NCBI GenBank assembly: GCA_964517065.1
Contig: CAZFBK010000001.1
Span: 41,734 to 105,733 of the forward strand
Length of the DNA: 64,000 bases
Source of the DNA: an uncultured Gammaproteobacteria bacterium
GTDB lineage: Bacteria; Patescibacteriota; Patescibacteriia; UBA1558; 2-01-FULL-52-15
Direction of reading: 5' to 3'
Part shown: one piece after another, positions 1 to 64,000 of the stretch
How positions within the stretch are numbered: position 1 is the stretch's first letter
How the letters are laid out: every line of letters starts with the position of its first letter
Position numbers and translations under genes: made by a program
Notes under the pieces: generated by a model
Seen by the model: only the letters and a program-made list of their open reading frames with translations
Told to the model about the DNA's origin: nothing
Databases searched by the model: none

Positions 1-187
1 TCATACTAAGCCAGCCCAGACCGATAGGATTGGGATATCTGACCGTATCGCTGCTGACAATGGCATTCCAAGACCATTTACGAATATTATCATCACTACC
101 GCCCCAGGCCAGTCTGCCCACAGCTAATAATCCTAGTCCAACGACGAGGCCTGAAATAATAACGATGGTAAATCTAAAATGTTTCAT
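1..187 (-). CDS. Partial (C-terminus off window) hypothetical secreted/membrane protein. N-terminus MKHFRFTIVIISGLVVGLGLLAVG. Fourth member or neighbour of the tandem secreted-protein array.
   Basis: Reverse-strand ATG at 185-187 overlapping the stop of the upstream gene (TGATG). Hydrophobic signal-like N-terminus. ORF continues to the window edge. Confidence 0.4.
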   Translation of the reverse strand, partial: MKHFRFTIVIISGLVVGLGLLAVGRLAWGGSDDNIRKWSWNAIVSSDTVRYPNPIGLGWLSM

Positions 188-1707
188 CAGCATCCTCCTC
201 CATTATTGCGGCAGGCAGTAATTATATTTTGCAAATCAGTACTGTTCAAGCGCGTACCGCCGATCGTGATACCAGTAGCGCTGACCGTAATCTCACCATC
301 AATCTGAACGCCGGTAATACTGTTTAATGTGATATTGCCACCAATACGCAAATCATTACCGATCTGCAGTTCATTATTGATTGTAGCAGTACTGAGTAAC
401 AATGTCCCCAAATAACCACCCGTAGCACGCGTCAGACCCGTTACCTGAAGCTGATAGTCAGGAGCTGTCACGCCGATACCGACATTAGTCCGAGCTGCAT
501 CCGAGACATTGCTGGCCTGATAGTAGACGGTTTGTCCGTTGAGAAGCCATTGACTGACTACGGGCACACCGGCCTGAGTCTGCCAGCCGCAATTATCTTT
601 ATCTTTGTCACAGAGCAATCGATCACCCCAGTAAAGAGAATCAGCCGATGGGATCATGCCAGCTGAAGTCGTAGCGGACTGTAAACTGTTGTGACGCAGA
701 CCAACTCCTGCGATCGGACCGAAATTGATATATTGATCAGTTGCTGTCTGGTTTTTCATACTATTGAAACGACCATGAATTTCTACCGGTGTGCCATTGG
801 CTGAGGCGGCCAAAATACCTGGGCCAGTACCACCATGCAGACCATAGATACCCGACCAGAGACTATTGGCTGACTTGGCTTCACCATAGAGCGCCACCGG
901 CGTACCGATATGACTACCGCCGCCGTTAGAAACAATCACCGCTGGAGCCTGACCGGTCTGAGTGGCAGCCGGTGTGCTGGTGCTGTAGCTGGCCACGACA
1001 TTGATAATTCTGTTGCCATTCATATTCAAATTCATACCAGCAGTATGCGGCTTGATGAGACCCAAATTATCCGCCACGAAAGAGCCAGTCAACGCAAAAC
1101 CACAATTTGGCAGCGTATTATCGCATAGAAGCGATGAGCCATAATACAGTGATCTAGTAGCAGCTTGGCTGGCAGCAGTTGTGCCCAGTACATTACCCTG
1201 TGTCGCTAGAGCATTCTGACCAAGTTGCAATTGCGGATTCTGCGTACCTTGTCCCTCAAGTACCAGCGTGTCATAGAGCTGGGCGCTGATCGCACCGGTG
1301 CTATTGGTCACGAGACCGTAGCCGTTCGTACCGCCCGTACCACGGTTAAAAGCTCCAACAGTAGCTCTACCAGAGCCAACGTCAGTAGAGCTCTCAGCAT
1401 ACAAACCAAGCTGAGTACTATCTATATCTAGACCAAGTCCTGCTCCTGTGGCTGCAGCGCTTAAGCTTGGGCTGGTACCGCCGGACTTAGTGCCGATACC
1501 CATGATCGGCCAACCATTCATATTGAGATTAAACTGCGCCTGATGATTACCAAGATTATCTCCGGCCAAGGTAGTAATATTCGGAATCTGACTTTTCGGC
1601 GGGGCGAAGCTCGGATCGGTCCAGGTCTGAGCACTGATCCATTGAGCCAAGCCAAAACAAGCTATGAGACTGAGCGTGCTGATGATGGGGAAACGATAGC
1701 TTGTCAT
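187..1707 (-). CDS. Secreted repeat protein, paralog 1. Signal peptide. Repeated LYWG-x2-LLCD-x4-NCGW and DNLGNHxAxFNLNMNGxxI modules.
   Basis: 506-aa ORF. N-terminal signal peptide MTSYRFPIISTLSLIACFGLAQWISAQ. The two motifs occur twice within the protein and again in the two downstream paralogs. Confidence 0.7.
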   Translation of the reverse strand: MTSYRFPIISTLSLIACFGLAQWISAQTWTDPSFAPPKSQIPNITTLAGDNLGNHQAQFNLNMNGWPIMGIGTKSGGTSPSLSAAATGAGLGLDIDSTQLGLYAESSTDVGSGRATVGAFNRGTGGTNGYGLVTNSTGAISAQLYDTLVLEGQGTQNPQLQLGQNALATQGNVLGTTAASQAATRSLYYGSSLLCDNTLPNCGFALTGSFVADNLGLIKPHTAGMNLNMNGNRIINVVASYSTSTPAATQTGQAPAVIVSNGGGSHIGTPVALYGEAKSANSLWSGIYGLHGGTGPGILAASANGTPVEIHGRFNSMKNQTATDQYINFGPIAGVGLRHNSLQSATTSAGMIPSADSLYWGDRLLCDKDKDNCGWQTQAGVPVVSQWLLNGQTVYYQASNVSDAARTNVGIGVTAPDYQLQVTGLTRATGGYLGTLLLSTATINNELQIGNDLRIGGNITLNSITGVQIDGEITVSATGITIGGTRLNSTDLQNIITACRNNGGGC

Positions 1708-1708
1708 A

Positions 1709-4138
1709 TTAACTGTTGGACCAAGTGATTAATGTTTGCAATAGGCCTCTATCTAACTTCACACCTCCAATATTGATGATGCCAACGCCGGAATTCAGAG
1801 TACCTACGGTCAAAGTAACATCGCCGCGAACGGAAAGACCGCTACGAAGATATATATTGCCGTTATTAGTCATGTCACTAGAAACAACCACTGAGTCCGT
1901 TAGGGCATATCCAAGATTTAAATTTTGAAATGATGCCGCAGAAGATAAAGGACCAAAAACAAAGAGATCGTCGTTACCGTTACCACTAGCATCATCATTA
2001 TATGCATATCCATACGGTCCTCTAATTGCTAAACTATAAAGTCCATAATTACCGAAATCCTTACCCACGACCAAAGCCATATTTGCCGGATTATTAATGT
2101 CAATAATATCTAGGTCATGGAATGTCCCATTTCCAGTATTTCCTGAGGCTGTCGCATGTGTGATATAAGCATACCGACCAACCAAATAGATACTGGAAAT
2201 ATGGGTCCCCGAGAGTAACTCGGTCACATCGACAGAGTCGAGCTGAGTTGGACTTGAAGGATTTGAGGCATCCCAAGACTGTATCTTGGCGGAACTTGGG
2301 CTAAATATACTACAACCGATAAACAAAATGTTGCCACGAACAGCTATTGTATCGGTTGCTAAACCACCACATTTATTGGATTTCGACATTAGAAGCGGCA
2401 AAGCGGGGTTACTCAAACTCACAATACCATCAAGTGAGTACAAATAGTCTCCTTCGATTACCATATCAGCCGTATTTATCGTTGTGATGGACTCATCAAC
2501 TAAGACAGGTACTGCTGGATTTGTAATATTTACAACTGAAAGCTTCGATCCTCCGATATACGCATATTGCCCTTTAACAATAACTCTAATAGTCCGGCTA
2601 TTATTTACTAAATTGAATGATGTTACAATAGTAGAATTTTGAATATCTACAATGATAAGTGACGTATCAGACCCGAAGCCACTAGTGCCATGCGCAATAT
2701 AAGCGTAAGAACCGACTACATCAATGGAGGCTGTATCTGTATCAAAAGTTGCTGGGCTCAAATTGATTGATCTTACAAACGAGGGCACTCGCGGATTAGC
2801 AAGATTATATATATTAATACCTTCTTTTGTTAGAACATACAGCACTCCATCTTCGATATCTGTCATATCACTACCAAATGAATATTGTCCGCCTCCATCA
2901 CCGCCAGCTACACCTAATGAGATGTTCTGTGTCGATAAATTAAAGTCAAAAGGACTTAAAACTTCTAACTTTGCTTGCTGACCAATACCGCCAATACTCG
3001 TAATCCTGTCGTTAAATAGATTACCGCCGATCAGAGTCCAGAGACTTGGCGTACCGGCAACGGCGCTCCAGCCACAATTTGATTTACTGCTATCGCACAA
3101 CAGCTTATCACCCCAATAGAGATTCTGATCTGCTGCTGAGATCGGCGTCAGAGCCAAACTAGCATTGTGAACCGGTTTACCGAACGTCAATTGAGGTAAA
3201 GTTGTACTAGCTGCTTCTGTCAGGAGCTTCATCCGGCCATAGAGCGAGATACCAGGTCCAAAGATCGACTGACCAGTGACACCATAGCCTGTCCCGCTGT
3301 TGTAGCCCGAGGCAGCCACGGCCGGAGCAGCGATAGTATTGATCGCCACGATGCCGTTGACATTTTGCGAGACAGCGCTCAAGCCAGGACCAAAGTTGGA
3401 AGCACCGATACCGACATGAGTGAGCTGCAGGCTGCTGGTCGCCAGGACAGTCCCTATTTTATTTTGCAGGTTGATCAAGCTATGCTGCATCATGTTGAGG
3501 TTGAACTGAGCAGTATGATTACCGAGATTATCACCGAGTGAAGCTTTGACCCGACCACAATCAGCCTGACCCATATCGCACAATGGCATCATGCCCCAAT
3601 ACAAGCTACCGGCAGCAGCCGATCCAGCGCTAGCGGTACTGAGATAGTTGGTACTACCGGTGCCCCATTGGACTCGAGCCGGTATACCGATACTGCTGGT
3701 CGCCAATTGTAGCGCTTGGCCAAATTGCGCTGCCCATCCTCGCGTAGAACTTGCCATCAGCGCGTAGCCAGTACCAAGATTGCGCGCGAGGACAGCAGGC
3801 TGATCATTGGCCTGAGATTGTACTTCGGTACCGAAATTATTACTAGCGGTGATCAACGCGGCGATTGTTGAGTTGGAGGAAGTGGCTGTCAGAGCCCGAT
3901 CCGTACCATGATTATTCACGCCATAGAGACGATGACCTGTCAGATTCAAATCCATCCTGGCCTGATGATCACCCAGACCATCGTAGCCGCCAGCACTCAA
4001 GACATCGATGTCGCCGTTATTCGGTGGCGTAGCTGTCGGATTGATCCAAGTCGTAGCCATAGTCAAACCAATACCGCCAAACACGGTCAGGATACTGCTG
4101 ATGATATATGTTAATGCTTTGACGTGTTTCATGGACAA
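1709..4138 (-). CDS. Secreted repeat protein, paralog 2, with the same Cys-motif modules plus LVIVD-type beta-propeller repeats in the C-terminal half.
   Basis: 809-aa ORF. Signal/TM N-terminus. Motifs LYWGMMPLCDMGQADCG, LYWGDKLLCDSSKSNCGW, DNLGNHTAQFNLNM. C-terminal repeats of the form YAYIA..G..IVDI.N (LVIVD-like). Confidence 0.7.
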   Translation of the reverse strand: MSMKHVKALTYIISSILTVFGGIGLTMATTWINPTATPPNNGDIDVLSAGGYDGLGDHQARMDLNLTGHRLYGVNNHGTDRALTATSSNSTIAALITASNNFGTEVQSQANDQPAVLARNLGTGYALMASSTRGWAAQFGQALQLATSSIGIPARVQWGTGSTNYLSTASAGSAAAGSLYWGMMPLCDMGQADCGRVKASLGDNLGNHTAQFNLNMMQHSLINLQNKIGTVLATSSLQLTHVGIGASNFGPGLSAVSQNVNGIVAINTIAAPAVAASGYNSGTGYGVTGQSIFGPGISLYGRMKLLTEAASTTLPQLTFGKPVHNASLALTPISAADQNLYWGDKLLCDSSKSNCGWSAVAGTPSLWTLIGGNLFNDRITSIGGIGQQAKLEVLSPFDFNLSTQNISLGVAGGDGGGQYSFGSDMTDIEDGVLYVLTKEGINIYNLANPRVPSFVRSINLSPATFDTDTASIDVVGSYAYIAHGTSGFGSDTSLIIVDIQNSTIVTSFNLVNNSRTIRVIVKGQYAYIGGSKLSVVNITNPAVPVLVDESITTINTADMVIEGDYLYSLDGIVSLSNPALPLLMSKSNKCGGLATDTIAVRGNILFIGCSIFSPSSAKIQSWDASNPSSPTQLDSVDVTELLSGTHISSIYLVGRYAYITHATASGNTGNGTFHDLDIIDINNPANMALVVGKDFGNYGLYSLAIRGPYGYAYNDDASGNGNDDLFVFGPLSSAASFQNLNLGYALTDSVVVSSDMTNNGNIYLRSGLSVRGDVTLTVGTLNSGVGIINIGGVKLDRGLLQTLITWSNS

Positions 4139-6597
4139 GGGTTAGTGGCTACTGAACGGCACTTAGTGAAAATTTTATCAAGCGCAGTTTTGTCCAGCGC
4201 CAAATCCTGTAGTTGCAATCCGCTGGCGTTCAGATCCACGCTCCCCATCACCGTCAGTCCACGGACACCGACGCCGATTGATTTGGCGGTGACATTGCCG
4301 GCGATATCCATATTACCAAGCACTGACAGTGTGTCGAAGGTACCGTTAGTAGCAACAGCGGAGCTCACTTGGAGACCTTGATTGTTACGTATTGATAATT
4401 GATTATTAGTGCGATCGGCCAGATAGAGCCAGCGACCAGCTATAGCTAATTTGCCGGCATCTCCAGCATCATAGGGATTAATCGTATTATTGATTCTATA
4501 CATACCAGTATTTGCAGGATCATTAATATTAAAAATCTGCAGCCCATCAGACAAAACATAAGCATAGTCATCTATCACCTGCAGGCCGTATGCCGGCGTA
4601 TTAAAATCATCAGAGAATCTTCCTGCAGCAACTCCGTCACTTAGATTAAATACATACAAACTATCTCCCGCTCCATAGATATATGAACCTCGAATCACAA
4701 CCGATGATAGCGTCGACGGAGTTGAGAGACGAGGAGCTGGACTCGGCTGACTCGGGTCAAGCAGATCAGACAGCCTGTAAACTTTCAGACCAAATAATGT
4801 ATCAGCGATCGCCACGTCATTACCCAAGATTGACAAACCTCGTGGCTGATCCAGATTAGCACTCGAGTTCATGGTTTTCTTAACGACAGGAGCGCTTGGT
4901 TTAGTAATATCGATGACCTGTAGACCTCCTCCACCAACAGTCAGATCATACAACAAAATAGCGTAGTGTCCGACAACCTGCACATCGGTAGCATAGAGAC
5001 TAGCACTGACGCCGGCCAAGGCTGCAGATGAACCGACTGGTGTCGGAAGACTAGGATTATAAATATCCACGACCCGCAGACCTATAGTTGTAGCTAGGTA
5101 AGCATAACGACCACTCACGGTCAGTCCCCAAGTCGGACTTGGTATTGCAACTCGACCAATCGAAACCGGCGCACCAGCGACACTGATATTATAAATTTGC
5201 AAACTATTACTGGTAGCCACATAGGCTGTGCTATCACGGACAACCACCGCATTCACGGTGCCACTTGTCGGAGTGATATCACTCAGATTATAGCGGCTAC
5301 TCGGCTCACCAGAGACATAGCTATGGCCGATATCAAGCTTGGTAGCGACACTCGTATCTGCTGCGCGTCCTATCAGCACACCTTTCGTACTATCCACACC
5401 ACTCGGATCAGCTGGATAATGAATACCCTTGGGATTATCTTCCCATTTCCCAGGCGTACCTGACCCTTGAGCCCAGCCACAGTTCACTTTACTAGCGTCA
5501 CACAGCAAAGCATTACCCCAATACAAATTTGACGTTGGGTTACCAGCCAGAGCCGAGACGTTAAGATTATTTTTGCTGTCAGGTCCGAACTGAATCTGAG
5601 CTTTGACGCTGGTAGTACCGTTATAATTCATAATCTCCAGAGGACCATAGGACCGTCCACCGTTGCCCAGCGTTGATGCTCCCAGCAAGGCCAGACCAGT
5701 TTTGGTACTGGTAGCATAGAGACCGGCGTGAGCAGATGTCCCGGCTGTTGATTGGGTGAAAATACCATGCTGATCAGCAGAAATAGCACTAATGGTGGTA
5801 CTAGCTAGTGTACCAGTGGCGATAATTGCAGCATCAGCGCCATTTAGTGAATTAGATCCGATATTAAAAATAGTTTTACCACTCATATTCAGCGTCTGTG
5901 TAGCGATATGATTACCCAGACCATCACCCGCAGCTCCCGCCAAAATCCAACCACAATTCGGCAAAGTCACATCACACAGGAGATTGCTACCCCAATACAG
6001 ATTATTTTCAGCGTTATTTGTTTGAGCGTTGGCTGACAGTAGATTATTGAGATTATTACCAAAAATTAAACCTGAGCTGACGTTGGTCAACCCAAATAAT
6101 TGGGCACTCAGGTGGGAGGCTGAGTCAGCGATCAGACTAGGATACCCCTGACCGTTACCCGTATGCAGTCCACTATATGCCGAATTATTAGACAGCGTGA
6201 CACTTTTCAAAGCAAAAAAATCTGTGGCCCCCAGAGAAACCCCCATCTTATCACTACTGACCTGGAGTGCGGGATCTGCCCCCGAATCTCCAATGCCATA
6301 GATGCGATATCCGGGATTCGTATCAGGGCTCAATCGCAAAAGTTTCCCCGCTTCATGAGGATTGTTCAAACCAAGGTTATCACCACTGCCTGATTGAATA
6401 GTCTGGACGGTGGTGTTGTCCGGCGGTGGACTGGGAGACATAATCCAGGTTTGCGCGCTGACAACTACCCAGCTACCGACGATAGTGATACTGACAGAAA
6501 AAACAATGAGTGCGATAAATCCAGCACCAGATTCACTGGAAGTCTGACGTTGAAAAAAAACTTTGCAAATAGCTTGAATCTTTTTAATTATAGACAT
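4129..6597 (-). CDS. Secreted repeat protein, paralog 3, with Cys-motif modules plus LVIVD-type beta-propeller repeats.
   Basis: 822-aa ORF. Motifs LYWGSNLLCDVTLPNCGW, LYWGNALLCDASKVNCGW, GDGLGNHIATQTLNM. Repeats YAYLAT..GLRVVDIYNPSLP, LQVIDITKPSAP, YAYVLSDGLQIFNINDP. 10-bp overlap with the upstream gene. Confidence 0.7.
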   Translation of the reverse strand: MSIIKKIQAICKVFFQRQTSSESGAGFIALIVFSVSITIVGSWVVVSAQTWIMSPSPPPDNTTVQTIQSGSGDNLGLNNPHEAGKLLRLSPDTNPGYRIYGIGDSGADPALQVSSDKMGVSLGATDFFALKSVTLSNNSAYSGLHTGNGQGYPSLIADSASHLSAQLFGLTNVSSGLIFGNNLNNLLSANAQTNNAENNLYWGSNLLCDVTLPNCGWILAGAAGDGLGNHIATQTLNMSGKTIFNIGSNSLNGADAAIIATGTLASTTISAISADQHGIFTQSTAGTSAHAGLYATSTKTGLALLGASTLGNGGRSYGPLEIMNYNGTTSVKAQIQFGPDSKNNLNVSALAGNPTSNLYWGNALLCDASKVNCGWAQGSGTPGKWEDNPKGIHYPADPSGVDSTKGVLIGRAADTSVATKLDIGHSYVSGEPSSRYNLSDITPTSGTVNAVVVRDSTAYVATSNSLQIYNISVAGAPVSIGRVAIPSPTWGLTVSGRYAYLATTIGLRVVDIYNPSLPTPVGSSAALAGVSASLYATDVQVVGHYAILLYDLTVGGGGLQVIDITKPSAPVVKKTMNSSANLDQPRGLSILGNDVAIADTLFGLKVYRLSDLLDPSQPSPAPRLSTPSTLSSVVIRGSYIYGAGDSLYVFNLSDGVAAGRFSDDFNTPAYGLQVIDDYAYVLSDGLQIFNINDPANTGMYRINNTINPYDAGDAGKLAIAGRWLYLADRTNNQLSIRNNQGLQVSSAVATNGTFDTLSVLGNMDIAGNVTAKSIGVGVRGLTVMGSVDLNASGLQLQDLALDKTALDKIFTKCRSVATNPCP

Positions 6598-6716
6598 AGC
6601 TTACGTGTGAAACTGGTGCTGGATAAAACGTCGCAGAGATAAAAATCAAATAAAATATACTTCTATATTTTACCATAAAATTGACTGAATAACCAAGTAT
6701 CAACTATAATGAACTC

Positions 6717-7193
6717 ATGAATTCATCTCACAAAAAAATCATTCTCTGGAGCTTAGCTGTCATTGTCATACTGATCAGCCTTGTCACCGTCTACCTAAGA
6801 CAAAAAAAAGCCTCCACTCCACCGGCTCATCCACCTATTGATGAACAGCTAAAAAGCATCGGACAACTACAACCTTTAGAACCAAATGAAATTTTCGCGA
6901 CGACAGGACAGATCAAGCAGATCTCTGGTGATCGCACCACACTCCTTGTAGCGACGACCCGAGGTGATAAGACGGTAACACTGTCATCAAATACTATCCT
7001 GCAACGAGAAACGAATAATGGTAGACCATCTAGCCCTCCTCCGGCACTTTCAGACCGTGACACCCCACCTCAGACCACACAGACTGTCTCTACCAAGGAT
7101 CTACAGGTCGGCCAAGGTATCAAAGTCGAGAGCTTGACGAATATCAGCGGTTTAAGTACATTTACGGTTAATAAGCTAACTATTATTTACTAA
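6717..7193 (+). CDS. Hypothetical membrane-anchored protein
   Basis: 158-aa ORF with an N-terminal TM segment (ILWSLAVIVILISLVTVYL) and a Pro/Thr-rich region. Confidence 0.45.
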   Translation: MNSSHKKIILWSLAVIVILISLVTVYLRQKKASTPPAHPPIDEQLKSIGQLQPLEPNEIFATTGQIKQISGDRTTLLVATTRGDKTVTLSSNTILQRETNNGRPSSPPPALSDRDTPPQTTQTVSTKDLQVGQGIKVESLTNISGLSTFTVNKLTIIY

Positions 7194-7197
7194 TTCT

Positions 7198-7752
7198 ATG
7201 ACTATCCCTTATATCATCGTTGGCCTAATCGTTTTGGTCCTTTTATGGCTCATAATGACCTATAATGGCCTGATTCAGAAGAAAAACCAGGTACACGAAG
7301 GCTGGTCCGACATCGATGTCCAGCTCAAACGTCGCTATGACCTGATCCCAAATCTAGTACAAGCAGTCAAAGGCTACATGGGTCATGAAGAGGGTGTGCT
7401 CACCAAAGTAACTGAAGCACGCAACATGGCCATGAAAGCTGACAGCGCCGGAGCCAAATCTGATGCAGAGAATGCCTTATCCGGCACACTGAAAACTCTC
7501 TTCGCGGTGGCTGAGCAATATCCAGACCTCAAAGCCTCGACTAACTTCGCTCAGCTACAGGATGAACTATCTGACACTGAGAACAAAATTCAGGCAGCGC
7601 GTCGCTTCTATAACGGTCAGGTGCGCGACTTCAACACCGCTATTCAGGTCTTCCCTACCTCTCTCTTCGCCTCAATGTTCCAGATGAAATCCTTCGATTT
7701 CTTTGGACTAGCGAATGAAACTGAACGTGAGAACGTCAAGGTACAGTTTTAG
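7198..7752 (+). CDS. lemA: LemA family protein
   Basis: N-terminal TM, then the characteristic LemA sequence (NGLIQKKNQVHEGWSDIDVQLKRRYDLIPNLV...). Adjacent to an HtpX-like protease, which is the usual pairing. Confidence 0.85.
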   Translation: MTIPYIIVGLIVLVLLWLIMTYNGLIQKKNQVHEGWSDIDVQLKRRYDLIPNLVQAVKGYMGHEEGVLTKVTEARNMAMKADSAGAKSDAENALSGTLKTLFAVAEQYPDLKASTNFAQLQDELSDTENKIQAARRFYNGQVRDFNTAIQVFPTSLFASMFQMKSFDFFGLANETERENVKVQF

Positions 7753-7845
7753 CAGAAGCAAGGGATCCTATCTCCAAGGTTTCAGTTAGACTATCACCGA
7801 GGTCTGCCCTTACTACCTACTTCTTACTACTTACTACAATCTATA

Positions 7846-8754
7846 ATGTATAACCAAATCGCCGCTAATAAGCGTCAAAGTTTTTTCTTAATGATTCTCT
7901 TCGCTGCTGTGGTCATCGGCTTGGCTTATTTTTTCAGCTGGTATCTGCAGTCTGGCTATGGTCTCGTTGTAGCAGCTGTTGGTTTCTCACTGGTGAGCTC
8001 ACTGATCAGCTTTTACGCCAGTGACAAAATTGCACTTGGCATTGCAGGAGCAAAAGCTATCCAACAGCAGGACAACCCGTATGTCTATCGTTTGGTGGAA
8101 AATCTGGCCATCACCGCCGGCATTCCTGCGCCCAAAATCTACCTGATCCCTGATACAGCTTTGAATGCGTTTGCCACGGGACGTGATCCGCGCCACGCCT
8201 CTATTGCGCTGACGACTGGTATCGTGGAGGCTCTGAAAAACGAAGAGCTCGAAGGCGTCATCGCTCATGAACTATCGCATATCAAAAACTTCGATACGCG
8301 ACTGATGACCGTCGCCATCATCTGCGTCGGTATCGTCACATTATTGGCCAACATCATGAGCAGAAACATGATGTGGGGCGGACGGCGCCGATCCAATAAT
8401 GATAACTCGCTCGGTGGGGTTTTGATCATTGTCGGTATCATTCTGGGAATCCTCGCTCCTCTCTTTGCCAAACTACTACAACTAGCAGTCTCACGTCAGC
8501 GAGAATATCTAGCTGACGCTTCCGGTGTGCTCCTCACGAGATATCCTGAAGGCTTGGCGAGTGCTTTGGAAAAAATCAGTCACAGCGAACCTATTCAACA
8601 TAATAATCAAGCCACCGCTCATCTGTATATTTCTGAACCAACTGGAGAGCCATTACCAACAGAAGGCAGCAAAAAATCGCGTGGTTTTTCCAGCTTATTC
8701 TCCACTCACCCTCCTATTGCTGATCGCATCAAACGGTTACGAACGATGGGCTAA
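7846..8754 (+). CDS. htpX: Zinc metalloprotease HtpX-like (peptidase M48)
   Basis: HExxH motif HELSHIKNFD. Multiple TM helices. M48 architecture. Confidence 0.85.
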   Translation: MYNQIAANKRQSFFLMILFAAVVIGLAYFFSWYLQSGYGLVVAAVGFSLVSSLISFYASDKIALGIAGAKAIQQQDNPYVYRLVENLAITAGIPAPKIYLIPDTALNAFATGRDPRHASIALTTGIVEALKNEELEGVIAHELSHIKNFDTRLMTVAIICVGIVTLLANIMSRNMMWGGRRRSNNDNSLGGVLIIVGIILGILAPLFAKLLQLAVSRQREYLADASGVLLTRYPEGLASALEKISHSEPIQHNNQATAHLYISEPTGEPLPTEGSKKSRGFSSLFSTHPPIADRIKRLRTMG

Positions 8755-8903
8755 GTAATAAAGTAAAAATCAAAATGCAAAAATAAAGAGCAAAAATAAT
8801 AAATCTATTCGCGAGACCTTTTTTAATTTTAATTTAAAATTTTTGCATTTTGCAATTTGATTTAGTCTTGACCGAACACATTTTTTCTGATTAAAATAAA
8901 CTC

Positions 8904-11393
8904 ATGCTCGACAACCTTCTCGATAAATTCACTACCCACTTCAAACAAATCTTGATCCGAGCACAAAACGTTGCTTGGCAAAAGAGCTCTGATGCTATCG
9001 AGCCAATGCATCTACTTTTTGCTTTGTTACAGCAAAAAGGCTCCATCGCAGCGGAAATCCTGTCCAAACAAAACCTGCATGCTGACGATCTACAGCTTAA
9101 TATGTCCTCGCCTCTGAATACCGACCGTCTATTGTCAACGAACCCTTGGGATTTACCCCAGCCCAACGAAGCTAGCCAGAGCATCATCGAGCGTGCAGTC
9201 AAAACTGCCTACGAATACAACCATAAATATATTGGTAGTGAGCATCTTTTGGCTAGTCTCATCAATCATAGTGACCGGGAAATCCAATCTATTTTCTTAC
9301 GGTTTAATATTGATGTGAAAAGAATCAGCCAACAGTTGGAGCTCATCTTGCGTGGTACTGCCAAATTTACCTCCTTCCAGCCATCAGCCCAGCCTCAAGA
9401 TATGTTGGATGGTAATTTCTCCGATGGCGCCCCGCGCGAAACAGCTTTAGAACAATTTACCATTGATCTGACCAGCCCAGAAGCACAGAGCAAAATTGAC
9501 CCTGTCATCGGTCGTAGTCAGGAGATTGAACGGCTGATACAAATCCTCTCACGCCGGACAAAAAATAACCCTGTCCTCTTGGGTGATGCTGGCGTAGGTA
9601 AAACTGCTATCATTGAAGGCTTAGCCAAAAAAATCGCTCTCGGTGATGTGCCGGATGTATTATTGGACAAAAAAATTCTAAATCTTGATCTCTCCTCAGT
9701 TCTGGCCGGCACCATGTATCGCGGTGAATTTGAAGCCCGGCTAAAGCAAATCGTCGAGGAAGTCACTAATGACTCCAATATTATTCTATTCATTGACGAA
9801 ATTCATAATCTGATTGGCGCCGGATCTACCAGTGGCTCTATGGACGCTGCTAATATACTCAAACCGGCGTTGGCACGTGGTCAGCTACGCTGTGTCGGTG
9901 CTACCACCCGAGAAGAATACAAGAAGTTCATCGAAAGTGATAAAGCGCTGGAGCGACGCTTCCAACCGATCCTAATCGAAGAAGCCTCAGAAAGTGAGAC
10001 ACTAGAGATATTGAAAGGCATTAAGAGTAACTACGAAACCTATCATCGGGTCAATTTCACTCCTGAAGCTTTGGAAACCTCTATTGTCCTCAGTCAGCGC
10101 TACATGCCGGACAAGAAACTTCCGGACAAAGCCATCGACTTACTCGATGAAGCTGCTTCGAGTCTAAAAGTAGCCAAGGAAAAAAATCGCTTCAGCAAAT
10201 CTATGCGTGATTTGGAGCAGAAACTAGCGGGCATCAAGAAGGCTAAACAGCAAGCTATCAGTGACGAGCAGTACGCTGCTGCCATCAGCTTCAAGGATCA
10301 AGAAGAAATTATCATCCAAGAGCTACAACAACTCAAGGTCAGTCAGTCCAAAGAAAAAATCAGTATTCTCGGCATCATCACGGCGGAACGTATCGCTGAG
10401 ATCGTAGCGAAAGCGACTGGTATCCCTGTCACTGACATTCTGCAATCAGAAAAAAGAAAATTACTTCAACTTGAAAAATATCTGCAACGAGACATTGTCG
10501 GTCAGGATGATGCTTTGAAAACTATTAGTGAGGCAATTCGTCGCGCACGAGCTGGCTTAGCCGATCCGAATAAACCTTTAGCTTCTTTCATCTTCCTCGG
10601 ACCGACCGGTGTCGGCAAGACAGCCACAGCCAAACTGCTAGCTCAGCTGATGTTTGATAATCCAAATAATCTCATTAAAATTGATATGTCGGAGTATAAT
10701 GAGAGTTTCAACGTTTCGAAACTAATCGGCGCTCCTGCTGGCTATGTCGGCTACAAAGATGCTAACGTCCTGACTGATGCTGTCAAAAGCAAACCTTACA
10801 GTGTCATCCTGCTGGATGAGATTGAGAAAGCACACCCTGATGTTTTCAACCTGCTCCTACCGGTCCTCGAAGAAGGCCGACTGACCGATGCTGCCGGTCG
10901 TACCGTCAATTTCCGTAACACTATCATTATCATGACTTCCAATATTGGCTTGGACCAATTCAAAGCTCAAGCTGTTATTGGCTTTACCTCTGAGGAGTCA
11001 GCTGCCGAACAGGCTGATAAGTCTTTCGAAAAAACCAGTCAAGGCATCAAGCAATCACTGCGCGATTATTTCCGACCGGAGTTTTTGAATCGTATTGATA
11101 AGGTAGTAATCTTCCGACCGCTGAGCAAATCCGTAGCTAAGAAAATCATTTACCGTGAATGTGAGTTATTGAACCAGCGCCTCGCAGCCAAAGGTCGCAA
11201 GATTCAGCTGGATGCAGCCACCGTCAATTATCTCGTCAATCGTGGATTCAATGTCGATGAAGGTGCCCGTTCGCTCAAGAGGTTTTTCCAAGAACAAATT
11301 ACTAATCCATTGGCAGAAGCTATTCTGAAAGACGAAATAACTACCGAGTTCTCAACCGCTATGAAAGACCATCAGGTCGTACTGCAGCATTAA
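8904..11393 (+). CDS. clpC: ATP-dependent Clp chaperone, ClpC/ClpB family (two AAA+ modules with Clp_N repeats)
   Basis: Clp N-domain repeats. Walker A GDAGVGKTAI (D1) and GPTGVGKT (D2). 829 aa fits ClpC-like. Confidence 0.9.
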   Translation: MLDNLLDKFTTHFKQILIRAQNVAWQKSSDAIEPMHLLFALLQQKGSIAAEILSKQNLHADDLQLNMSSPLNTDRLLSTNPWDLPQPNEASQSIIERAVKTAYEYNHKYIGSEHLLASLINHSDREIQSIFLRFNIDVKRISQQLELILRGTAKFTSFQPSAQPQDMLDGNFSDGAPRETALEQFTIDLTSPEAQSKIDPVIGRSQEIERLIQILSRRTKNNPVLLGDAGVGKTAIIEGLAKKIALGDVPDVLLDKKILNLDLSSVLAGTMYRGEFEARLKQIVEEVTNDSNIILFIDEIHNLIGAGSTSGSMDAANILKPALARGQLRCVGATTREEYKKFIESDKALERRFQPILIEEASESETLEILKGIKSNYETYHRVNFTPEALETSIVLSQRYMPDKKLPDKAIDLLDEAASSLKVAKEKNRFSKSMRDLEQKLAGIKKAKQQAISDEQYAAAISFKDQEEIIIQELQQLKVSQSKEKISILGIITAERIAEIVAKATGIPVTDILQSEKRKLLQLEKYLQRDIVGQDDALKTISEAIRRARAGLADPNKPLASFIFLGPTGVGKTATAKLLAQLMFDNPNNLIKIDMSEYNESFNVSKLIGAPAGYVGYKDANVLTDAVKSKPYSVILLDEIEKAHPDVFNLLLPVLEEGRLTDAAGRTVNFRNTIIIMTSNIGLDQFKAQAVIGFTSEESAAEQADKSFEKTSQGIKQSLRDYFRPEFLNRIDKVVIFRPLSKSVAKKIIYRECELLNQRLAAKGRKIQLDAATVNYLVNRGFNVDEGARSLKRFFQEQITNPLAEAILKDEITTEFSTAMKDHQVVLQH

Positions 11394-11429
11394 TACTAAT
11401 CTACCATAACTCAAAAACAGGCATACACT

Positions 11430-12086
11430 ATGTCTGTTTTTAATACTATAATTGCCTTCCTTCTCGATCTGCTCTTCCCACGCGTCTGCGTGGGTTGCGG
11501 TGCCATGGATACACTTCTCTGCTCTGCCTGCCAGAGCTCGATCATAATCGAGCCTCAGACAAGCTCTTCCACCGCGGTTCAGAGCATACTGATTGCCAGT
11601 GACTATCAACAGCCGCTCATTCAAAAAATCATCAAAAATTTCAAATACCATAATTTGCCACAGCTGGCTGAGCCACTAGCGCAAATCCTCATCAGGGTCT
11701 TGGATACACAGCCAAACCTGCCATCATATATTCTGATCCCCATACCGCTCCATCAGAAACGACAGCGTCAACGTGGGTATAACCAAAGTGAGTTACTCGC
11801 CCAACGTCTCAGTGAGGACTATGGCTGGCCGATTGGTGAAAACATTCGTCGAATTATTAATACAGAACACCAAGCTGGTTTGAGCAGAGAGCAACGGTTA
11901 AAAAACCTGGACAATGCGTTTACATATAGAGGTCCAAGTTTGAAAGGAAAACATATATTACTGGTTGACGATGTAGTAACAACCGGTACTACTATACAAT
12001 CTGCGGCGGAAGCTCTGCTGCCGGCCGAGCCTGACTCTATCTGGGCTATTGCGGTGGCGAGAAACAGGGAAAAGGATAAAAGTTAA
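11430..12086 (+). CDS. comFC: ComF family protein / phosphoribosyltransferase (ComFC-like)
   Basis: N-terminal Cys cluster CVGCG..C..C and PRTase motif LLVDDVVTTGTT. Confidence 0.8.
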   Translation: MSVFNTIIAFLLDLLFPRVCVGCGAMDTLLCSACQSSIIIEPQTSSSTAVQSILIASDYQQPLIQKIIKNFKYHNLPQLAEPLAQILIRVLDTQPNLPSYILIPIPLHQKRQRQRGYNQSELLAQRLSEDYGWPIGENIRRIINTEHQAGLSREQRLKNLDNAFTYRGPSLKGKHILLVDDVVTTGTTIQSAAEALLPAEPDSIWAIAVARNREKDKS

Positions 12087-12235
12087 AACCAACAGTAAGG
12101 TATTTTTTAAATCAAAAAGGAGAATGCAAAAATGTAAATTAAAATTCAAAAATACTATCCGAATTTATTATTTTTGCATTAAATTTTTGCATTTTGCTCT
12201 TTTACTTACTCACGAACCTATCGAACCCCGTCGTC

Positions 12236-12952
12236 TTATCTAACGGTGGGCCACTTATCCACCGGCCGACCTGATAAGGCCATGATGGCATTGACCGACC
12301 AGAGCCACATAATTTTTGGATAGCCCACCTTACGGTAACGTCGCGGTGATTCATAAATATCAATAGGCAGGCAGCGTATCGTACCTACTTTCGCTAGGCG
12401 GCCAAATAATTCGAAATCCTCCCCCGCTCCCAGACTATCTTTATACCCTTTCAATTTTTTGAAAACACTGCGTCTGATAATCTGACATTCGCCTTTGGCA
12501 GCTCCGCGCTTGATCAGGTTGAGAAAAATAACATACCACCAGAAAAATTTGGCGAATATTCTATCGGCGAGGATCCGTTCCTCCGGATAGACTCCGGTGC
12601 GGGCTGTACCGGCGACAACCGACTGATCGCGAAACGTCAGCTCAATAGCTTGAAGCAATAACGGTAAGCTAGAGACGATGATATCAGCATCAAAAAAAAT
12701 AAGCACATCTCCCGTAGCAAGTGTAGCTCCCCTATTGCGCCCGTGGGCTATCGTCTCGACTGCTTTCTCTTTCTTATAAGCTATCTGATCCGCATACTTC
12801 TCAGCAATCTTCAGCGTCCCGTCAGTACTACCACCATCAGCCACGATCAACTCCAGATCAAAATGATCTTTAACTTTGGCATACTGAGGCAGTGTCTTGG
12901 CTACAACCCTAGCTTCATTGTAGGTGGGGATGATGATACTGAATTTCATCAA
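12236..12952 (-). CDS. Glycosyltransferase family 2
   Basis: MMKFSIIIPTYNEA... GT2 N-terminal fold. DxD-like FFDAD. Confidence 0.75.
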   Translation of the reverse strand: MMKFSIIIPTYNEARVVAKTLPQYAKVKDHFDLELIVADGGSTDGTLKIAEKYADQIAYKKEKAVETIAHGRNRGATLATGDVLIFFDADIIVSSLPLLLQAIELTFRDQSVVAGTARTGVYPEERILADRIFAKFFWWYVIFLNLIKRGAAKGECQIIRRSVFKKLKGYKDSLGAGEDFELFGRLAKVGTIRCLPIDIYESPRRYRKVGYPKIMWLWSVNAIMALSGRPVDKWPTVR

Positions 12953-12958
12953 ATCAGA

Positions 12959-13993
12959 TTAATTATAACTCCATGACGCTCCTTGAGAATTGGTATTGAT
13001 AGCTCTACATTTATCTATTTGACCATGGATATGTCCTATTTTCCCATATCTCGTAGGGCCGTTATAATTATTATCTATATCTTTGCCCGTGGCGCAATCT
13101 AATTTATCATTACAACGCGATCCTGACCCAAAGCAGGTTTCCTCACACTGCACGTAGGTAAAACCACTTTCGGTCATTTTGAGCTCTAGCTGATGATAAT
13201 TAATACCAACCGCAGCCGGTATGGCTAAATCAACCGCACATGACTTAGGAGGATGATCTTTATTAAAAGCCCATAGATTATTAGGTCCTCCATAGTGATA
13301 CTCTCCTCCATGACTGCAACCAGATTTGACACCTCCATTTTTTAACCTGTTACAATTTCCTGTGTAGATTCGGTCGTCCGTCACAGAATTCAACACAACT
13401 GACCACAACTTTGGTACAGTATAATCAAGCCGTGAAAAAGCATTTAATAAATCTGGATGCATATCTTGAAGCTGTTTCGGATTAACACCTGTCTTGTTAA
13501 TACCAGATATGTTGCTTTCTAATGGTTGTACGACCGTATCAATCGGTAAAATGATAGGTTGTACCTGAGTGATATTCAAATCCTGCAACTCCACCAGCTT
13601 ACTATTGATCTGAGCAAACAACAGATATGAAGTCAAAGCTAATATCAGACCAAAGATAGCAGCCGAAATAGTAGACTTAGCTTCAGAAATCTTGCTGCTG
13701 TTACCGGCTGCTAGGAGCCATTGGAAACCACCAAACATGATCATGACCACAGCCAATACGATCGCCCCTTGGACGAAGAAACTATAAAGCGCAGCGATAT
13801 AACAACCGAGGAAGCTGCCGTCCATCTTAGCCGTGCAATGCAGGGCATTGAGATAGGGATCAAGCCCGATCGAGGAGTTGAACTGAACCTTTTCAACTGT
13901 GGGCGGCTGATTATTAACAAACTGATTAAGACCGTTGTACCAAGGATCGGCAGCGTGGGCTACCGCGATAAATTTATAAAATAATGCGTTCAT
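12959..13993 (-). CDS. Secreted/membrane protein. Signal peptide plus a two-TM hairpin reminiscent of VirB2/TrbC pilins, followed by a Cys-rich C-terminal domain with a possible peptidase-like SHGG...AVDLA motif.
   Basis: Signal peptide cleavage site AHA/AD. Two long hydrophobic helices separated by a short loop. About 200-aa Cys-rich C-terminal domain. The assignment is topology-based only. Confidence 0.35.
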   Translation of the reverse strand: MNALFYKFIAVAHAADPWYNGLNQFVNNQPPTVEKVQFNSSIGLDPYLNALHCTAKMDGSFLGCYIAALYSFFVQGAIVLAVVMIMFGGFQWLLAAGNSSKISEAKSTISAAIFGLILALTSYLLFAQINSKLVELQDLNITQVQPIILPIDTVVQPLESNISGINKTGVNPKQLQDMHPDLLNAFSRLDYTVPKLWSVVLNSVTDDRIYTGNCNRLKNGGVKSGCSHGGEYHYGGPNNLWAFNKDHPPKSCAVDLAIPAAVGINYHQLELKMTESGFTYVQCEETCFGSGSRCNDKLDCATGKDIDNNYNGPTRYGKIGHIHGQIDKCRAINTNSQGASWSYN

Positions 13994-14622
13994 AGTATGA
14001 ATGATGAGTCAATTATTTGGCGCCATTGTGACAGTGAGATGTCTTCAGCCACTCGGATCGTACCATTCAGCTCGAAATATGGGATCGAGGGTATCCCAGC
14101 AGTAGTAGCATCAGCGATATCCTGCTCTATCAGCGACAGCGTCGCACGGTCATTGAGACAACGGGAAAATAGTGCTCGATCTAAGTGTAAATCATCTGCA
14201 ATAGATATCCAAATACTAGCGTCGTCTGTCAAACGAGTTTGTCGTGCAAAAAGCTCATCATGATACTGCCAAAACTTTCCTTGCAGCTGGGCGCACCGTG
14301 CAGCCAGAGCTGCTGTCCGAGCATTATCAGTATCAAGTGGCAAATCCTTGCGTACTATTCTGACTTTATCGCCATAGATCGCCCGTAGTTGGTCCAAGGT
14401 CAAAGCGGACGTACGGCAGGCAGGACAGGTGAAACTACTAAAATACACCAAGGTCGTCTTGGCTGTGACGGGACCAACTGCAGGATCTTCAGCTCGCAAC
14501 GGCACCGCAATAAAAGCCTGACCAACGCTGCCAGGTATTATTCTGTTTCTGACCGTAATATAATAAAACACGATACCGCTCAGTATCAGTAATGCTAACA
14601 AGCTAAAGCCAAATAATTTCAT
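13990..14622 (-). CDS. DsbA-like thiol-disulfide oxidoreductase (thioredoxin fold, membrane anchored)
   Basis: N-terminal TM. CxxC active site FTCPACRTS. 4-bp overlap with the downstream gene. Confidence 0.7.
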   Translation of the reverse strand: MKLFGFSLLALLILSGIVFYYITVRNRIIPGSVGQAFIAVPLRAEDPAVGPVTAKTTLVYFSSFTCPACRTSALTLDQLRAIYGDKVRIVRKDLPLDTDNARTAALAARCAQLQGKFWQYHDELFARQTRLTDDASIWISIADDLHLDRALFSRCLNDRATLSLIEQDIADATTAGIPSIPYFELNGTIRVAEDISLSQWRQIIDSSFIL

Positions 14623-14629
14623 CGTTAAT

Positions 14630-15886
14630 TTATTTCAAACGAATACTATGCAGGGTACCCGTGGCACGGTCGACGAAATACAGTATCGACTGATCGGGTG
14701 ACAGTGAGACTGACTGAGCAGTATAGCTCTGCTGACTGCCAACCGGCAAAGCTAATGGTACTTTGTTGCCGGAGATCAGATCGATACGATAGAAGACATC
14801 AGGTGTAGTATTCGCCAGATCAGGGTAGAGACCAGAACCCTGCGACAGCTCGATCGGCACAGCACAATAGATCGAGCTCTCCGTCTGATCGAAGGCACAC
14901 TTATCTGGCCACGTATTCAGCTGCAAATCAGTCTGACTATAGCCTATATCTCCTGTCCTGCCCTCTGTCAGCCACAGTCGCGGCTGATAGCCATCTGAAG
15001 CACTAGCAGTACTATAGAGGAGATATGATCCTCCCGGAGACCAGGAGCCGGTGAATTTCAAACCGTCGACATTGAAGGACTGGAACTGCTCTTGATTGCG
15101 TCCGATCGGCACCACCTCTTGCCCATCAGTACCTGTGGCTTTGCGATAGAGTGCTACTACTTGATTGTCCGGTGAGACATTGACCGCGACATTGAGCTCA
15201 CGATCTCCGACTGGCTCGACTATCTTGATATCACTCCCGTCTGCCGAGCCTGCCATCAGCCAGGTCGTATCAGGTTTACCGCCATTCCAGATAGCCGCGA
15301 ATGACCGGCCATTAGAATCCAGCGAAAACTTCTCCAGCTCCTTCGGCAGACTGACCTGTTTACCTTTATTGAAATCATACAGAATATTTGATCCGTCAGG
15401 ATATTCCAAAATTGCCACACTCTTATTGGCGGCCCAGGTAACGTCTGAGACATTATAAAATTTCTCCGTCCCCAATGTCGTCACGGTACCGTCAGATGTC
15501 AACGTCTGAAAGACAGATAAATCAGGATTATAATAGGTCAAACCATTGGTAGTCGGCACAGCAAACTCCACTTTGGTAGTTCCATAATCAGTGACTGCTG
15601 TCTGGCCACCTTGAGCCACCTCGTCGATACCGGTCGTACCGCCAAACTGAGGTAAGCCACCATTGCTATTCGGAACATTTACCACTGGAATATTTCCTTG
15701 ATTAATATTGGGCAGTTGACCAGTGCCGGTATTAGTATTTTGATTGCCTGATTTTGGCACCAGACTGCCAAATATGATCGTAATCAAGGCCCAGGCTAGT
15801 AAGAGTACCACTACGACGAATCCTATAATTAAAAATAGACGTTTTCTTTCCATATTATTGTGAACAAGAATAAATTTGACAACCAA
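14630..15886 (-). CDS. Secreted TolB-like / WD40-like (PD40) beta-propeller protein
   Basis: N-terminal TM. Repeated SPD(G/N)..(V/L)(A/L)(Y/F) blades (SPDNQVVALYR, SPGGSYLLYS, SPDQSILYFV). Confidence 0.5.
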   Translation of the reverse strand: MVVKFILVHNNMERKRLFLIIGFVVVVLLLAWALITIIFGSLVPKSGNQNTNTGTGQLPNINQGNIPVVNVPNSNGGLPQFGGTTGIDEVAQGGQTAVTDYGTTKVEFAVPTTNGLTYYNPDLSVFQTLTSDGTVTTLGTEKFYNVSDVTWAANKSVAILEYPDGSNILYDFNKGKQVSLPKELEKFSLDSNGRSFAAIWNGGKPDTTWLMAGSADGSDIKIVEPVGDRELNVAVNVSPDNQVVALYRKATGTDGQEVVPIGRNQEQFQSFNVDGLKFTGSWSPGGSYLLYSTASASDGYQPRLWLTEGRTGDIGYSQTDLQLNTWPDKCAFDQTESSIYCAVPIELSQGSGLYPDLANTTPDVFYRIDLISGNKVPLALPVGSQQSYTAQSVSLSPDQSILYFVDRATGTLHSIRLK

Positions 15887-16373
15887 GATCTTTCAGCCAA
15901 GAAAAAACTACCTCCAGTCCTAGGCGTAGCAACATACCGGGCTGCAGGAAGACCATTAAGGTGACACTAATGATAAAGACGATAAGCAACAATCCATGAG
16001 TACCAAACATCACCCAACGCTCTATCTTGCTAACTTTCTGCCAAACACCGGGCCACTCGAATCCCATGATATTAGCCGTCAGATAACGCAAGGTGGTCTC
16101 CAGCACGTACCAGATAAAAGTCAACGGATTCAAGGCTGTGACGAGACGAAAAAGACGGATAGTTGAATCTGTTTCTTGACGCAGCGCCTGAATGCTGCCA
16201 CCCTGTTGATCTTCTTGCTGTTCTACTGCCTGCTTGGTTTCCATCCGATCCTGCAACCGTTGCTGTTCGAATTGTTGCTGATACCGTTCCTCACGTTCCG
16301 CCGTATCATCAGCGAGTCCCAAGCTGGGCATTTGTAATACCTGTGCCATATTATTGCCATTCTGCTCGGTCAA
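15855..16373 (-). CDS. Hypothetical Gln-rich protein with C-terminal TM segments
   Basis: 172-aa ORF in the operon with the VirB4-like gene. No recognisable domain. Confidence 0.4.
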   Translation of the reverse strand: MTEQNGNNMAQVLQMPSLGLADDTAEREERYQQQFEQQRLQDRMETKQAVEQQEDQQGGSIQALRQETDSTIRLFRLVTALNPLTFIWYVLETTLRYLTANIMGFEWPGVWQKVSKIERWVMFGTHGLLLIVFIISVTLMVFLQPGMLLRLGLEVVFSWLKDLGCQIYSCSQ

Positions 16374-16956
16374 CCAACCAATGGTCGCCCGATTTTACTA
16401 ATGAAACTATAATATCTTGATAGTACTCGTTGATTTTTAAATCTGCTTTGCGTTCACTGCGCTGCGTCTTGACTGTCAGACGTGCTTCCGAAGCTGTTTG
16501 TGACACCAGCTTAATGCTAATGACGTGAGTTTCGATACCGGTATAAGCCTGAGCTGTATCTTGGCGCTTAGAAAAATCAAAACGACCTTGAAATGCTGGT
16601 GTGACCATAGACCAGACATCGCGGATATTTTGCTGGTTACTTTGGTTGGAGAAGCTGCCATAGCGTTCGACGAAGGTCCGCGTCACCACCGACAGCTCAG
16701 CACCAGCCGGTGCAGTGATCGGTAGCACTTGATTGACGTTTGTATTAGCAGCATTATCTGGTGTCACTGATTGAGGTTGTAATACTACCGGCGCTAATGT
16801 TCGTTGAGACAAAAACCACCAAAACCAAATCCCCAGACCAATGAGAACGACAACGACACCAATACTCAGCCACACTTTCGGTCGTGAAAAAATATTAGCC
16901 AGCGGCATTGATTTGGGCGTTAGTTTTCTCAGCGAAGTCGCGTTTGGCCTGTTCAA
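16351..16956 (-). CDS. Hypothetical membrane-anchored protein (N-terminal TM)
   Basis: 201-aa ORF. TM segment VVVLIGLGIWFWWFL. Overlaps the upstream gene, so the true start may be the internal Met near 16908. Confidence 0.45.
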   Translation of the reverse strand: MNRPNATSLRKLTPKSMPLANIFSRPKVWLSIGVVVVLIGLGIWFWWFLSQRTLAPVVLQPQSVTPDNAANTNVNQVLPITAPAGAELSVVTRTFVERYGSFSNQSNQQNIRDVWSMVTPAFQGRFDFSKRQDTAQAYTGIETHVISIKLVSQTASEARLTVKTQRSERKADLKINEYYQDIIVSLVKSGDHWLVDRAEWQ

Positions 16957-18790
16957 TCTCGAGGAGCTGTTTTGGATCTGAGGTGATCAGCTGATCCTCG
17001 GTATACGAAGCCATTATTTTGATGGCAGCATGCTTGGCACCGGCGAAAAATATTCCCTCTCCCACGGCACTCTCCAGCAGTAGATATTTCTCTCCTTCGG
17101 TTAATAAGAAAGTCTTTTGAATATTATTAATAGCTGCCGGTGATTGCTTCAATAGCATTTGCATGGACGAATTGGTAACGATCGCCTGTCCGTAGGGCGA
17201 CAGTAAGAAGTCATTAACATCCTGAGTAATAGTCGTGATACCAAGGTAATATTTACGACAACGTTTGACTAAGGCGTAGATGAACTTGGCACTATCTTCG
17301 TGTTGCATCAGCCACCAGGCTTCGTCGATTATCAGTAGACGCTTCTTGACGGAAGAGCGAACAATATTCCAGATATAGTTAATAACTGTGTAAATGGCGA
17401 TTGGTCGCAGCTCATCTTCCAGATCTCGGACACTGAAGACCACCAATTGATTATCCGTATTTACATTCGTCGGATTATTAAACAAACCAGCAAAGGTACC
17501 TTGAGTATACTTTTTGATGCGCAGCGCAATATCTTCGCCGCCCACCATACCCATCAGCACTTCTTCGAAATCAGACATCAGCGGCATGCTGGCTCGCGTC
17601 CAATCTGAGCTAGCATTGATATCTTTCTTGGCATAGGTTTCGAGCAAGGCCCGATCAACGATGGAGTCCTCCTCATTGGTCAGATCACCGACCATCAGAC
17701 GGATCAGTCCTTTCAGAGTAATGACAGCGCTGCGAAGAATATCTTCCGGCCGGGCGTCTCCTACCTTACGGGGCAAATCAAAAGGATTTAATTTACTTTC
17801 AGAATTCAATGAGAGGTTAATGTAGGCACCACCGACCGAATCAGATAAATGCAAATATTCTTTCTCCGGGTCGATAATAATAATCTCCATACCCAACATC
17901 ATACTACGCAGGACTTCTAGTTTCACCGCGTAGCTTTTGCCGGCACCTGAGGTAGCGAAAACCACTGAATTAGCATTCTGCAGACTGAAACGATCAAAAA
18001 TAATTAAACTATTATTGTGACGGTTAATGCCGTACATGATACCGTTATCAGAAGTTAATTCTGAGGATACAAACGGGAACGAAGCTGCCGCTGGCGAGCT
18101 ACTCATATTAGCAGCGACAAAGAGCTCGTCGTTGCCTAATGGCAATGTCGAGTTGAAACCCTGTTCAGATTGATAAAAAGCCCGACGTGACATCACCAGA
18201 TGAGCGCCGAGCAGATTTTCAATTTTGTCTGAAGCAGAGTCCAGCTGTTCTTTGTTCTCAGCGTAGACCGTGATATAGAGGGCATATTGGAAAAACCGCT
18301 CAGTACCCTGACTGAGACTGTCGCGCAAACTTTCGATATCGCCCAAAGCAGTTTCTTGTACTGGATCACGCGGAGCACCCTTCTCTCTGTCCGAAATAAT
18401 CTGTGATTCGATGACACCGACTTTTTTCTTCAACTGCTTCAAGACTGCGGTGCTGTCAATCGGATAAAAAAACATAGCAATATCCAACGGTAAGCTATAG
18501 TTGATGATCGGGGCAAACCAGCTGATCGTGACGTAGCGCGGATAGGCAATGACAAAAATAGTCCGAGCATAGAGCGGTCCCAGCTGGACATAGCTGACGT
18601 CGACTTTGAACGATGAAGGCGCGATCAGATCACGGATACTGACGACACCTTCGCGGAAAACCTTCTCCGCTTCCAGGACAGTAATATCTTCTTCAGTTCG
18701 TTCTCTCAGCTGTTGCTCTTGCTGCGCCAAACCAACGCGCTGCTCGTCATCGTTGGGGAAATTACTAGTAACTTGTTGGGGTTTAAACAT
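16895..18790 (-). CDS. VirB4/TraC-like type IV secretion ATPase
   Basis: Walker A FATSGAGKSYAVK. Walker B LLIIDEAWW. About 630 aa. The N-terminal portion may be encoded by the adjacent upstream 248-aa ORF. Confidence 0.7.
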   Translation of the reverse strand: MFKPQQVTSNFPNDDEQRVGLAQQEQQLRERTEEDITVLEAEKVFREGVVSIRDLIAPSSFKVDVSYVQLGPLYARTIFVIAYPRYVTISWFAPIINYSLPLDIAMFFYPIDSTAVLKQLKKKVGVIESQIISDREKGAPRDPVQETALGDIESLRDSLSQGTERFFQYALYITVYAENKEQLDSASDKIENLLGAHLVMSRRAFYQSEQGFNSTLPLGNDELFVAANMSSSPAAASFPFVSSELTSDNGIMYGINRHNNSLIIFDRFSLQNANSVVFATSGAGKSYAVKLEVLRSMMLGMEIIIIDPEKEYLHLSDSVGGAYINLSLNSESKLNPFDLPRKVGDARPEDILRSAVITLKGLIRLMVGDLTNEEDSIVDRALLETYAKKDINASSDWTRASMPLMSDFEEVLMGMVGGEDIALRIKKYTQGTFAGLFNNPTNVNTDNQLVVFSVRDLEDELRPIAIYTVINYIWNIVRSSVKKRLLIIDEAWWLMQHEDSAKFIYALVKRCRKYYLGITTITQDVNDFLLSPYGQAIVTNSSMQMLLKQSPAAINNIQKTFLLTEGEKYLLLESAVGEGIFFAGAKHAAIKIMASYTEDQLITSDPKQLLEIEQAKRDFAEKTNAQINAAG

Positions 18791-18791
18791 A

Positions 18792-19538
18792 TTAGTCTAC
18801 CGCTAAATTATTGATATCTTCCAAAGGCTGACTCTGATACATCGTAGGGTTGTAGCTGTTATAATACAGCTCAATCAGGGCTTGAGTATTCAACCGTTGT
18901 ACCTGCAAACCCATGCTGGTCAGGCCTGAAGAAATAAAAATTGAACGTTTGGTTAATTCGCGAGAATATTTTTCAAATTTTTCCTTACCAACGATAACCT
19001 TACGGGCAGCGGTGAAAACATCAAGTAAACGGTCAGAATATTTACGTTTCTGATCATTGATCGGATTATAGTTAACTACAACATAAAAACGCTTACTCAT
19101 GATACTTTCCAGCTCCAGCAGTTCCGAGACAAAATTACGATAATCGGCAGTCTGCATTCTCAGGAGCTCATTGGTGTGCTCTCGCTCGGTCTTCTTCAGA
19201 CGTTCCAGATAGTCGTCAATATTGAGCGGACGTGATTGAATAACAATTTGTAAAGGAAATGACAAGGAATTCAAGAAAGTGACATAAGCCCCGACCATAG
19301 AAGCTTGCTCGTCTTCTGACTTCAGATCGAAGTTGATAGACGAGACGATCAAAACTGCTCGTAACGTACCGTCACGCATCAAGGCTACGTCTTCTTTGAT
19401 CTCGGCAATATCCAAATACTTCTGCGCCGACGGCAGGTGATGTTTCGGCTTCTGGTGCTCTGGTTTATTTTTGGCCATAGACAGCGTTATGAATAAAATT
19501 TGCTTCTTGCTCGCCTTTATAAATACCACCGGTATCAA
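18792..19538 (-). CDS. Hypothetical protein immediately upstream of and abutting the VirB4-like gene. Possibly a split VirB4 N-terminal domain.
   Basis: Stop at 18792 lies two bases from the VirB4-like start at 18790. Combined length of about 880 aa equals a canonical VirB4. No motif of its own was recognised. Confidence 0.4.
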   Translation of the reverse strand: MIPVVFIKASKKQILFITLSMAKNKPEHQKPKHHLPSAQKYLDIAEIKEDVALMRDGTLRAVLIVSSINFDLKSEDEQASMVGAYVTFLNSLSFPLQIVIQSRPLNIDDYLERLKKTEREHTNELLRMQTADYRNFVSELLELESIMSKRFYVVVNYNPINDQKRKYSDRLLDVFTAARKVIVGKEKFEKYSRELTKRSIFISSGLTSMGLQVQRLNTQALIELYYNSYNPTMYQSQPLEDINNLAVD

Positions 19539-19923
19539 CGATCAGAGCCAACTCTGATAGTTTAGAAGCTGTCAGATGTTGTTTTGGGATGAAAATCTCT
19601 TCCTGATGTTTATTCTCGTCTTTCGCTTTGACCTCTAATAACAGCTCCTTTTGCCAGACTCTGAGCTCCGGCTTACGCAGACGTGAGATATAGTTCAAAG
19701 CAAAAATATGAAAGGGCGCACCGTTAATTTTCAGAAAGGCCACTGTACCACCGACTAACAAAAGAAAGCTGCCTTGAAACAAAAATAAATTGAATGGCGA
19801 TAAACGATAGGACAAGAAAACTAATAGTCCAGTGATGATAACGATGACGAATTGTCGAGTGGTAATAGCCCCAATAATTTTGTCTTCGATATCAATGAAT
19901 TGTGGCACGATAAACTTGCGCAT
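19465..19923 (-). CDS. Small two-TM membrane protein, VirB3/PrgI-like by position and topology
   Basis: 152-aa ORF with two adjacent hydrophobic helices (FVIVIITGLLVFLSY ... LLLVGGTVAFL), located just upstream of the VirB4-like region. Confidence 0.35.
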   Translation of the reverse strand: MRKFIVPQFIDIEDKIIGAITTRQFVIVIITGLLVFLSYRLSPFNLFLFQGSFLLLVGGTVAFLKINGAPFHIFALNYISRLRKPELRVWQKELLLEVKAKDENKHQEEIFIPKQHLTASKLSELALIVDTGGIYKGEQEANFIHNAVYGQK

Positions 19924-19926
19924 AGT

Positions 19927-21165
19927 TTAAAATCTCAGATGCTTATTGAGATCAGTAATAGCTTCAAACTCATCGACTGTGAGAGCCTCCTGCCCGCCTG
20001 TCTGTAGAGCAGTAATTGCCTGATTGATATCCATATTTTGTTCTAGACTCTGATGACCGATAGCGAGATACATCTGATAGACTTCATTCTTCCTCCAGCC
20101 ATCGATACCTTGAGCCCGTCGCAACAGTGACTCTTTGCCTAAGTTAACAATACGTTGAAGAATTTTTGCCACCCGCATACGAGGATCAGGGTCTAAAGCG
20201 CGGAAATCTTGCAAGGACATAGTAGAGAGTTCATCAACCTTGCCTAGAATACGATTATTCGGACGTTTCACCTTGGGCAGTTGATCGACCATGGCGCTGA
20301 CATCGGTCATTGGTCGACTGACCTTCGGTAGGTCGCCAGCGGAACGGATCATCGGCTCTGCTAATGCACCTGACGGAGTGACCTCCGGCACCACACTGAC
20401 AGGCTTCTCGGGCTGCGCTGGCACTGAGGGTTCTACTGGTTGAACGGGGCCTACCTCGCGCTTTGCCGAGGATAGCTCGTCAGACATTGGTTGGAAATCA
20501 CCCTTTACTGATAACGGTTTGGATAAAATGTCCGCAATTGGTTTCGGCGTTGACTCTGTCTCAGGTGCACTCATGCCTCGTTCTCCTCCTGCTTCCACCA
20601 CTACACCATCGACACTCTCTATCTTCTCTTTCAAACTTCGAGCTATCAGCATGACCTTATCAGCAATAGCAGGATCAAGGCCAAAACCGACAACACCAGT
20701 ATCAGCTAATAAACCTCTCATCTGAACGAAGCTACGCGCCTGACGAAAGAATGACAGCAAAGATTTGACGAAACGGGCGTACTGCTCCGGTGAGAACTTT
20801 AGTTCGTTTTTTTCTACCAGTTTCTCAGCAATTTTTTCTACGCTATATTTTTTGCGCTCATTGGCAGACAGATAGGAGTTGATTTTCTCCAGCTCAGAAG
20901 CTATATCCTGCTGATCGTCTGGATGAAAATGAAAATCAGCTTTTGAGCCTGGATCTGGAGCAACTTGTGGCGCTGGTACGAAATGCTCATCAGTCGGAAC
21001 CACAGCTGGAAGAGCAGCCGCTGGTAACGGATTTACTGATGTCGTGATTTGGGCACTGATATCGCCAGAACTAGACGACAAAGTACCATCCTGAAACGGC
21101 TTAAACTGGCCGTTACTATCTTTAATCAAAATATTATTATCAAGTTCGGTTTGTGATAAGGCCAT
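19927..21165 (-). CDS. Hypothetical Pro-rich low-complexity protein
   Basis: 412-aa ORF. PxxP-rich segments (PVEPSVPAQPEKPVSVVPEVTP). First gene of the minus-strand cluster. Confidence 0.45.
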   Translation of the reverse strand: MALSQTELDNNILIKDSNGQFKPFQDGTLSSSSGDISAQITTSVNPLPAAALPAVVPTDEHFVPAPQVAPDPGSKADFHFHPDDQQDIASELEKINSYLSANERKKYSVEKIAEKLVEKNELKFSPEQYARFVKSLLSFFRQARSFVQMRGLLADTGVVGFGLDPAIADKVMLIARSLKEKIESVDGVVVEAGGERGMSAPETESTPKPIADILSKPLSVKGDFQPMSDELSSAKREVGPVQPVEPSVPAQPEKPVSVVPEVTPSGALAEPMIRSAGDLPKVSRPMTDVSAMVDQLPKVKRPNNRILGKVDELSTMSLQDFRALDPDPRMRVAKILQRIVNLGKESLLRRAQGIDGWRKNEVYQMYLAIGHQSLEQNMDINQAITALQTGGQEALTVDEFEAITDLNKHLRF

Positions 21166-21463
21166 AGAACAAAAAACCAGTAAATAAAGTGATTATCAGT
21201 AAATAATTTCTACTAAATTATACCATAATATCGTAAAAGACCAAAGTCTTTCACGATATTAAATTCTAAGTTCAAAACCCTAAGTTCAAAACAATTTCAC
21301 CCGTCTCGCCACAGGCGAAGCCGAGACGGAAATATCAAATAATAAAATTCCAAACGACGAACCTCTTTCCCTATAGCGTGTTTGGCTGTTGTTTTGAAAT
21401 TCGTAATTTGAAACTTTGAGCTTGTTTCGGATTTAGAACTTAGTGCTTAGAACTTATGCTCTT

Positions 21464-22678
21464 TTAGAGTTTCTCCCACACTACTATCTCCCGTGCCACT
21501 GCCTGATCCTGACGGTGATACCACAGCGTCCCCCGCTCCGTCAGCTCCGAAGCCAAGCGACTGTGCCGAATAGCCGGCATCAGAGGTCGAAATCCTAATT
21601 TGGCCACCTCAGTCATAATAGGCATAAGTTCATAATCTCGTCCTCGCTGATACATCGGCCAGACCATGACGACTCGACCGCCAGATTTCACAACTTTGGT
21701 GAACTGACCAAAAGCCTGCAGATACAGCTGACTGACCTCGGTGACAATTTGTTGGCGTCGGGTCTCTGACAGAGAACGCTGCAGCTCACGCGCCGGCCCG
21801 AGGTACGGCTCAGTGACTACTGCGTCAAATATTGGCTGGTCATATATCTTGGTTAGACTCTGAACAGGGGTAACGGTAAATCGAACCTGCTCTGCTTCCT
21901 TATCTTTGATCAACCACTGAATATTTTTCTTCGCCTGTTCGACAGCCACAGCGTCGTTATCACTGCACACTATCTGCCAGTCTCGATCCATCTGCCAGGC
22001 TTCCTGTGCTACAGTGCCCAAACCACAGAAGGGATCTAAGACAGCACCATGCTCTGGTATCTGGGCTAGATTAATCATCATCTGCGCCACCTTCGGCGGC
22101 AACATACCACGCGCACTGTCACGCTCCGGACGTCCATAGTCACGCTGTCCGTAGCTTTCAAAATCTTGAACGGCTTCGGTCAGACCCAGATATAGTTCTG
22201 ACGCCGATCCTTTGATGATTAATAATTCTGAACCAATCAAATCATTTTTCTGGACCGCTACTGATGATAGCTGACCTTCTTTATTAGCCATTAGGCGGGC
22301 ATTATACCCTTCAGCTTTAAGCAATTTTTTCACTTTCAAGCCAACCCCCTGCAGTGCATAGGCAGACTTAGGTAATCCGTACTGACTGAACCCAAAAATA
22401 ATTTTTTTAGCTTTATCTGCGTCTAAACTCAATGATTGACGCCAAACTTCCGGTGTTAGCTGACTGATACCTGACATCGTCCTTAGGAGACGTCCGATTT
22501 TGATAGTGCCGCCGAGACGGGACAAGAGATCAACCGGAGCAAACTCCTCTGCAGTGCTGACAATAGCAAAATCCGGTCCTACGTCCGTGACAGCATCCAT
22601 CGTACAGCCCAAAACGGTGAGAATCTCTTCTACTGACAAAGCCGGGTTGGTCCCGAGAATAAATATCCAAGAAATCAT
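21464..22678 (-). CDS. SAM-dependent RNA methyltransferase, THUMP/RlmL-Trm14-like (N2-guanine class)
   Basis: Motif I VLDPFCGLGTVAQEA. Motif IV VVTEPYLGP (NPPY-like). N-terminal THUMP-like region. Confidence 0.6.
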   Translation of the reverse strand: MISWIFILGTNPALSVEEILTVLGCTMDAVTDVGPDFAIVSTAEEFAPVDLLSRLGGTIKIGRLLRTMSGISQLTPEVWRQSLSLDADKAKKIIFGFSQYGLPKSAYALQGVGLKVKKLLKAEGYNARLMANKEGQLSSVAVQKNDLIGSELLIIKGSASELYLGLTEAVQDFESYGQRDYGRPERDSARGMLPPKVAQMMINLAQIPEHGAVLDPFCGLGTVAQEAWQMDRDWQIVCSDNDAVAVEQAKKNIQWLIKDKEAEQVRFTVTPVQSLTKIYDQPIFDAVVTEPYLGPARELQRSLSETRRQQIVTEVSQLYLQAFGQFTKVVKSGGRVVMVWPMYQRGRDYELMPIMTEVAKLGFRPLMPAIRHSRLASELTERGTLWYHRQDQAVAREIVVWEKL

Positions 22679-22800
22679 AATGAATCAATTATAGCCGTTT
22701 ATAGTAAACCTGGCTATCAAAAGTAACACCGACCGACTTAAATAGTTATTCCTTTTGTTCGTGCTATACTAAACTTAGTTCGTATATACATAGTTTATAT

Positions 22801-23484
22801 ATGTGGCTTTTTACAGACCAGGAAAAATCACTAATCCGCTCTCTTCTCGAAAAAGGGAAAATAGAGCAGGAAAAGAACAAAAAATTCGCTATAATCGATT
22901 TTGATGTTTTTTGTCGTTTATTTACACCAAAAGAAGTAACCATGTTCAAAAAATATCTCGCAATCGACCCACAAAAGATAGGTTACAAACTCCCTTTTAT
23001 TGGTATGGGGCAAAATACAGATAACCTTGTAGCAATTGAAGGACAATTATTTCTTGACGCTAATGGAGAGAAAAAGAATATACCCTGTCAGTATCTTCCG
23101 CCAGAAACTTACGAAGCCTATATCCAATTAAACAAAGCTTTGGAAGGTGACATTAGTAAAAAACTACTCATACAATATGGCCACCGTTCCCTCGCACGCC
23201 AAGTCTTCATATTTTTTGATATTTTAGAAAGGATTTATGACTTTGATTTTGACCAGACAATAAAAAGAGTCTGTTTCCCAGACTATAGCGAACACGTCTG
23301 CATGAAACAGCAAGCTATAGATTTTAAAACGGAAGATGGGGTCAAAAGTGAAGACTTCTATCAGACAAAGGAGTACGAATGGTTGAAAAAGAATGCGATG
23401 AAATTTGGGTTTTATGAGTCTTACCCCAAAGATAATATAATGGACATGATGTATGAACCCTGGCATTGGCATCATGAGAGTTGA
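22801..23484 (+). CDS. Peptidase M15 family (VanY-like D-Ala-D-Ala carboxypeptidase) cell-wall hydrolase
   Basis: C-terminal EPWHWHHE motif and an upstream AIDFK, typical of M15. Confidence 0.5.
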   Translation: MWLFTDQEKSLIRSLLEKGKIEQEKNKKFAIIDFDVFCRLFTPKEVTMFKKYLAIDPQKIGYKLPFIGMGQNTDNLVAIEGQLFLDANGEKKNIPCQYLPPETYEAYIQLNKALEGDISKKLLIQYGHRSLARQVFIFFDILERIYDFDFDQTIKRVCFPDYSEHVCMKQQAIDFKTEDGVKSEDFYQTKEYEWLKKNAMKFGFYESYPKDNIMDMMYEPWHWHHES

Positions 23485-23616
23485 AATAGGCATAATTGAC
23501 AAAAAAGCCCCATCATGATAAGTTTTGACCACTTAAATTGTTACTTACAACTGACGATTTTAAGCCATATTCCATGGTGAAAGCCATGAGAATCCTTATC
23601 AATTAAGGTTAAAACC

Positions 23617-24108
23617 ATGTCTCATTACGAGCTGACCTATATCATCTCAGCGGCTATTGCTGAGACTGAATACCCAAGTATTCAGCAGAAAATCAACGAC
23701 TTAATCAAAACAACCTTCAGTGGTACCATTACCTCTGAGGTTTCTTTGGGTCGTAAAAAGCTGGCCTATCCTATCAACAAGGAGAAATACGGCCACTACA
23801 TTACCGAGGAACTCGATCTGGAACCACAGCATTTGAAACAGCTCGACACCGAGCTAAAACTGAACGCTTCACTGCTGCGTCACCTGATCGTCAGTAAGCA
23901 ACTACTGACACCAGAGCAAGTCGAGAAAGAAGCGGCTACTCAGATGAAGATCCGAGCCAAGAAGGCGAACGCCAAGGCTGCGATCTCATCAGCTGCCGAC
24001 AAACGTATGGCTGAAGCTTCCGCTCCTGTCGTACCAGCTGCGCCAAAGATTACTTTGGACAAGTTGGACGAGAAGCTAGACGAAATCCTCGATCAAGAAA
24101 TTAAATAA
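23617..24108 (+). CDS. rpsF: 30S ribosomal protein S6 (with C-terminal extension)
   Basis: MSHYELTYIIS... S6 N-terminus. Conserved rpsF-ssb-rpsR order. Confidence 0.85.
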   Translation: MSHYELTYIISAAIAETEYPSIQQKINDLIKTTFSGTITSEVSLGRKKLAYPINKEKYGHYITEELDLEPQHLKQLDTELKLNASLLRHLIVSKQLLTPEQVEKEAATQMKIRAKKANAKAAISSAADKRMAEASAPVVPAAPKITLDKLDEKLDEILDQEIK

Positions 24109-24201
24109 AAATCAGGGTCAGGATAAAGGGTCAGGGAGTCCAAATTCTCTATCCTTATCTTCAAACCCTGACCCCGACCCTAATCCCTAACCCTTAATAC
24201 T

Positions 24202-24660
24202 ATGGATCTCAACAAAGTCATGTTAATCGGCAACGTTGTCCGCGATCCAGAGATGCGCACCACTCCCACCGGCCAACAAGTAGCCTCCTTCGCGATTGCC
24301 ACCAACCTGGTCTGGACAGATAAAAACGGCCAGAAGCAAAAGAAAGCCGAGTTCCACAACGTCGTGGCTTGGCGCAAACTAGCAGAGATCATCGGACAGT
24401 ATGTGAAGAAAGGCAGCAAAGTCTATATGGAAGGCCGTTTGGAAACACGTAGTTGGGACGATCAGAATGCTGTCAAGCATTACCGAACTGAAATAGTAGC
24501 TGACAATCTTATCCTACTCGATCGAGCAGGCAGCGTACCACAAGGTCAGACCCCGACTACGGACAATAGCCAACCAACCTATAGTCCTATTCCTCAGACA
24601 GCTCCTGCTCCTGAAGACGTCGGTAGCCAAGAAATCAGTGTAGATGATATACCGTTTTAA
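24202..24660 (+). CDS. ssb: Single-stranded DNA-binding protein
   Basis: OB-fold N-terminus MDLNKVMLIGNVVRDPEMRTTPTG. Acidic C-terminal tail ending DDIPF. Confidence 0.9.
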   Translation: MDLNKVMLIGNVVRDPEMRTTPTGQQVASFAIATNLVWTDKNGQKQKKAEFHNVVAWRKLAEIIGQYVKKGSKVYMEGRLETRSWDDQNAVKHYRTEIVADNLILLDRAGSVPQGQTPTTDNSQPTYSPIPQTAPAPEDVGSQEISVDDIPF

Positions 24661-24759
24661 TAAGCAGGGACAGGGTCAGAATTAAGGGTCAGAAGGCCCT
24701 CACATTCACCTACTCAAACCCTGACCCCGACCCTAATCCCTAACCCTAATAAATTACTT

Positions 24760-24978
24760 ATGATCGATTCCAAAGAAAAAAAATATTGCTTCTTCTGCGT
24801 TAATTCTGTTAATCATATTGATTATAAGAATACTCAGATGTTGCAGCGATTCTTGTCTTCTTATGCCAAGATCGTGCCAAAACGCCGCAGTGGTGTCTGC
24901 TCCAAGCATCAGCGTAATCTAGCACAAGCTATCAAACGCTCTCGTTTCTTGGCGTTGCTCCCCTACGTCGCGAAGTAA
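24760..24978 (+). CDS. rpsR: 30S ribosomal protein S18
   Basis: CFFC...IDYKN..LL.RF.S..GKI.PRR.SG.C.K.QR.L..AIKR.R.LAL.P conserved S18 sequence. Confidence 0.9.
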   Translation: MIDSKEKKYCFFCVNSVNHIDYKNTQMLQRFLSSYAKIVPKRRSGVCSKHQRNLAQAIKRSRFLALLPYVAK

Positions 24979-25110
24979 ATTAGAAGCAAGCAATAAATAG
25001 TAAGGAGTAAGGGTCTACCCAACTCACCTTAGCTGTTTACCCATACTTCTAACTTCTTACTCCTTTCTCCTACCCTAGCTCCCTACTCCTAACTTCTAAT
25101 CCCTACCCAA

Positions 25111-25668
25111 ATGTTAAGTTTAAGCGAAATCAAACTCGGCACCGTCGTGTCGATCAATAACGAACCGTATCAGGTCGTCTTCACCCAACATATCAAAGTA
25201 GCCCGCGGAGGTGCCACCCTGCGTACCAAGATGAAAAACCTCATTACCGGCTCAACCTTAGAGAAATCTTTCTCAGGCTCAGACAAAGCCGAGGAAGCAG
25301 ACCTGGAGCGCACCGAAGCCAACTATCTCTATCAACAAAATGGCAACGCTGTCTTCATGGATAATGTCAATTTTGAACAGTATGAATTCCCCAGCGATGG
25401 ACTCGGCGAGATGCTGCCCTATCTGAAAGAAGGTCAGACTGTTGATGTTATGATTTATAATGGCAAAGCAGTCACCGTTGCCTTACCGAAGAAAATTACC
25501 CTTCTTGTCACCTCTGCTCCTCCCGGAGTCCGTGGCGATACTAGCGGCTCAGCCACCAAGACCTGTACGGTAGAAACCGGACTGGAAATCCGCACCCCAC
25601 TTTTCATCAAAGAAGGCGACTCTATCGTCATCAACACTGAAACCGGTGATTACGTAGAGCGAACTTAG
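25111..25668 (+). CDS. efp: Elongation factor P
   Basis: 185 aa. EF-P N-terminal KOW-like region and OB domains. Typical length. Confidence 0.9.
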   Translation: MLSLSEIKLGTVVSINNEPYQVVFTQHIKVARGGATLRTKMKNLITGSTLEKSFSGSDKAEEADLERTEANYLYQQNGNAVFMDNVNFEQYEFPSDGLGEMLPYLKEGQTVDVMIYNGKAVTVALPKKITLLVTSAPPGVRGDTSGSATKTCTVETGLEIRTPLFIKEGDSIVINTETGDYVERT

Positions 25669-25724
25669 GTGAGCTCGGAGTAGCCTGTCCCGAGCTTGTC
25701 GAGGGATAGAAAGAGTAGCCGCCT

Positions 25725-25771
25725 AAAATAACAAAAAACTGTTCCCCTTGGAAACAGTTTTTTGTTATTTT
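25725..25771. terminator. Bidirectional rho-independent terminator between efp (+) and a convergent minus-strand operon
   Basis: About 19-bp perfect stem AAAATAACAAAAAACTGTT ... AACAGTTTTTTGTTATTTT. Confidence 0.7.
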
Positions 25772-25912
25772 AGGTAAACCCTAAACTCGAAATTCTAAAC
25801 GCCAGGACCAAACGCCCCAGAGCCCCTCTTCGCCAAGAGGGGGTATCCGATGAAATATTTTACTATATACAATCTGCAGAATATCTTGGAAAAAATAAAA
25901 TTTCGCAATACC

Positions 25913-25986
25913 GCCCACTACCTGGTTTCTGCGAGACTTGTACTCAAGGCAAAGCAGTCCAGTTATTATATTGAGTAGTTTCTATA
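25913..25986. repeat. About 70-bp dispersed repeat, copy A (GGTTTCTGCGAG...GCAGTCCAG...TATATTGAGTAGTTT)
   Basis: Shares about 75% identity with 40325-40390. The two copies bracket the giant-protein operon. Confidence 0.6.
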
Positions 25987-26010
25987 CCGACAAACATTTT
26001 GTATTACTAT

Positions 26011-27273
26011 TTATAACAACACAAAACGCTTGTCGGTATACTGTACCTGTCGCCAGCGCCACTGACCCGCTGCCACATCAATATACACCGGCGGTGTGGG
26101 CAGCTTCATCACCTGACTGAGGTATTCTGCTGCCATAGCAGAGTCTGCCGGCTGCAGCTGTATTTTGTCTTCAAGTAATAATTGCAAAAATAATGTCCAA
26201 TTGACCGCTGACCATTCACTCTGCCACAACGTTTTGGCCCGATCACCGAAGCGTACATTGATATAGCGACGAAGAATTCCGATATAACGCTGATCTGAAC
26301 GTAATAATTCGGATAGGTATTGCTTCTCAGCCAAAAGCGTCAGAGCCACCAGAGCACGTTCATGTTCGCTTAGACCAATAGCATTCCACAGGAGATCAGC
26401 CAGACGACTCCCCTCTCCACCACTCTCGACCGTCAGTCCATCCTGCAAACGATCAACCTGTAGCTGTAACTTGGCTACATACTGATGGTATTGATCCATA
26501 AGATCATCGACATCAGCAACTTGACTCATCTGCATCCGCGGTTGCGCCTCACCGACTTCGGCAATATTCAAGAAATTCTCAGTCATCGTCAGACGCATCG
26601 GACGTGCTTCATTGTATGAAGCCAGGAAATTCAGCAAGTTATCTTTCTCATCTTGTGACAGACGTTTCGCGTTGACACTGCGGACTAAATATTGACTACG
26701 GATGAGATTATCAGAGGCTTCAGCTCCGGCGAAGTGCAAATAATCCTTCAGCCAGTTTTCCAGCGTCGGCTCGATCTGTCTACCCGCCTCGTCTGTAATA
26801 TAATTCTTGGTCAGGAACAAATCTTTGTTGGCAACATTCTCCCCCATGAAATCCCTTATGGGTTGGATCACAGCGTCATCATCCGGTTGTTCTATCAGCT
26901 CAGCTTCTGGACTGGACGTCGGCGGAGCCTTCAGTTCTGGCACTACTGCCGGCACTTTACCGCCGAGACGCAGGATCAATCTGTCAACGTCACCAAGATA
27001 TATTTGCAATGGCCAGAGACGGAGATAGGCGAAATCACGTGCTAACTCCAAAATATCAATGTTCTTTAGATCTAATTTTGATAGAGCTACGTGAAACTCA
27101 AGTACGGGGATCTCCTTGGTAATTACTGATATCAGAACTTGCAATACCTGCTGCAATTGGGATGGTGTCAGATGATATATAGTAGCAATAGTATGATTGA
27201 TGTCAGTGCTACGCTCAGCAAAAACAACAGCTTGAACTTCTGGTGGTAGACTTTGTAATGTTTGAGGCGACAT
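26011..27273 (-). CDS. Hypothetical protein, paralog of the adjacent 144-aa protein (shared about 85-aa N-terminal domain)
   Basis: N-terminus LQSLPPEVQAVVFAERSTDINHTIATIYHLTPSQLQQVLQVLISVITKE aligns with the 27280-27714 product. Confidence 0.5.
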   Translation of the reverse strand: MSPQTLQSLPPEVQAVVFAERSTDINHTIATIYHLTPSQLQQVLQVLISVITKEIPVLEFHVALSKLDLKNIDILELARDFAYLRLWPLQIYLGDVDRLILRLGGKVPAVVPELKAPPTSSPEAELIEQPDDDAVIQPIRDFMGENVANKDLFLTKNYITDEAGRQIEPTLENWLKDYLHFAGAEASDNLIRSQYLVRSVNAKRLSQDEKDNLLNFLASYNEARPMRLTMTENFLNIAEVGEAQPRMQMSQVADVDDLMDQYHQYVAKLQLQVDRLQDGLTVESGGEGSRLADLLWNAIGLSEHERALVALTLLAEKQYLSELLRSDQRYIGILRRYINVRFGDRAKTLWQSEWSAVNWTLFLQLLLEDKIQLQPADSAMAAEYLSQVMKLPTPPVYIDVAAGQWRWRQVQYTDKRFVLL

Positions 27274-27279
27274 AAATAA

Positions 27280-27714
27280 CTATTTCTCTTGCGGTAGCGT
27301 ACCACCAAGAGATTGTAATAAGATTTCGACCCCACCGATCCATTCCCGAAGCGGCCAGAGACGCAGATATACCAAATCAAGCATTAATTGTTCGAGATCT
27401 ACCCCTGGCAAATCTAGTGTTGCTATAGCTTCCTTAAAATCACTAGCCGGTAACTCTTTAGTAATCACAGCAATAATAATCTGCAATATCTGCTGTAATT
27501 GAGCGCTTGTCAACCTATGAATTACTGCAATGTTATGATTTATATCAGACGTACGTTGCTGAAAAACCACTGATTGAATCTCCTCCGGTAATGTCTGCAG
27601 TGTATAAGATATTCTAGATTCTTTCATGTTATTATGTAGCTTTCGTAGGTCTAACCTGGGGTTTCTTTGGAAGTTTCGGCGGTGTCTTGCCACCAGCATG
27701 GAAAACCGAAGCAC
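27280..27714 (-). CDS. Hypothetical protein, short paralog of the 420-aa protein
   Basis: LQTLPEEIQSVVFQQRTSDINHNIAVIHRLTSAQLQQILQIIIAVITKE. Same domain as the neighbour. Confidence 0.5.
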   Translation of the reverse strand: MLRFSMLVARHRRNFQRNPRLDLRKLHNNMKESRISYTLQTLPEEIQSVVFQQRTSDINHNIAVIHRLTSAQLQQILQIIIAVITKELPASDFKEAIATLDLPGVDLEQLMLDLVYLRLWPLREWIGGVEILLQSLGGTLPQEK

Positions 27715-30118
27715 CGGCTTCTGCGTAATACTGATTTCTTTCTATCTGAGCGTTATCATACGCCTCAGCTAGATTTGAAATCGTTTCCCATTCCTTCTCC
27801 ATCGTGGCTAAATTTTTGTCACCGCTTGCATTGACACGGGCATCGGCGAAAGTATCAGCTTCCATTATCTGCTTAACCACACGTGGATCAGCCGCTTTGG
27901 CGTGTTTGATGAGTATTTCCCTTTGTGTCACGTTGCCCATCTCACCAGCACCTTTTATCTGAGTGTGACTTAACTCTGGAGCGATAACCTTTAGTTGCTC
28001 TGGGTCTAACCTGACAATTTGTTCAGCTTTCAAAATACCGACAGTGTTCTTAACCGCAGGGTCCTTAGGGTTTGCAGCTAAGAGCGTCTGAGCCTGTTTT
28101 ACAAACTCATCAGCATCTAATCTCGCCATTATACCCAATGACTTCTCATTATTATGATAGGTTTTAGCATATGCCTTGGAAAACGTCTTTTGAGCTTCTT
28201 TTGTTTGTCTCTTAATACCTTTTTCTATATCATCACTCGAACCACCTGCTGCACTGAACCCATCCAAAATAGACTTCCTCATTGTATCTGGTAATTTCTC
28301 AAAGGAATCCGCGTGAATACCTGCAATCAGTTTATCCGCTTCCCCCTTAGCTACTGACGCCACAGCGATTTCATTTCGGGTCTTCTCATTACTAATACGA
28401 CTCCAATTCTGTTGTTCGAAGTTCTCCAAATCTTTCTCCATAGTTTGACCTCCCGCTTTCAGAGCCTCATGAGCAGCATCAACATATTGTTCATTTTTCC
28501 CATTCTTGAATTCGCCGTCAGATACGAGATTAGCCACAGCCGCAGCCGCCCCATTGCGATCCACATCATGTATAGCATTTAGTCTCGTCTGCACCGGATC
28601 ATATTTCATAGCTTTACGCTTAGCCTCAATATCCTGGGCCTTCAGAGTGGAATCCATACGAGCAAACTCTCGAGCAGCCCGATGAGCTGGATTCAGCGCC
28701 GCACCACCCATGACTTGGATTGTACCCTTAGCCACAGTCCTCGTCACATCACCAGCAAAACGTCCAACCTTTTCACCTGCTACTGAGCTCACTCCTCTCT
28801 GAACATTACTGGCCAGTCTACCGGTAACCATATTCGTCAACTGATTACCCCTATCAAGCAGATTTGCTGCCCCACCGATCGGCATAGCAGCCAGTGACCG
28901 AGCTGTACCAACGAGTCCGCCAGCGCCTGAGCGACCCACCAAAACCGACTTACCGATACCGGTCAGCTTACCAGAAGCTTTCTTGGAAATACCAGCACCG
29001 ACAGTACCAAGCTTGCCCGCCATCATCAGAGAACCAAACAGTAAAGAAATAGCCACAAAGAAACGAATCAGACTTTTGGCCGCTGAAGTATTCGAAGCGC
29101 TTGATGGAGCGTTGGTCGTGCTGTCTGTCACTACACTGACAGATGAAGAGCTGCTATCGGTGGCACGGTCACTGATCGTTCCAGAGAGCACTCCCGGTCC
29201 GCCTTCATTCACCACCGCGAAGCTCAACCAGAGGAAAAAAGCCAAGGTCGGTCCGAGAACGAGGTATTTCGATAAATTATCCCACCACTCCAGATAATAT
29301 TTGCTGGCTGTCGGTAAGGTACTGCAAAGGAAGGCTACTGGAGACAGGATGATGATAAAGACAAACATGATGATACGCATCAGGAAGAGGAAGGTAATGA
29401 CACTGACCACTACTAAGGTGACGAGAAGCATGATCCCACCGAGACCAATCTGAAGCAGAACCGTCAAAATATTGGCCTGAGGGAAATCAGAGCCCTGCCA
29501 CAGCGTCATCCAACCGGTCAATCCTAATAATTTCGGGAAGCCTCCCTGGATAGCATCGAGGAAGGCATTGACGAAGGTCAGCGTCACCGCCTGAGAAAGA
29601 TCAATGAAGAATAAGGTAATTGTTTTGCTGAAATTAATCAAAATAGCCATCAGGATCAAACGACGAAGATTCTGCTGATAGCCATACCGACCACTTTTCA
29701 CAATCGTACCGACCGCCACTACTACCAGGATGAGGATGAAGAACATATTACTGAGATCACGCAAAACCGTCCAACCTTTGGTGACGATAGCCTCATCACC
29801 AAAACCCTGATAACTCAAGACCCATACCATGACATTCGTCACGAGGGCGAGGATCCAACCCGGAATATAGATAAAGGCTAAATAAAATATGAATGCTAAT
29901 CCCTTTGCTACAAATGATAATGGACCAGCGCCGTCTTGTACCGCAGTGGCGGTCGCACTACCGACTGGAGCACCGGTATCCACATCCTGAGCCCACACCA
30001 CCCGCACAAAAACTAATCCAACGAGACAGATAAATAAACCTAAGCCCAACCAGTACTTACTTGTTGGCTTTTGTGTCCAGGTACGGATAGCGTGGAATGT
30101 TGCAGTGAAAAATTTCAT
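27632..30118 (-). CDS. Polytopic membrane protein. Signal peptide, about 7 TM helices and a long soluble C-terminal region. VirB6/TrbL-like topology.
   Basis: 828-aa ORF. Hydrophobic helices across residues about 70-370. Start codon overlaps the giant gene's stop (TAATG). Confidence 0.5.
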   Translation of the reverse strand: MKFFTATFHAIRTWTQKPTSKYWLGLGLFICLVGLVFVRVVWAQDVDTGAPVGSATATAVQDGAGPLSFVAKGLAFIFYLAFIYIPGWILALVTNVMVWVLSYQGFGDEAIVTKGWTVLRDLSNMFFILILVVVAVGTIVKSGRYGYQQNLRRLILMAILINFSKTITLFFIDLSQAVTLTFVNAFLDAIQGGFPKLLGLTGWMTLWQGSDFPQANILTVLLQIGLGGIMLLVTLVVVSVITFLFLMRIIMFVFIIILSPVAFLCSTLPTASKYYLEWWDNLSKYLVLGPTLAFFLWLSFAVVNEGGPGVLSGTISDRATDSSSSSVSVVTDSTTNAPSSASNTSAAKSLIRFFVAISLLFGSLMMAGKLGTVGAGISKKASGKLTGIGKSVLVGRSGAGGLVGTARSLAAMPIGGAANLLDRGNQLTNMVTGRLASNVQRGVSSVAGEKVGRFAGDVTRTVAKGTIQVMGGAALNPAHRAAREFARMDSTLKAQDIEAKRKAMKYDPVQTRLNAIHDVDRNGAAAAVANLVSDGEFKNGKNEQYVDAAHEALKAGGQTMEKDLENFEQQNWSRISNEKTRNEIAVASVAKGEADKLIAGIHADSFEKLPDTMRKSILDGFSAAGGSSDDIEKGIKRQTKEAQKTFSKAYAKTYHNNEKSLGIMARLDADEFVKQAQTLLAANPKDPAVKNTVGILKAEQIVRLDPEQLKVIAPELSHTQIKGAGEMGNVTQREILIKHAKAADPRVVKQIMEADTFADARVNASGDKNLATMEKEWETISNLAEAYDNAQIERNQYYAEAGASVFHAGGKTPPKLPKKPQVRPTKAT

Positions 30119-33100
30119 TAGTTTGTCGGTGCTTTAATTTTGATAACATCGTCACTTCCTCCGCCACCATAGACTACATCTGCCGAGCCAGAGCAACCGC
30201 TACCTACCGCGCTCCAGAGATTATTAGCACACCAGCCCCAATTGTCTTGAATACTAACTCTCGGTTTGAAGCAAGCATAGCCAGCCTCACAACCAGCGGT
30301 ATAGTTCGAATCATAATGATAGACATGGAAGTAGTTGCGAATACCTTCTTCACAGGCTTGTGGTGTACCGGCGAAATCCAGAGTACTGCCGTTGCCCCAG
30401 GTATAGTTGAAAGCTAATGGTTGGAAATTCGAAATTGTACTAGTGGTCAAAGCTAAGGCAGGATCGCACTGGGGCCAGTTATTCTTATACAATCCAATGT
30501 TACTCTGCACCGAGCCATCACCCCAATCAATCTTGATACTACGGATCGGCATATGATCTTTGTAGGCCATGGCGAAGAAACTAATATTGGCTAACAAATT
30601 TGGCTTCTTATCTTCTGTGATCGTGCCGTTGGTCTGTCCATTGACGGTGAAATTACCAACTTTGCCGAGTGTACACTGACCGGAGTCAGAAGCACAAATG
30701 GCTTCAGCGATGATAGGACCGAAGTTAGTATCAGCATAATATTTGGAATCGTGTGATTGCGTGCCCTGCGCTGAAGATGATGGCATAGTAGCATCCAATG
30801 GTAAAGCCTTCGAGGCCACAGCATTCGCACTTCCATAATCACAGTTTGGGTCAGTGTCTGGATTACATAATTTCTTATACGTGTCTGGTTGGAAGGTACA
30901 ATACGGCTGACCTTCACATGTCTGTCCATTCAGACAGTCAGCATCGATAGAACAGGTTGTTTTCGAAATGGAGCAACGTTTATCTGCATAAGTTGTAACT
31001 TGACTTGCAAGCTTACATTTAGCATCTGGAGCCTGACAAATTTGATTTCCGCTATTATCAGTCTTATAACCATCGAGCTTCTGTCCCAGTGCATTGGTAG
31101 TGTCATCGTAGCAATCCTGAGGGTTTTTGAACCAACGATTAGCGGCATTCTCATCAAAAGCAGGGCCGACACAAAGATGCGCATTCGCTGGGGCACAGAA
31201 GGTCGCTTTATTCAAAGTTGGTATTTTAGAAGTACAATCACTCACCGTACTACATTCTATTACTGTCCAACCATTACCACCAAGCACTGTGTCATGACAC
31301 AAATCTTTACCACGACCATTGTCAGCGCACTCCATGTGAGCTGTCGAAGCTTGACAGACAGTTGTTGAGCTTGGGGGCACATAAGCACAAGTGTAACGAT
31401 TGTTCTCAACTACCGAGCAATCCTTTTGTGCCACCACTGTTCTATTAGATTCGGTCATATAGGGTGTACAGGCTGACAAACAGGACAATTCGTTAGAGAA
31501 CGTCGCTTCGCATTGACCATTCGAATTAGCAATAAATCCCGAGGCACAGGTGATGCCACATGATCTATTACCCCAGGGTGAATTAATACAATTTGAAACT
31601 GCAGTACATTTATTTTCTTCCTTCGATATAACACAGGCACTATCATTAGAACAATTCTCTCCGCCGTATAATTTACTATCACAAACACTATAGACACAGG
31701 TGTTACCGAGTGTATAACGATAAACCCCGAAAACTCGCTGGAATATTGAACGTAAGTTTATGATACCGTCGGCGTAGGTCTGGTATGGTTGATCCACCTT
31801 ACCAAACTTCCCTGGCGTCATCCACCCATCAACATAAACCCGACTACCCTTCTGACCTAATAACCCGCAAATACCGTCATCGTTTGCACAGACATAGGGA
31901 CTACCCGCTCGCGGTACGGTTCCGATCGATTTCAAATCTAAACGAGGGAAATCAGAGGGTTCAAGGCCAGATGATGGTACAGCTGAGCCAAAAGGAGCTG
32001 CGTCTTGATTTAAAGTGTAATTTGGAGCGCCGCTTGTTCGGGGGTCAGAACTAATTTTATAAGTATCGCCGTTAGCCAATTTGAAATCACTCCAGAAAAG
32101 ATTCGTAATAGCAGCATTGTCACCCCGAGGAGTTACAGCTTGAGCCAGATAGCTACAAGCGGCATACGGCTCAGAATCACCAAAGAATGTTCGACCAAGC
32201 AGTTGCGAGTGATTATTAGCGTCAGTGTATTGAATACGTAATGTTTCACGATCATAATCAGCCTCACACTGGTCTGTTAGTCTATATCGATTACCGTCGA
32301 ACCCATCTTTGACATCGACGATATTACCAACACAATTATCGACTGTTCGCCAACCGCTGCCGTCATTAATTTGAGAAATTGGTAACACAGCAACCGGATG
32401 GTCAATGCCACTGAATATGCCTCCTCCGCAGTTCTGACCTAGCTCATATGCAAAATACTTACCGTCAATTACACGACGTTGATCCTTCAGGCCGGCCCCA
32501 TGAACAGTTGGATCTTCTGTTGAGTTACTATCTAATGCTTGCCCATTTGCATCCACTTTAATGAAAGTTCCCGGTTTTTCAATATCCGAAGCACTATCAA
32601 GACAATCAATTGTAAACTTTCGACGAATTTCTTTGACACCTACTTCAGCACAATAATAGGCCGGAGCTTTATAGGAATAACCTGCTTCACGGTATTGATT
32701 AAAGTAATCTGTACCTCCCGGTGCGATATCGACTGGCAACCAAGACAAACAAGCGTACTGTGTCGGAGAAGCATTGATATGGGTACTGGTATCTGGCTCC
32801 AGACAATATCCCGGCCAGTTCAGATAAACATCGCTACGTCGCAGTTGAATAGGGTTACCGCCCGGACATTGGGTATCAATCGAGGTGGTATTAGTTTTGT
32901 CATTAACATTCTCAACTGTTTTGCAGGCAGAACCATCCAAACTTCCGCCGTCGCAAATACAGGTCGGTACTTCGGTACCGCCCAGAGGACCATTGATAGA
33001 ATAATATCTGACAGCTGATGTTCCTCCATACTGCATTTTGTAATACCCTGTCTCACAGGAAGCGACGGAGCTGTCGCAGATGTTGGCCTGCTGAAATCCA

Positions 33101-36100
33101 AAAGTAACTTTCCTGGTGGAGCTCTGTGCCCCACTGGACAAGCTCTGGGGGAAAGGGGCATCTTGCTCAGCATAAGCGCGGGTAGAAACTTTCAGCACGA
33201 ACGGTGAGATCGGATCAAACCTACTACCGTCAATACCGACAGCACATTCGGCCTTATCATTATGATTGAAGACTCTACCGATATCTCCGGGGCCGCATTT
33301 GGCATAGCCGGTGTCTCCATACTGACTGCCTGAGCCATTCGGATCTGTACAAGCACCAGTACTACTGACACAGTCAACGAACTTGACTAGGCGATAGTCA
33401 GGCTTGAGAGGATCCGGTCCGTCTTTTTTGGCATTGATACTGATATCCAATAAATGCATATTATCTACCGGGTAGCGATTGTACATCGACATACCAGAAT
33501 AATCAGTTGCCTGATAGCGGGTATCGCGAGTGACATAGCTAGCATAATCCAGCTTGGTCTGACTCTCCGGTAGCCAGTTGGCACAATTCAGTAGATCGCC
33601 GCTGGTACTATACTTATCGCATAGTCCAACTTCTGAGCAAATCTGTCGGTAGCCTTTGGTCTGCGGGTCAAAGATCTGGGAGCTACTCTTGCAAGCCAGC
33701 CACTGTGAACATTCACGATCACGATTAACTTTGATCACCCTGTTTGCATCATTGGTACAATCATGGAGTTGCTGATCCGAGGAGCTCTGATCACAGACAA
33801 CAGGACTGACAGGCTTACCGCCGGCCTTATCGCTAGCCAGATAGGTCAGGTAGCTGTTGTACGTTTTGTTGCTGTCATTGACATCGTCAAACAAGATACA
33901 GCCATTATTTTTACTGACCTGACCATTGCAGGTACTGTCATCGATATTGTCATTATTGAGGTAGAAATAAGATTTGACCTTTCGCAGACTGACATTCGAG
34001 AACTCTACCTTCGAGGCGCCACCGCAGGTACCACCACTGCAGGCGGTCAAGACAGGATTACAAGACTGACCACTATTGGTACAGGCCGTATTGAAACAGT
34101 TAGGATTGTTCTCGTTATTCGCACCGGCTGGACAGCCAGTATTTGACTGCTGATAATAACCACTGGAGACACGGAAGGTTGGCTCGCAGTAGATCAGCTC
34201 ATCCCCTTGTGAATCAGAGCCAATGTTCGCCACGACGTTCAGACTTTGAATACCGTCTCGCTTCTTGATATCGGCCCCGACATAGTACTCTGTCAGATGA
34301 TCACGACGATTGTTTTGTGAATCGGTTGATTGGTAGCCAAAGTTCGTTTCGCAGGTATAGCCGGCTCCCAGTGAGGAACAACGACTGTTATTGGTACAAG
34401 CTACATTGGTTTTATCAGTATTGCTCTGACAGTAGCCTTGCGCTGCTTTGTAACAGAAGTTATTACCGCCACCACACTGGTCACTAGTAGTACAAGGCTT
34501 GGTATAGTCTACTGTTACATCAAAGCCAGTGCCAACGATACCGCAATAATCCTGATCATAGGGACTATCCCAGACACAGCGCATCACAGCCTGTACAGCA
34601 CCACCGGATTTGTCATCGGCGAAAAAATTATCTATCCTGACGTCCGCACTGAGATTGTAGGTCTCAGTATTCTGCATCTTCAGATTGGTCTGCGGATCCT
34701 GAGTGAACAGTCTCTGGAAAAACAATCCCGTGCCCGTTGGATTGGTAGTAATAGTGGCAGTACCCCCATTGGCATTGAAGGTGGCAGCACTGTTCAACGT
34801 GTTTCCATAAGCACTCCAACTAGCCCAACCGGCGACACCGTTAGCAAAGGTGGCATTGGCAAAAAGATTCTCCCCGTCAGTAGCCTGCGTATCCACGAAT
34901 TCTGAACATTGATTCTGACTAGCAGGGCAGGTGCCGACCCAACCGCCGTAGAGTGGGTCTGCCGTCGGATGAATTACAAACTGATCTTCGGTGAATGGAG
35001 GGATACCTTGGGAATAACAACCAATCGGTGTCTGACCCGGTAGCAGACTCTCAGTCTGGAACCAGCCATTGAAAGACACCCCCTGAATACTGACGCCTTC
35101 TTTATAGGTACAGGTACGATTGTAGGGATCACGGTAGAAGGCCGATTGACCGCTGGCATCAGAATATTCTTGGCAGAACAATCCAGAATCCTGACATAAC
35201 TGCTGATCATAGCGATCAGGATCATTGATTTGGAAGACAGGGGTATATGATCTCACATAGTCTGGATCAGTCTCTGGTAGATCACGGTTAAAGGTCGGCC
35301 TACCCATCAGGGTACAGCCTTGATAGCTAGCTGAGCAGGATTTCTTCTGATCTATGACAACGTACTCCAACGCATCTGCCGGTACGGTGATCTGAGATTT
35401 GTCACCAGCATGATACATCTGCTGATAGGGAGAATTAGAGTTCTGGGTATTGACCACAGCCTGACAACCGACTGCCTCCTGACGACAAATCTGTGAGAAC
35501 GTACGGAGCGTCACGGTAGAATTATTCGGTCCTTTATACTCCTGACATCCCAGATTGGCTCCGACGAACGGTTGGTCACAGCTGGCAGGTGTGCTCCAAC
35601 TATTAGCCACCACAGTGAGGTTGCTGACCGATTCTTTCAAAATAATATTATCGACAAACACCTTCGGGCTGGCTTCCAGCTGCAACAACACCGCGTCGCT
35701 GGCCATAACTTCATCAACTTGAAGCGGTCCAAGCTGATATGGCTGCCAGCCAGTCGTCGGCTGGATCGGACTGACATTGGCAGCAGTGAATTCGCAGACG
35801 CCACCGTTACATTTGGTCTGACTGCCGTCAAACTTACCGAGGAAAGCTTTGAACTCTGTACCGGCTGTCTCAGCTTTGAGCCAGAAGCTAAGATAATATT
35901 CTCGTCCCGGAACTATTGAAGTGCCTTCGGAACGACTGACAACACCGGAAGTCCAGGACATGGAATGTCCGCCGGAATTGGTTGATTCAGCTGAGTATAT
36001 AGGAGTAACTGTTCCAGCCTGCCACGGTTGATATGAACCAGACTCAAAGGTGTCATTACTGACCTGACGCAGATTGTTGCCTTGGTTACCGCGGAATTCG

Positions 36101-39100
36101 GTACAACCGACGGCAGCTGCCGAGCAGGTTCGGCTTTCTTTATCCAGACCACTATACACTACTCCGCTACTACGGCGTAATGGATGACAGTTGCTATCAG
36201 CGAAAATAACTTTATCCTGCAAACGGAATTTGGAAACACCATCAGTGTCGAAGAATTCACGACAGTTTGGATCGGTACTGACATCGCCAGCCTGACAAGT
36301 CGCCTGTGTCGCTGCTGTGTCCTGACAGGTGGTGCCGCCGGGTGCCACGTTGGTACACGGACCGCCGTCAAGATTGCTCTTCAGTACCTGCCAGGTGCGG
36401 ACTTGGAAACCACTGGTATCACTACCTTCGAGTGTATAATAAGTAATACCAAAATTAGCAGCTACACACTGACGCAAGAAGCTATAGTAATGTTTACCCT
36501 CGCCACCAGCAGCTACTTCGTCCAAATTAGTGAAAGCACTACAACCAATATCAGTGGCGTTACATTGTTTGGCGCTACTAGCAATAAAGTTTACATTAGT
36601 CGAAGCTGCCGTTGGCTGCTCCATGGTTTCAAAAGCAGTTGGTAACTGTATATAGGTCTGATAGCCGACACATTCGGCGGGACAACGATCAGCATTCGTC
36701 ACGACACCCGGCACAGTAGGGCCGCCATTTGTTGGGCTGTACAGATTACAGCCAACTTCTTCAGCTTTGCAGCTGAAACGAGTACCATTGAGATACACTT
36801 TGCCTGCGCTACCATAATCATTGTAATTCGATGGGCTTGATCCCGGCTCAACTTTGACACCATCGATGTAGAGAGCTCCACAGCCAGCCAGTGATCCGAG
36901 GAAGACGGTCAACTGTTGATCAGGATTATCGAGATCAAAAGTATGCGTCAACTGAAAGCGTTGCCAATCGCCGGTATAATTCACCTGAGCACTGACTGCT
37001 GAGGTACTCTGAGAACCAAGTGCTGCATTCGCAGTACAGGCTGTCGTAACCTTACCATACCAAGAGAGCGTATAAGTGGCGCCAACCAGACGACCAGCGA
37101 CTGCCGTAGCAGATAGCTGTCCATCACCAACAAGCTTAATCGCCGAAGATCCAATATAGGAGTTATCCCCTGCAACGGTATAGGCATTAAAGTTTGTACC
37201 ATTAGCCGTCCAACCGCTGAAGCTGTCAGGCAACGTATCATTGATATAGTCACCGTTGGTTTTGTCGGTATCAATATTCAGCTGATAAGTATCAAAATTA
37301 CCGTTGGCCAAGAGATTGATACCGCCTGTCTGCGGATTGATAAACTCCTGACAGCCGGCATCCTGCTGGGAACAACTGGTTACTTTGTTATTGAGATAAA
37401 TACGGTCATTAGGATTCCACTGGTAATTTGGGTTAGCAGCTGTACCGGTATTTTCCTGATTGAGACTGTACCATGAGCAACCTGCCTGTCCGGCGTCGCA
37501 AGATTCCAAAGTATTCTGCAGATAGCTGTATTTGGCGCCATTATCACGACGAGTGAAAACCTGACAGGATGAATACTGCTCCTGACAGGACTCACCGCTG
37601 AAGCGCCAGATATTACGCTCTTGGGTACAATAGCCATATCCCCCAACGCAATTACCTTTGCTATCTTGTGCCAGACACGAAGGACGATCGACACAGACTT
37701 GCTGACGTTGATTACTAGTGACATCTTCCAATGTCGGACCGTATACCAGAGCTTTGCATTGGGTGGATGGCGCTGTCAGTACCCAATTTGGATCAATCAA
37801 ATGATAGAAAATATTAGCAACTGGGTCGAGGATACATTTCGGTCCATTATCGAAACAGTTCACGACCTCACCGAGTGTCACCGGCCGAGAGACAGGACTG
37901 AGGGCAGCAGCAATCTCCCAACCGAGTGGTAAGATACGATAACTACGCAGACGGGCAATATTTCCATAACAATAGCCATTTTGGAAACAGCTCTTATCTC
38001 CATTCTGTGAAGCGTTGAGATAGGATATCAATGGACGATCGGCTTGCAGATGTCCCTGAGCCAGAGCCTGAGCAACTGTTTCTTTATTATTAATGGCCGC
38101 CAAAAAGGTATTATCAATTGTACAATTATCCGGCTGAGCCAGTTTGCGATCTGGCGGACAGGCGGTCAAATTTTGCAAATAATCGAATTCGTCAATTTGC
38201 TCCACGTTGACTGTTTTCAAATCAGCGAAAAGCTCAGAGGCGGAGCCGAAGCGACGTAAATCAACTTTATTACGCAACTGGTTGATCAAAGAATCGCGTA
38301 GATTGGTCGTTCCGCCACCGTAGAGGTTTGATAATGACCAACTACCACTAATATATTTATTTAATAACTTAGCCGTTAATGATCTCGAAAATAACTTGGC
38401 GGCATTGATAAAGACGTCTTCTGTTTTGATCAATGAAGCTTCTAATAAAGCATCTCGATAGGCGTTCTCATCGATACCCATGACCTTCGCGCAGTGGACC
38501 AAAACATCATCAGAGATCTTAGCTCCTTTATCTTTGTATCCTTTGCAGGTCTGCTCGCTAATCTTGGCTACATCCGCTGCTAATTGAGCTCGTCGGTCAG
38601 CCTCACCGGTCAACTGCAAAAAAATCCCCAGATCATTTTGGTTCGGATCCACCAGCATACCGAGCAGACCTGTTCGCTGATTGGTCGACAAACCAACCAT
38701 AGCCTGTGCTAGCCATTGTCCTGAATCAAGTGACTGACCAAATTTTTTCCAATTTTCTTTAATCTGATTCAGTTCACATTTTGGCGGTTTCGGTGCCTGA
38801 CCGCCAATGTCAGAGATCACTCCTAAGGTGATATTCACCTGAGTATCAAGTGACGGAGCGCAGAGGTTCAAACCTGATCCTTTGAAAAAATCTTCTGACA
38901 AATTACCAATGAAATCACCGTAAGCAGCATCCCGTGAATCGTTCAGAACGCGCGCAAATTCTTTGGTTCTGACCAAAGGCTTCAGACCCACCCCTCCCTG
39001 AGCAATGAAGGTGGCAGTGTTATAAGCTAGATTATTTAGATACGTTTGCAAGGTAGTCTGAAACAGACTCTGGCCAATGATTTTATAATTACGCTCAAAA

Positions 39101-39318
39101 ATTGCAGAAATTTTATCAAACAGAACTTGCATCCGGTCTTGAGTCGGTATACCGCCAGGAGCCGAAGCGCCCAATGCTCCAAGAGCTCCGGATAGATTCG
39201 TGCCAGAATCTAAGGGAGGTGGAAGTCCCACCTGAGCTAAGGCCGGCGAGTAACTTAAGCCAACTAGAAAAAAACTGAGAATGAATACTAGGCTAGTAAA
39301 CTTAGAAAATAATTTCAC
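30118..39318 (-). CDS. Giant (3066 aa) secreted cysteine-rich repeat protein. Probable surface adhesin or host-interaction protein.
   Basis: Uninterrupted 9.2-kb ORF. Signal peptide MKLFSKFTSLVFILSFFLVGLSYSPALAQV. Hundreds of Cys in recurring C-x(4-8)-G-C-x-(E/W)-(F/Y) modules (for example CDAGQAGCSWY, CSAAAVGCTEF, QQDAGCQEF, CRQEAVGCQAV). No catalytic motif recognised. Confidence 0.75.
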   Translation of the reverse strand: MKLFSKFTSLVFILSFFLVGLSYSPALAQVGLPPPLDSGTNLSGALGALGASAPGGIPTQDRMQVLFDKISAIFERNYKIIGQSLFQTTLQTYLNNLAYNTATFIAQGGVGLKPLVRTKEFARVLNDSRDAAYGDFIGNLSEDFFKGSGLNLCAPSLDTQVNITLGVISDIGGQAPKPPKCELNQIKENWKKFGQSLDSGQWLAQAMVGLSTNQRTGLLGMLVDPNQNDLGIFLQLTGEADRRAQLAADVAKISEQTCKGYKDKGAKISDDVLVHCAKVMGIDENAYRDALLEASLIKTEDVFINAAKLFSRSLTAKLLNKYISGSWSLSNLYGGGTTNLRDSLINQLRNKVDLRRFGSASELFADLKTVNVEQIDEFDYLQNLTACPPDRKLAQPDNCTIDNTFLAAINNKETVAQALAQGHLQADRPLISYLNASQNGDKSCFQNGYCYGNIARLRSYRILPLGWEIAAALSPVSRPVTLGEVVNCFDNGPKCILDPVANIFYHLIDPNWVLTAPSTQCKALVYGPTLEDVTSNQRQQVCVDRPSCLAQDSKGNCVGGYGYCTQERNIWRFSGESCQEQYSSCQVFTRRDNGAKYSYLQNTLESCDAGQAGCSWYSLNQENTGTAANPNYQWNPNDRIYLNNKVTSCSQQDAGCQEFINPQTGGINLLANGNFDTYQLNIDTDKTNGDYINDTLPDSFSGWTANGTNFNAYTVAGDNSYIGSSAIKLVGDGQLSATAVAGRLVGATYTLSWYGKVTTACTANAALGSQSTSAVSAQVNYTGDWQRFQLTHTFDLDNPDQQLTVFLGSLAGCGALYIDGVKVEPGSSPSNYNDYGSAGKVYLNGTRFSCKAEEVGCNLYSPTNGGPTVPGVVTNADRCPAECVGYQTYIQLPTAFETMEQPTAASTNVNFIASSAKQCNATDIGCSAFTNLDEVAAGGEGKHYYSFLRQCVAANFGITYYTLEGSDTSGFQVRTWQVLKSNLDGGPCTNVAPGGTTCQDTAATQATCQAGDVSTDPNCREFFDTDGVSKFRLQDKVIFADSNCHPLRRSSGVVYSGLDKESRTCSAAAVGCTEFRGNQGNNLRQVSNDTFESGSYQPWQAGTVTPIYSAESTNSGGHSMSWTSGVVSRSEGTSIVPGREYYLSFWLKAETAGTEFKAFLGKFDGSQTKCNGGVCEFTAANVSPIQPTTGWQPYQLGPLQVDEVMASDAVLLQLEASPKVFVDNIILKESVSNLTVVANSWSTPASCDQPFVGANLGCQEYKGPNNSTVTLRTFSQICRQEAVGCQAVVNTQNSNSPYQQMYHAGDKSQITVPADALEYVVIDQKKSCSASYQGCTLMGRPTFNRDLPETDPDYVRSYTPVFQINDPDRYDQQLCQDSGLFCQEYSDASGQSAFYRDPYNRTCTYKEGVSIQGVSFNGWFQTESLLPGQTPIGCYSQGIPPFTEDQFVIHPTADPLYGGWVGTCPASQNQCSEFVDTQATDGENLFANATFANGVAGWASWSAYGNTLNSAATFNANGGTATITTNPTGTGLFFQRLFTQDPQTNLKMQNTETYNLSADVRIDNFFADDKSGGAVQAVMRCVWDSPYDQDYCGIVGTGFDVTVDYTKPCTTSDQCGGGNNFCYKAAQGYCQSNTDKTNVACTNNSRCSSLGAGYTCETNFGYQSTDSQNNRRDHLTEYYVGADIKKRDGIQSLNVVANIGSDSQGDELIYCEPTFRVSSGYYQQSNTGCPAGANNENNPNCFNTACTNSGQSCNPVLTACSGGTCGGASKVEFSNVSLRKVKSYFYLNNDNIDDSTCNGQVSKNNGCILFDDVNDSNKTYNSYLTYLASDKAGGKPVSPVVCDQSSSDQQLHDCTNDANRVIKVNRDRECSQWLACKSSSQIFDPQTKGYRQICSEVGLCDKYSTSGDLLNCANWLPESQTKLDYASYVTRDTRYQATDYSGMSMYNRYPVDNMHLLDISINAKKDGPDPLKPDYRLVKFVDCVSSTGACTDPNGSGSQYGDTGYAKCGPGDIGRVFNHNDKAECAVGIDGSRFDPISPFVLKVSTRAYAEQDAPFPQSLSSGAQSSTRKVTFGFQQANICDSSVASCETGYYKMQYGGTSAVRYYSINGPLGGTEVPTCICDGGSLDGSACKTVENVNDKTNTTSIDTQCPGGNPIQLRRSDVYLNWPGYCLEPDTSTHINASPTQYACLSWLPVDIAPGGTDYFNQYREAGYSYKAPAYYCAEVGVKEIRRKFTIDCLDSASDIEKPGTFIKVDANGQALDSNSTEDPTVHGAGLKDQRRVIDGKYFAYELGQNCGGGIFSGIDHPVAVLPISQINDGSGWRTVDNCVGNIVDVKDGFDGNRYRLTDQCEADYDRETLRIQYTDANNHSQLLGRTFFGDSEPYAACSYLAQAVTPRGDNAAITNLFWSDFKLANGDTYKISSDPRTSGAPNYTLNQDAAPFGSAVPSSGLEPSDFPRLDLKSIGTVPRAGSPYVCANDDGICGLLGQKGSRVYVDGWMTPGKFGKVDQPYQTYADGIINLRSIFQRVFGVYRYTLGNTCVYSVCDSKLYGGENCSNDSACVISKEENKCTAVSNCINSPWGNRSCGITCASGFIANSNGQCEATFSNELSCLSACTPYMTESNRTVVAQKDCSVVENNRYTCAYVPPSSTTVCQASTAHMECADNGRGKDLCHDTVLGGNGWTVIECSTVSDCTSKIPTLNKATFCAPANAHLCVGPAFDENAANRWFKNPQDCYDDTTNALGQKLDGYKTDNSGNQICQAPDAKCKLASQVTTYADKRCSISKTTCSIDADCLNGQTCEGQPYCTFQPDTYKKLCNPDTDPNCDYGSANAVASKALPLDATMPSSSAQGTQSHDSKYYADTNFGPIIAEAICASDSGQCTLGKVGNFTVNGQTNGTITEDKKPNLLANISFFAMAYKDHMPIRSIKIDWGDGSVQSNIGLYKNNWPQCDPALALTTSTISNFQPLAFNYTWGNGSTLDFAGTPQACEEGIRNYFHVYHYDSNYTAGCEAGYACFKPRVSIQDNWGWCANNLWSAVGSGCSGSADVVYGGGGSDDVIKIKAPTN

Positions 39319-39321
39319 AAC

Positions 39322-40110
39322 CTACTGTAAACTCTTAATTAAATCTTTCAGATCACTCGGAGGCAAGCGGTTCACTTCACTTTCTTTCAGACCTGCTTGT
39401 ACCAGAAATGTCCGCATGTCAGCCTCACTCAAACTATCGACATCAATAGGCTCTGACTGTAGATCAGCTGCTCGCACGATAGCGTCCATATAGACCAAAA
39501 GCGTATCATCGCTCAAATCATCCAAGGTCGCCTGATCCATACCGCTCTGGAGTAAAATACCGCGGAACTCTTTCAACGTTGCGTCTTTCAGACTTTGATT
39601 GGCGGGGCTGAATTCGGGTAATAAATCCGATAGTTTAGTATCAGGATTGATGAGACGAATCGTACGACAAGTCTCTCCGGTCTTACAGTTAGGATCTGTG
39701 CCTTTTTTGATCTCTGAGCCATCGGGAATACCGTCGCCATCAGTGTCTTTGAGATACGGACTGGTGTTATAGGTATAGACTTCATCATAATCACTTAAGC
39801 TATCGCCGTCAGTGTCCTTCTGCTTCAAAGCATCGGTGATCGCTGGATCAGTGGAGCTGGCCGTGGCGGCGATTTGCTTGATGTCAACTTTGAAAGGGCT
39901 AGTAATACCGTTGGTAATCAGCCAGCCTGCCAGTACCAGTGAGCTGAATCCGCAAAGACTGATCAGGAAAATAATAATTTTGGTGCCTCGATCCATCGGA
40001 GCGCGTCCTCTGATCTGAAGATATGAAGAACCACCTTCCTCAGTCTGGGGTGTGACTTCCTCAGGAATTAATTCTGCCTCTACTTGATTTGTTGGCGACA
40101 TGGAAACCAA
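39322..40110 (-). CDS. Membrane-anchored calcium-binding protein with thrombospondin type-3-like repeats (DxDxDGxxDxxE)
   Basis: TM segment IIFLISLCGFSSLVLAGWLI. DTDGDSLSDYDEV and DTDGDGIPDGSEI repeats. First gene of the operon, 4 bp upstream of the giant gene. Confidence 0.6.
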   Translation of the reverse strand: MVSMSPTNQVEAELIPEEVTPQTEEGGSSYLQIRGRAPMDRGTKIIIFLISLCGFSSLVLAGWLITNGITSPFKVDIKQIAATASSTDPAITDALKQKDTDGDSLSDYDEVYTYNTSPYLKDTDGDGIPDGSEIKKGTDPNCKTGETCRTIRLINPDTKLSDLLPEFSPANQSLKDATLKEFRGILLQSGMDQATLDDLSDDTLLVYMDAIVRAADLQSEPIDVDSLSEADMRTFLVQAGLKESEVNRLPPSDLKDLIKSLQ

Positions 40111-40123
40111 AAGTGTGTTTACC

Positions 40124-40232
40124 CCGCACCACTTTCGCTCAGCACTTTCAATATATTAGCGAAAACGATTGGAGCTTTACTTAAAATAATATCTCTACAT
40201 AACAGTCGGCAGTAGAAAGGTGGTGCGGGGTT
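40124..40232. promoter_or_regulatory. Long inverted repeat (15-bp arms CCCCGCACCACTTTC / GAAAGGTGGTGCGGGG) in the leader of the TSP3/giant-protein operon
   Basis: Perfect 15-16-bp arms separated by about 75 nt, immediately upstream of the start codon at 40110. Confidence 0.4.
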
Positions 40233-40324
40233 AAAAAATCTTTTATATTATAGCATGTTTCCGTCGCCACTGCCAAATATTTCACTACATGGGCGTAATA
40301 CGTAATTCGTAATACTAAGTTAGC

Positions 40325-40390
40325 ACCCACTTGGTTTCTGCGAGCCGCACTGGGCGAAGCAGTCTAGTCTATATATTGAGTAGTTTTTAT
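40325..40390. repeat. About 70-bp dispersed repeat, copy B
   Basis: ACCCACTTGGTTTCTGCGAG...GCAGTCTAG...TATATTGAGTAGTTT matches 25913-25986. A TTTCGCAATAACC 13-mer at 40428 matches TTTCGCAATACC at 25901. Confidence 0.6.
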
Positions 40391-40489
40391 AAGGAGGTTA
40401 TTAGAGATTGCTTCAATCGAGTACGAGTTTCGCAATAACCAGGACTGGGCCATAGTTTTGAATTTCTATATTTGAACTTGTTTACCCGC

Positions 40490-40526
40490 CCGCCTGCGAA
40501 GCGCAGCGAGTCGGGCGGGGAACTTA
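40490..40526 (-). terminator. GC-rich hairpin downstream of ksgA
   Basis: CCCGCCCG..CTGCGAAGCGCAG..CGGGCGGG nested hairpin directly after the ksgA stop. Confidence 0.5.
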
Positions 40527-40537
40527 GGATTTTGAAC

Positions 40538-41380
40538 TTAGAGTTTCTTGTTTACACTCAGAGTTATCCAATCAGATAACTCTAAATCCTGCGCCCTTAT
40601 CTTCACCGAAAGTTTACAAGCTAATAGCCACTCCTCCACCTCGGGCTTGGCTAATTTCAACCCAGCTGAGAGATTATTTACGAGAGTTTTGCGCCGTGAG
40701 CTGAAGCCAATACGGATCAGCTGCCAGACTTCTTCCTCGGGCGCTTGATAGTTCCAATGATGAAGCTGCTCGATGACCAACAAAGCAGAATCAACAGCTG
40801 GTGCAGGCCAGAAAGCCTTGCGTGAGACGATACGAGCGACCTTCGCCTGTCCGTAGAACTGTACTCCCAGAGACTGCTTGCTGTGATCACCGGCTTTGGC
40901 GACTATTTTCTCGGCTACTTCTTTTTGTACCAATAAGACAATAGTTGTAGGCAGCTGTTCAAATGAAAATAACTGACTAATAATCTTGCCTGTGATGTAA
41001 TACGGGATATTGGCGACAACTTTATAGCTCTGATTCTGCCTCAGAGCCAAAGCCTGATACAGCTCTGCCGGTTCAAGCTTGAGAAAATCATTTTTAATCA
41101 CTGTCAGATTTTCGTACTCTTCCGTTAACGAATCTAACAAAGGAAAAAGTCTGCGGTCCGACTCAATTCCCACGACCCGCGCTACTCGACGCGCCAGAGC
41201 AGTCGTCAGCGTACCCAGACCACTGCCTATTTCTAAAACAGTATCTTCAGGCTTAATCCCACCGACACGCAAACTATCCGCCACTACTGTCTCGTCAATC
41301 AAAAAATTCTGACCGCGATCAGTATCTGGCCGTAGTCGATAACGCTTGGCTAATAGCTGTGTTTCTTCTAATAAGCTCAT
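40538..41380 (-). CDS. rsmA: 16S rRNA (adenine1518/1519-N6)-dimethyltransferase
   Basis: GQNFLIDETVV and VLEIGSGLGTLT motifs. Confidence 0.85.
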   Translation of the reverse strand: MSLLEETQLLAKRYRLRPDTDRGQNFLIDETVVADSLRVGGIKPEDTVLEIGSGLGTLTTALARRVARVVGIESDRRLFPLLDSLTEEYENLTVIKNDFLKLEPAELYQALALRQNQSYKVVANIPYYITGKIISQLFSFEQLPTTIVLLVQKEVAEKIVAKAGDHSKQSLGVQFYGQAKVARIVSRKAFWPAPAVDSALLVIEQLHHWNYQAPEEEVWQLIRIGFSSRRKTLVNNLSAGLKLAKPEVEEWLLACKLSVKIRAQDLELSDWITLSVNKKL

Positions 41381-42543
41381 AACAATAAATAAAGGAAGGA
41401 AGCTAGCCCCGCAACAATGAAGCTAATAGCAAAAGCCGACTGAACATCAGTCACAAACATAAAGATAACCGACAAAAGCATGATGATGAGCAACTTACCA
41501 ACTACCAGACCAGATTCAAACTTTACAATACTTTCTAAAATACTTGTGCGCTTGGCTCGACTATAAGTAATGGAGGTCAGGGTGACAGAGATAATATTTT
41601 TAGCCAGCCACGACAGTGAGCCAGCCAGAAATACTCCTGTAACCGTTCGCACGATCAGCTTGATAAACCAACTAAAAGCATAGATGACGGTACCAAGTCG
41701 CAAAACTGGATGGCGATGATGATGATCTGACCACCTACCTGCTATCATTGTCACGGCGACAGAGACCAAAACGGTAGCTCCGATGACTACACCGACATCA
41801 AATTCATTAACGATCATTATAGAGATAAAAATCGGCCACAGAACTAGAGCTACAAACTCTTCGGCAAATCCCATGTAGGCAAACAGCTGTCGACGATTAG
41901 CCACAGAAAATAGCTCTATAAATGAATGACGGTAGGAAAAGCTCGTTGGCTGGAATTTTTCGGGTGAGCTGAGTAAGGGAATATTTGATAATAAAAAGAT
42001 GATGGAAACAACGAGGAACATTAGAGGATAGCCGCCCAATAAAATCAGTACGCCAGCCGCGACAGGCCCAAGAATGAATAATAACGAGGTTGCTACCGTC
42101 AGCGTGCTGATCTCCCGAGCGTTCTCTATCTCTTTTATGTTCTGAGCAAAATCAGCATGAAAAGCGGGCCAATAAAACATTTTTTGTAGGGCATAAAGTA
42201 ACGCAGCTACATAAAAAAGTGGCGCATAGACAGGTATAGCAAATAAAGATAGGTAGAGCGCTACCATGAACACCGTACTTATAACAATGCTCTTTTCATT
42301 ACCATAGCGAGCAGTAAACTTCGCACCCAATGGAATCAACAAGAGATACAAAGCGTAGACAATGCCATAGAATAATAAAATCCACTGTAAATCATAGCCA
42401 ATACTATAAAGGTAGATCGGTTCAAACATCTGCACCATGGCCAAACCAAGGTTCATCAAAATAGTAGAGAGGTAGAGTTCTTTCACCTCTCGGCGCATTT
42501 GGTGTGGTAGAAAGGTGCCGAGATAACGGATTCTACGATGCAT
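41377..42543 (-). CDS. Multi-pass membrane transporter, MFS-like
   Basis: 388 aa with about 10-12 predicted TM helices. No specific signature identified. Confidence 0.5.
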   Translation of the reverse strand: MHRRIRYLGTFLPHQMRREVKELYLSTILMNLGLAMVQMFEPIYLYSIGYDLQWILLFYGIVYALYLLLIPLGAKFTARYGNEKSIVISTVFMVALYLSLFAIPVYAPLFYVAALLYALQKMFYWPAFHADFAQNIKEIENAREISTLTVATSLLFILGPVAAGVLILLGGYPLMFLVVSIIFLLSNIPLLSSPEKFQPTSFSYRHSFIELFSVANRRQLFAYMGFAEEFVALVLWPIFISIMIVNEFDVGVVIGATVLVSVAVTMIAGRWSDHHHRHPVLRLGTVIYAFSWFIKLIVRTVTGVFLAGSLSWLAKNIISVTLTSITYSRAKRTSILESIVKFESGLVVGKLLIIMLLSVIFMFVTDVQSAFAISFIVAGLASFLYLLL

Positions 42544-43159
42544 AGTATGATTTCGGGATGATAATGCTACCTGCGCGCAGGATCTCTAAACCACTATCGC
42601 TAATCCTGACAATGGTGCTCGCCGGCTGTTTTATTAATTCACCGGCATCGATGATCAGATCGGGTACGGATGATCTATTGGACAGCTGTGCGATCATATC
42701 TTTAACGCTATAAACGGCTGGTTGGCCGGCAATATTTGCAGAAGTAGAGATCAATGGCCGTGCCACAATACGAGACAAATCATGAGCCAGTGGATGTGAA
42801 GAAATACGCAATGCCAAAGAATCTGAACTAAAAAAACAATTAATCGTCAAAAATTGCAGGGGTAAGACCAAAGTCAATGGACCGGGCCAAAACTTCTGAG
42901 CCAACCGATCGGCTACCGGCGTAAACCTCACCAAGACACGCGCTTGATGTTCTGTACCAACGATAACTGGGAAAGACTTGTCTTTGGGGCGAGATTTGAT
43001 CGCCAAAATTCTTTTGTAGGCTTTGTCAGAAAAAAAGTCACCACCAAGCGCGTAAGAAGTCTCTGTCGGGTAGACTACCGTACCACCACGCTCGATCACT
43101 TCCTGTGCCATAGCCAATACCTGCGGGCGGTTATTAGAATTTAGTTTGATAATCTGCAT
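42533..43159 (-). CDS. tsaC: L-threonylcarbamoyladenylate synthase TsaC/YrdC family
   Basis: VVYPTETSYALGGD motif. Start trimmed to the internal Met (MQIIKLNS...), so the ORF no longer overlaps tsaE. Confidence 0.75.
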   Translation of the reverse strand: MQIIKLNSNNRPQVLAMAQEVIERGGTVVYPTETSYALGGDFFSDKAYKRILAIKSRPKDKSFPVIVGTEHQARVLVRFTPVADRLAQKFWPGPLTLVLPLQFLTINCFFSSDSLALRISSHPLAHDLSRIVARPLISTSANIAGQPAVYSVKDMIAQLSNRSSVPDLIIDAGELIKQPASTIVRISDSGLEILRAGSIIIPKSYYAS

Positions 43160-43226
43160 GAAAAAAAGTTCGGGCGATTCATGAATCTCCCTAATAGTAT
43201 AGCATGTCTCTCTTATTTTTGATTTT

Positions 43227-43655
43227 TCAATTGAGCAAAATTGCCCGCTCCGTCTCACTGCGTTGTTCCACTTGAATACGGATCACCCCATGCGGCAAAA
43301 TCTCCTTCACGGTATCACCCCACTCGATGAGCACCACGGTATCAGGCTGTCCTAGATAATCTCCCAGACCAATATTTAATAATTCTGCATGTCCAGCCAG
43401 ACGGTAAGCATCGACATGCACCAGATTTTGGATCTTACCCCTACGACGAACTGGGTACACCTTCATCAAAACGAACGTCGGACTGTTGACCACTTCTGTC
43501 ACGCCTAAACCTTTGGCGATCGCTTTGCTGATCACCGTCTTGCCAGCACCAAGATTACCTTCCAAAGAAATAACCTCCCCACCTTTCAAGGTGATAGCGA
43601 ATTTCTTGGCCCAGGCGATCGTGGCTTTTTCTGATGGTGAAATAAATTTATTCAT
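43227..43655 (-). CDS. tsaE: tRNA threonylcarbamoyladenosine biosynthesis ATPase TsaE
   Basis: P-loop GNLGAGKTVISKAIAKGLGV...VNSPTF. Confidence 0.8.
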   Translation of the reverse strand: MNKFISPSEKATIAWAKKFAITLKGGEVISLEGNLGAGKTVISKAIAKGLGVTEVVNSPTFVLMKVYPVRRRGKIQNLVHVDAYRLAGHAELLNIGLGDYLGQPDTVVLIEWGDTVKEILPHGVIRIQVEQRSETERAILLN

Positions 43656-43732
43656 ATTGTTCCCGTAGGGACAGGTCCTCGCCTCGCTAAAGCTTAGGCG
43701 CAGCGGGGCGGCCTATCCCTACAAAATGCAGT

Positions 43733-44788
43733 TCATGAATTGCCCAAACGCATTTGTGGATTAAATCGCAACGTCTTCCAATTAGTTTTCTGACCTTTAT
43801 CCTGACGATGGTAATAAGCCGCAGCAGCGATCATTGCAGCGTTATCACCGGTGAATTCTAATCGCGGAATCAGAACGGGCAATTCATGAATTGCCCCGAG
43901 CGCGCGCATCCTATTTCCTAATTCCTTATTGGCACTAACACCACCAACAACCATCAATGATTTTACCTGATACTTCAACGCTGCTTTTTCTGCTTTTTTT
44001 ACCAAGACATCACAGACAGCTGCTTGAAATGAGGCACAAATATTATTAATCTCCGGCACGGGCAATTCATGAATTGCCCCGCCGTTTTTCACCTGCTTCT
44101 GCACATAATACAGAACCGCTGTCTTCAGCCCCGCGAAACTAAAATCAAAATTATTCTTATTCAACATCGGCCGTGGGAAATCAATCGCCGTCGGATCACC
44201 GTCCAATGCCCGTTTGGAAACAATCGGTCCACCCGGATATCCAAGATTCAGGATCTTCGCCACCTTGTCGAAAGCTTCACCAGCCGCATCATCCAGTGTC
44301 TGCCCTATCAATTGATACTGCCCATGACCCTTCATCAAAACTAATTCTGTGTGTCCGCCAGAAACAACTAAGGCTAACGACGGAAATATCTTCTTATCCT
44401 CTTTGAATAGCTCCAGATAGGTCAGCCAGTTGGCATAGATATGCGCTTCCATATGATTGATCGGCTGTAGTGGTTTGTTCAATGCTAAGGCTAAAGCTTT
44501 GGCTGTCTCAGTACCGACCATCAGCGACGTGATCAAACCGGGTCCGGCCGTGACGGCGAAAAGATCCGCCTGCTTGATAGCTTTCAGTCCGATACTTTTG
44601 TCTAACAATGGCAATAGAACTTCTAAATGCATACGCGCTGCCATTTCTGGCACTACTCCACCGTATTTCGAATGAGTCGTAGCCTGTGAGGCGATGATAT
44701 GTTGCTGCAAATCAAAACCAACCTTAGTGACATTCAATAAAGCAAAAGATGTTTCATCACAGGATGTCTCGATAGCAAATATCTTCAT
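43733..44788 (-). CDS. tsaD: tRNA N6-adenosine threonylcarbamoyltransferase TsaD (Kae1/YgjD family). Carries in-frame palindromic insertions.
   Basis: MKIFAIETSCDETS N-terminus, FSFAGLKTAV, and C-terminal EFTGDNAAMIA. Start set at the internal Met; the ORF extends upstream to 44950. Two GAIHELPV insertions are encoded by a 20-bp palindrome. Confidence 0.8.
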   Translation of the reverse strand: MKIFAIETSCDETSFALLNVTKVGFDLQQHIIASQATTHSKYGGVVPEMAARMHLEVLLPLLDKSIGLKAIKQADLFAVTAGPGLITSLMVGTETAKALALALNKPLQPINHMEAHIYANWLTYLELFKEDKKIFPSLALVVSGGHTELVLMKGHGQYQLIGQTLDDAAGEAFDKVAKILNLGYPGGPIVSKRALDGDPTAIDFPRPMLNKNNFDFSFAGLKTAVLYYVQKQVKNGGAIHELPVPEINNICASFQAAVCDVLVKKAEKAALKYQVKSLMVVGGVSANKELGNRMRALGAIHELPVLIPRLEFTGDNAAMIAAAAYYHRQDKGQKTNWKTLRFNPQMRLGNS

Positions 44789-44864
44789 CAGAGAATAATA
44801 ACAGTTTTTAAAAAAGAAGTCCCCCGCCGTGATGCTGGCGGAGGACTTGTGGACTAGTGAACGC

Positions 44865-45140
44865 TCAGCACGTCGCATTGCGCCGATTGCACTGAACGGT
44901 GCCGTCGAAAACTTCGATGAACCCGCCCACCTTGAGCTCATCCAGATCAACCTGCATCAGACCAGACAGTATATCATCTTGGCCGTCGGTCGTGATGTAG
45001 ACTTGATCAAGTCCCTCATGTTGTGAGCGGGAATTGACCAGATAAGCCACCACTTCACCGATAAAAACCGGACGTCGTGGTGTCAGTGTTTGGATGACCG
45101 CCAACAACTTTTGCTGGCGGTCTTTCACGGGATTGGTCAC
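44865..45140 (-). CDS. Hypothetical small protein (GC-rich island, translationally coupled to the upstream ORF)
   Basis: 91-aa ORF. Local GC clearly above the genome background. ATGA overlap with the 135-aa ORF. Confidence 0.3.
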   Translation of the reverse strand: MTNPVKDRQQKLLAVIQTLTPRRPVFIGEVVAYLVNSRSQHEGLDQVYITTDGQDDILSGLMQVDLDELKVGGFIEVFDGTVQCNRRNATC

Positions 45141-45544
45141 GCTGTCTCTCCTGATGTAGAGGTCCTCCTCCGAACCTGCGGTCTTGTCAGTCGCCTAGAG
45201 GCCTTGATACAAGCCAATAGTTGTTTGACTAACTCCTCAAACCCTGCGACGAGTGGAACATCTTTGGCCGCCAGCTGCCCCATCTCGGTCGACGTCAGTG
45301 GCAGATCATGCCGCCATTCAAGATGCCCCACCGCAGGTTGCCGCAGACTAGTGACAGCACTCATAACCCGTGCTTGATTCATTTGGAGCGGCGGCGACTG
45401 ATGCGACAGAATCTGAGCAATCTGAGCACTTGTCGGATTTCTACCCTCCTGCTCGCAGGCAATCACGAGCTGCAAAACGAACATATCCCGATCCACTAAA
45501 ACAGTCGGCTGTGACGCCTTACCTGCCGCATCGTCGTTCTTCAT
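45137..45544 (-). CDS. Hypothetical small protein (GC-rich island)
   Basis: 135-aa ORF. No recognisable motif. Coupled to the 91-aa ORF. Confidence 0.3.
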   Translation of the reverse strand: MKNDDAAGKASQPTVLVDRDMFVLQLVIACEQEGRNPTSAQIAQILSHQSPPLQMNQARVMSAVTSLRQPAVGHLEWRHDLPLTSTEMGQLAAKDVPLVAGFEELVKQLLACIKASRRLTRPQVRRRTSTSGETA

Positions 45545-45670
45545 CAGACTCAGACCTCCAGATTATTGGACGCTCTCCCAAAAGGGAATAGTAAACGCAA
45601 AATGAACTTCGTAAGACCCTGCACTATACCCAAATAATCGCTCCGAGTCAAGCTGTGCTAGAATATCCCT

Positions 45671-46204
45671 ATGTCTGAAATAATCCCCTATCAAATCAAA
45701 CGAAGCAGCCGAGCGCGTCACGCTCGACTGACGATAACGGCTGATAAGAAATTAACCGTAACACTGCCGTTACGGGCGCCACTGTCATTGGCCGAGACCT
45801 TAGTAGCTCAGCACAGAAACTGGATTATCAAACATCTTTTGCGCACGCGACCGGAACGAATCAGCCTGCCGAGCGGACGCGCTGACTATCTGCAAAATAA
45901 ACATCAGGCACTCTCTCTGGTACGAGAACGCTTACACTTTTTCAATCAGCATTATGGCCTGCATTGGAAAAGCATCTCAATCAAAAATGCCACCACCCGC
46001 TGGGGCAGCTGCTCACGATTGAAAAATCTTAATTTCAATTATAAAATTGTCTATCTGCCGTCGGAGCTGCAGGACTATCTGATCGTGCACGAGCTCTGTC
46101 ATTTACAGGAAATGAACCACGGCAGGAAATTCTGGAACTTAGTCAGAGAAATGATACCCGATCACGTCAGACGCAGACAGGCCATGAGAAAATATTCATT
46201 ATAA
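45671..46204 (+). CDS. YgjP-like metal-dependent hydrolase (DUF45 / WLM-like HExxH)
   Basis: YLIVHELCHLQEMNHGRKFW motif characteristic of DUF45. Confidence 0.7.
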   Translation: MSEIIPYQIKRSSRARHARLTITADKKLTVTLPLRAPLSLAETLVAQHRNWIIKHLLRTRPERISLPSGRADYLQNKHQALSLVRERLHFFNQHYGLHWKSISIKNATTRWGSCSRLKNLNFNYKIVYLPSELQDYLIVHELCHLQEMNHGRKFWNLVREMIPDHVRRRQAMRKYSL

Positions 46205-46268
46205 AAAAGGTCCCCGCTCCACCGAGATGGACGAGGACCGTGTGACACGCGTAGCAGGTGAGGCTGCA

Positions 46269-46904
46269 TCACTTCAGCTTGGTGACATCGACGCGTTCAA
46301 TGCCCACATGATGCACTGGCGTCGGTGAATAGGATCTTTTCATCCGGCGAATCAGCTGAGGCACCACGTAGTTGAAGGTTAGAGGCAAAGCGCCAAACTG
46401 ACTCCGATACGCAGCCGAGCCGGACTTGCGTATCATCAATCCGTTATCCGGTCTTTGTACGATTATGCCCTGAGCGATCAAAAATTCCAAATCGCTCAAG
46501 AAGAGCTGAGTTGGTATAACGGTGAGAAAATAGTCAGACGGAAAGAACGACTGAACCAGACCCTTTTGTAGTCTCAAAGCGCACCACAGATGGGCCGTGG
46601 AAACAAACCTACCGGTTGACAGCGAGTATTCCTTCTCTACCACTTCGAGTATCAGAAAGAGAACCTGAGCCGAAGTCAGGTTTGGCTGCATGACAGACTC
46701 CTGATGGACAGCTGCCGGCGCAGATCCTGATGCACCTATCTGCAAAAACACCTTCCTACGTTGGACCTCGCCATCTTGGGGTATCATCGCTACACCTCCG
46801 GTTGATACAACGAACTGACTGCCATGAGCTGACTCTTGGCGTTTCAAGCTGAGCGTATGATAAGCGATGATGACTGTCAACAATAAGGAAGGCTCTTGTT
46901 TCAT
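46269..46904 (-). CDS. Hypothetical secreted protein
   Basis: 211-aa ORF with an N-terminal hydrophobic segment. GC elevated. No motif. Confidence 0.35.
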   Translation of the reverse strand: MKQEPSLLLTVIIAYHTLSLKRQESAHGSQFVVSTGGVAMIPQDGEVQRRKVFLQIGASGSAPAAVHQESVMQPNLTSAQVLFLILEVVEKEYSLSTGRFVSTAHLWCALRLQKGLVQSFFPSDYFLTVIPTQLFLSDLEFLIAQGIIVQRPDNGLMIRKSGSAAYRSQFGALPLTFNYVVPQLIRRMKRSYSPTPVHHVGIERVDVTKLK

Positions 46905-47005
46905 CTGACAACATTGACTATTAGTCAGTTTTATTTTATGCTAGCTGGGATTTTCACCGGCTAACGAGCAGTTTATTAGCGAAAAATCATCATAATCGCC
47001 GCTAA

Positions 47006-47080
47006 GGCCCTATCGTCTAATGGTTAGGACACCAGGTTTTCATCCTGGCAATGGGGGTTCAATTCCCCCTGGGGTCACCA
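47006..47080 (+). tRNA. tRNA-Glu (anticodon TTC), CCA encoded
   Basis: Acceptor stem GGCCCTA/TGGGGTC. T-arm GGGGGTTCAATTCCCCC. Anticodon loop TTTTCAT. 75 nt. Confidence 0.8.
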
Positions 47081-47244
47081 CCCTGCGCTCGCAGAGCGAG
47101 CTTCGGGTGGCTTGTAGCCACACGATGAAGCGGAGCTTCAAGCAGGGTAGTCACCTGAAGCTTTAGCGAAAGGTGACAATATAAAAAAGCCATATAGGCT
47201 GTTTTTTTGTTGCAGTCCATAGTGATTTACTCTATAATAGAGCC

Positions 47245-47853
47245 ATGTTCAAAAAGAAAAAAGATAAAAAAATAGCCAAAGAAACGTTGCCTGAGATGAC
47301 CACTGCTTCTGGTGAGGAGCGCGATTTTTTCTATAACCTAGACGAGATCGAGGCCGAGACTGACCGCAAGAAACGCGAAGCAGTACCGGCTGAAGACGAA
47401 TCCGACGAGGAAATTATCGTAGAAGAAGTCACTCCTCGAGAGGAGATAATAGAGGCCAATACAGACTTACCCGTATCAGATGATTCAGACGACGGAGATG
47501 AACAAGATTGGGTGACCGAAGATGATAAGCTCCCTATTGATGTCTATCAGGATCATTACAATATCTACATCATGTCTCCTATGCCCGGCGTAGAGACAGA
47601 TGATATTGATGTTAATATCAATAACGACATGGTCACTATCCGAGGACGACGTCGCGAGCAGACAGAGACTCATGAAGATGATTTCTTTTTCCGTGAATGC
47701 TATTGGGGTAATGTCAGTCGTTCAGTGATACTACCGGTAGAGATAGATCCGGAGAAGGTTGAAGCTACTTTGAAAAACGGTATCTTAACCGTCACCCTAC
47801 CAAAAGTAGGCACGGGGCGCGATATAACAATTAACGTTAGAAGTGAGGATTAA
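47245..47853 (+). CDS. Hsp20/alpha-crystallin family small heat-shock protein with an acidic N-terminal extension
   Basis: DVYQDHYNIYIMSPMPGVETDDIDVNINNDMVTIRG ... GILTVTLPK alpha-crystallin domain. Confidence 0.8.
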   Translation: MFKKKKDKKIAKETLPEMTTASGEERDFFYNLDEIEAETDRKKREAVPAEDESDEEIIVEEVTPREEIIEANTDLPVSDDSDDGDEQDWVTEDDKLPIDVYQDHYNIYIMSPMPGVETDDIDVNINNDMVTIRGRRREQTETHEDDFFFRECYWGNVSRSVILPVEIDPEKVEATLKNGILTVTLPKVGTGRDITINVRSED

Positions 47854-48073
47854 TCCTATGCTTATCCGCAATATTAAATTAACCGTAGATGCCAGTTCCA
47901 ACAGCAAAGAAACTATCTTAGTGACTGAGCTGAATCAAAAAGTAATCATCAATGCTGATCTAGCTGAAGGTTTACAATCTGGCGACACTGTCTTCCTTTG
48001 TGCTGACCGTCAGCCCATCAATGTCTCCGAACAATTAGCCAAAGACGTACTCAATGAACTCATTAACGAATAG
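47843..48073 (+). CDS. Small hypothetical protein
   Basis: 76-aa ORF overlapping its neighbours by about 10-20 bp. No motif. Confidence 0.3.
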   Translation: MRINPMLIRNIKLTVDASSNSKETILVTELNQKVIINADLAEGLQSGDTVFLCADRQPINVSEQLAKDVLNELINE

Positions 48074-49916
48074 GTTGCCACTGAAAAATCACAAACTCTG
48101 GTCGTGGCTGCTCATCGCGGTAGCCAGTGTTGTTTTACTCTGCTTACTTCTCCTGATCACCGCCTGGCTGTTGCAGTTAACCTATCGTGATCGCTTCTGG
48201 CCTAGTATCCATGTCGCCAACGTCAAACTAGGCGGTTTGGAATATCGCCTCGGATCAGAACAACTCCAGCAAAAAATTGATAGCGTCAATAATCACGGCT
48301 TCGTCTATACCAGTGACGTCAAAACTATCAAAATCTACCCAACTACCGTAGCACCAGGTGATCCTGATGTCTCGCATCAGCTTGTTAGCTGGCATACCCA
48401 GCAGGCACTAGATCAGGCTTGGGCTGTGGGCAAAAGCTCTAATCCTCTTGTGACTATTCGCGATGCCTTTGGTTTGATCACCGGACGTTCCTTTGACGTG
48501 CCCTATGATTGGAATCAAGGAGAATTCATGTCCGCTTTGCGCGACAGCTTCAGCGGTACCGTGACGGAGAAAAAAGAAGCAACTCTTGTCTTCGATCAAG
48601 GTCAACCGACTATCACCAGTGAAGCTACCGGAGTCACCTTTAGTTTCGATCAAGCTTTGAAACAAACAGCCGATCAGATTGGCCAACTTGATACGCGTGA
48701 GATTCGTCTAGAGAAAAAAATTGAACAACCTTCCATGACTCGAGCGAAGCTGTTGCCCCTGTTACCGCAAGTCACTACTGCCCTAAACTTTTCTGAATAC
48801 GCTCTAACGAATGACAAAAGTCGCTACCTGATCACCCCGACAGTACTCCGACGTTGGTTGACCTTCCTGCCGGATGATCACGGACAACCGTATCTCACTA
48901 CCAGTTTAGCTAATATGGATGAGTGGCTCGGAGCAATCCGTACGGAAGTGGAGAAGCCAGCTCAAAACGCCAAATTCGCCATTAATAATGGTAAAGTCAC
49001 AGAATTTCAGGCTAACCAAGATGGCATCAGTATTGATACTGATCAACTGCAAAAAAACCTCACACAGAATCTCCCCTTCCATCAGGACGTAACGTTGCCA
49101 ATCAAGACAGAAAAGGCGCAAAACACTGTTTCGCAAGCCAATGATTTAGGGATCACTACACTCCTCGGCACAGGTACGTCTGATTTCTCCGGAAGTCCGA
49201 AGAATCGTAGACACAATATCCAAGTGGGAGCAGCCGCAGTCAACGGATCTCTGGTAGCACCGGGGGAAGAATTTTCTTTATTAAAAACTCTCGGCACCAT
49301 TGATGGTACTACGGGCTATCTTCAGGAACTAGTGATCAAAGGTGACAAGACAACGCCAGAGTATGGAGGAGGCTTATGCCAGATCGGGACTACTACCTTC
49401 CGCGCTACCATGGCCGCTGGTCTGCCGGTGACTGAACGGCGCAATCACTCCTATCGAGTACGGTATTATGAACCGGCTGGTACTGATGCTACCATCTATG
49501 ATCCCGCTCCTGATTATAAATTCAAAAACGACACCGGCCACTACATCCTGATCCAAACCCGAGTAGATGACGAGCACAGTAAATTATATTTCGATGTTTG
49601 GGGTACTCCGGATGGACGCAGTATCACCCAAACAGAGCCGGAAATCTACAACATCGTATCACCAGGACCTGGCAAACTGATCGAAACGTTGGATCTGCCG
49701 GTCGGTACCAAAAAATGCACCGAGGTAGCCCACAGCGGCGCTGATGCCAAATTCGACTACACCATCAAATACGCCGATGGCAACGTCGATGCCACCACCT
49801 TCAAGAGCCACTATGTGCCCTGGCAAGAAGTCTGTCTCATCGGTGTCGATCATCTCAGTGCCACCACCACACCAGCAGGACCTGATGGCGGCGTGATTAT
49901 TAATTCTCTCAATTAA
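48054..49916 (+). CDS. VanW family protein (N-terminal TM)
   Basis: GGGLCQIGTTTFRATMAAGLPVTERRNHSY VanW signature. N-terminal TM LLIAVASVVLLCLLLLITAWLL. Confidence 0.7.
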   Translation: MNSLTNRLPLKNHKLWSWLLIAVASVVLLCLLLLITAWLLQLTYRDRFWPSIHVANVKLGGLEYRLGSEQLQQKIDSVNNHGFVYTSDVKTIKIYPTTVAPGDPDVSHQLVSWHTQQALDQAWAVGKSSNPLVTIRDAFGLITGRSFDVPYDWNQGEFMSALRDSFSGTVTEKKEATLVFDQGQPTITSEATGVTFSFDQALKQTADQIGQLDTREIRLEKKIEQPSMTRAKLLPLLPQVTTALNFSEYALTNDKSRYLITPTVLRRWLTFLPDDHGQPYLTTSLANMDEWLGAIRTEVEKPAQNAKFAINNGKVTEFQANQDGISIDTDQLQKNLTQNLPFHQDVTLPIKTEKAQNTVSQANDLGITTLLGTGTSDFSGSPKNRRHNIQVGAAAVNGSLVAPGEEFSLLKTLGTIDGTTGYLQELVIKGDKTTPEYGGGLCQIGTTTFRATMAAGLPVTERRNHSYRVRYYEPAGTDATIYDPAPDYKFKNDTGHYILIQTRVDDEHSKLYFDVWGTPDGRSITQTEPEIYNIVSPGPGKLIETLDLPVGTKKCTEVAHSGADAKFDYTIKYADGNVDATTFKSHYVPWQEVCLIGVDHLSATTTPAGPDGGVIINSLN

Positions 49917-49936
49917 CCCTGCTACGAAGTTAATCT

Positions 49937-50611
49937 ATGATTGTCTGGAGTAAAATAATATTTGGTTTCAGTCTATCCATTTTCATTTCTATCATCATTC
50001 TTACTATTGGTGAATCCATACCTCGAACAGTAGCTTTGGTATTAGCTGGTCTATTGATCGTCATCATGATCTCGATTAAATTTATCTTCTTGAGCAAAAT
50101 AATGCAGTCAGCGTTCTTCTATAAATCATTATCAAATCAAACTTGGGATTATACTCAAAGAAAATTTCTCAAAACCCAACCCGCCGATCCCGTAGCTGAT
50201 CAACAATTCGCAACTGCCAAGAATGAGTCTATCGATCAGCAACGTAAATTTGACGTAATAAGAAATTTATTGGGAGTTATCATTGCCTTACCTACGATTG
50301 CTCTCTTCATTATTACCTTGCCTGATTATAAGTATCGACTTCAAAATGCTTCACTAGACAATTCTAGTAGCGGTTATTTGATCATATTTGTGCCTCTGCT
50401 AATTATTGGAGTAGTGTTGCTTAAGGTTATTTCCTATAAGGCCTTCAAAGTTCGCTGGCAACCCGGTAAAATAGCTCTAGAAAATCGTGGTGACGAAAAA
50501 GAACAACTGGCAATTGACTATCGCAAAATGCCCCTTTGGCTTCAGGTGACGATCTGGCTCATCATGATTGGGCTCATGATTATCTCGATTAGTCTCAAAA
50601 TGACACGATAA
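49937..50611 (+). CDS. Hypothetical integral membrane protein
   Basis: 224 aa with about 4-5 TM helices. Confidence 0.45.
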   Translation: MIVWSKIIFGFSLSIFISIIILTIGESIPRTVALVLAGLLIVIMISIKFIFLSKIMQSAFFYKSLSNQTWDYTQRKFLKTQPADPVADQQFATAKNESIDQQRKFDVIRNLLGVIIALPTIALFIITLPDYKYRLQNASLDNSSSGYLIIFVPLLIIGVVLLKVISYKAFKVRWQPGKIALENRGDEKEQLAIDYRKMPLWLQVTIWLIMIGLMIISISLKMTR

Positions 50612-50776
50612 CCATCGGACTCCAGATGGCACACCGCCGGTTGTAAATTCGTTTAATTAACCCCTAGCTAACTTAATCACAACAGTTTGACAACAGTCTG
50701 ATACTAACCTAGTATAAGGCTGTTTTCGTTCGTTCGGTGCGACACAAACTCACCTACAACCAATAAGGAGAGCGCC

Positions 50777-51310
50777 ATGTCCGATAAAGCGGTGGCTATT
50801 GACCGCAGTATCATTGAAAAACAGGCTCTAATACGCTTCTGTCTCAACCAGTCGGGAGATTCTCCGTTTGATAACGTCAGGGCAGCCGTTCGCATCGTCA
50901 CGGTATCTCCGCAGCGCACCTTTATTCAGGTCCGCTACAGTTCTCTCAGCCCCTTCATGGCTCAGGGAGGAGAAGATCTTCATCTAGAAACCACCAGACA
51001 AGTTGCTGTGAAGACAAGACAGTGGTTTGAGGGCGATGACTGGAGCATCGCATTCAAAGCGTACCCGCTTATGAAAGAGAACTTAGCCTTACCGTGGCTA
51101 GGTATATATGAGCCATATTTTAGCGCCACTAAAAAAATCAACCCCCAACATCATCTGGCTATGCTGTACCTTACCCGGGTACACACCTTACTTCTGGCAA
51201 CTGTCGCCGATATTCCCGCCAACTTGAAGGTAAGGCGCCAAGATGTTGCTACGGTCGCAGAGAGATTTCAGGCGTTCATGACGGCAACGCTGCAGAGCTA
51301 TCAACCGTAG
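50777..51310 (+). CDS. Hypothetical protein
   Basis: 177-aa ORF. No motif. Confidence 0.4.
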   Translation: MSDKAVAIDRSIIEKQALIRFCLNQSGDSPFDNVRAAVRIVTVSPQRTFIQVRYSSLSPFMAQGGEDLHLETTRQVAVKTRQWFEGDDWSIAFKAYPLMKENLALPWLGIYEPYFSATKKINPQHHLAMLYLTRVHTLLLATVADIPANLKVRRQDVATVAERFQAFMTATLQSYQP

Positions 51311-51506
51311 CTCGTCGCGCTGCCATCTCCACACTGCCCCCGACCACCACTGGTCGGGGGCTCCGTTTTTTATCAGCGCTGAAAATGCAAGCTTCTATCT
51401 ATATCCGTTGGTCTACGATGAGCAAGGTATTCTTCATACCTCATACGTCCTACCTAATACTTTTCTGGTACTTTACACTTAAGACTTTCAACTTTATACT
51501 ACTCCC

Positions 51507-52517
51507 ATGGAAACCTCCCACGCCAAACGCACCATCATCCTCATTGTCAGCTTATTTGTCGCACTGATCCTGCTGGCTATTGCCTGGGAAGTGAAAAAAT
51601 ACGCCAATAGTCTACCACCCCCTATTCCCAACTATCAGGTCAACAGGGTAACAATAACCGACCAGACTGATGGTGCAAAAATATTGCCAAGCGAACTCAT
51701 CCCTGCCTGCCAAGGTCAGGATTGTATCGCTTCACTTGATCATCCGCAGTTCGAAACAGCCACCTCAGTCAGTACTTGGCTCAATGATGATGACCGTGTT
51801 TTTGGCCTATCTTATAATGGTGTCGTGCGTGCCTATCCGGAGAGAATCATCGCCTGGCATCTGGTCATCAATGATCAGATCAAAAATCAACCCATCATCG
51901 TCACCTATAGTCCTCTGACGGGTAGCGCGTCAGCCTATAAACCACTTGTAAATAGCATTAATACTCAATTCGGTGTCTCCGGTCTGGTGCGCGAAAGCGG
52001 CATCATACTCTATGATCGCTTGCAGGGAAATCTCTGGGAACAGCTGACTGGTCAGGCTATACTCGGTGCAGCTGCGCAAGCCAACGAGACACTCACTCCT
52101 CTGCCGGTCAGCCTGACTACATGGAAACTATGGAAAGAAGCGCATCCTGACACCGAGGTGTTAAGTAAAATTACAGGCTACAAAGGATCATACGCCAAAA
52201 CTCCTTATGACACCTATCTCGACACTGATAAGCTACTCTTGCAGGCAACATCAACCAATAAAACTCTACCAAATAAAACCTTAGTCTACGGCTTAGAGCT
52301 GGGAGGTACCAGCAAAGCCTATCCGGTCACAAGTCTGAAAACAACAGCTATCACCGATCGTATCGGCAGTGATACTATTACTATCCAACGACAAGCAGAC
52401 GGCCTAGTGACCGCAGTCAATACCAAAACCAATGAACCAATTCGCGTCACACCGGTGTATTGGTTTGCTTGGTCGTATTTCCACCCCGAGACAACTATTT
52501 ATTCAACCAAGCGTTAA
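51507..52517 (+). CDS. DUF3179 domain protein (N-terminal TM)
   Basis: LSYNGVVRAYPERIIAWHLVINDQIKNQPIIVTYSPLTGS matches the DUF3179 core. Confidence 0.6.
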   Translation: METSHAKRTIILIVSLFVALILLAIAWEVKKYANSLPPPIPNYQVNRVTITDQTDGAKILPSELIPACQGQDCIASLDHPQFETATSVSTWLNDDDRVFGLSYNGVVRAYPERIIAWHLVINDQIKNQPIIVTYSPLTGSASAYKPLVNSINTQFGVSGLVRESGIILYDRLQGNLWEQLTGQAILGAAAQANETLTPLPVSLTTWKLWKEAHPDTEVLSKITGYKGSYAKTPYDTYLDTDKLLLQATSTNKTLPNKTLVYGLELGGTSKAYPVTSLKTTAITDRIGSDTITIQRQADGLVTAVNTKTNEPIRVTPVYWFAWSYFHPETTIYSTKR

Positions 52518-52706
52518 CTACTGCTTTTTTCTATCATCAGTCTTAAAGATAACGTGAAAACAAAAATAAGAAACCTGCCCTGACTTCTTCAAACTGCTAG
52601 CTTCCAACTCCAAACTTCTAGCTTCTAACCAACACTACAGCCTGTAGTTTACAATCAGCCTCAGAAGCTCTATACTACTGCTATCTATCATTAACTATCC
52701 ACAATC

Positions 52707-53489
52707 ATGCGAACCCTATCCGCACGTCTCCCTCTGGCTATCTTCGGAGTACTCCTCCTTGGAGGCTGCAACCTCTTTAGTTCACCGGCACCAAAGCCAA
52801 TAGCCCCAGAGCCAACTCCTGTAGTCCAACCCGCCAGCGTCACCGTCACCGGACAAGATGTCATTGATAATGTCGTAACCGTGGCCAGCGTGGTCTCCAA
52901 AGGTCCGGGTTGGATGACGATCCATGCCGATCTCGATGGTGCTCCTGGTGCTGTCATTGGCTACACGCCAGTTATGAATGGCGAGAATACTAATGTCAAA
53001 GTAACCATCGATCCAGCCAAAGCTACACCAACAATGTACGCTATGCTCCATATCGACTCTGGTATCCTCGGTACCTACGAATTCCCTGGTGCTGACGTCC
53101 CCGCCAAAGATGATGCCGGCATGATGATCTCCCCTAGCTTCATGATGACCAATGCAACTATCAGCACCTCCACAGCTACCAGCACTACCAAGACAACTAC
53201 TCCTGTCAAACCAGCTACCAAAACTTTCAATGTCAAAGGTTTAAATTTCAGCTTCGACACGAAAGAAATCAAGGTGAATAAAGGTGATACCGTAGTGATC
53301 AAATTCACCAACACCGAAGGTTTCCATGATTGGGTGATCGATGAATTCAATGCCCGAACCAAACAAATCGGCGAAGGCAAATCAGAAACCATAACCTTCG
53401 TGGCTGATAAAGCTGGCACCTTTGAGTATTACTGCAGTGTCGGCAAACACCGCGCTATGGGGATGAAGGGAAACCTTATCGTTCAATAG
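52707..53489 (+). CDS. Lipoprotein with C-terminal cupredoxin (plastocyanin/azurin-like blue copper) domain
   Basis: Lipobox LLLGGC. Cupredoxin ligand pattern GFHDW ... [13 protein letters not shown] (His, Cys, His, Met). Confidence 0.75.
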
Positions 53490-53506
53490 AATACCACCCA
53501 AACAAA

Positions 53507-53535
53507 AAACCGCCCAGTATCTGGTCGGTTTTTTG
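53507..53535 (+). terminator. Rho-independent terminator after the cupredoxin gene
   Basis: AACCGCCCAG-TATC-TGGTCGGTT hairpin followed by TTTTTG. Confidence 0.55.
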
Positions 53536-54048
53536 TTTGTAAAATAATCAATATTCAATGATCAAATTTCAAACAATAATCAATCATTAATATCAAATAT
53601 TCAAACATCTACCGCAGTATGCGTTTCGATATTTGAACTTTTATATTTGATATTGTTTAGTATTTAGTGCTTGGTTATTCGTTATTGATTTTTTATTTTC
53701 CGAAGGAAAATAAAAAATCCCCAACAAACTGCACCCAAGAAAACTTGTCATAGTAGTTTTCCAGCCTGAGCCGGAAAAAAACTAGAGACAAGTCCCCATG
53801 CTTGTCGTGGATGCAGATTGTTAGGGACGTCCCATGTGGGATTTACTATACTAGCATAGGCATAGGTTCCTGTCAATAGCCGGCAAAGACCCGATTTATC
53901 CCCATTTTATGCACCGTTCCTTGACTAATCAGGCACTATTGTATATGATTGTCCCATCATTTAGGCGGTTGAAATATCACCTACAGTGTTCGGGCAATCC
54001 AGAGGATCGCCCCTACCAACTACTAACTACCAACTACTAACTACCCCT

Positions 54049-54309
54049 ATGGGACTACCAGGAAAAAGACGTACTACCTCCTCGGGCCGCCGACGCGCTG
54101 CCCACTTCGCACTGACGAAGCCTGCTATTATGAGCTGTCAGAAATGTGGCAAGCCAAAAAAACCGCACTATGCTTGTCGCTTCTGCGGCTACTACCGTGG
54201 CACTGAGGTTGTAAATACGCTCCACCGTGCAACCAAACGTACTACTCGGAACGCTCAGCGTTCCACGCAGGCTAAGCGTGCGACAAAGAATACCAACGCC
54301 GCTAAATAA
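54049..54309 (+). CDS. rpmF: 50S ribosomal protein L32 (with C-terminal basic extension)
   Basis: KRRTTSSGRRRAAHFAL...CQKCGKPKKPHYACRFCGYY Zn-ribbon. Start placed at the internal Met of the longer ORF. Confidence 0.7.
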   Translation: MGLPGKRRTTSSGRRRAAHFALTKPAIMSCQKCGKPKKPHYACRFCGYYRGTEVVNTLHRATKRTTRNAQRSTQAKRATKNTNAAK

Positions 54310-54349
54310 GGGCGTTGTCTTTGTAATTTTGTTCTTTCAGTATTAAATT

Positions 54350-55234
54350 ATGGCCAACAGACATTTAGCTCGTACCTTAACCTTACAAAGTTTATTCGAA
54401 TGGGATTTCTACCAGGGCAAGGTTGAAATTGCCGAAGTTTTGGAAAACAATCGCAAAGAGTTCGCGCCAGAATTCGAAGATCAAGGCTTCAGTCTCCGCC
54501 TACTGGAAGAAGTCATTGATAACCACCTTATTATAGACAAACTGATTGCCAAATTCGCGCCCGAGTGGCCACTCGATCAGATCACCCTCGTCGATCGCAA
54601 TGTGTTGCGCATCGGCATCTATGAACTAAAATTTGATAATACTATCCCGCCGAAAGTAGCCATCAATGAAGCTATCGAATTAGCTAAAACCTATGGTGGC
54701 GGTTCTTCCGGTAAATTTGTTAATGGCGTGCTGGGCAGTATTTATAAAGAAATGGTTAAGCGCGGAGAGAAACAAAGCTTAGTCAGCCAAGGCATCAAAG
54801 AAGAATCCAGCGGTGGCATCGTCTATCGCCGTGAAGGCGCGGAATACAAATTTGTCCTGATCATGGACGCCTATGGCAAATGGACTTTCCCCAAAGGCCA
54901 CGTTGATCAAGGTGAGCGACCGGCTCAGGCTGCAGCGCGCGAGATCCGCGAAGAATTAGGCTTGGTTAATTTAGATGAGATTGATTATCTCGGTGATATC
55001 CAATTAAAAGTACACAAACCAGAGCAGGCTGCCTTCCGCAAATTAGTTCACATCTATTTATTTGAAACTACGGATACCGAGCTGCATATTCCCCAAGTTG
55101 CCGAGCTTAAAGATGGCAAATGGTTCTCAGCCGAAGAAGCTGTCGAGGCTATCGGCTATGAAGAAACTCGAGCTATATTTCAACAAGTCGTACAACGATT
55201 ACACAATCCCAATGAAGGACAGCAATCAGCTTGA
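54350..55234 (+). CDS. nusB: NusB-like antitermination domain fused to a C-terminal NUDIX hydrolase domain
   Basis: MANRHLARTLTLQSLFEWDF NusB N-terminus. Nudix box GHVDQGERPAQAAAREIREELGL in the C-terminal half. Confidence 0.7.
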   Translation: MANRHLARTLTLQSLFEWDFYQGKVEIAEVLENNRKEFAPEFEDQGFSLRLLEEVIDNHLIIDKLIAKFAPEWPLDQITLVDRNVLRIGIYELKFDNTIPPKVAINEAIELAKTYGGGSSGKFVNGVLGSIYKEMVKRGEKQSLVSQGIKEESSGGIVYRREGAEYKFVLIMDAYGKWTFPKGHVDQGERPAQAAAREIREELGLVNLDEIDYLGDIQLKVHKPEQAAFRKLVHIYLFETTDTELHIPQVAELKDGKWFSAEEAVEAIGYEETRAIFQQVVQRLHNPNEGQQSA

Positions 55235-55901
55235 GACCAGCCTCGGGCTTAAATTCAAAAATAAAGATCTCCTCCGTAGCGCACTGACGCATCGGTCGTA
55301 TTTGAACGAGCACAAAAATCTCGGCATTGATCATAATGAACGCCTAGAATTCCTCGGTGATGCTGTCTTGGAATTAATCGTGACGGAATTTCTCTTTCTC
55401 AACTATCCCAACCCAGAAGGCGAGCTGACCAACTGGCGATCAAGCCTCGTCAACGCCAATACGCTCGGTGATCTGGCTGAAGAGCTCGGTATCTATCCCT
55501 ATCTCTATCTCAGCCGTGGCGAAGCTAAAGATGATAACGCCAAAGCGCGCAAATATATCCTTGCTAATGCTATGGAAGCTCTCATCGGAGCTATCTATCT
55601 GGATCAGGGATTAGCCAAGACGGAGAAATTTATCACCGATACGGTACTGGTTAAACTCGATCATATCTTGAAAAAGCATTTATATATTGATCCCAAGAGT
55701 AAATTCCAAGAAAAATCACAAGAACTCTACGGCACGACTCCCCACTACAAAGTCATGACCGAGACAGGACCGGATCATCACAAACGGTTTGTCGTTGGTC
55801 TCTATATTGATAAAGAATTAATTGCTGAAGGCGAAGGTTTCTCCAAGCAGGAAGCGCAGATTACGGCTGCGGCTGAGGGACTGAAGCAGAAACGGTGGTA
55901 A
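55212..55901 (+). CDS. rnc: Ribonuclease III
   Basis: ERLEFLGDAVLELIVTEFLF RNase III signature and C-terminal dsRBD. Start at the internal Met overlaps the nusB-nudix end by 23 bp. Confidence 0.85.
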   Translation: MKDSNQLETSLGLKFKNKDLLRSALTHRSYLNEHKNLGIDHNERLEFLGDAVLELIVTEFLFLNYPNPEGELTNWRSSLVNANTLGDLAEELGIYPYLYLSRGEAKDDNAKARKYILANAMEALIGAIYLDQGLAKTEKFITDTVLVKLDHILKKHLYIDPKSKFQEKSQELYGTTPHYKVMTETGPDHHKRFVVGLYIDKELIAEGEGFSKQEAQITAAAEGLKQKRW

Positions 55902-56008
55902 GTTAGTTACCACGGAGTCAGTAGATATCCACGGTCGTAAGGGTGGGTTTGAAACCCACCCCGACGGGACAGCGACGCTGTCCCTCAGCCGCTCAATAAA
56001 AATAAACT

Positions 56009-57529
56009 ATGAAAAAATTAAATAGCTCCCAATCAAGTCACCAGCTGGTGCCTTTTATTATTTTAATCCTCATCGCTGGACTGCTTAGCGCTGACATCTA
56101 TTTCTACTTCAAAGCTCATAAAGATAACACTGCTACTACCCTACCAACTGTCGCGACAAGCGATAACTGGAAAACCTACACCGACAGTGGCTTAGGTTTT
56201 CAGATTGATTATCCCGCTGACCAACCGATTGAATCCTATTTTAAAGACAATATCTTCTACACAGTTATAGGCACGATGCCCTATGAACCAGCTCCGGGAC
56301 TATTTACTATTGGGATGAAAAAAAATACCAGTGCAGAAGAGTACCTAGTACAAACGCAGAAAGATACCTCAGGTTGTAGCAAGTCAGAAGTTGTAACACT
56401 TAATAATCGTGATGCGATTTTTTATACCTGCGTCTCAGAATTCGCTGGCGACACTGTCGACAATTTCGTCATTGCCAGAAACAATAACATCTACCACCTT
56501 AGCTTCATGCTAGTACCACAAGGAACAACGGCCGAAAGCGTGAAGTTTGTCATTAGTCCGAATGATCAAAAAATGTTGGATAGCTTCAGTATAACTGAGC
56601 GCCTGACAGACTGGCAGTTGTATACCAACAGTGACTATGGTTTCAGTTTGCAATATCCTCAAGATTGGAAGCAAGAGAACTTCAAAGGAGGTATATCTGG
56701 CTGCTGCTTTACCGGCTCTGGTGTGGTTGCTATTGACTCGATAGAACAGCGACCTGGTGTTCATGAGGGCGAAGGTGAAGCATTGAGAATTTATTTAAAA
56801 GATATAACCCCAACTCAATACGCCACCGAATATAATACATTCAATAGAGTAGGTCTCAAAGATGCCGATTTTGTTGAGAAAAAACAGACAGAAACCTTAG
56901 CAGGTGTTGAAGTTACTCATTTAAGACTTGGCACTCCTATGGGCAGTTATTTCGAAGTTATCTTCTTTAAACAAGGCGTGCTGAAGCCTTTCTATATTGA
57001 ATACGATGATAATGATCCACTTCATCAGCAAATTCTTTCCACCTTCCGCCTCACTGACGATATGAGCGGATGGCAAACATATACGAATGAAAAATATGGT
57101 TTTAATTTTCAATATCCGTCTAATTGGAAGCAAATTAATTCGCCGACTTTTCTTCTTAATCTCTCGGAAAATGATCCATACAGTTACGATTTCAGCGGAG
57201 TGTTCATTAAAACAACAAATCCAACTACTATTGAAGATGCCTTGGCCAAGGCTATCATAGAATATAAGACCAAACTTGATGCTGATCCCGATTATCCTTC
57301 AAGCTATCCTAAATATACTGAACCAAAGGTCGTTGATTTTCATGGCCAGACAGCCATAAAAAGGTCTTATAAGACTTATGAAATAACTCCTCCAGGCACA
57401 GAATATATTTTACCCGAAAAGGGATTGATAATTACCATATCTGATTTATATGGAAATGGAAAAATATCCGTTGAGACAATGTCTACATTAAAGAATCAAA
57501 TCCTCTCCACCTTCAAATTTTTAAAATAA
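56009..57529 (+). CDS. Secreted/TM-anchored multi-module protein, array member 1 (three W.TYTN..YGF.FQYP..W modules, each ending ILSTFRLTDD or ILSTFKFLK)
   Basis: N-terminal TM. Repeated module boundaries at WKTYTDSGLGFQIDYP, WQLYTNSDYGFSLQYPQDW and WQTYTNEKYGFNFQYPSNW. Confidence 0.6.
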   Translation: MKKLNSSQSSHQLVPFIILILIAGLLSADIYFYFKAHKDNTATTLPTVATSDNWKTYTDSGLGFQIDYPADQPIESYFKDNIFYTVIGTMPYEPAPGLFTIGMKKNTSAEEYLVQTQKDTSGCSKSEVVTLNNRDAIFYTCVSEFAGDTVDNFVIARNNNIYHLSFMLVPQGTTAESVKFVISPNDQKMLDSFSITERLTDWQLYTNSDYGFSLQYPQDWKQENFKGGISGCCFTGSGVVAIDSIEQRPGVHEGEGEALRIYLKDITPTQYATEYNTFNRVGLKDADFVEKKQTETLAGVEVTHLRLGTPMGSYFEVIFFKQGVLKPFYIEYDDNDPLHQQILSTFRLTDDMSGWQTYTNEKYGFNFQYPSNWKQINSPTFLLNLSENDPYSYDFSGVFIKTTNPTTIEDALAKAIIEYKTKLDADPDYPSSYPKYTEPKVVDFHGQTAIKRSYKTYEITPPGTEYILPEKGLIITISDLYGNGKISVETMSTLKNQILSTFKFLK

Positions 57530-57533
57530 ACCT

Positions 57534-58622
57534 ATGCTCAACAAAAAATTCCAACATGGCAACACCTTCCTACCCTATCTCATCCTCGTCGTCATAGCCG
57601 GACTGGTCACGACCAATCTGTGGCTGTACTTCTGGAATCAGAAAGAGATAACTCCGTCACAACCCCAGTCGGTTGTTACTACAACCGATCCGCTGGCTGG
57701 TTGGCAGACGTATACGAACGGCCAATATGGGTTCAACATTAAATACCCGTCCAACTGGGTGGCCAAAGAAATTCCAAATCAAGAATACGGCGGAGTTGTC
57801 AATTTTTTCCAATCAGGTTCCAAAACATATCCTGAGCAGGGAGGTAGTCAGCCAATTGGGGAAAATTTAGTCACCTTATCTCTATTAAAAAACCCAAATG
57901 ATCTAACCCTACAACAGATATTTAACAACAATTACAATAAGTGTCTGCAGGAACCTAATAACGATTTTGGATGTCCGAGTCCGCAAAACACAGAGTCTTG
58001 GCAAACCATAACTGTTGATGGAGCAAAAGCCTGGCGAACCGGTGATACCGGCATACCTGAGGGACCGGGGGCGGATACGTTGTATATCAAACAAGACGGT
58101 TATTATATCGAGATGACATTAATGTTGTTCGAACCAGTCCGAAAAAATATTGATACAGCCATATTAGATCGAATGATTTCCACCTTCCGCTTCACTGATG
58201 ATATGAGCGATTGGAAGATTTATAAAAATGAGAAGCTCCACTACCAAATACAACTCCCAACTGGCTGGTGGATCAACGAACAAAAAGATTTTACCCAAAT
58301 CCTACCACCATCAATCGAAAAAGAAGTTTTACCTTCTGGAGCTGGCTTTGGAGGTGCGCAAAGTGATCAGCCAATTATAACTATCTCTCGTGTTGTGGAT
58401 CTGGAGCTCGGTGAGACGATGCACAATATTCAAGATGAAAGAAAAATTACGATCGATTCTATTGAGTCAAGCCAAAGGCAAGAGAATGGAAGTTTTGGTA
58501 ATAGTATAAATACCTACATCCCTCTAGGTAAAAACTATATAAAATTTAGCTGGGATTTAATTTCAAAACCTAGTGACCCTGCTCTAGAACAAATCCTCTC
58601 CACCTTCAAATTTATAAAATAA
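57534..58622 (+). CDS. Array member 2 (two modules)
   Basis: WQTYTNGQYGFNIKYPSNW and WKIYKNEKLHYQIQLPTGWW. Ends ILSTFKFIK. First 60 codons about 90% nucleotide-identical to member 3. Confidence 0.6.
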   Translation: MLNKKFQHGNTFLPYLILVVIAGLVTTNLWLYFWNQKEITPSQPQSVVTTTDPLAGWQTYTNGQYGFNIKYPSNWVAKEIPNQEYGGVVNFFQSGSKTYPEQGGSQPIGENLVTLSLLKNPNDLTLQQIFNNNYNKCLQEPNNDFGCPSPQNTESWQTITVDGAKAWRTGDTGIPEGPGADTLYIKQDGYYIEMTLMLFEPVRKNIDTAILDRMISTFRFTDDMSDWKIYKNEKLHYQIQLPTGWWINEQKDFTQILPPSIEKEVLPSGAGFGGAQSDQPIITISRVVDLELGETMHNIQDERKITIDSIESSQRQENGSFGNSINTYIPLGKNYIKFSWDLISKPSDPALEQILSTFKFIK

Positions 58623-58626
58623 ATCT

Positions 58627-60234
58627 ATGCTCAACAAAAAATTCCAACATGGCAACACCTTCCTCCCCTACCTGACTCTGGTCGTCATCGCCGGACTGGT
58701 CACGACCAATCTGTGGTTGTACTTTTGGGGTCAGAAGGAAATAACTCCTTCACAACCCCAGTCGGTTGTTACGACGATTGATCCACAGGCTGATTGGCAG
58801 ACATATACAAATACTGACTATGGCTTTAGTTTCCAATATCCAGCAGATTGGACTGAAAAAAAAGACAACCTACCAGATTCAATAAAAAAAGATGAGGGAG
58901 GTGTGCCGACTCAAAGCCTTGCATTGTCTACACTTAACGGCGAGACTCAATTTTCTCTTCTAATAGATCCACTCGGTTTTGGTCCTTTCTTTCCAGATAT
59001 GTTTCTAACTGTGGCCAAAAAAAATGGCGGCTTAGCAATAACCCAAAGGCAAAACTCGGAGTCGAATAAAGATAATAAACCGAATGAATATAGTTTAATT
59101 ATTTCTAGCATCGATAACGAGTCGCCTCGGTTTTGGATGTATGCCAGTTCACCAGCAGTCGAAAAAGATAAACTTATAGCTCAGCTAGATAAGCTAATTG
59201 CCACCTTCCGCTTCACTGATGATATGAGTGATTGGAAAACGTATAACACAACTCAATATAGTTTACAATTTAAATTTCCCAGTGACTTAGTTTATCTTGG
59301 TCCTGAAGGAGGCGATTTTATCGGACCATTATCATCACCGAAAGCGATCAAATATGCGCCTGATCTTGTCGTAGGCACACCAGAAAACGAATTAATCTTT
59401 ACGCTTGATATCATCCCGACTAGCGACAATGATGGTAATTTTTATGTGCTTAATCACATCCAACAAGTCTTCTCTAGAGATACATCAAAATATAGCAAAT
59501 CAACTGTCTCAATTGATAATATTGCATACGATAAATATAGCCGCCTACAGAATCGACAACCTGATAATCATACACAGATAAAGGATGTTTACATTACCTC
59601 CCAGAATGGTTTTACTTATATAATAACGTTGTACGGCCTGCAGATTGGAGAAAAAATCCTCTCCACCTTCCGCTTCACTGATGAACCCGTCATAAAAATT
59701 CCTGATGATTGGAAAAACTATACTGACAGCCAAGTAGGCTTTTCATTTGCTTATCCAAATCCCTGGAAACTCACAACCGAAAATGGAGACCCGTCCGTTA
59801 TTGCCAGTCTCTTTTATCAACCAATCGAAGAGGCCTATAACTTAGATGGCGGTATTAGCGTCTATGTCCGTATTCATGAAAGTAATGGCTTATCTTTGGC
59901 AGACTGGTTTCATAAAAATGCTGAATATTCTAAAGAGAAAATTCAGCAACGTGTTGACTATATGAAACTAGAGGGCAGCGGTTCACTAATAGCTTCTGAT
60001 ATCATCACTAATTTCCAGAATATTACTATTGACTCAACGCCGGCAATCGCTCAGTACACCAAAGAGCTAAAACCAACCTATATTGAAGGCGGAGCTTCCA
60101 CGCGTAAGGAATATTATTTCAAGAAAGGTGATAAAATAATTTCTATTATCGGGCAAACCTCCACCGGGTCTCAAGCCCAAGGGATGCTAAACCTTTTTGA
60201 TCAATTCGTCGCCACCTTCAAATTCAATAAATAA
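58627..60234 (+). CDS. Array member 3 (three modules)
   Basis: WQTYTNTDYGFSFQYPADW, WKTYNTTQYSLQFKFPSD and WKNYTDSQVGFSFAYPNPW. Ends VATFKFNK. Confidence 0.6.
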   Translation: MLNKKFQHGNTFLPYLTLVVIAGLVTTNLWLYFWGQKEITPSQPQSVVTTIDPQADWQTYTNTDYGFSFQYPADWTEKKDNLPDSIKKDEGGVPTQSLALSTLNGETQFSLLIDPLGFGPFFPDMFLTVAKKNGGLAITQRQNSESNKDNKPNEYSLIISSIDNESPRFWMYASSPAVEKDKLIAQLDKLIATFRFTDDMSDWKTYNTTQYSLQFKFPSDLVYLGPEGGDFIGPLSSPKAIKYAPDLVVGTPENELIFTLDIIPTSDNDGNFYVLNHIQQVFSRDTSKYSKSTVSIDNIAYDKYSRLQNRQPDNHTQIKDVYITSQNGFTYIITLYGLQIGEKILSTFRFTDEPVIKIPDDWKNYTDSQVGFSFAYPNPWKLTTENGDPSVIASLFYQPIEEAYNLDGGISVYVRIHESNGLSLADWFHKNAEYSKEKIQQRVDYMKLEGSGSLIASDIITNFQNITIDSTPAIAQYTKELKPTYIEGGASTRKEYYFKKGDKIISIIGQTSTGSQAQGMLNLFDQFVATFKFNK

Positions 60235-60244
60235 TTCAAAAGAC

Positions 60245-61369
60245 ATGACAACAAAAACTATAGCCACCATCGTGATCTGTGGCATCCTGATCGTAGTCGG
60301 TCTCGCTTGGAGTCACGTGCCACCGTTTAAGGGCTTGATACCAACTACTGCCCCAACTCCGCAGCCAACAAATACCGTGAATGAGGTTATTCCAAACAAT
60401 AAACCGGCCACTGGTAAAATTATCCCCGAAACCTACACCAGCACCTCTCTTGGTTTCTCCATCCAGCATCCTGTTGGTTGGAAGGTTGACGATACCTCTA
60501 CACCAAATAAAGTTTGGTTCAACCCAGTAGAAACAGAAGCTGTTGATAGTATAGAAGTCGAGAATGGCACACTGACCAGTTGGCTCAAAGCGTTCGAAAA
60601 CGATATCTCAACTCAAACTGATCTAACGGTAGATGGCTACCCAGCTAAGCAGATTGATCTGAACAGTTTTAATCTGCAAATGACTGCTGTCGAGAAAGAC
60701 GGAAAGCTCTACGTCATCACATCCAATCGGGATATTAAAAAATTGGGACTTGCCTCAACCTTTAGGTTCACATATGCTACCCCACCCTACACGTACTCCG
60801 TCGTACAATTCGTTAATTCTAAACCTTCCCCAGGCTCAGCAGATACCAAGCTTGTCAGATCTGACAACACAGTGATTATTCCTAGCTTACGGCAAGCTTC
60901 AGGTGTATATTTAGATGCTTTCAGTCTACCAACTCAAGGCGACCAGCTCTACTTTAGGTCTGCCCTTCCAGAATCAGACAACGCTGCTGGACAAATATAC
61001 TCCTACAGTTTAACCGAGAAAAAATTTACAAAGCTCAAAAACCTGAACTCACTCTTTAGTGGCTGGGGCGGTGTAAAAATCAACCCTAATGGCTATATGA
61101 TAGCTTTTGTCCGTGATACCTACTTCGAAAACCCAGTTGCTGGTTTGGATCAGAAACTATATATATTTGACCTCGGCCAAGATACATTGATAAAGACAAT
61201 CACTCTATCTGGAACTGAAACTTTTAATTCTGGTTACGGTGCTCTATCGAGCGACTATTATCTCAAATGGGTTGATCAAAACACCCTAGAATATAAGGTC
61301 TATAAAAACTCTACCCCTGAGAAAGAAAAAGCAATAATACGAACAGAGCAATACACATTATTCGATTAA
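60245..61369 (+). CDS. Array member 4, a divergent single-module relative (YTSTSLGFSIQHPVGWKV)
   Basis: N-terminal TM. Related module opening. Start placed at the internal Met; the ORF extends to 60197. Confidence 0.5.
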   Translation: MTTKTIATIVICGILIVVGLAWSHVPPFKGLIPTTAPTPQPTNTVNEVIPNNKPATGKIIPETYTSTSLGFSIQHPVGWKVDDTSTPNKVWFNPVETEAVDSIEVENGTLTSWLKAFENDISTQTDLTVDGYPAKQIDLNSFNLQMTAVEKDGKLYVITSNRDIKKLGLASTFRFTYATPPYTYSVVQFVNSKPSPGSADTKLVRSDNTVIIPSLRQASGVYLDAFSLPTQGDQLYFRSALPESDNAAGQIYSYSLTEKKFTKLKNLNSLFSGWGGVKINPNGYMIAFVRDTYFENPVAGLDQKLYIFDLGQDTLIKTITLSGTETFNSGYGALSSDYYLKWVDQNTLEYKVYKNSTPEKEKAIIRTEQYTLFD

Positions 61370-61381
61370 AGAAATTCTAAA

Positions 61382-61414
61382 AGGCGCCGTCGTGCTGACG
61401 AGCGCCTTTTTTTG
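61382..61414 (+). terminator. Rho-independent terminator closing the paralog array
   Basis: AGGCGCCGTCGTGCTGACGAGCGCCT hairpin plus TTTTTTTG. Confidence 0.75.
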
Positions 61415-61427
61415 TTCTTTCCCTCCT

Positions 61428-61955
61428 CTAACATTGAAGTGGTCGCGTGAGCTGGCTGATGCGAACTGTGTCAGCCGTGGTCAGAGGCGTGCATCCCTGA
61501 AGCCAATCCAGATCAAGACACAGTCCAGTCAGATCCACGCGCGAAACTGCCGGAGTTGAGACCAACATCTCAAAGGCGGATATTCTGCCTTGAAACTCGG
61601 CCTTGGAATACAGTGAATCCGCCCTGATCTCGAGTTCCATAACTCGTTTCAGGAGAATACGTGCAAAACCGACAGACACATGCGAAGCATCAGCGACCAG
61701 CAGCCCATGAGCCAGCAAACCCTGCTGGACAATAACCCCCAGTGAGCTGTATTCGTGGTCATCTACCTGACAAACATGACATCGCGGGAAACAAAATCCC
61801 CACCGGTGACGCTTCGGCTGTGACGCCAATTCCTTCCTTCGCGCTTTGGCTCGCTCCGCCATTGCCTGCAACACTCGCGCAGCTCGCTGTGTGACGGCTT
61901 TACGTCTTCTCTCCTGCAACCTATGCGGCAAACCCACCTCCTCGTTAGAATACAA
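61428..61955 (-). CDS. Hypothetical Cys-containing protein on a GC-rich islet
   Basis: 175-aa ORF. GC clearly above background. Alternative overlapping ORFs exist on other frames, so the call is weak. Confidence 0.25.
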   Translation of the reverse strand: MYSNEEVGLPHRLQERRRKAVTQRAARVLQAMAERAKARRKELASQPKRHRWGFCFPRCHVCQVDDHEYSSLGVIVQQGLLAHGLLVADASHVSVGFARILLKRVMELEIRADSLYSKAEFQGRISAFEMLVSTPAVSRVDLTGLCLDLDWLQGCTPLTTADTVRISQLTRPLQC

Positions 61956-62065
61956 ATAACATATAACGATTCATTTAAGCACTATGAACATGCTGTGTCA
62001 ATTAATTATCTCTACTTTGACAAACTTACTACCTTTGCTCGGGTAACAATGGCACCTAGAAACGG

Positions 62066-62416
62066 GTGGCCAGAAGGGAGGTTGCCATGGACCATGGTAA
62101 TCTTGCAGTGGTAGATCAGGGAAAGTTCCCTGAACGCATCTGTGCTCATGGTAATTGCTACCAGCACGATCCGGTGATGAAGCGAATCGGTGAAAAACAA
62201 CAGCTTCCCAACCCAACGTTCTTTGGACTGCTCACCGTCTTTCTGTTCTGGCGACACTGCGGTCGTCCGTTGAGACGATACAAAATCGTACAACGTTACC
62301 AATGCCAGAAATGCGGTCGGATTGAGGATCAAGTCGACAATGATCGTTTGGGTGTCTGTCAGTGCTGTGGATACCATACGACCGTTCCTCGATACAACCC
62401 AGGACCGCGCGGATAA
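62066..62416 (+). CDS. Hypothetical small protein with a TM segment and C-terminal CxxC...CxxC zinc-ribbon
   Basis: CQKCGRIEDQVDNDRLGVCQCCGYH. Divergent from the 175-aa ORF across an AT-rich spacer. Followed by a terminator. Confidence 0.3.
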   Translation: MARREVAMDHGNLAVVDQGKFPERICAHGNCYQHDPVMKRIGEKQQLPNPTFFGLLTVFLFWRHCGRPLRRYKIVQRYQCQKCGRIEDQVDNDRLGVCQCCGYHTTVPRYNPGPRG

Positions 62417-62436
62417 TCAATTCAACAACCCTACTC

Positions 62437-62475
62437 AGAGCCGCGAGAGATTACTCTCGCGGCTCATTCTTTTTT
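62437..62475 (+). terminator. Rho-independent terminator
   Basis: GAGCCGCGAGAGATTACTCTCGCGGCTC hairpin plus TTCTTTTTT. Confidence 0.7.
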
Positions 62476-62545
62476 AAATCTTTAAAAAACGGCTCTCCCT
62501 CATAAAAGAGTGGAGCAAAACAACATTTTACTAATGAATATATTA

Positions 62546-63664
62546 CTAAAGTTTCAGAACAATTAATCCGTTCTGATCATTAGCTAAATACGTATATCCA
62601 TTATGAACTGCTACGCCCCACGTATAGCCTGGGAAACCAGCTCCCTGCTTGAGATCCTGAATCTTATCTCCGCTAATATCATATTTACTGACTCCACCGC
62701 TGGAACGCATAAAGGCAGTTTCCCCAACCAAAACTCCAGCATCCATTCCGATAAACGGTCTGTCTTCCGTATATTCGGTAGCCAAAACTTTCGGTACTTC
62801 CTGTTTGGTGACATCCAAAATCGTTAACCCTAGACCTTCCTTATCTGCAACATACAATTTATTGCCACGAGCCACCACACCTTCAGGATACCCTTTGGTG
62901 TCATACGCGCCTTTATAGTTGGGGTTTCTGGGATTAGAAACATCCAAGATGAGCACTCCGGGCATTCCACTAGCTATATAGAGATATTCTCCCACCATAG
63001 CCATCTCCCGCATATTCGTTGAAGGATCAGGATGTGTGTATTGAGCAATCTCCGTGGGGGATGCAGGATTAGAAATATCCAGGACATGAAGTATCGGTGT
63101 GTCTAGTAGAAAAAGTGTATTTCCATGAACGTAACTTGGACCAACCGTCAACAAGCCAAAATTTTTATCACCTTGAAATCTTCCTATTTCTTTTGGTGTA
63201 GTTCGGTCATTAATATCATAGATGCGGAAATCCGGCTTGTACGGGAGACCACCAATGCCAACATATGCCCGATTGCCGAACAACAGGATAGAATCAACCG
63301 TTGAATCAACCTTAACATAGCCAACTGGCGTCGGCAGTTTTGGATCACTAATATCTAAAATACGGAATCCACTATGATCATCAACAATATAAGCGTAGTC
63401 ATCTATGATAGATACCAGGCTGACCCCTGGCTTGGCATAGCGACCCACCACAGGCGTTTTGGGATCATAGGTAAGACTGGTAATAGTGGCAGGATCATAA
63501 GGTGTCGGTAATCCAAACGATTGAGTTGTTTTTTCAGGCTGCGTTATTAGTGGACCGTTATCAGGAAATGGACTGCCTTTCATGCTCGAAAAATACTGAT
63601 AACCAAAAAACCCTCCAATGCCCAGAATCAAGAGCGCTACTATAGATAAAATTATATTTTTCAT
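62546..63664 (-). CDS. Secreted LVIVD-repeat beta-propeller protein
   Basis: Signal peptide. Repeats YAYIVDDHSGFRILDISDPKLPTP, YLYIASGMPGVLILDVSNPRNP, KLYVADKEGLGLTILDVTKQ, YTYLANDQNGLIVLKL. Confidence 0.7.
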   Translation of the reverse strand: MKNIILSIVALLILGIGGFFGYQYFSSMKGSPFPDNGPLITQPEKTTQSFGLPTPYDPATITSLTYDPKTPVVGRYAKPGVSLVSIIDDYAYIVDDHSGFRILDISDPKLPTPVGYVKVDSTVDSILLFGNRAYVGIGGLPYKPDFRIYDINDRTTPKEIGRFQGDKNFGLLTVGPSYVHGNTLFLLDTPILHVLDISNPASPTEIAQYTHPDPSTNMREMAMVGEYLYIASGMPGVLILDVSNPRNPNYKGAYDTKGYPEGVVARGNKLYVADKEGLGLTILDVTKQEVPKVLATEYTEDRPFIGMDAGVLVGETAFMRSSGGVSKYDISGDKIQDLKQGAGFPGYTWGVAVHNGYTYLANDQNGLIVLKL

Positions 63665-63781
63665 CCTATTATTATTTAGTTAGATACCATTACTATAGCA
63701 CAAACCAAATAATTACTATAAAAAAAAAATACCGACTCCCCCTCGTGAGAGAGAGCCGGCCGAGTACAAGCGACGCGTGAT

Positions 63782-64000
63782 CTAGCAGTCAATCGGTGCG
63801 TCAGCCAGAGTTTCCCTGACCAGAATGTAGTCTTCGAGACTCGTGCTGAGCTGCCCGCCGTAACCGGGCCACAGCGCCTTCTGCCAGAAGGTCAGGTGAC
63901 CTTTGCCCCAGCGGAACTCCGTGGCAGCCCACTTCTGAATTGCGACTCTGACACGACGATCTTCAATCATGTTGAACAGCTTACGAGCGGCTTCAGCCTT
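63782..64000 (-). CDS. Partial hypothetical protein (GC-rich, runs off the window end)
   Basis: ORF open to the window edge. No motif. Elevated GC. Confidence 0.2.
   Translation of the reverse strand, partial: KAEAARKLFNMIEDRRVRVAIQKWAATEFRWGKGHLTFWQKALWPGYGGQLSTSLEDYILVRETLADAPIDC

Follow-up and report, generated by a model that had tools for sequence, protein, structure and literature searches.

REP-type palindromes in the tsaD gene of a patescibacterial t6A operon: an insertion at one site and an apparent length-neutral replacement at another

The 64-kb stretch of DNA analysed here (hereafter the window) carries, within the tsaD gene of a t6A operon, two perfect copies of a 20-bp palindrome, GGGCAATTCATGAATTGCCC, which is, judged by its sequence, the core of a double-foot GTAG REP whose cognate RAYT (TnpA_REP) genes, of subclass 2.4, lie in other genomes. 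In alignments with orthologous genes one of the two copies is an insertion into a loop, and the other a length-neutral rewrite of codons. Comparison with sister Patescibacteria established, furthermore, that the two arms of the palindrome covary at the second site and that neighbouring palindromes of one genome tend to be of the same type. From these observations we infer both a copying mechanism and the neutrality of the copies for TsaD. That is, we favour, with a probability of roughly 60%, a reading in which footless REP cores are tolerated in surface regions of TsaD and are locally homogenised by short-patch templated conversion.

Palindrome copies in the t6A operon

The tsaD gene is intact and encodes every family-invariant residue, and together with the adjacent tsaE and tsaC/Sua5-like genes it makes up a t6A operon that holds all four palindrome copies of the window, within 43172-44079, i.e. 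0.9 kb (Table 1). The two perfect copies, 183 bp apart, both lie in the tsaD reading frame and each translates as G-A-I-H-E-L-P-V, as a preliminary description made from the sequence alone had reported, and the identity of the two sites reaches 24 bp (ACGGGCAATTCATGAATTGCCCCG; 24/24). The partial copy that this description had placed at the tsaD stop was likewise recovered, and matches the perfect 20-mer at 17 of 20 positions. The tsaD gene reads it in another frame, as R-L-G-N-S-stop, so that its central TCATGA provides the TGA stop codon of tsaD (43733-43735). The fourth copy, GGGCGATTCATGAATCTCCC, which is absent from that description, also matches the perfect 20-mer at 17/20 positions, pairs at 9/10 arm positions and is of subtype GGGCGATTCATGAATCGCCC. 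On one side it has a conserved CATGCTATACTAT box and on the other the ATG of tsaC; TTAGGG precedes it on the coding strand, and where the L121 and L123 spacers have ~12 nt the window has ~24 nt.

Table 1. Genes, palindrome copies and encoded residues in the t6A operon of the window
Feature	Position	Strand	Description
tsaD, 351 aa	43733..44788	-	Pfam TsaD PF00814, 288 bits
tsaE	43227..43655	-	PF02367, 122 bits
tsaC/Sua5-like	42533..43159	-	PF01300, 154 bits
tsaD site 1, 24 bp	44058..44081	-	perfect palindrome 44060-44079 and 2 common bases per side
tsaD site 1 residues	G237-V244 (GAIHELPV)		lineage-specific loop insertion
tsaD site 2, 24 bp	43875..43898	-	perfect palindrome 43877-43896 and 2 common bases per side
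tsaD site 2 residues	G298-V305 (GAIHELPV)		length-neutral rewrite of pre-existing codons
Third copy, degenerate	43726-43745	-	overlaps tsaD 3′ end
Fourth copy, degenerate	43172-43191	-	tsaE-tsaC spacer
REP-like hairpin, 58 nt, GTAGGG...CCCTAC	43665..43722	.	tsaD-tsaE spacer

The remaining 63 kb yielded no additional copy. Matches to the palindrome were obtained in 0 of 100 shuffles, and ~0.06 perfect 20-bp palindromes are expected per shuffled window. The window is not generally enriched in palindromes, those of 12-16 bp occurring at about the shuffle level. An assembly artefact was ruled out, given that an independent Logan contig (L143; 99.77% identity over 4762 bp) carries both perfect copies in identical form.

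The 20-mer is a GGG...CCC perfect palindrome whose fold consists of an 8-bp stem and a 4-nt loop; it thus has the GC-bottomed stem of a REP. The two perfect copies are flanked on the coding strand by CTCG/GTTC and GGCG/GTGC, and no GTAG/CTAC feet border them on either strand. The only GTAG..CTAC-footed element of the window is a hairpin in the tsaD-tsaE spacer, a long form of the GGACAGGTC..GACCTGTCC type with a predicted RNA fold of -37.6 kcal/mol (z = -4.2). Its ortholog in L123 is inverted, that in L124 is the short form, a 28-mer, and that in L128 is longer. An Rfam scan of 42400-45200 gave no match at E≤1 over any copy, the only hit being a weak, unrelated one to Hrs13 at 45043-45127. A promoter and terminator scan flagged the palindromes again as 'terminator-like' consensus matches, in counts not above those of shuffles.

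The REP family and its RAYT genes in other genomes

The exact 20-mer was found at no fewer than 120 genome loci in many phyla and also in viral contigs, as compared with a chance expectation of ~0.5 in the 596 Gb searched (arithmetic from the stated database size). The canonical element, GTAG-GGGCAATTCATGAATTGCCC-CTAC, is a perfect palindrome of 28 bp with this 20-mer as its core: among 122 copies the GTAG foot is present in 78, the CTAC foot in 90 and both feet exactly in 70. In other genomes about 10% of the copies fall within real genes and in frame, including those for GltB, SelA, a ResIII helicase and a transaldolase, and the reading is always (V)GAIHELP(L). The GltB, SelA and transaldolase genes belong to L003, L059 and L067. 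Copies can also be dense, with 10 in 14.8 kb (L152) and three in the one transaldolase gene (L067).

RAYT-like genes in four of the loci (L013, L022, L091 and L093) adjoin or contain the palindrome. Those of L013 and L093 are flanked by the 28-mer, i.e. in a REPtron arrangement. An in-frame REP lies inside the genes of L091, L093 and L022: GGGCGTATTGCAATACGCCC in the last and type 3 in the other two. The genes match Pfam Y1_Tnp and NCBIfam REP_Tyr_transpos, and the proteins carry PNH[FIM]H, WQRNYYE and YIxNNP-like motifs, which fit subclass 2.4. A tblastn search with a RAYT-like protein (E<1e-3) detected no RAYT-like ORF in the 64-kb window.

Double-foot REPs of subclass 2.4 (Bertels group 4), including in-frame REPs inside tnpA_REP, have been published by Quentin et al. 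2018 (PMC6006769). They have 5′ GT[AG]G and 3′ C[TC]AC feet, a perfect palindrome and three G-C pairs at the stem bottom, and are known from Cyanobacteria and scattered phyla, where the proteins have NH[IFV]H, WQ and YIxNNP-type motifs (PMC6006769). The present family at large resembles them in its feet, GC stem bottom, perfect palindrome, scattered phyla and protein motifs, and in the REP in frame inside tnpA_REP (here L093, L091 and L022). Unlike them, the two perfect copies of the window are footless and have no tnpA_REP gene in the window, the window copies are clustered in 0.9 kb, and one copy is a length-neutral replacement.

A second precedent is that of the intragenic GTAG/CGTC REPs, short tagged palindromes within genes for known proteins, sometimes two per ORF, that were described as insertions and may be neutral as they fall in linkers or loops (Di Nocera, De Gregorio and Rocco 2013, PMC3733652). 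Their hosts include RNA-modification genes, namely pseudouridine synthases (PMC3733652). Unlike the element described here, those inserts add 20-30 residues, and length-neutral rewriting, type switching at orthologous codons and Patescibacteria are absent from that survey (PMC3733652). GGGCAATTCATGAATTGCCC was not found in the text or supplements of that paper, and no mention of the sequence or its peptide was found in published full texts.

A likeness in behaviour only is seen in a third group of repeats. The Rickettsia palindromic elements (RPEs) are palindromic selfish repeats that lie in frame in essential genes and are tolerated on protein surfaces (cited in PMC3733652); they are ~100-150 bp long, known only from Rickettsia and only as insertions. 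The element of the window is 20-28 bp long and unrelated in sequence, and only its site 1 copy is an insertion.

Insertion, replacement and covariation at the two tsaD sites

Site 1 adds ~10 residues relative to T. maritima TsaD and 7-9 codons relative to most orthologs, and in an AF2 model it forms a loop between helices 219-234 and 244-273 (pLDDT ~72). The sister sequence L121 has GGGCAAGCCTAGGTTTGTCC in the same place with identical flanks; outer stems and flanks are the same in both, and the difference is confined to the inner 8-10 nt. Site 2 aligns without a gap to 18 orthologs (in a 19-sequence TsaD alignment) and to T. maritima TsaD, and the modelled structure (AF2, pLDDT >90) has the end of helix 288-301, a turn and a strand at these residues. 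The preliminary description, in which the palindrome had been inserted twice into loop regions, was therefore half right: alignment with orthologs and the structural model bear it out for site 1, which adds length, but not for site 2, which does not.

At site 2, sister Patescibacteria carry different perfect 20-bp palindromes with a common centre: GGGTAACCCTAGGGTTACCC in L123, GGTCAACCCTAGGGTTGACC in L122, GTAG-GGACAACCCTAGGGTTGTCC-GTAC, with a GTAG foot, in L126, and GGTAC-GGACAGGTCGCGACCTGTCC-GTACC in L128. L124 has a near-perfect palindrome of the TTCATGAA type (GCGGCAATTCATGAACTGCCC). L123, L126, L124 and L125 belong to the assemblies GCA_964487895.1, GCA_043801745.1, GCA_964360835.1 and GCA_964540995.1, respectively, and L128 to JGI 3300020186. 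A palindrome thus occupies the same tsaD codons in 8 of the 12 orthologs compared and is missing in the other four (L127, L140, L141 and L142). The residues encoded there include GVTLGLPV, GSTLGLTV, GTTLGLSV and TGRDLSV. The target of a sequence-specific nuclease or regulator, as had been suggested initially, is unlikely because unrelated palindromes occupy the same codons. A metagenome scan for close TsaD relatives yielded one close locus, a duplicate of L128, the others being distant.

The arms of these palindromes have changed together. Both sides are changed in 7 of 10 pairs, and 20 cells are changed on both sides versus 6.1±2.0 in shuffles, the observed score being attained in 0/500 shuffles; with partners slid as a control, values of 0.06-0.18 were obtained versus 0.47 observed. 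Such clustered, arm-compensated multi-base changes with constant length are what template-switch products look like. Furthermore, neighbouring palindromes are of like type in each genome, with the TTCATGAA type four times in the window, type 2 three times in L128, CCTAGG-like palindromes three times in L125, and GGACAACC..GGTTGTCC at both site 2 and the spacer in L126. In viral contigs and in a further Patescibacterium, L004, the L128 core itself occurs as a canonical GTAG..CTAC REP. For the AACCCTAGGGTT type ('type 1'), an identity as a widespread footed REP was not supported, six viral-contig matches to GGNNAACCCTAGGGTTNNCC being mostly devoid of GTAG/CTAC feet, and this type may be local to the clade.

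The 3′ end of the gene is variable too. TsaD ends in RLARSQ*, RLVSSL* or RLVS* in orthologs, and in several of these the stop codon is the TAG of a GTAG foot.

Origin and maintenance of the copies

The t6A operon of this lineage could be regarded as holding a few palindrome 'slots', namely tsaD site 2, tsaD site 1, the tsaD 3′ end with the tsaD-tsaE spacer, and the tsaE-tsaC spacer. Site 1 would have originated by in-frame insertion into a surface loop, and both the origin of site 2 and its later change of type would have involved no change in length. In the window lineage, an older AACCCTAGGGTT-type palindrome would have been replaced by the TTCATGAA type at both tsaD sites, an order of events read from a rough NJ tree. 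Copying at the DNA level would then keep the slots alike and perfectly palindromic within each genome. A DNA-level rather than an RNA-level process is indicated because self-complementarity continues across the apex (CATG, CTAG, CGCG) in each of the five perfect copies, and a copy-conversion route, by template switching or by HUH-enzyme strand exchange, is suggested because the type swaps are length-neutral and neighbouring slots have the same type in each genome. The most likely process would be short-patch templated conversion, i.e. template switching between neighbouring hairpins during replication; RAYT cleavage and strand transfer would be an alternative. An in vitro CST assay for TnpA_REP acting on single-stranded REP has been described (PMC8266576). 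The copies probably persist because the sole open frame of the element reads (V)GAIHELP(L) and the residues sit where TsaD tolerates variation.

Template switching at quasipalindromes is known to homogenise the arms through multi-nucleotide changes that perfect them (PMC7202029, PMC8604942). The tsaD slots resemble such cases in that the arms were made complementary by multi-nucleotide changes at constant length, and in spacer inversion, since the element between tsaD and tsaE has opposite orientations in the window and in L123. Unlike classic template switching, which copies one arm of the same repeat, the inner sequence would here have been exchanged between different palindromes, and the exchanged sequence matches a dispersed REP family. 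Counting against conversion, the window has neither a RAYT gene nor a dispersed source of the TTCATGAA type, its two perfect copies have no GTAG/CTAC feet, and template switching would have to act between sites 183-900 bp apart in this organism.

It is also conceivable that each copy is an independent insertion into tsaD by a RAYT or another transposase, the frame having been kept by chance. The family is tied to RAYT genes and multi-copy elsewhere, and length is indeed added at site 1 and by the copy in the tsaE-tsaC spacer, but we consider this unlikely, as site 2 adds no length relative to any ortholog or to T. maritima, the copies lack the GTAG foot that was required experimentally for TnpA_REP activity (PMC8266576), and they are confined to 0.9 kb of a window without a RAYT gene. 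The earlier suggestion of a miniature mobile element hence holds for the family, which consists of GTAG double-foot REPs that are presumably mobilisable and lie in frame in genes elsewhere, but less so for the window copies, which are footless and, within the 64 kb, not dispersed.

That two thirds of the orthologs (8/12) have a palindrome at these site 2 codons, with compensatory changes, could also be accounted for by selection for a structural element, i.e. an mRNA hairpin, a DNA cruciform or a protein site, that could tune decay, processing or translation of tsaD-tsaE-tsaC. The predicted hairpins are stable (site 1, -20 kcal/mol, z = -3.8), and REPs affect mRNA stability and termination (PMC3733652, PMC8266576). 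Yet palindromy through the apex is needless for an RNA hairpin, G·U pairs are not enriched (7 of 33 non-Watson-Crick cells versus ~17% expected, i.e. about chance), the site 2 context is no more stable than shuffles (z = -0.35), swaps between unrelated types exclude a sequence-specific binder, four orthologs have no palindrome, and Rfam offers no relevant match over the copies. Selection of this kind appears improbable, and despite the covariation the palindromes do not have the hallmarks of a cis-regulatory RNA hairpin.

The tsaD gene is clearly mosaic among lineages: identity to L121/L122 is 93-97% in codons 1-80 and ~80% in the remainder, codons 200-230 are closest to L125 (88-93% identity), and the surroundings of site 2 are 78% identical to L124 versus 55-65% to the closest relatives of the window. 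Some palindrome 'switches' are therefore possibly due to allelic recombination. As a full account, in which site-2 AIHELPV came by homologous recombination from an L124-like tsaD and site 1 from an L125/L121-like allele, such import is very improbable, since it leaves unexplained the 24/24 identity of sites 1 and 2, the exact cross-phylum match to a REP core and the two extra copies nearby; moreover, the L124 copy is imperfect, and with flanks this short a recombination test could not reach significance. Finally, protein-level selection for a GAIHELPV motif, suggested by the same eight residues at two places in TsaD, is effectively refuted by the ortholog DNA, as the codons are identical across 24 nt, orthologs encode other residues there, and the same peptide occurs in unrelated proteins wherever the REP sits.

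The locus is a compact comparative series, in which sister species have three different perfect REP cores at one set of codons in an essential gene, with the length unchanged. It represents a known kind of REP and not a new system, and offers a helpful clue to the spread of REPs, their dissemination having been described as still unresolved (PMC8266576). Tentatively, and with the odds rather against it, double-foot REPs may spread by overwriting, in which a resident hairpin or quasi-palindrome serves as a 'slot' whose interior is swapped, without change in length, for the REP type active nearby. If so, overwriting would account for the entry of REPs into essential genes and their persistence there, the site-2 series from the CCCTAGGG type through the GTCGCGAC type (L128) to the TTCATGAA type (window) would be a natural record of it, and the internal REP slot of the subclass 2.4 RAYT genes would be a second example. 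On a practical level, identical 28-mers shared across phyla can seed spurious 'hypothetical proteins' (VGAIHELPL) and can distort alignments and analyses of recombination or selection in genes such as tsaD.

Palindromic copies in the tsaD operon

The preliminary description had reported two perfect 20-bp palindromes lying 183 bp apart in the same frame of tsaD, together with a partial third copy that supplies the C-terminus and stop of an otherwise canonical TsaD, and all of these features were recovered, whereas a fourth copy had been overlooked (see the table). The two perfect copies are referred to hereafter as site 1 and site 2; in the comparison of repeat families within the window, their identity spans 24 bp (ACGGGC...GCCCCG). 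Matches to the 20-mer numbered 0 in shuffled sequence, about 0.06 perfect 20-bp palindromes are expected per shuffled window, and no similar elements were found in the remaining 63 kb of the window. Furthermore, both perfect copies are present in an independent Logan assembly (contig L143; 99.77% identity to the window over 4.8 kb), which rules out an assembly artefact as their origin.

Palindromes of the window tsaD operon and site-2 sequences of relatives (L numbers are loci from other genomes or contigs)
Feature	Position	Sequence	Description
tsaD	43733..44788 (minus)		Pfam PF00814 at 288 bits; all family-invariant residues kept
Site 1	44060-44079	GGGCAATTCATGAATTGCCC	perfect; inside minus-strand tsaD; GAIHELPV, residues 237-244
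Site 2	43877-43896	GGGCAATTCATGAATTGCCC	perfect; inside minus-strand tsaD; GAIHELPV, residues 298-305
Third copy	43726-43745		17/20; other reading frame; gives ...RLGNS and TGA stop of tsaD
Fourth copy	43172-43191	GGGCGATTCATGAATCTCCC	tsaE-tsaC spacer; 9/10 arm pairs
tsaD-tsaE spacer hairpin	43665-43722	GTAGGG...CCCTAC	orthologous to L123 4057-4110 and L128 4030-4134; L123 inverted relative to window and L128
L123 site 2		GGGTAACCCTAGGGTTACCC	perfect 20-bp palindrome, centre as in window
L122 site 2		GGTCAACCCTAGGGTTGACC	perfect 20-bp palindrome, centre as in window
L126 site 2		GGACAACCCTAGGGTTGTCC	perfect 20-bp palindrome, centre as in window; GTAG...GTAC flanks
L128 site 2		GGTAC-GGACAGGTCGCGACCTGTCC-GTACC	perfect across 30 bp, two codons upstream
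L124 site 2		GGCAATTCATGAACTGCC	near-perfect, window type
L121, L125 site 2			degenerate CCTAGG-type
L127, L140, L141, L142 site 2			no palindrome

The claim that the palindrome was inserted twice holds for one site but not for the other. When TsaD was compared with 18 orthologs and with the Thermotoga maritima protein (PDB 6NAK/6N9A), site 1 fell within a lineage-specific extra loop, with about 10 more residues than Thermotoga has there and 7-9 more codons than most Patescibacteria. Site 2, in contrast, aligned without a gap to all of these proteins, so that seven codons were rewritten in place rather than inserted. That is, one site is an insertion and the other a length-neutral replacement. 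In an AlphaFold model of TsaD (mean pLDDT 85), site 1 forms a loop between helices 219-234 and 244-273 (local pLDDT ~72), and site 2 runs from the final turn of helix 288-301 through a turn into the beginning of a strand (pLDDT >90).

Elsewhere in the window, a perfect 34-bp direct repeat (TCAAACCCTGACCCCGACCCTAATCCCTAACCCT; 24161-24194 and 24714-24747) lies on either side of an ORF (24202..24660); the arrangement looks like a small inserted unit whose ends or target sites were duplicated. Positions 30118-39318 hold a single 3066-aa ORF on the minus strand, and positions 56994-60237 hold tandem paralogous genes whose 3′ ends are repeated (252-nt repeat, 85% identity), together with a ...CCACCTTCCGCTTCACTGATGATATGAG... 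block that recurs.

A double-foot REP family

When one genome per species was scanned (stated 596 Gb), at least 120 genome loci contained the 20-mer without a mismatch, whereas our arithmetic from that size gives about 0.5 matches expected by chance. Hosts among the matches listed include Nostoc, Chamaesiphon, Pseudanabaena, Omnitrophota, Chloroflexota, Planctomycetota, Nitrospirota, Desulfobacterota and Patescibacteria, and 19 viral contigs carry the element as well (maximum 10 copies in 14.8 kb). Exact GTAG...CTAC flanks (feet) extend 70 of the 122 copies to a 28-bp perfect palindrome, the second most frequent flank pair among the 122 being GTAA...TTAC. With its feet and its in-frame copies in genes for REP-associated transposases (RAYT, or TnpA_REP), the family agrees with what has been published on TnpA_REP subclass 2.4, which is found in Cyanobacteria, Bacteroidetes and scattered phyla, and which has 'double foot' REPs (short palindromic repeats with 5′ GT[AG]G, 3′ C[TC]AC and a stem that has three G-C pairs at its base) as well as in-frame REPs within tnpA_REP (PMC6006769). 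The window element is a member of this double-foot family, except that its perfect copies are cores without feet. In several Nostoc loci (L001, L018, L020, L029, L069 and others) the 28-mer is central in larger inverted repeats ending ...GGACTTACGCAAA / TTTGCGTAAGTCC..., and is therefore part of a longer MITE-like unit there.

Twelve of the 124 copies at the loci fetched lie within long ORFs, always in the sole open frame of the 28-mer (VGAIHELPL), because the two remaining frames contain TAG or TGA. Pfam-confirmed hosts are glutamate synthase (interdomain linker), SelA (linker), a ResIII helicase and transaldolase (three copies); ordinary genes with internal GTAG-tagged REPs have been recorded before (PMC3733652). 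The transaldolase is the nearest analogue of the tsaD case: this ORF (L067 2-1432, Omnitrophica MHFR01000042.1) carries three in-frame REPs within 700 bp, reading VGAIHELPL, VGAIHELPL and AGAIHELPL.

In four loci the element adjoins an IS200-like Y1/HUH gene. The encoded RAYT-like proteins match Pfam Y1_Tnp, contain PNH[FIM]H, WQRNYYEH and YIxNNP-like motifs, and score 59.8 bits with the NCBIfam model 'REP-associated tyrosine transposase', under its cutoff of 80. In two loci (L013, L093) the 28-mer is present on both sides of the gene.

Palindrome types at orthologous positions

The tsaD DNA of 11 relatives (protein identity 65-90%) was codon-aligned. In each gene possessing a site-2 palindrome, it is the best palindrome of the whole gene. 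In the site-2 alignment, both sides changed in 7 of the 10 pairs, doubly changed cells numbered 20 versus 6.1±2.0 in shuffles (0/500), and the covariation score was 0.47 versus 0.06-0.18 with slid partners; compensated changes of several bases have kept the sequences palindromic. The L128 core recurs as a canonical REP, GTAG-GGACAGGTCGCGACCTGTCC-CTAC, in viral contigs and in another Patescibacterium (L004), where it lies between convergent genes, with a canonical TTCATGAA 28-mer 60 nt away. Outside this clade, no footed family of the CCCTAGGG type was found. A rough NJ tree has the order (window,(L121,L122)),L123, followed by L128 and then by L126; on this tree, the CCCTAGGG type appears ancestral at site 2, the window and L128 having presumably switched independently afterwards, and the window's type in L124 would be a separate acquisition. 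At site 1, the outer stems and flanks of the window and its sister L121 are identical, and only the inner 8-10 nt differ (TTCATGAA vs GCCTAGGT).

A second example of the same slot holding different palindromes is provided by the subclass 2.4-like RAYT genes, in which the internal REP follows the HUH motif. Two of them carry an in-frame GGGCAATTCATGAATTGCCC copy (L093 5794-5811; L091 2409-2426), and a third (L022 ~6104-6121) has a different 28-mer, GTAG-GGGCGTATTGCAATACGCCC-CTAC, in frame at the same position. The L022 REP is of the GGGCGATTGCAATACGCCC class, exactly GGGCGTATTGCAATACGCCC, and reads RGVLQYAPT.

Palindromes also occupy the spacers of the t6A operon. The tsaD-tsaE spacer of most relatives contains a GTAG-headed palindromic element, whose TAG is often the tsaD stop, in a 28-nt short form (L124) or a long form (window, L123, L128); the variants of this hairpin would fit a REP dimer that has undergone inversion of its spacer and a deletion at its centre. 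The tsaE-tsaC spacer is a further slot. Slots within one genome agree in palindrome type: TTCATGAA at sites 1 and 2, the tsaD stop and the tsaE-tsaC spacer in the window; GTCGCGAC at site 2 and both spacers in L128; CCTAGG-like copies at both tsaD sites with GGCCAACCCTAGGGTTGGCC in the spacer in L125; and GGACAACC...GGTTGTCC common to site 2 and the spacer element in L126.

Two other features of the operon concern relatives. A long conserved non-coding stretch, apparently structured, lies 3′ of tsaE (L124 2662-2995, L125 4561-5149, L127 1570-2113) with common blocks GCGCCTCGG...CTAAAA...GATCTAGGT.ATGTC.CCTAGA...GGTGGTATCTCT; the window lacks this stretch, and no Rfam family matches it at the gathering threshold. 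In the more distant L142 (4140-4430), a GIY-YIG domain ORF between tsaD and tsaE may be a homing-endonuclease-like insertion.

Possible mechanism of exchange

We infer that a DNA-level copying process acts on the tsaD-operon hairpins. Short-patch templated conversion, in which the replication fork would switch template between nearby hairpins, is favoured because it is length-neutral, because template switching makes the arms uniform and inverts spacers (PMC8604942, PMC7202029), and because it could account for the local clustering of copies, for identity stopping 2 nt beyond the palindrome and for the absent feet. Allelic recombination may have contributed to the state of site 2. Codons 1-80 of tsaD are 93-97% identical to L121/L122 and the remainder ~75-85%, and at codons 200-230 the otherwise more distant L125 is closest (88-93%), a mosaic indicating recombination among these Patescibacteria lineages; near site 2, moreover, the window is closer to L124 than to its sisters. 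However, allelic recombination cannot account for the 24/24 identity of sites 1 and 2, nor for the agreement with a cross-phylum core. Alternatively, a RAYT could swap hairpin interiors, as TnpA_REP performs cleavage and strand transfer in vitro, but this activity requires the GTAG motif (PMC8266576) and no RAYT gene was seen within the 64-kb window. A selected RNA hairpin is argued against by the self-complementarity of all five perfect copies through the apex (CATG, CTAG, CGCG), no enrichment of G·U pairs among mismatches, unexceptional stability of the site-2 context and nothing relevant in Rfam. Finally, a sequence-specific site for the regulator or nuclease suggested in the preliminary description is excluded because unrelated palindrome types replace each other at the slots.

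The observation in tsaD is thus confirmed, and it has more structure than first described. GTAG/double-foot REPs and their in-frame residence in genes are of a known kind; new are the Patescibacteria tsaD host, cores that lack feet, a length-neutral replacement and, at orthologous codons, switches of type with concerted slots inside each genome. Together, the host, foot-less cores, replacement and type switching offer a testable clue to REP dissemination.

Follow-up and report, generated by a model that had tools for sequence, protein, structure and literature searches.

How can a locus keep the borders of its protein modules nearly identical at the nucleotide level around interiors that have strongly diverged? 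This question is raised by four co-oriented genes on the + strand of an uncultured Patescibacteria (CPR) bacterium, at positions 56009-61369 of the window, the whole 64,000-nt stretch of DNA analyzed here. Patescibacteria are abundant and mostly uncultured, have small genomes, and in many cases live attached to other cells; to our knowledge, their surface proteins are almost entirely uncharacterized. Our data make it fairly probable that the modules of this array have been shuffled over evolutionary time and exchanged laterally by homologous recombination at junction repeats, with the array representing a lineage-specific expansion.

Gene architecture and predicted fold of the modules

The array lies just 3' of rnc. 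Start codon, N-terminal hydrophobic anchor, and stop are present in all four genes, the intergenic spacing of 4-10 nt is operon-like, and the GC content (0.40) is lower than that of the remaining window (0.43-0.49). After the anchor, genes 1-4 carry three, two, three, and one modules of approximately 140-170 aa, respectively. Gene 1 (506 aa; 56009..57529, + strand, as are all features below) contains modules 1a (56168-56611), 1b (56612-57070), and 1c (57071-57526), and shares 91% nucleotide identity with the 505-aa first gene of the related genome L085. Gene 2 (362 aa; 57534..58622) contains modules 2a (57702-58211) and 2b (58212-58619), and gene 3 (535 aa; 58627..60234), orthologous to the 535-aa gene of the sister genome L005, contains modules 3a (58795-59232), 3b (59233-59709), and 3c (59710-60231). 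Gene 4 (374 aa; 60245..61369), with its ATG at 60245 in an ORF that opens at TTG 60197, has a single diverged module, 4a (approximately 60428-60775; 65% identity to the second module of the L010 gene), followed by a C-terminal domain of 197 aa (60776-61366) that is unrelated to the modules, appears all-beta in a low-confidence model (pLDDT 58), and is found with other modules in P0249.

Modules open with W-x-T-Y-T-N-x-x-Y-G-F...Y-P..W and end in ...ILSTFRFTDDMSD when internal or ...ILSTFKF-x-K-stop when terminal, and their interiors are as strongly diverged as the first-pass annotation had stated (pairwise identity, 15-36%). That annotation described four paralogous secreted proteins, each with an N-terminal transmembrane segment and one to three modules. 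Anchor and module counts stand, whereas the proteins are better called membrane-anchored than demonstrably secreted (the models place the anchor helix at residues 12-34 in gene 2 and at 4-21 in gene 4); paralogy holds for genes 1-3 and only partly for gene 4, with its one diverged module (17.4 bits) and unrelated C-terminal domain.

Against the Pfam gathering threshold of 27 bits for PsbP_2 (PF18933), genes 1, 2, and 3 scored 48.1 (E value, 1.8e-12), 36.2, and 41.7 bits, whereas gene 4 fell short at 17.4-17.6 bits. The structure prediction proposed earlier as a check yielded, for gene 2, an AlphaFold2 model (pLDDT 80.8) with a transmembrane helix and two alpha/beta domains. Foldseek matched this model in the PDB to 2lnj, 2xb3, 1v2b, 4rth, 1eq6, and others (probability, 1.0; target TM-score, 0.42-0.62), comprising PsbP/CyanoP (TM-score, 0.5-0.62) and also Mog1, Apa/MTC28/LpqN of M. 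tuberculosis, Tsi3, TplEi, and EagT6. The modeled fold is of the PsbP/Mog1 alpha/beta type, built on a central antiparallel sheet. Photosystem II PsbP proper (NCBIfam NF040946, an equivalog) was rejected, as the scores reached 18.5-28.1 bits against a cutoff of 60, over an alignment limited to the first ~30 residues of a module, and the host lineage is Patescibacteria. A module profile search matched 14,929 representatives of 50%-identity clusters, in which proteins usually have two to six modules, and tandem arrays are present in L212 and L214 as well. The parent Patescibacteria family would be very large, its members being multi-module proteins with a membrane anchor. Judging only by fold relatives and topology, the array proteins are probably cell-surface binding modules for attachment or the neutralization of external proteins.

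Junction repeats and their codon use

Near-identical junctions had been claimed at four sites, and this was borne out at three. The 29-mer TCCACCTTCCGCTTCACTGATGATATGAG, for which the chance expectation is 0, occurs exactly at 58179 in junction 2a|2b (58170..58211, RMISTFRFTDDMSD; the reference copy and right border of the laterally shared module 2a), with one mismatch at 59200 in junction 3a|3b (59191..59232, KLIATFRFTDDMSD), and with two mismatches at 57038 in junction 1b|1c (57029..57070, QILSTFRLTDDMSG; nucleotide core conserved). At 59662, in junction 3b|3c (59653..59709, KILSTFRFTDEPVIKIPDD), only the first 23 nt match before the linker diverges; the core is conserved, and this junction is the right border of a tract nearly identical to L005. 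The core, ATCCTCTCCACCTTC, is a pyrimidine tract in which all codons end in C. The internal repeat covers ~30-45 nt (...CGCTTCACTGATGATATGAGYGATTGG), and the terminal repeat of ~70 nt runs into the anchor of the following gene; the gene 3 terminal junction (60202..60234, QFVATFKFNK-stop) belongs to repeat family D3. The opposite strand of the junction bears a Chi-like heptamer, GAAGCGG, with no enrichment elsewhere in the window.

The stop/start junctions at 57505 and 58598, reported as near-identical, agree at 65 of 67 positions and lie within a 252-nt direct repeat (family D1; 85% identity between copies). Copy 1 (57497..57748) covers the gene 1 end (QILSTFKFLK-stop), a 4-nt gap, the gene 2 anchor, and the first codons of module 2a; copy 2 (58590..58841) covers the gene 2 end, the gene 3 anchor, and the start of module 3a. 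Over their first 180 nt, genes 2 and 3 share 87.8% identity (previously put at ~90%), and in 30-nt bins this falls to background within ~40 nt of the first module. The recent duplication once proposed needs qualification: the repeat is younger than the modules, but since the anchor segments of the two genes differ by a dS of 0.51, it is not very recent. For the similarity of gene ends and anchors, conversion or partial duplication of that segment is the better description.

Codon use at the junctions was strongly skewed. The module-end peptide I-L-S-T-F-R-F-T is written in near-fixed codons (ATC CTC TCC ACC TTC CGC TTC ACT) that are rare in the genome. Among 23 non-redundant junctions from six genomes, serine was TCC in 17 of 18 cases (genome frequency, 0.10), leucine CTC in 14 of 17 (0.16), threonine ACC in 18 of 20 (0.32), and arginine CGC in 11 of 15 (0.22), counts for which binomial P values are indicative only because junction copies share ancestry. 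The module-start motif is as conserved as the module-end peptide, yet its codon choice is free; therefore, selection on the peptide alone is insufficient to account for junction identity. Equal divergence at synonymous sites had been named as the outcome that would favor ordinary purifying selection, and the junctions, unlike the module-start motif, show no such divergence. Gene 4 deviates (TCA ACC TTT AGG), and the junction sequence is retained in related single-gene loci.

Module mosaics in related genomes and competing explanations

The rnc locus is syntenic in eight relatives, which have one, two, or four array genes with differing module combinations, so that nine genomes now document the rearrangement polymorphism for which the first-pass annotation had looked to population data. 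Written gene by gene, the window reads [a,1b,1c][2a,b][g,d,e][z,C4]; L085 reads [a,1b,1c][B2a,theta], after which comes the gene that also lies downstream of the array in the window; and L005 reads [a',A1b,b][A2a,eta,A2c][g,d,e][z,C4]. The others are [a',theta][2a,C2b] in L086, [2a,kappa,Ccys] in L088, [eta,kappa,Ccys] in L009, [x,z,Ccys] in L010, [x,g] in L008, and [x,y,g'] in L007. Identical module types occupy differing positions and genes across these genomes. In L005, unrelated modules (22-28% identity) are found between flanking proteins of 97% identity, and a tract of ~99% identity to the window (58590..59690) extends from the gene 2 terminal junction to the 3b|3c junction, both of its flanks being far more diverged. 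This tract contains at least 11 differences (90-nt bins and mismatch list), and dS between the window and L005 is 0.00-0.04 in modules 3a and 3b versus 1.26 in nusB and rnc. As a laterally shared cassette (57694..58214), module 2a has nucleotide identities of 94.6% with L086 and 93.3% with L088, where it resides in different genes, and its dS is 0.14-0.24 versus 1.4-2.5 for the adjacent rnc/nusB. Overall, shared modules have a dS of 0.00-0.32, compared with 0.86-2.5 for adjacent housekeeping genes in the same genome pairs. Of 25 homology-block ends, 18 lie no more than 40 nt from the border of a module or gene (expected, 22%), a figure partly biased toward module termini because these are the conserved parts.

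Collectively, these data show that the modules behave as exchangeable cassettes bordered by direct-repeat nucleotide sequence. The earlier suggestion of module shuffling by recombination or gene conversion is supported by the near-fixed junction codons, the mosaics, and module dS values far below those of the flanks. Within the array, unequal crossing-over and gene conversion would alter gene and module number and could also homogenize the gene-end and anchor unit, and homologous recombination at the repeats may likewise act between paralogues. Between related species, DNA uptake could lead to in-frame replacement of single modules or module pairs. As orthologous modules have a dN/dS of ~0.1-0.3, variation would arise from module replacement rather than point mutation. 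The array may be pictured as a lineage-specific expansion at a locus 3' of rnc that is conserved yet hypervariable, and the surface-module repertoire appears to differ among closely related lineages. The evidence for shuffling concerns species-level lineages, not programmed or within-population switching; no within-population variant of the window's array was found, and its exact proteins occur on one or two contigs only. The label of a cassette-like variable surface-protein system is apt for modules exchanged between lineages, but not in the sense of silent cassettes, a recombinase, or inverted repeats.

Other explanations have to be weighed against shuffling. Tandem paralogues might have diverged in place, with the junctions kept identical by purifying selection on an essential C-terminal helix/strand peptide; no other part of the family is as conserved as ILSTF(K/R)F in the alignment consensus, and junction serine is always TCN and never AGY, which fits descent with selection on serine. 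However, the near-fixed third positions use genome-rare codons and the equally conserved module-start peptide lacks this bias, while divergence in place conflicts with the unrelated modules of L005 between 97%-identical proteins, with the same modules sitting in different positions and genes, and with module dS far below flank dS. We regard this explanation as largely refuted already and extremely improbable. Programmed switching within a population, whether shufflon-like, by pilE/pilS- or vls-type conversion, or by a diversity-generating retroelement, is very unlikely, even though the conserved short repeats found at the in-frame borders of modules recall shufflon sfx sites or cassette borders and the array is hypervariable among relatives. 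The junction repeats are all direct, and single-gene related loci still bear the junction sequence. A shufflon (Rci plus sfx) was rejected for lack of inverted repeats at the array (none in 55500-62600 except one 20-nt chance pair) and of a recombinase domain in neighboring ORFs. An expression site with silent donors was rejected as well, since silent cassettes are absent and each of the four genes has its own start codon, anchor, and stop codon, 4-10 nt from the next. A retroelement was set aside because the ORFs around the array contain no reverse-transcriptase domain and the repeats are junctions and anchors, not TR/VR pairs. The ORFs scanned there also lacked recombinase and integrase domains, and PADLOC gave no match. 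With no recombinase, inverted repeats, or silent cassettes found, programmed switching is unsupported.

All compared genomes are metagenome assemblies, and De Bruijn-graph assemblers can jump between co-occurring relatives at shared repeats, mimicking junction-bounded tracts. Tract borders match shared exact runs of ~35-70 nt, and the L006/L086 MAG has rnc and the array on two contigs that overlap within the rnc end next to the array, as would be expected if the mosaics were assembly chimeras at junction repeats common to co-occurring related populations. Such chimerism is nevertheless quite unlikely. Exact runs between copies in the window reach at most ~40 nt, below read length, and different studies yielded the three assemblies that contain module 2a, each time with its own flanks, on contigs up to 158 kb; its copies are distinct sequences, given the dS of 0.14-0.24 between assemblies. 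The 99% tract still differs at 11 or more sites, and the differences in gene number (one, two, four) lie between conserved flanks on single contigs. It is rather doubtful that the junction core is kept for an mRNA or DNA function of its own (a translational pause, a protein- or RNA-binding site, or a recombination signal), with shuffling as a by-product. More than 100 unrelated metagenome contigs contain the exact 15-mer in frame, the core consists of C-ending pyrimidine-tract codons only, and a small, unascertained sample of four distant genomes favors ATC (9/12 versus 0.27) and CTC (6/12 versus 0.11). This weaker, family-wide bias toward the same codons is not obviously explained by recombination alone. 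Against such a function, third positions vary in the distant genomes, where the exact 15-mer is at 1 of 12 module ends, junction windows lack a consistent RNA structure (z, -2.6 to +0.7), and GAAGCGG is not enriched elsewhere in the window; no Rfam family was found. A bolder version of shuffling is rather unlikely. In it, the core (~15 nt) would be more than a product of homogenization by recombination, being under selection throughout the phylum as a DNA-level "splice site" for protein modules. Its synonymous sites would be preserved in thousands of PsbP_2 modules that are otherwise unrelated, which would let any module acquired from another Patescibacteria cell insert in frame. The family would then amount to a common pool of surface modules traded horizontally, for which a dedicated, as yet unrecognized recombination function may exist.

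Significance and resemblance to known systems

Under the shuffling and lateral exchange that we favor, one of the largest hypothetical-protein families of Patescibacteria (~15,000 50%-identity clusters) would consist of cassettes exchanged in frame within and between species, at a locus that evolves far faster than the surrounding housekeeping genes. The nucleotide-conserved junction offers a simple searchable signature. If the modules mediate attachment or protection, they would be candidate determinants of partner range and a natural case of intronless domain shuffling on a scale far beyond the classical Gram-positive cases. The family-wide synonymous bias, if confirmed, would raise the question of whether selection can maintain recombination signals inside coding sequence.

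The PsbP/Mog1-fold relatives (CyanoP/PsbP, the M. tuberculosis proteins Apa, MTC28, and LpqN, the T6SS immunity proteins Tsi3 and TplEi, and DcrB) share the modeled fold of the array modules, and many are secreted or envelope proteins acting by protein or ligand binding. They differ in having only 7-16% identity to the modules and no tandem multi-module chains on one anchor, and no function can be transferred from them. A likeness in mode of variation is found in the domain movement (DoMo) and TRD replacement of restriction-modification specificity genes in Helicobacter pylori (Furuta and Kobayashi), where variable domains flanked by conserved sequences of 8-117 bp are moved or replaced by homologous recombination, giving combinatorial specificity (PMC3467074). 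As in the array, a variable domain between short conserved sequences is replaced or relocated to another position or gene, although the domains are cytoplasmic and recognize DNA, whereas the array modules are extracytoplasmic, tandem, and exchanged between species-level lineages. In the tandem lipoprotein paralogue cluster of S. aureus (Tsuru and Kobayashi 2008), as summarized in PMC3467074, the unit of variation is the 3' part of one gene plus the 5' part of the next. On that summary, it resembles our 252-nt repeat (57497-57748 and 58590-58841), in another protein family and among within-species isolates rather than metagenome-assembled genomes.

Neisseria pilE/pilS, Borrelia vlsE, and Mycoplasma genitalium MgPar likewise replace surface segments from homologous donors between conserved stretches. 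They do so with one expression site, silent truncated donors, and high-frequency switching within a clone, whereas every gene of the array is complete and co-oriented, and differences are seen between lineages only. Module shuffling at recer sequences in Gram-positive surface proteins (protein PAB of Finegoldia magna, protein G, and protein L) was reportedly described by de Chateau and Bjorck in 1994 and 1996 (cited in PMC3962080 and PMC3467074). Recer sequences are direct repeats of ~15 bp at module junctions (PMC3467074). The array has the same hallmarks, namely junction direct repeats conserved beyond the need of the peptide, one module found across proteins, positions, and species, and breakpoints at the junction repeats. 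Both systems exchange whole modules in frame without introns among surface-protein genes and species; recer joins three-helix or beta-grasp binding domains in Gram-positive bacteria, in contrast to PsbP/Mog1-like modules in Patescibacteria, and its repeat probably differs in sequence. By the same comparison, the array is distinguished by a unit that can extend across a gene border (the end of one gene with the anchor of the next), by variable gene number, and by the very large size of its family.

Architecture and fold of the array proteins

The array comprises four genes on the forward strand, gene 1 (56009-57529), gene 2 (57534-58622), gene 3 (58627-60234) and gene 4 (60245-61369), separated by gaps of 4, 4 and 10 nt, whose open reading frames (ORFs) encode an anchor followed by three, two, three and one modules, respectively (1a-1c, 2a-2b, 3a-3c and 4a). 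All four N-termini contain a basic stretch and then a hydrophobic helix, which the AlphaFold2 (AF2) models place at residues 12-34 in gene 2 and at residues 4-21 in gene 4. The modules, 116-174 aa in length, open with W-x-T-Y-T-N-x-x-Y-G-F-x-F-x-Y-P-x-x-W and end in (Q)ILSTFRFTDDMSD when internal or (Q)ILSTFKF-x-K-stop when terminal; their interiors share merely 15-36% identity. The first-pass annotation had described four paralogues, each with an N-terminal transmembrane (TM) helix and one to three modules whose interiors diverge strongly around conserved junctions. The ORFs, AF2 helices and module motifs bear out this layout, as the interior identities do the divergence, and the paralogy stands for genes 1-3; gene 4 is a partial member with one diverged module, other junction codons and an unrelated C-terminal domain, and its AF2 model (pLDDT 58) is of too low confidence for a structure search. 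The G+C content of 56000-60000 was 0.40, compared with 0.43-0.49 in the remaining window.

Genes 1-3 exceed the Pfam threshold for PsbP_2 (PF18933); the photosystem PsbP proper was rejected as an assignment, as these three score far under the NCBIfam cut-off. Modelled with AF2 from 53 two-module homologues, the gene 2 protein shows a TM helix and two alpha/beta domains (pLDDT 80.8), in which the conserved module start forms the first beta-hairpin and the conserved end forms the C-terminal helix tail and a short strand. In Foldseek, each domain matched PsbP, CyanoP and Mog1, along with the secreted or envelope proteins Apa, MTC28 and LpqN of M. tuberculosis, the T6SS immunity proteins Tsi3 and TplEi, and the EagT6/SciW chaperones. 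From the anchor, these fold relatives and the pattern of variation, we infer a surface-exposed location and a binding role for the array proteins. A profile of the nine array modules retrieved 14,929 representatives of 50%-identity clusters (1,696 with E<=1e-10); two modules were present in 122/246 retrieved family members and three in 93/246, and the named matches were Patescibacteria proteins called 'hypothetical' or 'PsbP-related'. Our literature search found nothing relevant on PsbP-like proteins of Patescibacteria/CPR or on PF18933. Distant Patescibacteria (L212, 9046-13421; L214, 8558-12381) likewise have three or four PsbP_2-type genes in tandem among housekeeping genes, so that such arrays appear general in the family.

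Nucleotide conservation at the module junctions

The 29-mer of the 2a|2b junction occurred exactly at 58179, with one mismatch at 59200 and with two at 57038, when none would be expected by chance; at 59662, the match was restricted to the first 23 nt. The two copies of the stop/start junction were identical at 65/67 nt, and genes 2 and 3 shared 87.8% identity over their first 180 nt, after which identity fell to background level ~40 nt into the first module. The near-identity previously noted at four junctions, at the stop/start junctions and in the opening 180 nt (about 90%) was thus reproduced, with a shorter match at 59662.

Purifying selection on a conserved peptide could in principle account for such identity. 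Since module bodies are saturated, neutral synonymous sites at the junctions would be expected to be randomised. In six related genomes, which together supplied 23 non-redundant module ends, the junction codons were near-fixed (Ile ATC 13/16, Leu CTC 14/17, Ser TCC 17/18, Thr ACC 18/20, Phe TTC 21/23, Arg CGC 11/15, Thr ACT 12/16), the statistics being indicative only because these copies share descent. Across the window, codon bias is weak (TCC 0.10-0.14 of Ser; CTC 0.16-0.19 of Leu; CGC ~0.2 of Arg; ACC 0.32 of Thr). The module-start motif, whose peptide is equally conserved, showed free codon choice for Thr, Gly, Pro, Phe and Ser, whereas the junction codons did not, and peptide conservation alone was therefore rejected as the cause, in agreement with the first reading. 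Junction conservation spans ~24-32 nt and then decays, with linker Ser codons divided between AGT (7) and AGC (6).

Searching metagenome contigs with ATCCTCTCCACCTTC followed by MRNTTY recovered at least 120 contigs against ~15 by chance on a rough estimate, a set that is ascertained by the motif itself and is silent on arrangements in the window's clade. Among the matches listed, ~110 encoded (Q)ILSTF(K/R)F in frame where a module or the protein ends, in otherwise dissimilar proteins, and none was a close relative of the window's modules; 12/39 further ILSTF ends in these listed loci had the exact 15-mer that forms the junction core. In a small unascertained sample of 12 ends from four distant genomes picked by protein similarity, ATC was used in 9/12 (background 0.27), CTC in 6/12 (0.11), TCC in 6/12 (0.19) and ACC in 7/11 (0.40), with the exact 15-mer at 1/12 ends. 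These counts suggest that the same consensus is preferred family-wide, far less strictly than in the window's clade; in this small sample, either broad exchange among family members or selection on the sequence itself could account for the preference. Distant rnc-anchored loci held few family members, all lacking the ILSTF peptide and hence uninformative for the codon comparison.

Module exchange among related loci

Syntenic loci were recovered by anchoring on the adjacent RNase III gene (rnc), and their order in relatives was rpmF, nusB-NUDIX, rnc, array and, further on, smc. With Greek letters for module groups homologous at >= ~35% aa identity and brackets enclosing one gene, the window array reads [alpha,1b,1c] [2a,beta] [gamma,delta,epsilon] [zeta,C4]. 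Contig L085 (flank nucleotide identity to the window, 87%) carries [alpha,1b,1c] [B2a,theta], and its array directly adjoins the minus-strand ORF also present beyond gene 4 of the window array. L005 (CAZASM010000007; 83%) carries [alpha',A1b,beta] [A2a,eta,A2c] [gamma,delta,epsilon] [zeta,C4], and L086/L006 (CAYYYA01, one MAG on two contigs; 82%) carries [alpha',theta] [2a,C2b]. Single genes were found in L088 (ERZ964739; 73%), [2a,kappa,Ccys], and, at ~73% each, in L009, [eta,kappa,Ccys], L010, [K10a,zeta,Ccys], L008, [K8a,gamma], and L007, [K7a,K7b,gamma']. Relatives thus differ in gene number (one, two or four), module order and module content, which supports the suspected rearrangement as a difference between lineages; one module type may stand first, second or last in differing genes, and presumed orthologous positions in the sister genome L005 carry unrelated modules (22-28% identity) despite an RNase III that is 97% identical. 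Neither gene 2 nor gene 3 had an exact match in the contig index. A 131-aa cysteine-rich C-terminal domain (...CTAKPV...CSSSRL...CSEKVSD.SCKKW...DDCVFCG) was present in L009 (9050-9442) and L010 (11758-12150), where it is 93% identical, and at the C-terminus of the 458-aa gene of L088; joined to different PsbP-like modules in three genomes, it behaves as a further shuffled cassette.

Where the window array aligns with related arrays, 18/25 ends of homology blocks fell within 40 nt of a border (expected, 22%), a count partly biased because module termini are the conserved parts. The clearest junction-bounded block is the tract 58590-59690, ~99% identical to L005, which starts exactly at the terminal junction of gene 2 and stops at the 3b|3c junction, with unrelated sequence on its left and 76-97% identity per 90-nt bin (~88% overall) on its right. 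Module dS was 0.00 and 0.04 for 3a and 3b against L005 (flanking nusB and rnc, 1.27 and 1.26), 0.19 for 2a against L086 (rnc, 1.4), 0.14 for 2a against L088 (nusB and rnc, 1.8 and 2.5), and 0.11-0.32 for the gene-1 modules against L085 (flank, 0.86-1.05); between relatives, it was 0.15 for kappa (L088 and L009) and 0.28 for theta (L085 and L086). Values so far under those of the flanks indicate that modules passed from one lineage to another long after these had separated, and a dN/dS of ~0.1-0.3 in orthologous modules indicates purifying selection. Judging by these alignments, array variation arises by module replacement, not by point mutation. A 252-nt repeat in the window, covering a gene end and the next anchor, had a dS of 0.51 between copies; it is younger than the window/L005 split. 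L005 already has both anchor paralogues, a pattern that points to unequal crossing-over or conversion, the unit spanning two genes. The recent duplication proposed earlier is better read as conversion or partial duplication of this two-gene unit and, with a dS of 0.51, is not very recent.

Metagenome assemblers can create mosaics by switching between co-occurring relatives at shared repeats, and every sequence compared here is a metagenome assembly. However, exact runs between copies within the window do not exceed ~40 nt; module 2a was recovered as three distinct sequences from assemblies of different studies, each copy on a long contig and between flanks of its own; more than 10 differences from L005 remain in the 99% tract; and gene number differs between conserved flanks on single contigs. 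These four observations argue against a general assembly artefact. The simplest mechanism consistent with the data would be RecA-type homologous recombination, with crossovers at the junction repeats and in the anchor segment, acting within the array, between paralogues and with DNA from related species; in-register recombination between any two junctions would by its nature leave the genes in frame. The minimal efficient processing segment is usually quoted as ~20-30 bp, and the junction core is of about that length. Junction codons, mosaic arrays, block ends at borders and low module dS all support the recombination- or conversion-driven shuffling originally suggested. Nothing points to programmed (invertible, site-specific) switching: around the array, no inverted repeats were found, all junction repeats being direct, every gene is complete (start, anchor, stop), the neighbouring ORFs encode no recombinase or RT domains, and PADLOC returned no defence-system match. 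A Chi-like hotspot likewise found no support; the bottom strand of R-type junctions contains AGCGG and GAAGCGG, the S. aureus Chi site, and GAAGCGG occurs 11 times in the window (6.6 expected) without strand bias, 3/11 being junctions, so that it shows no enrichment away from them. Nor was an RNA element supported, with no Rfam match at the gathering threshold within 50-64 kb and no common structure among seven junction windows (folding z-scores, -2.6, -0.8, -0.4, 0.15, 0.18, 0.6 and 0.7).

Genomic surroundings and resemblance to known systems

Upstream of the array, the intergenic segment 53709-53963, from a cupredoxin gene to rpmF, was 94.5% identical to a related contig (L001), with 76-83% in flanking coding sequence; it folds somewhat better than shuffles (z -2.6), yields no Rfam match above threshold and no tRNA, and might encode a small RNA or regulatory leader not yet described. 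A NusB-NUDIX hydrolase fusion (54350-55234; a single 294-aa ORF) is kept in all related loci (L001, L002, L085, L088). Directly downstream, a 175-aa ORF (61372-61955, minus strand) lacks Pfam and PADLOC matches; its 3' part (61372-61577) shares 82% nucleotide identity with the L085 contig end, right after the two-gene array, so it is probably a real gene that delimits the variable region on the right. Unrelated small genes occupy the corresponding place in L005. In L005, L086 and L088, the array is followed by small minus-strand genes and smc, and synteny with the window stops at the array, which thus lies at a synteny breakpoint in the window genome. Beyond it, the segment 61354-64000 contains overlapping unannotatable ORFs, a hairpin resembling a strong terminator (62438-62465) and, on the minus strand, a gene for an LVIVD-repeat protein (62546-63664). 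In all, three LVIVD-repeat (beta-propeller) proteins (807, 822 and 372 aa; 1709-6597 and 62546-63664, minus strand) form a further paralogous family in the window, probably of surface proteins. Elsewhere, one ORF (30118-39132, minus strand) encodes a giant protein of 3004 aa, and a VirB4/TraG-type P-loop ATPase (16895-18790, minus strand) lies within a co-oriented gene run, possibly a cluster for type IV secretion or for DNA transfer or uptake; such a cluster would bear on lateral exchange.

Among known concepts, the array comes closest to intronless shuffling of modules in Gram-positive surface proteins, in which, according to PMC3467074 and PMC3962080, 15-bp direct repeats termed recer lie at module junctions and a module of protein PAB moved between species. 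Also close are the DoMo/TRD replacement in H. pylori restriction-modification genes and the tandem lipoprotein cluster of S. aureus, where the unit of variation spans two adjacent genes. The array differs from these systems in fold, phylum, repeat sequence and family scale and, unlike them, combines changes in gene number with lateral exchange at the level of modules.
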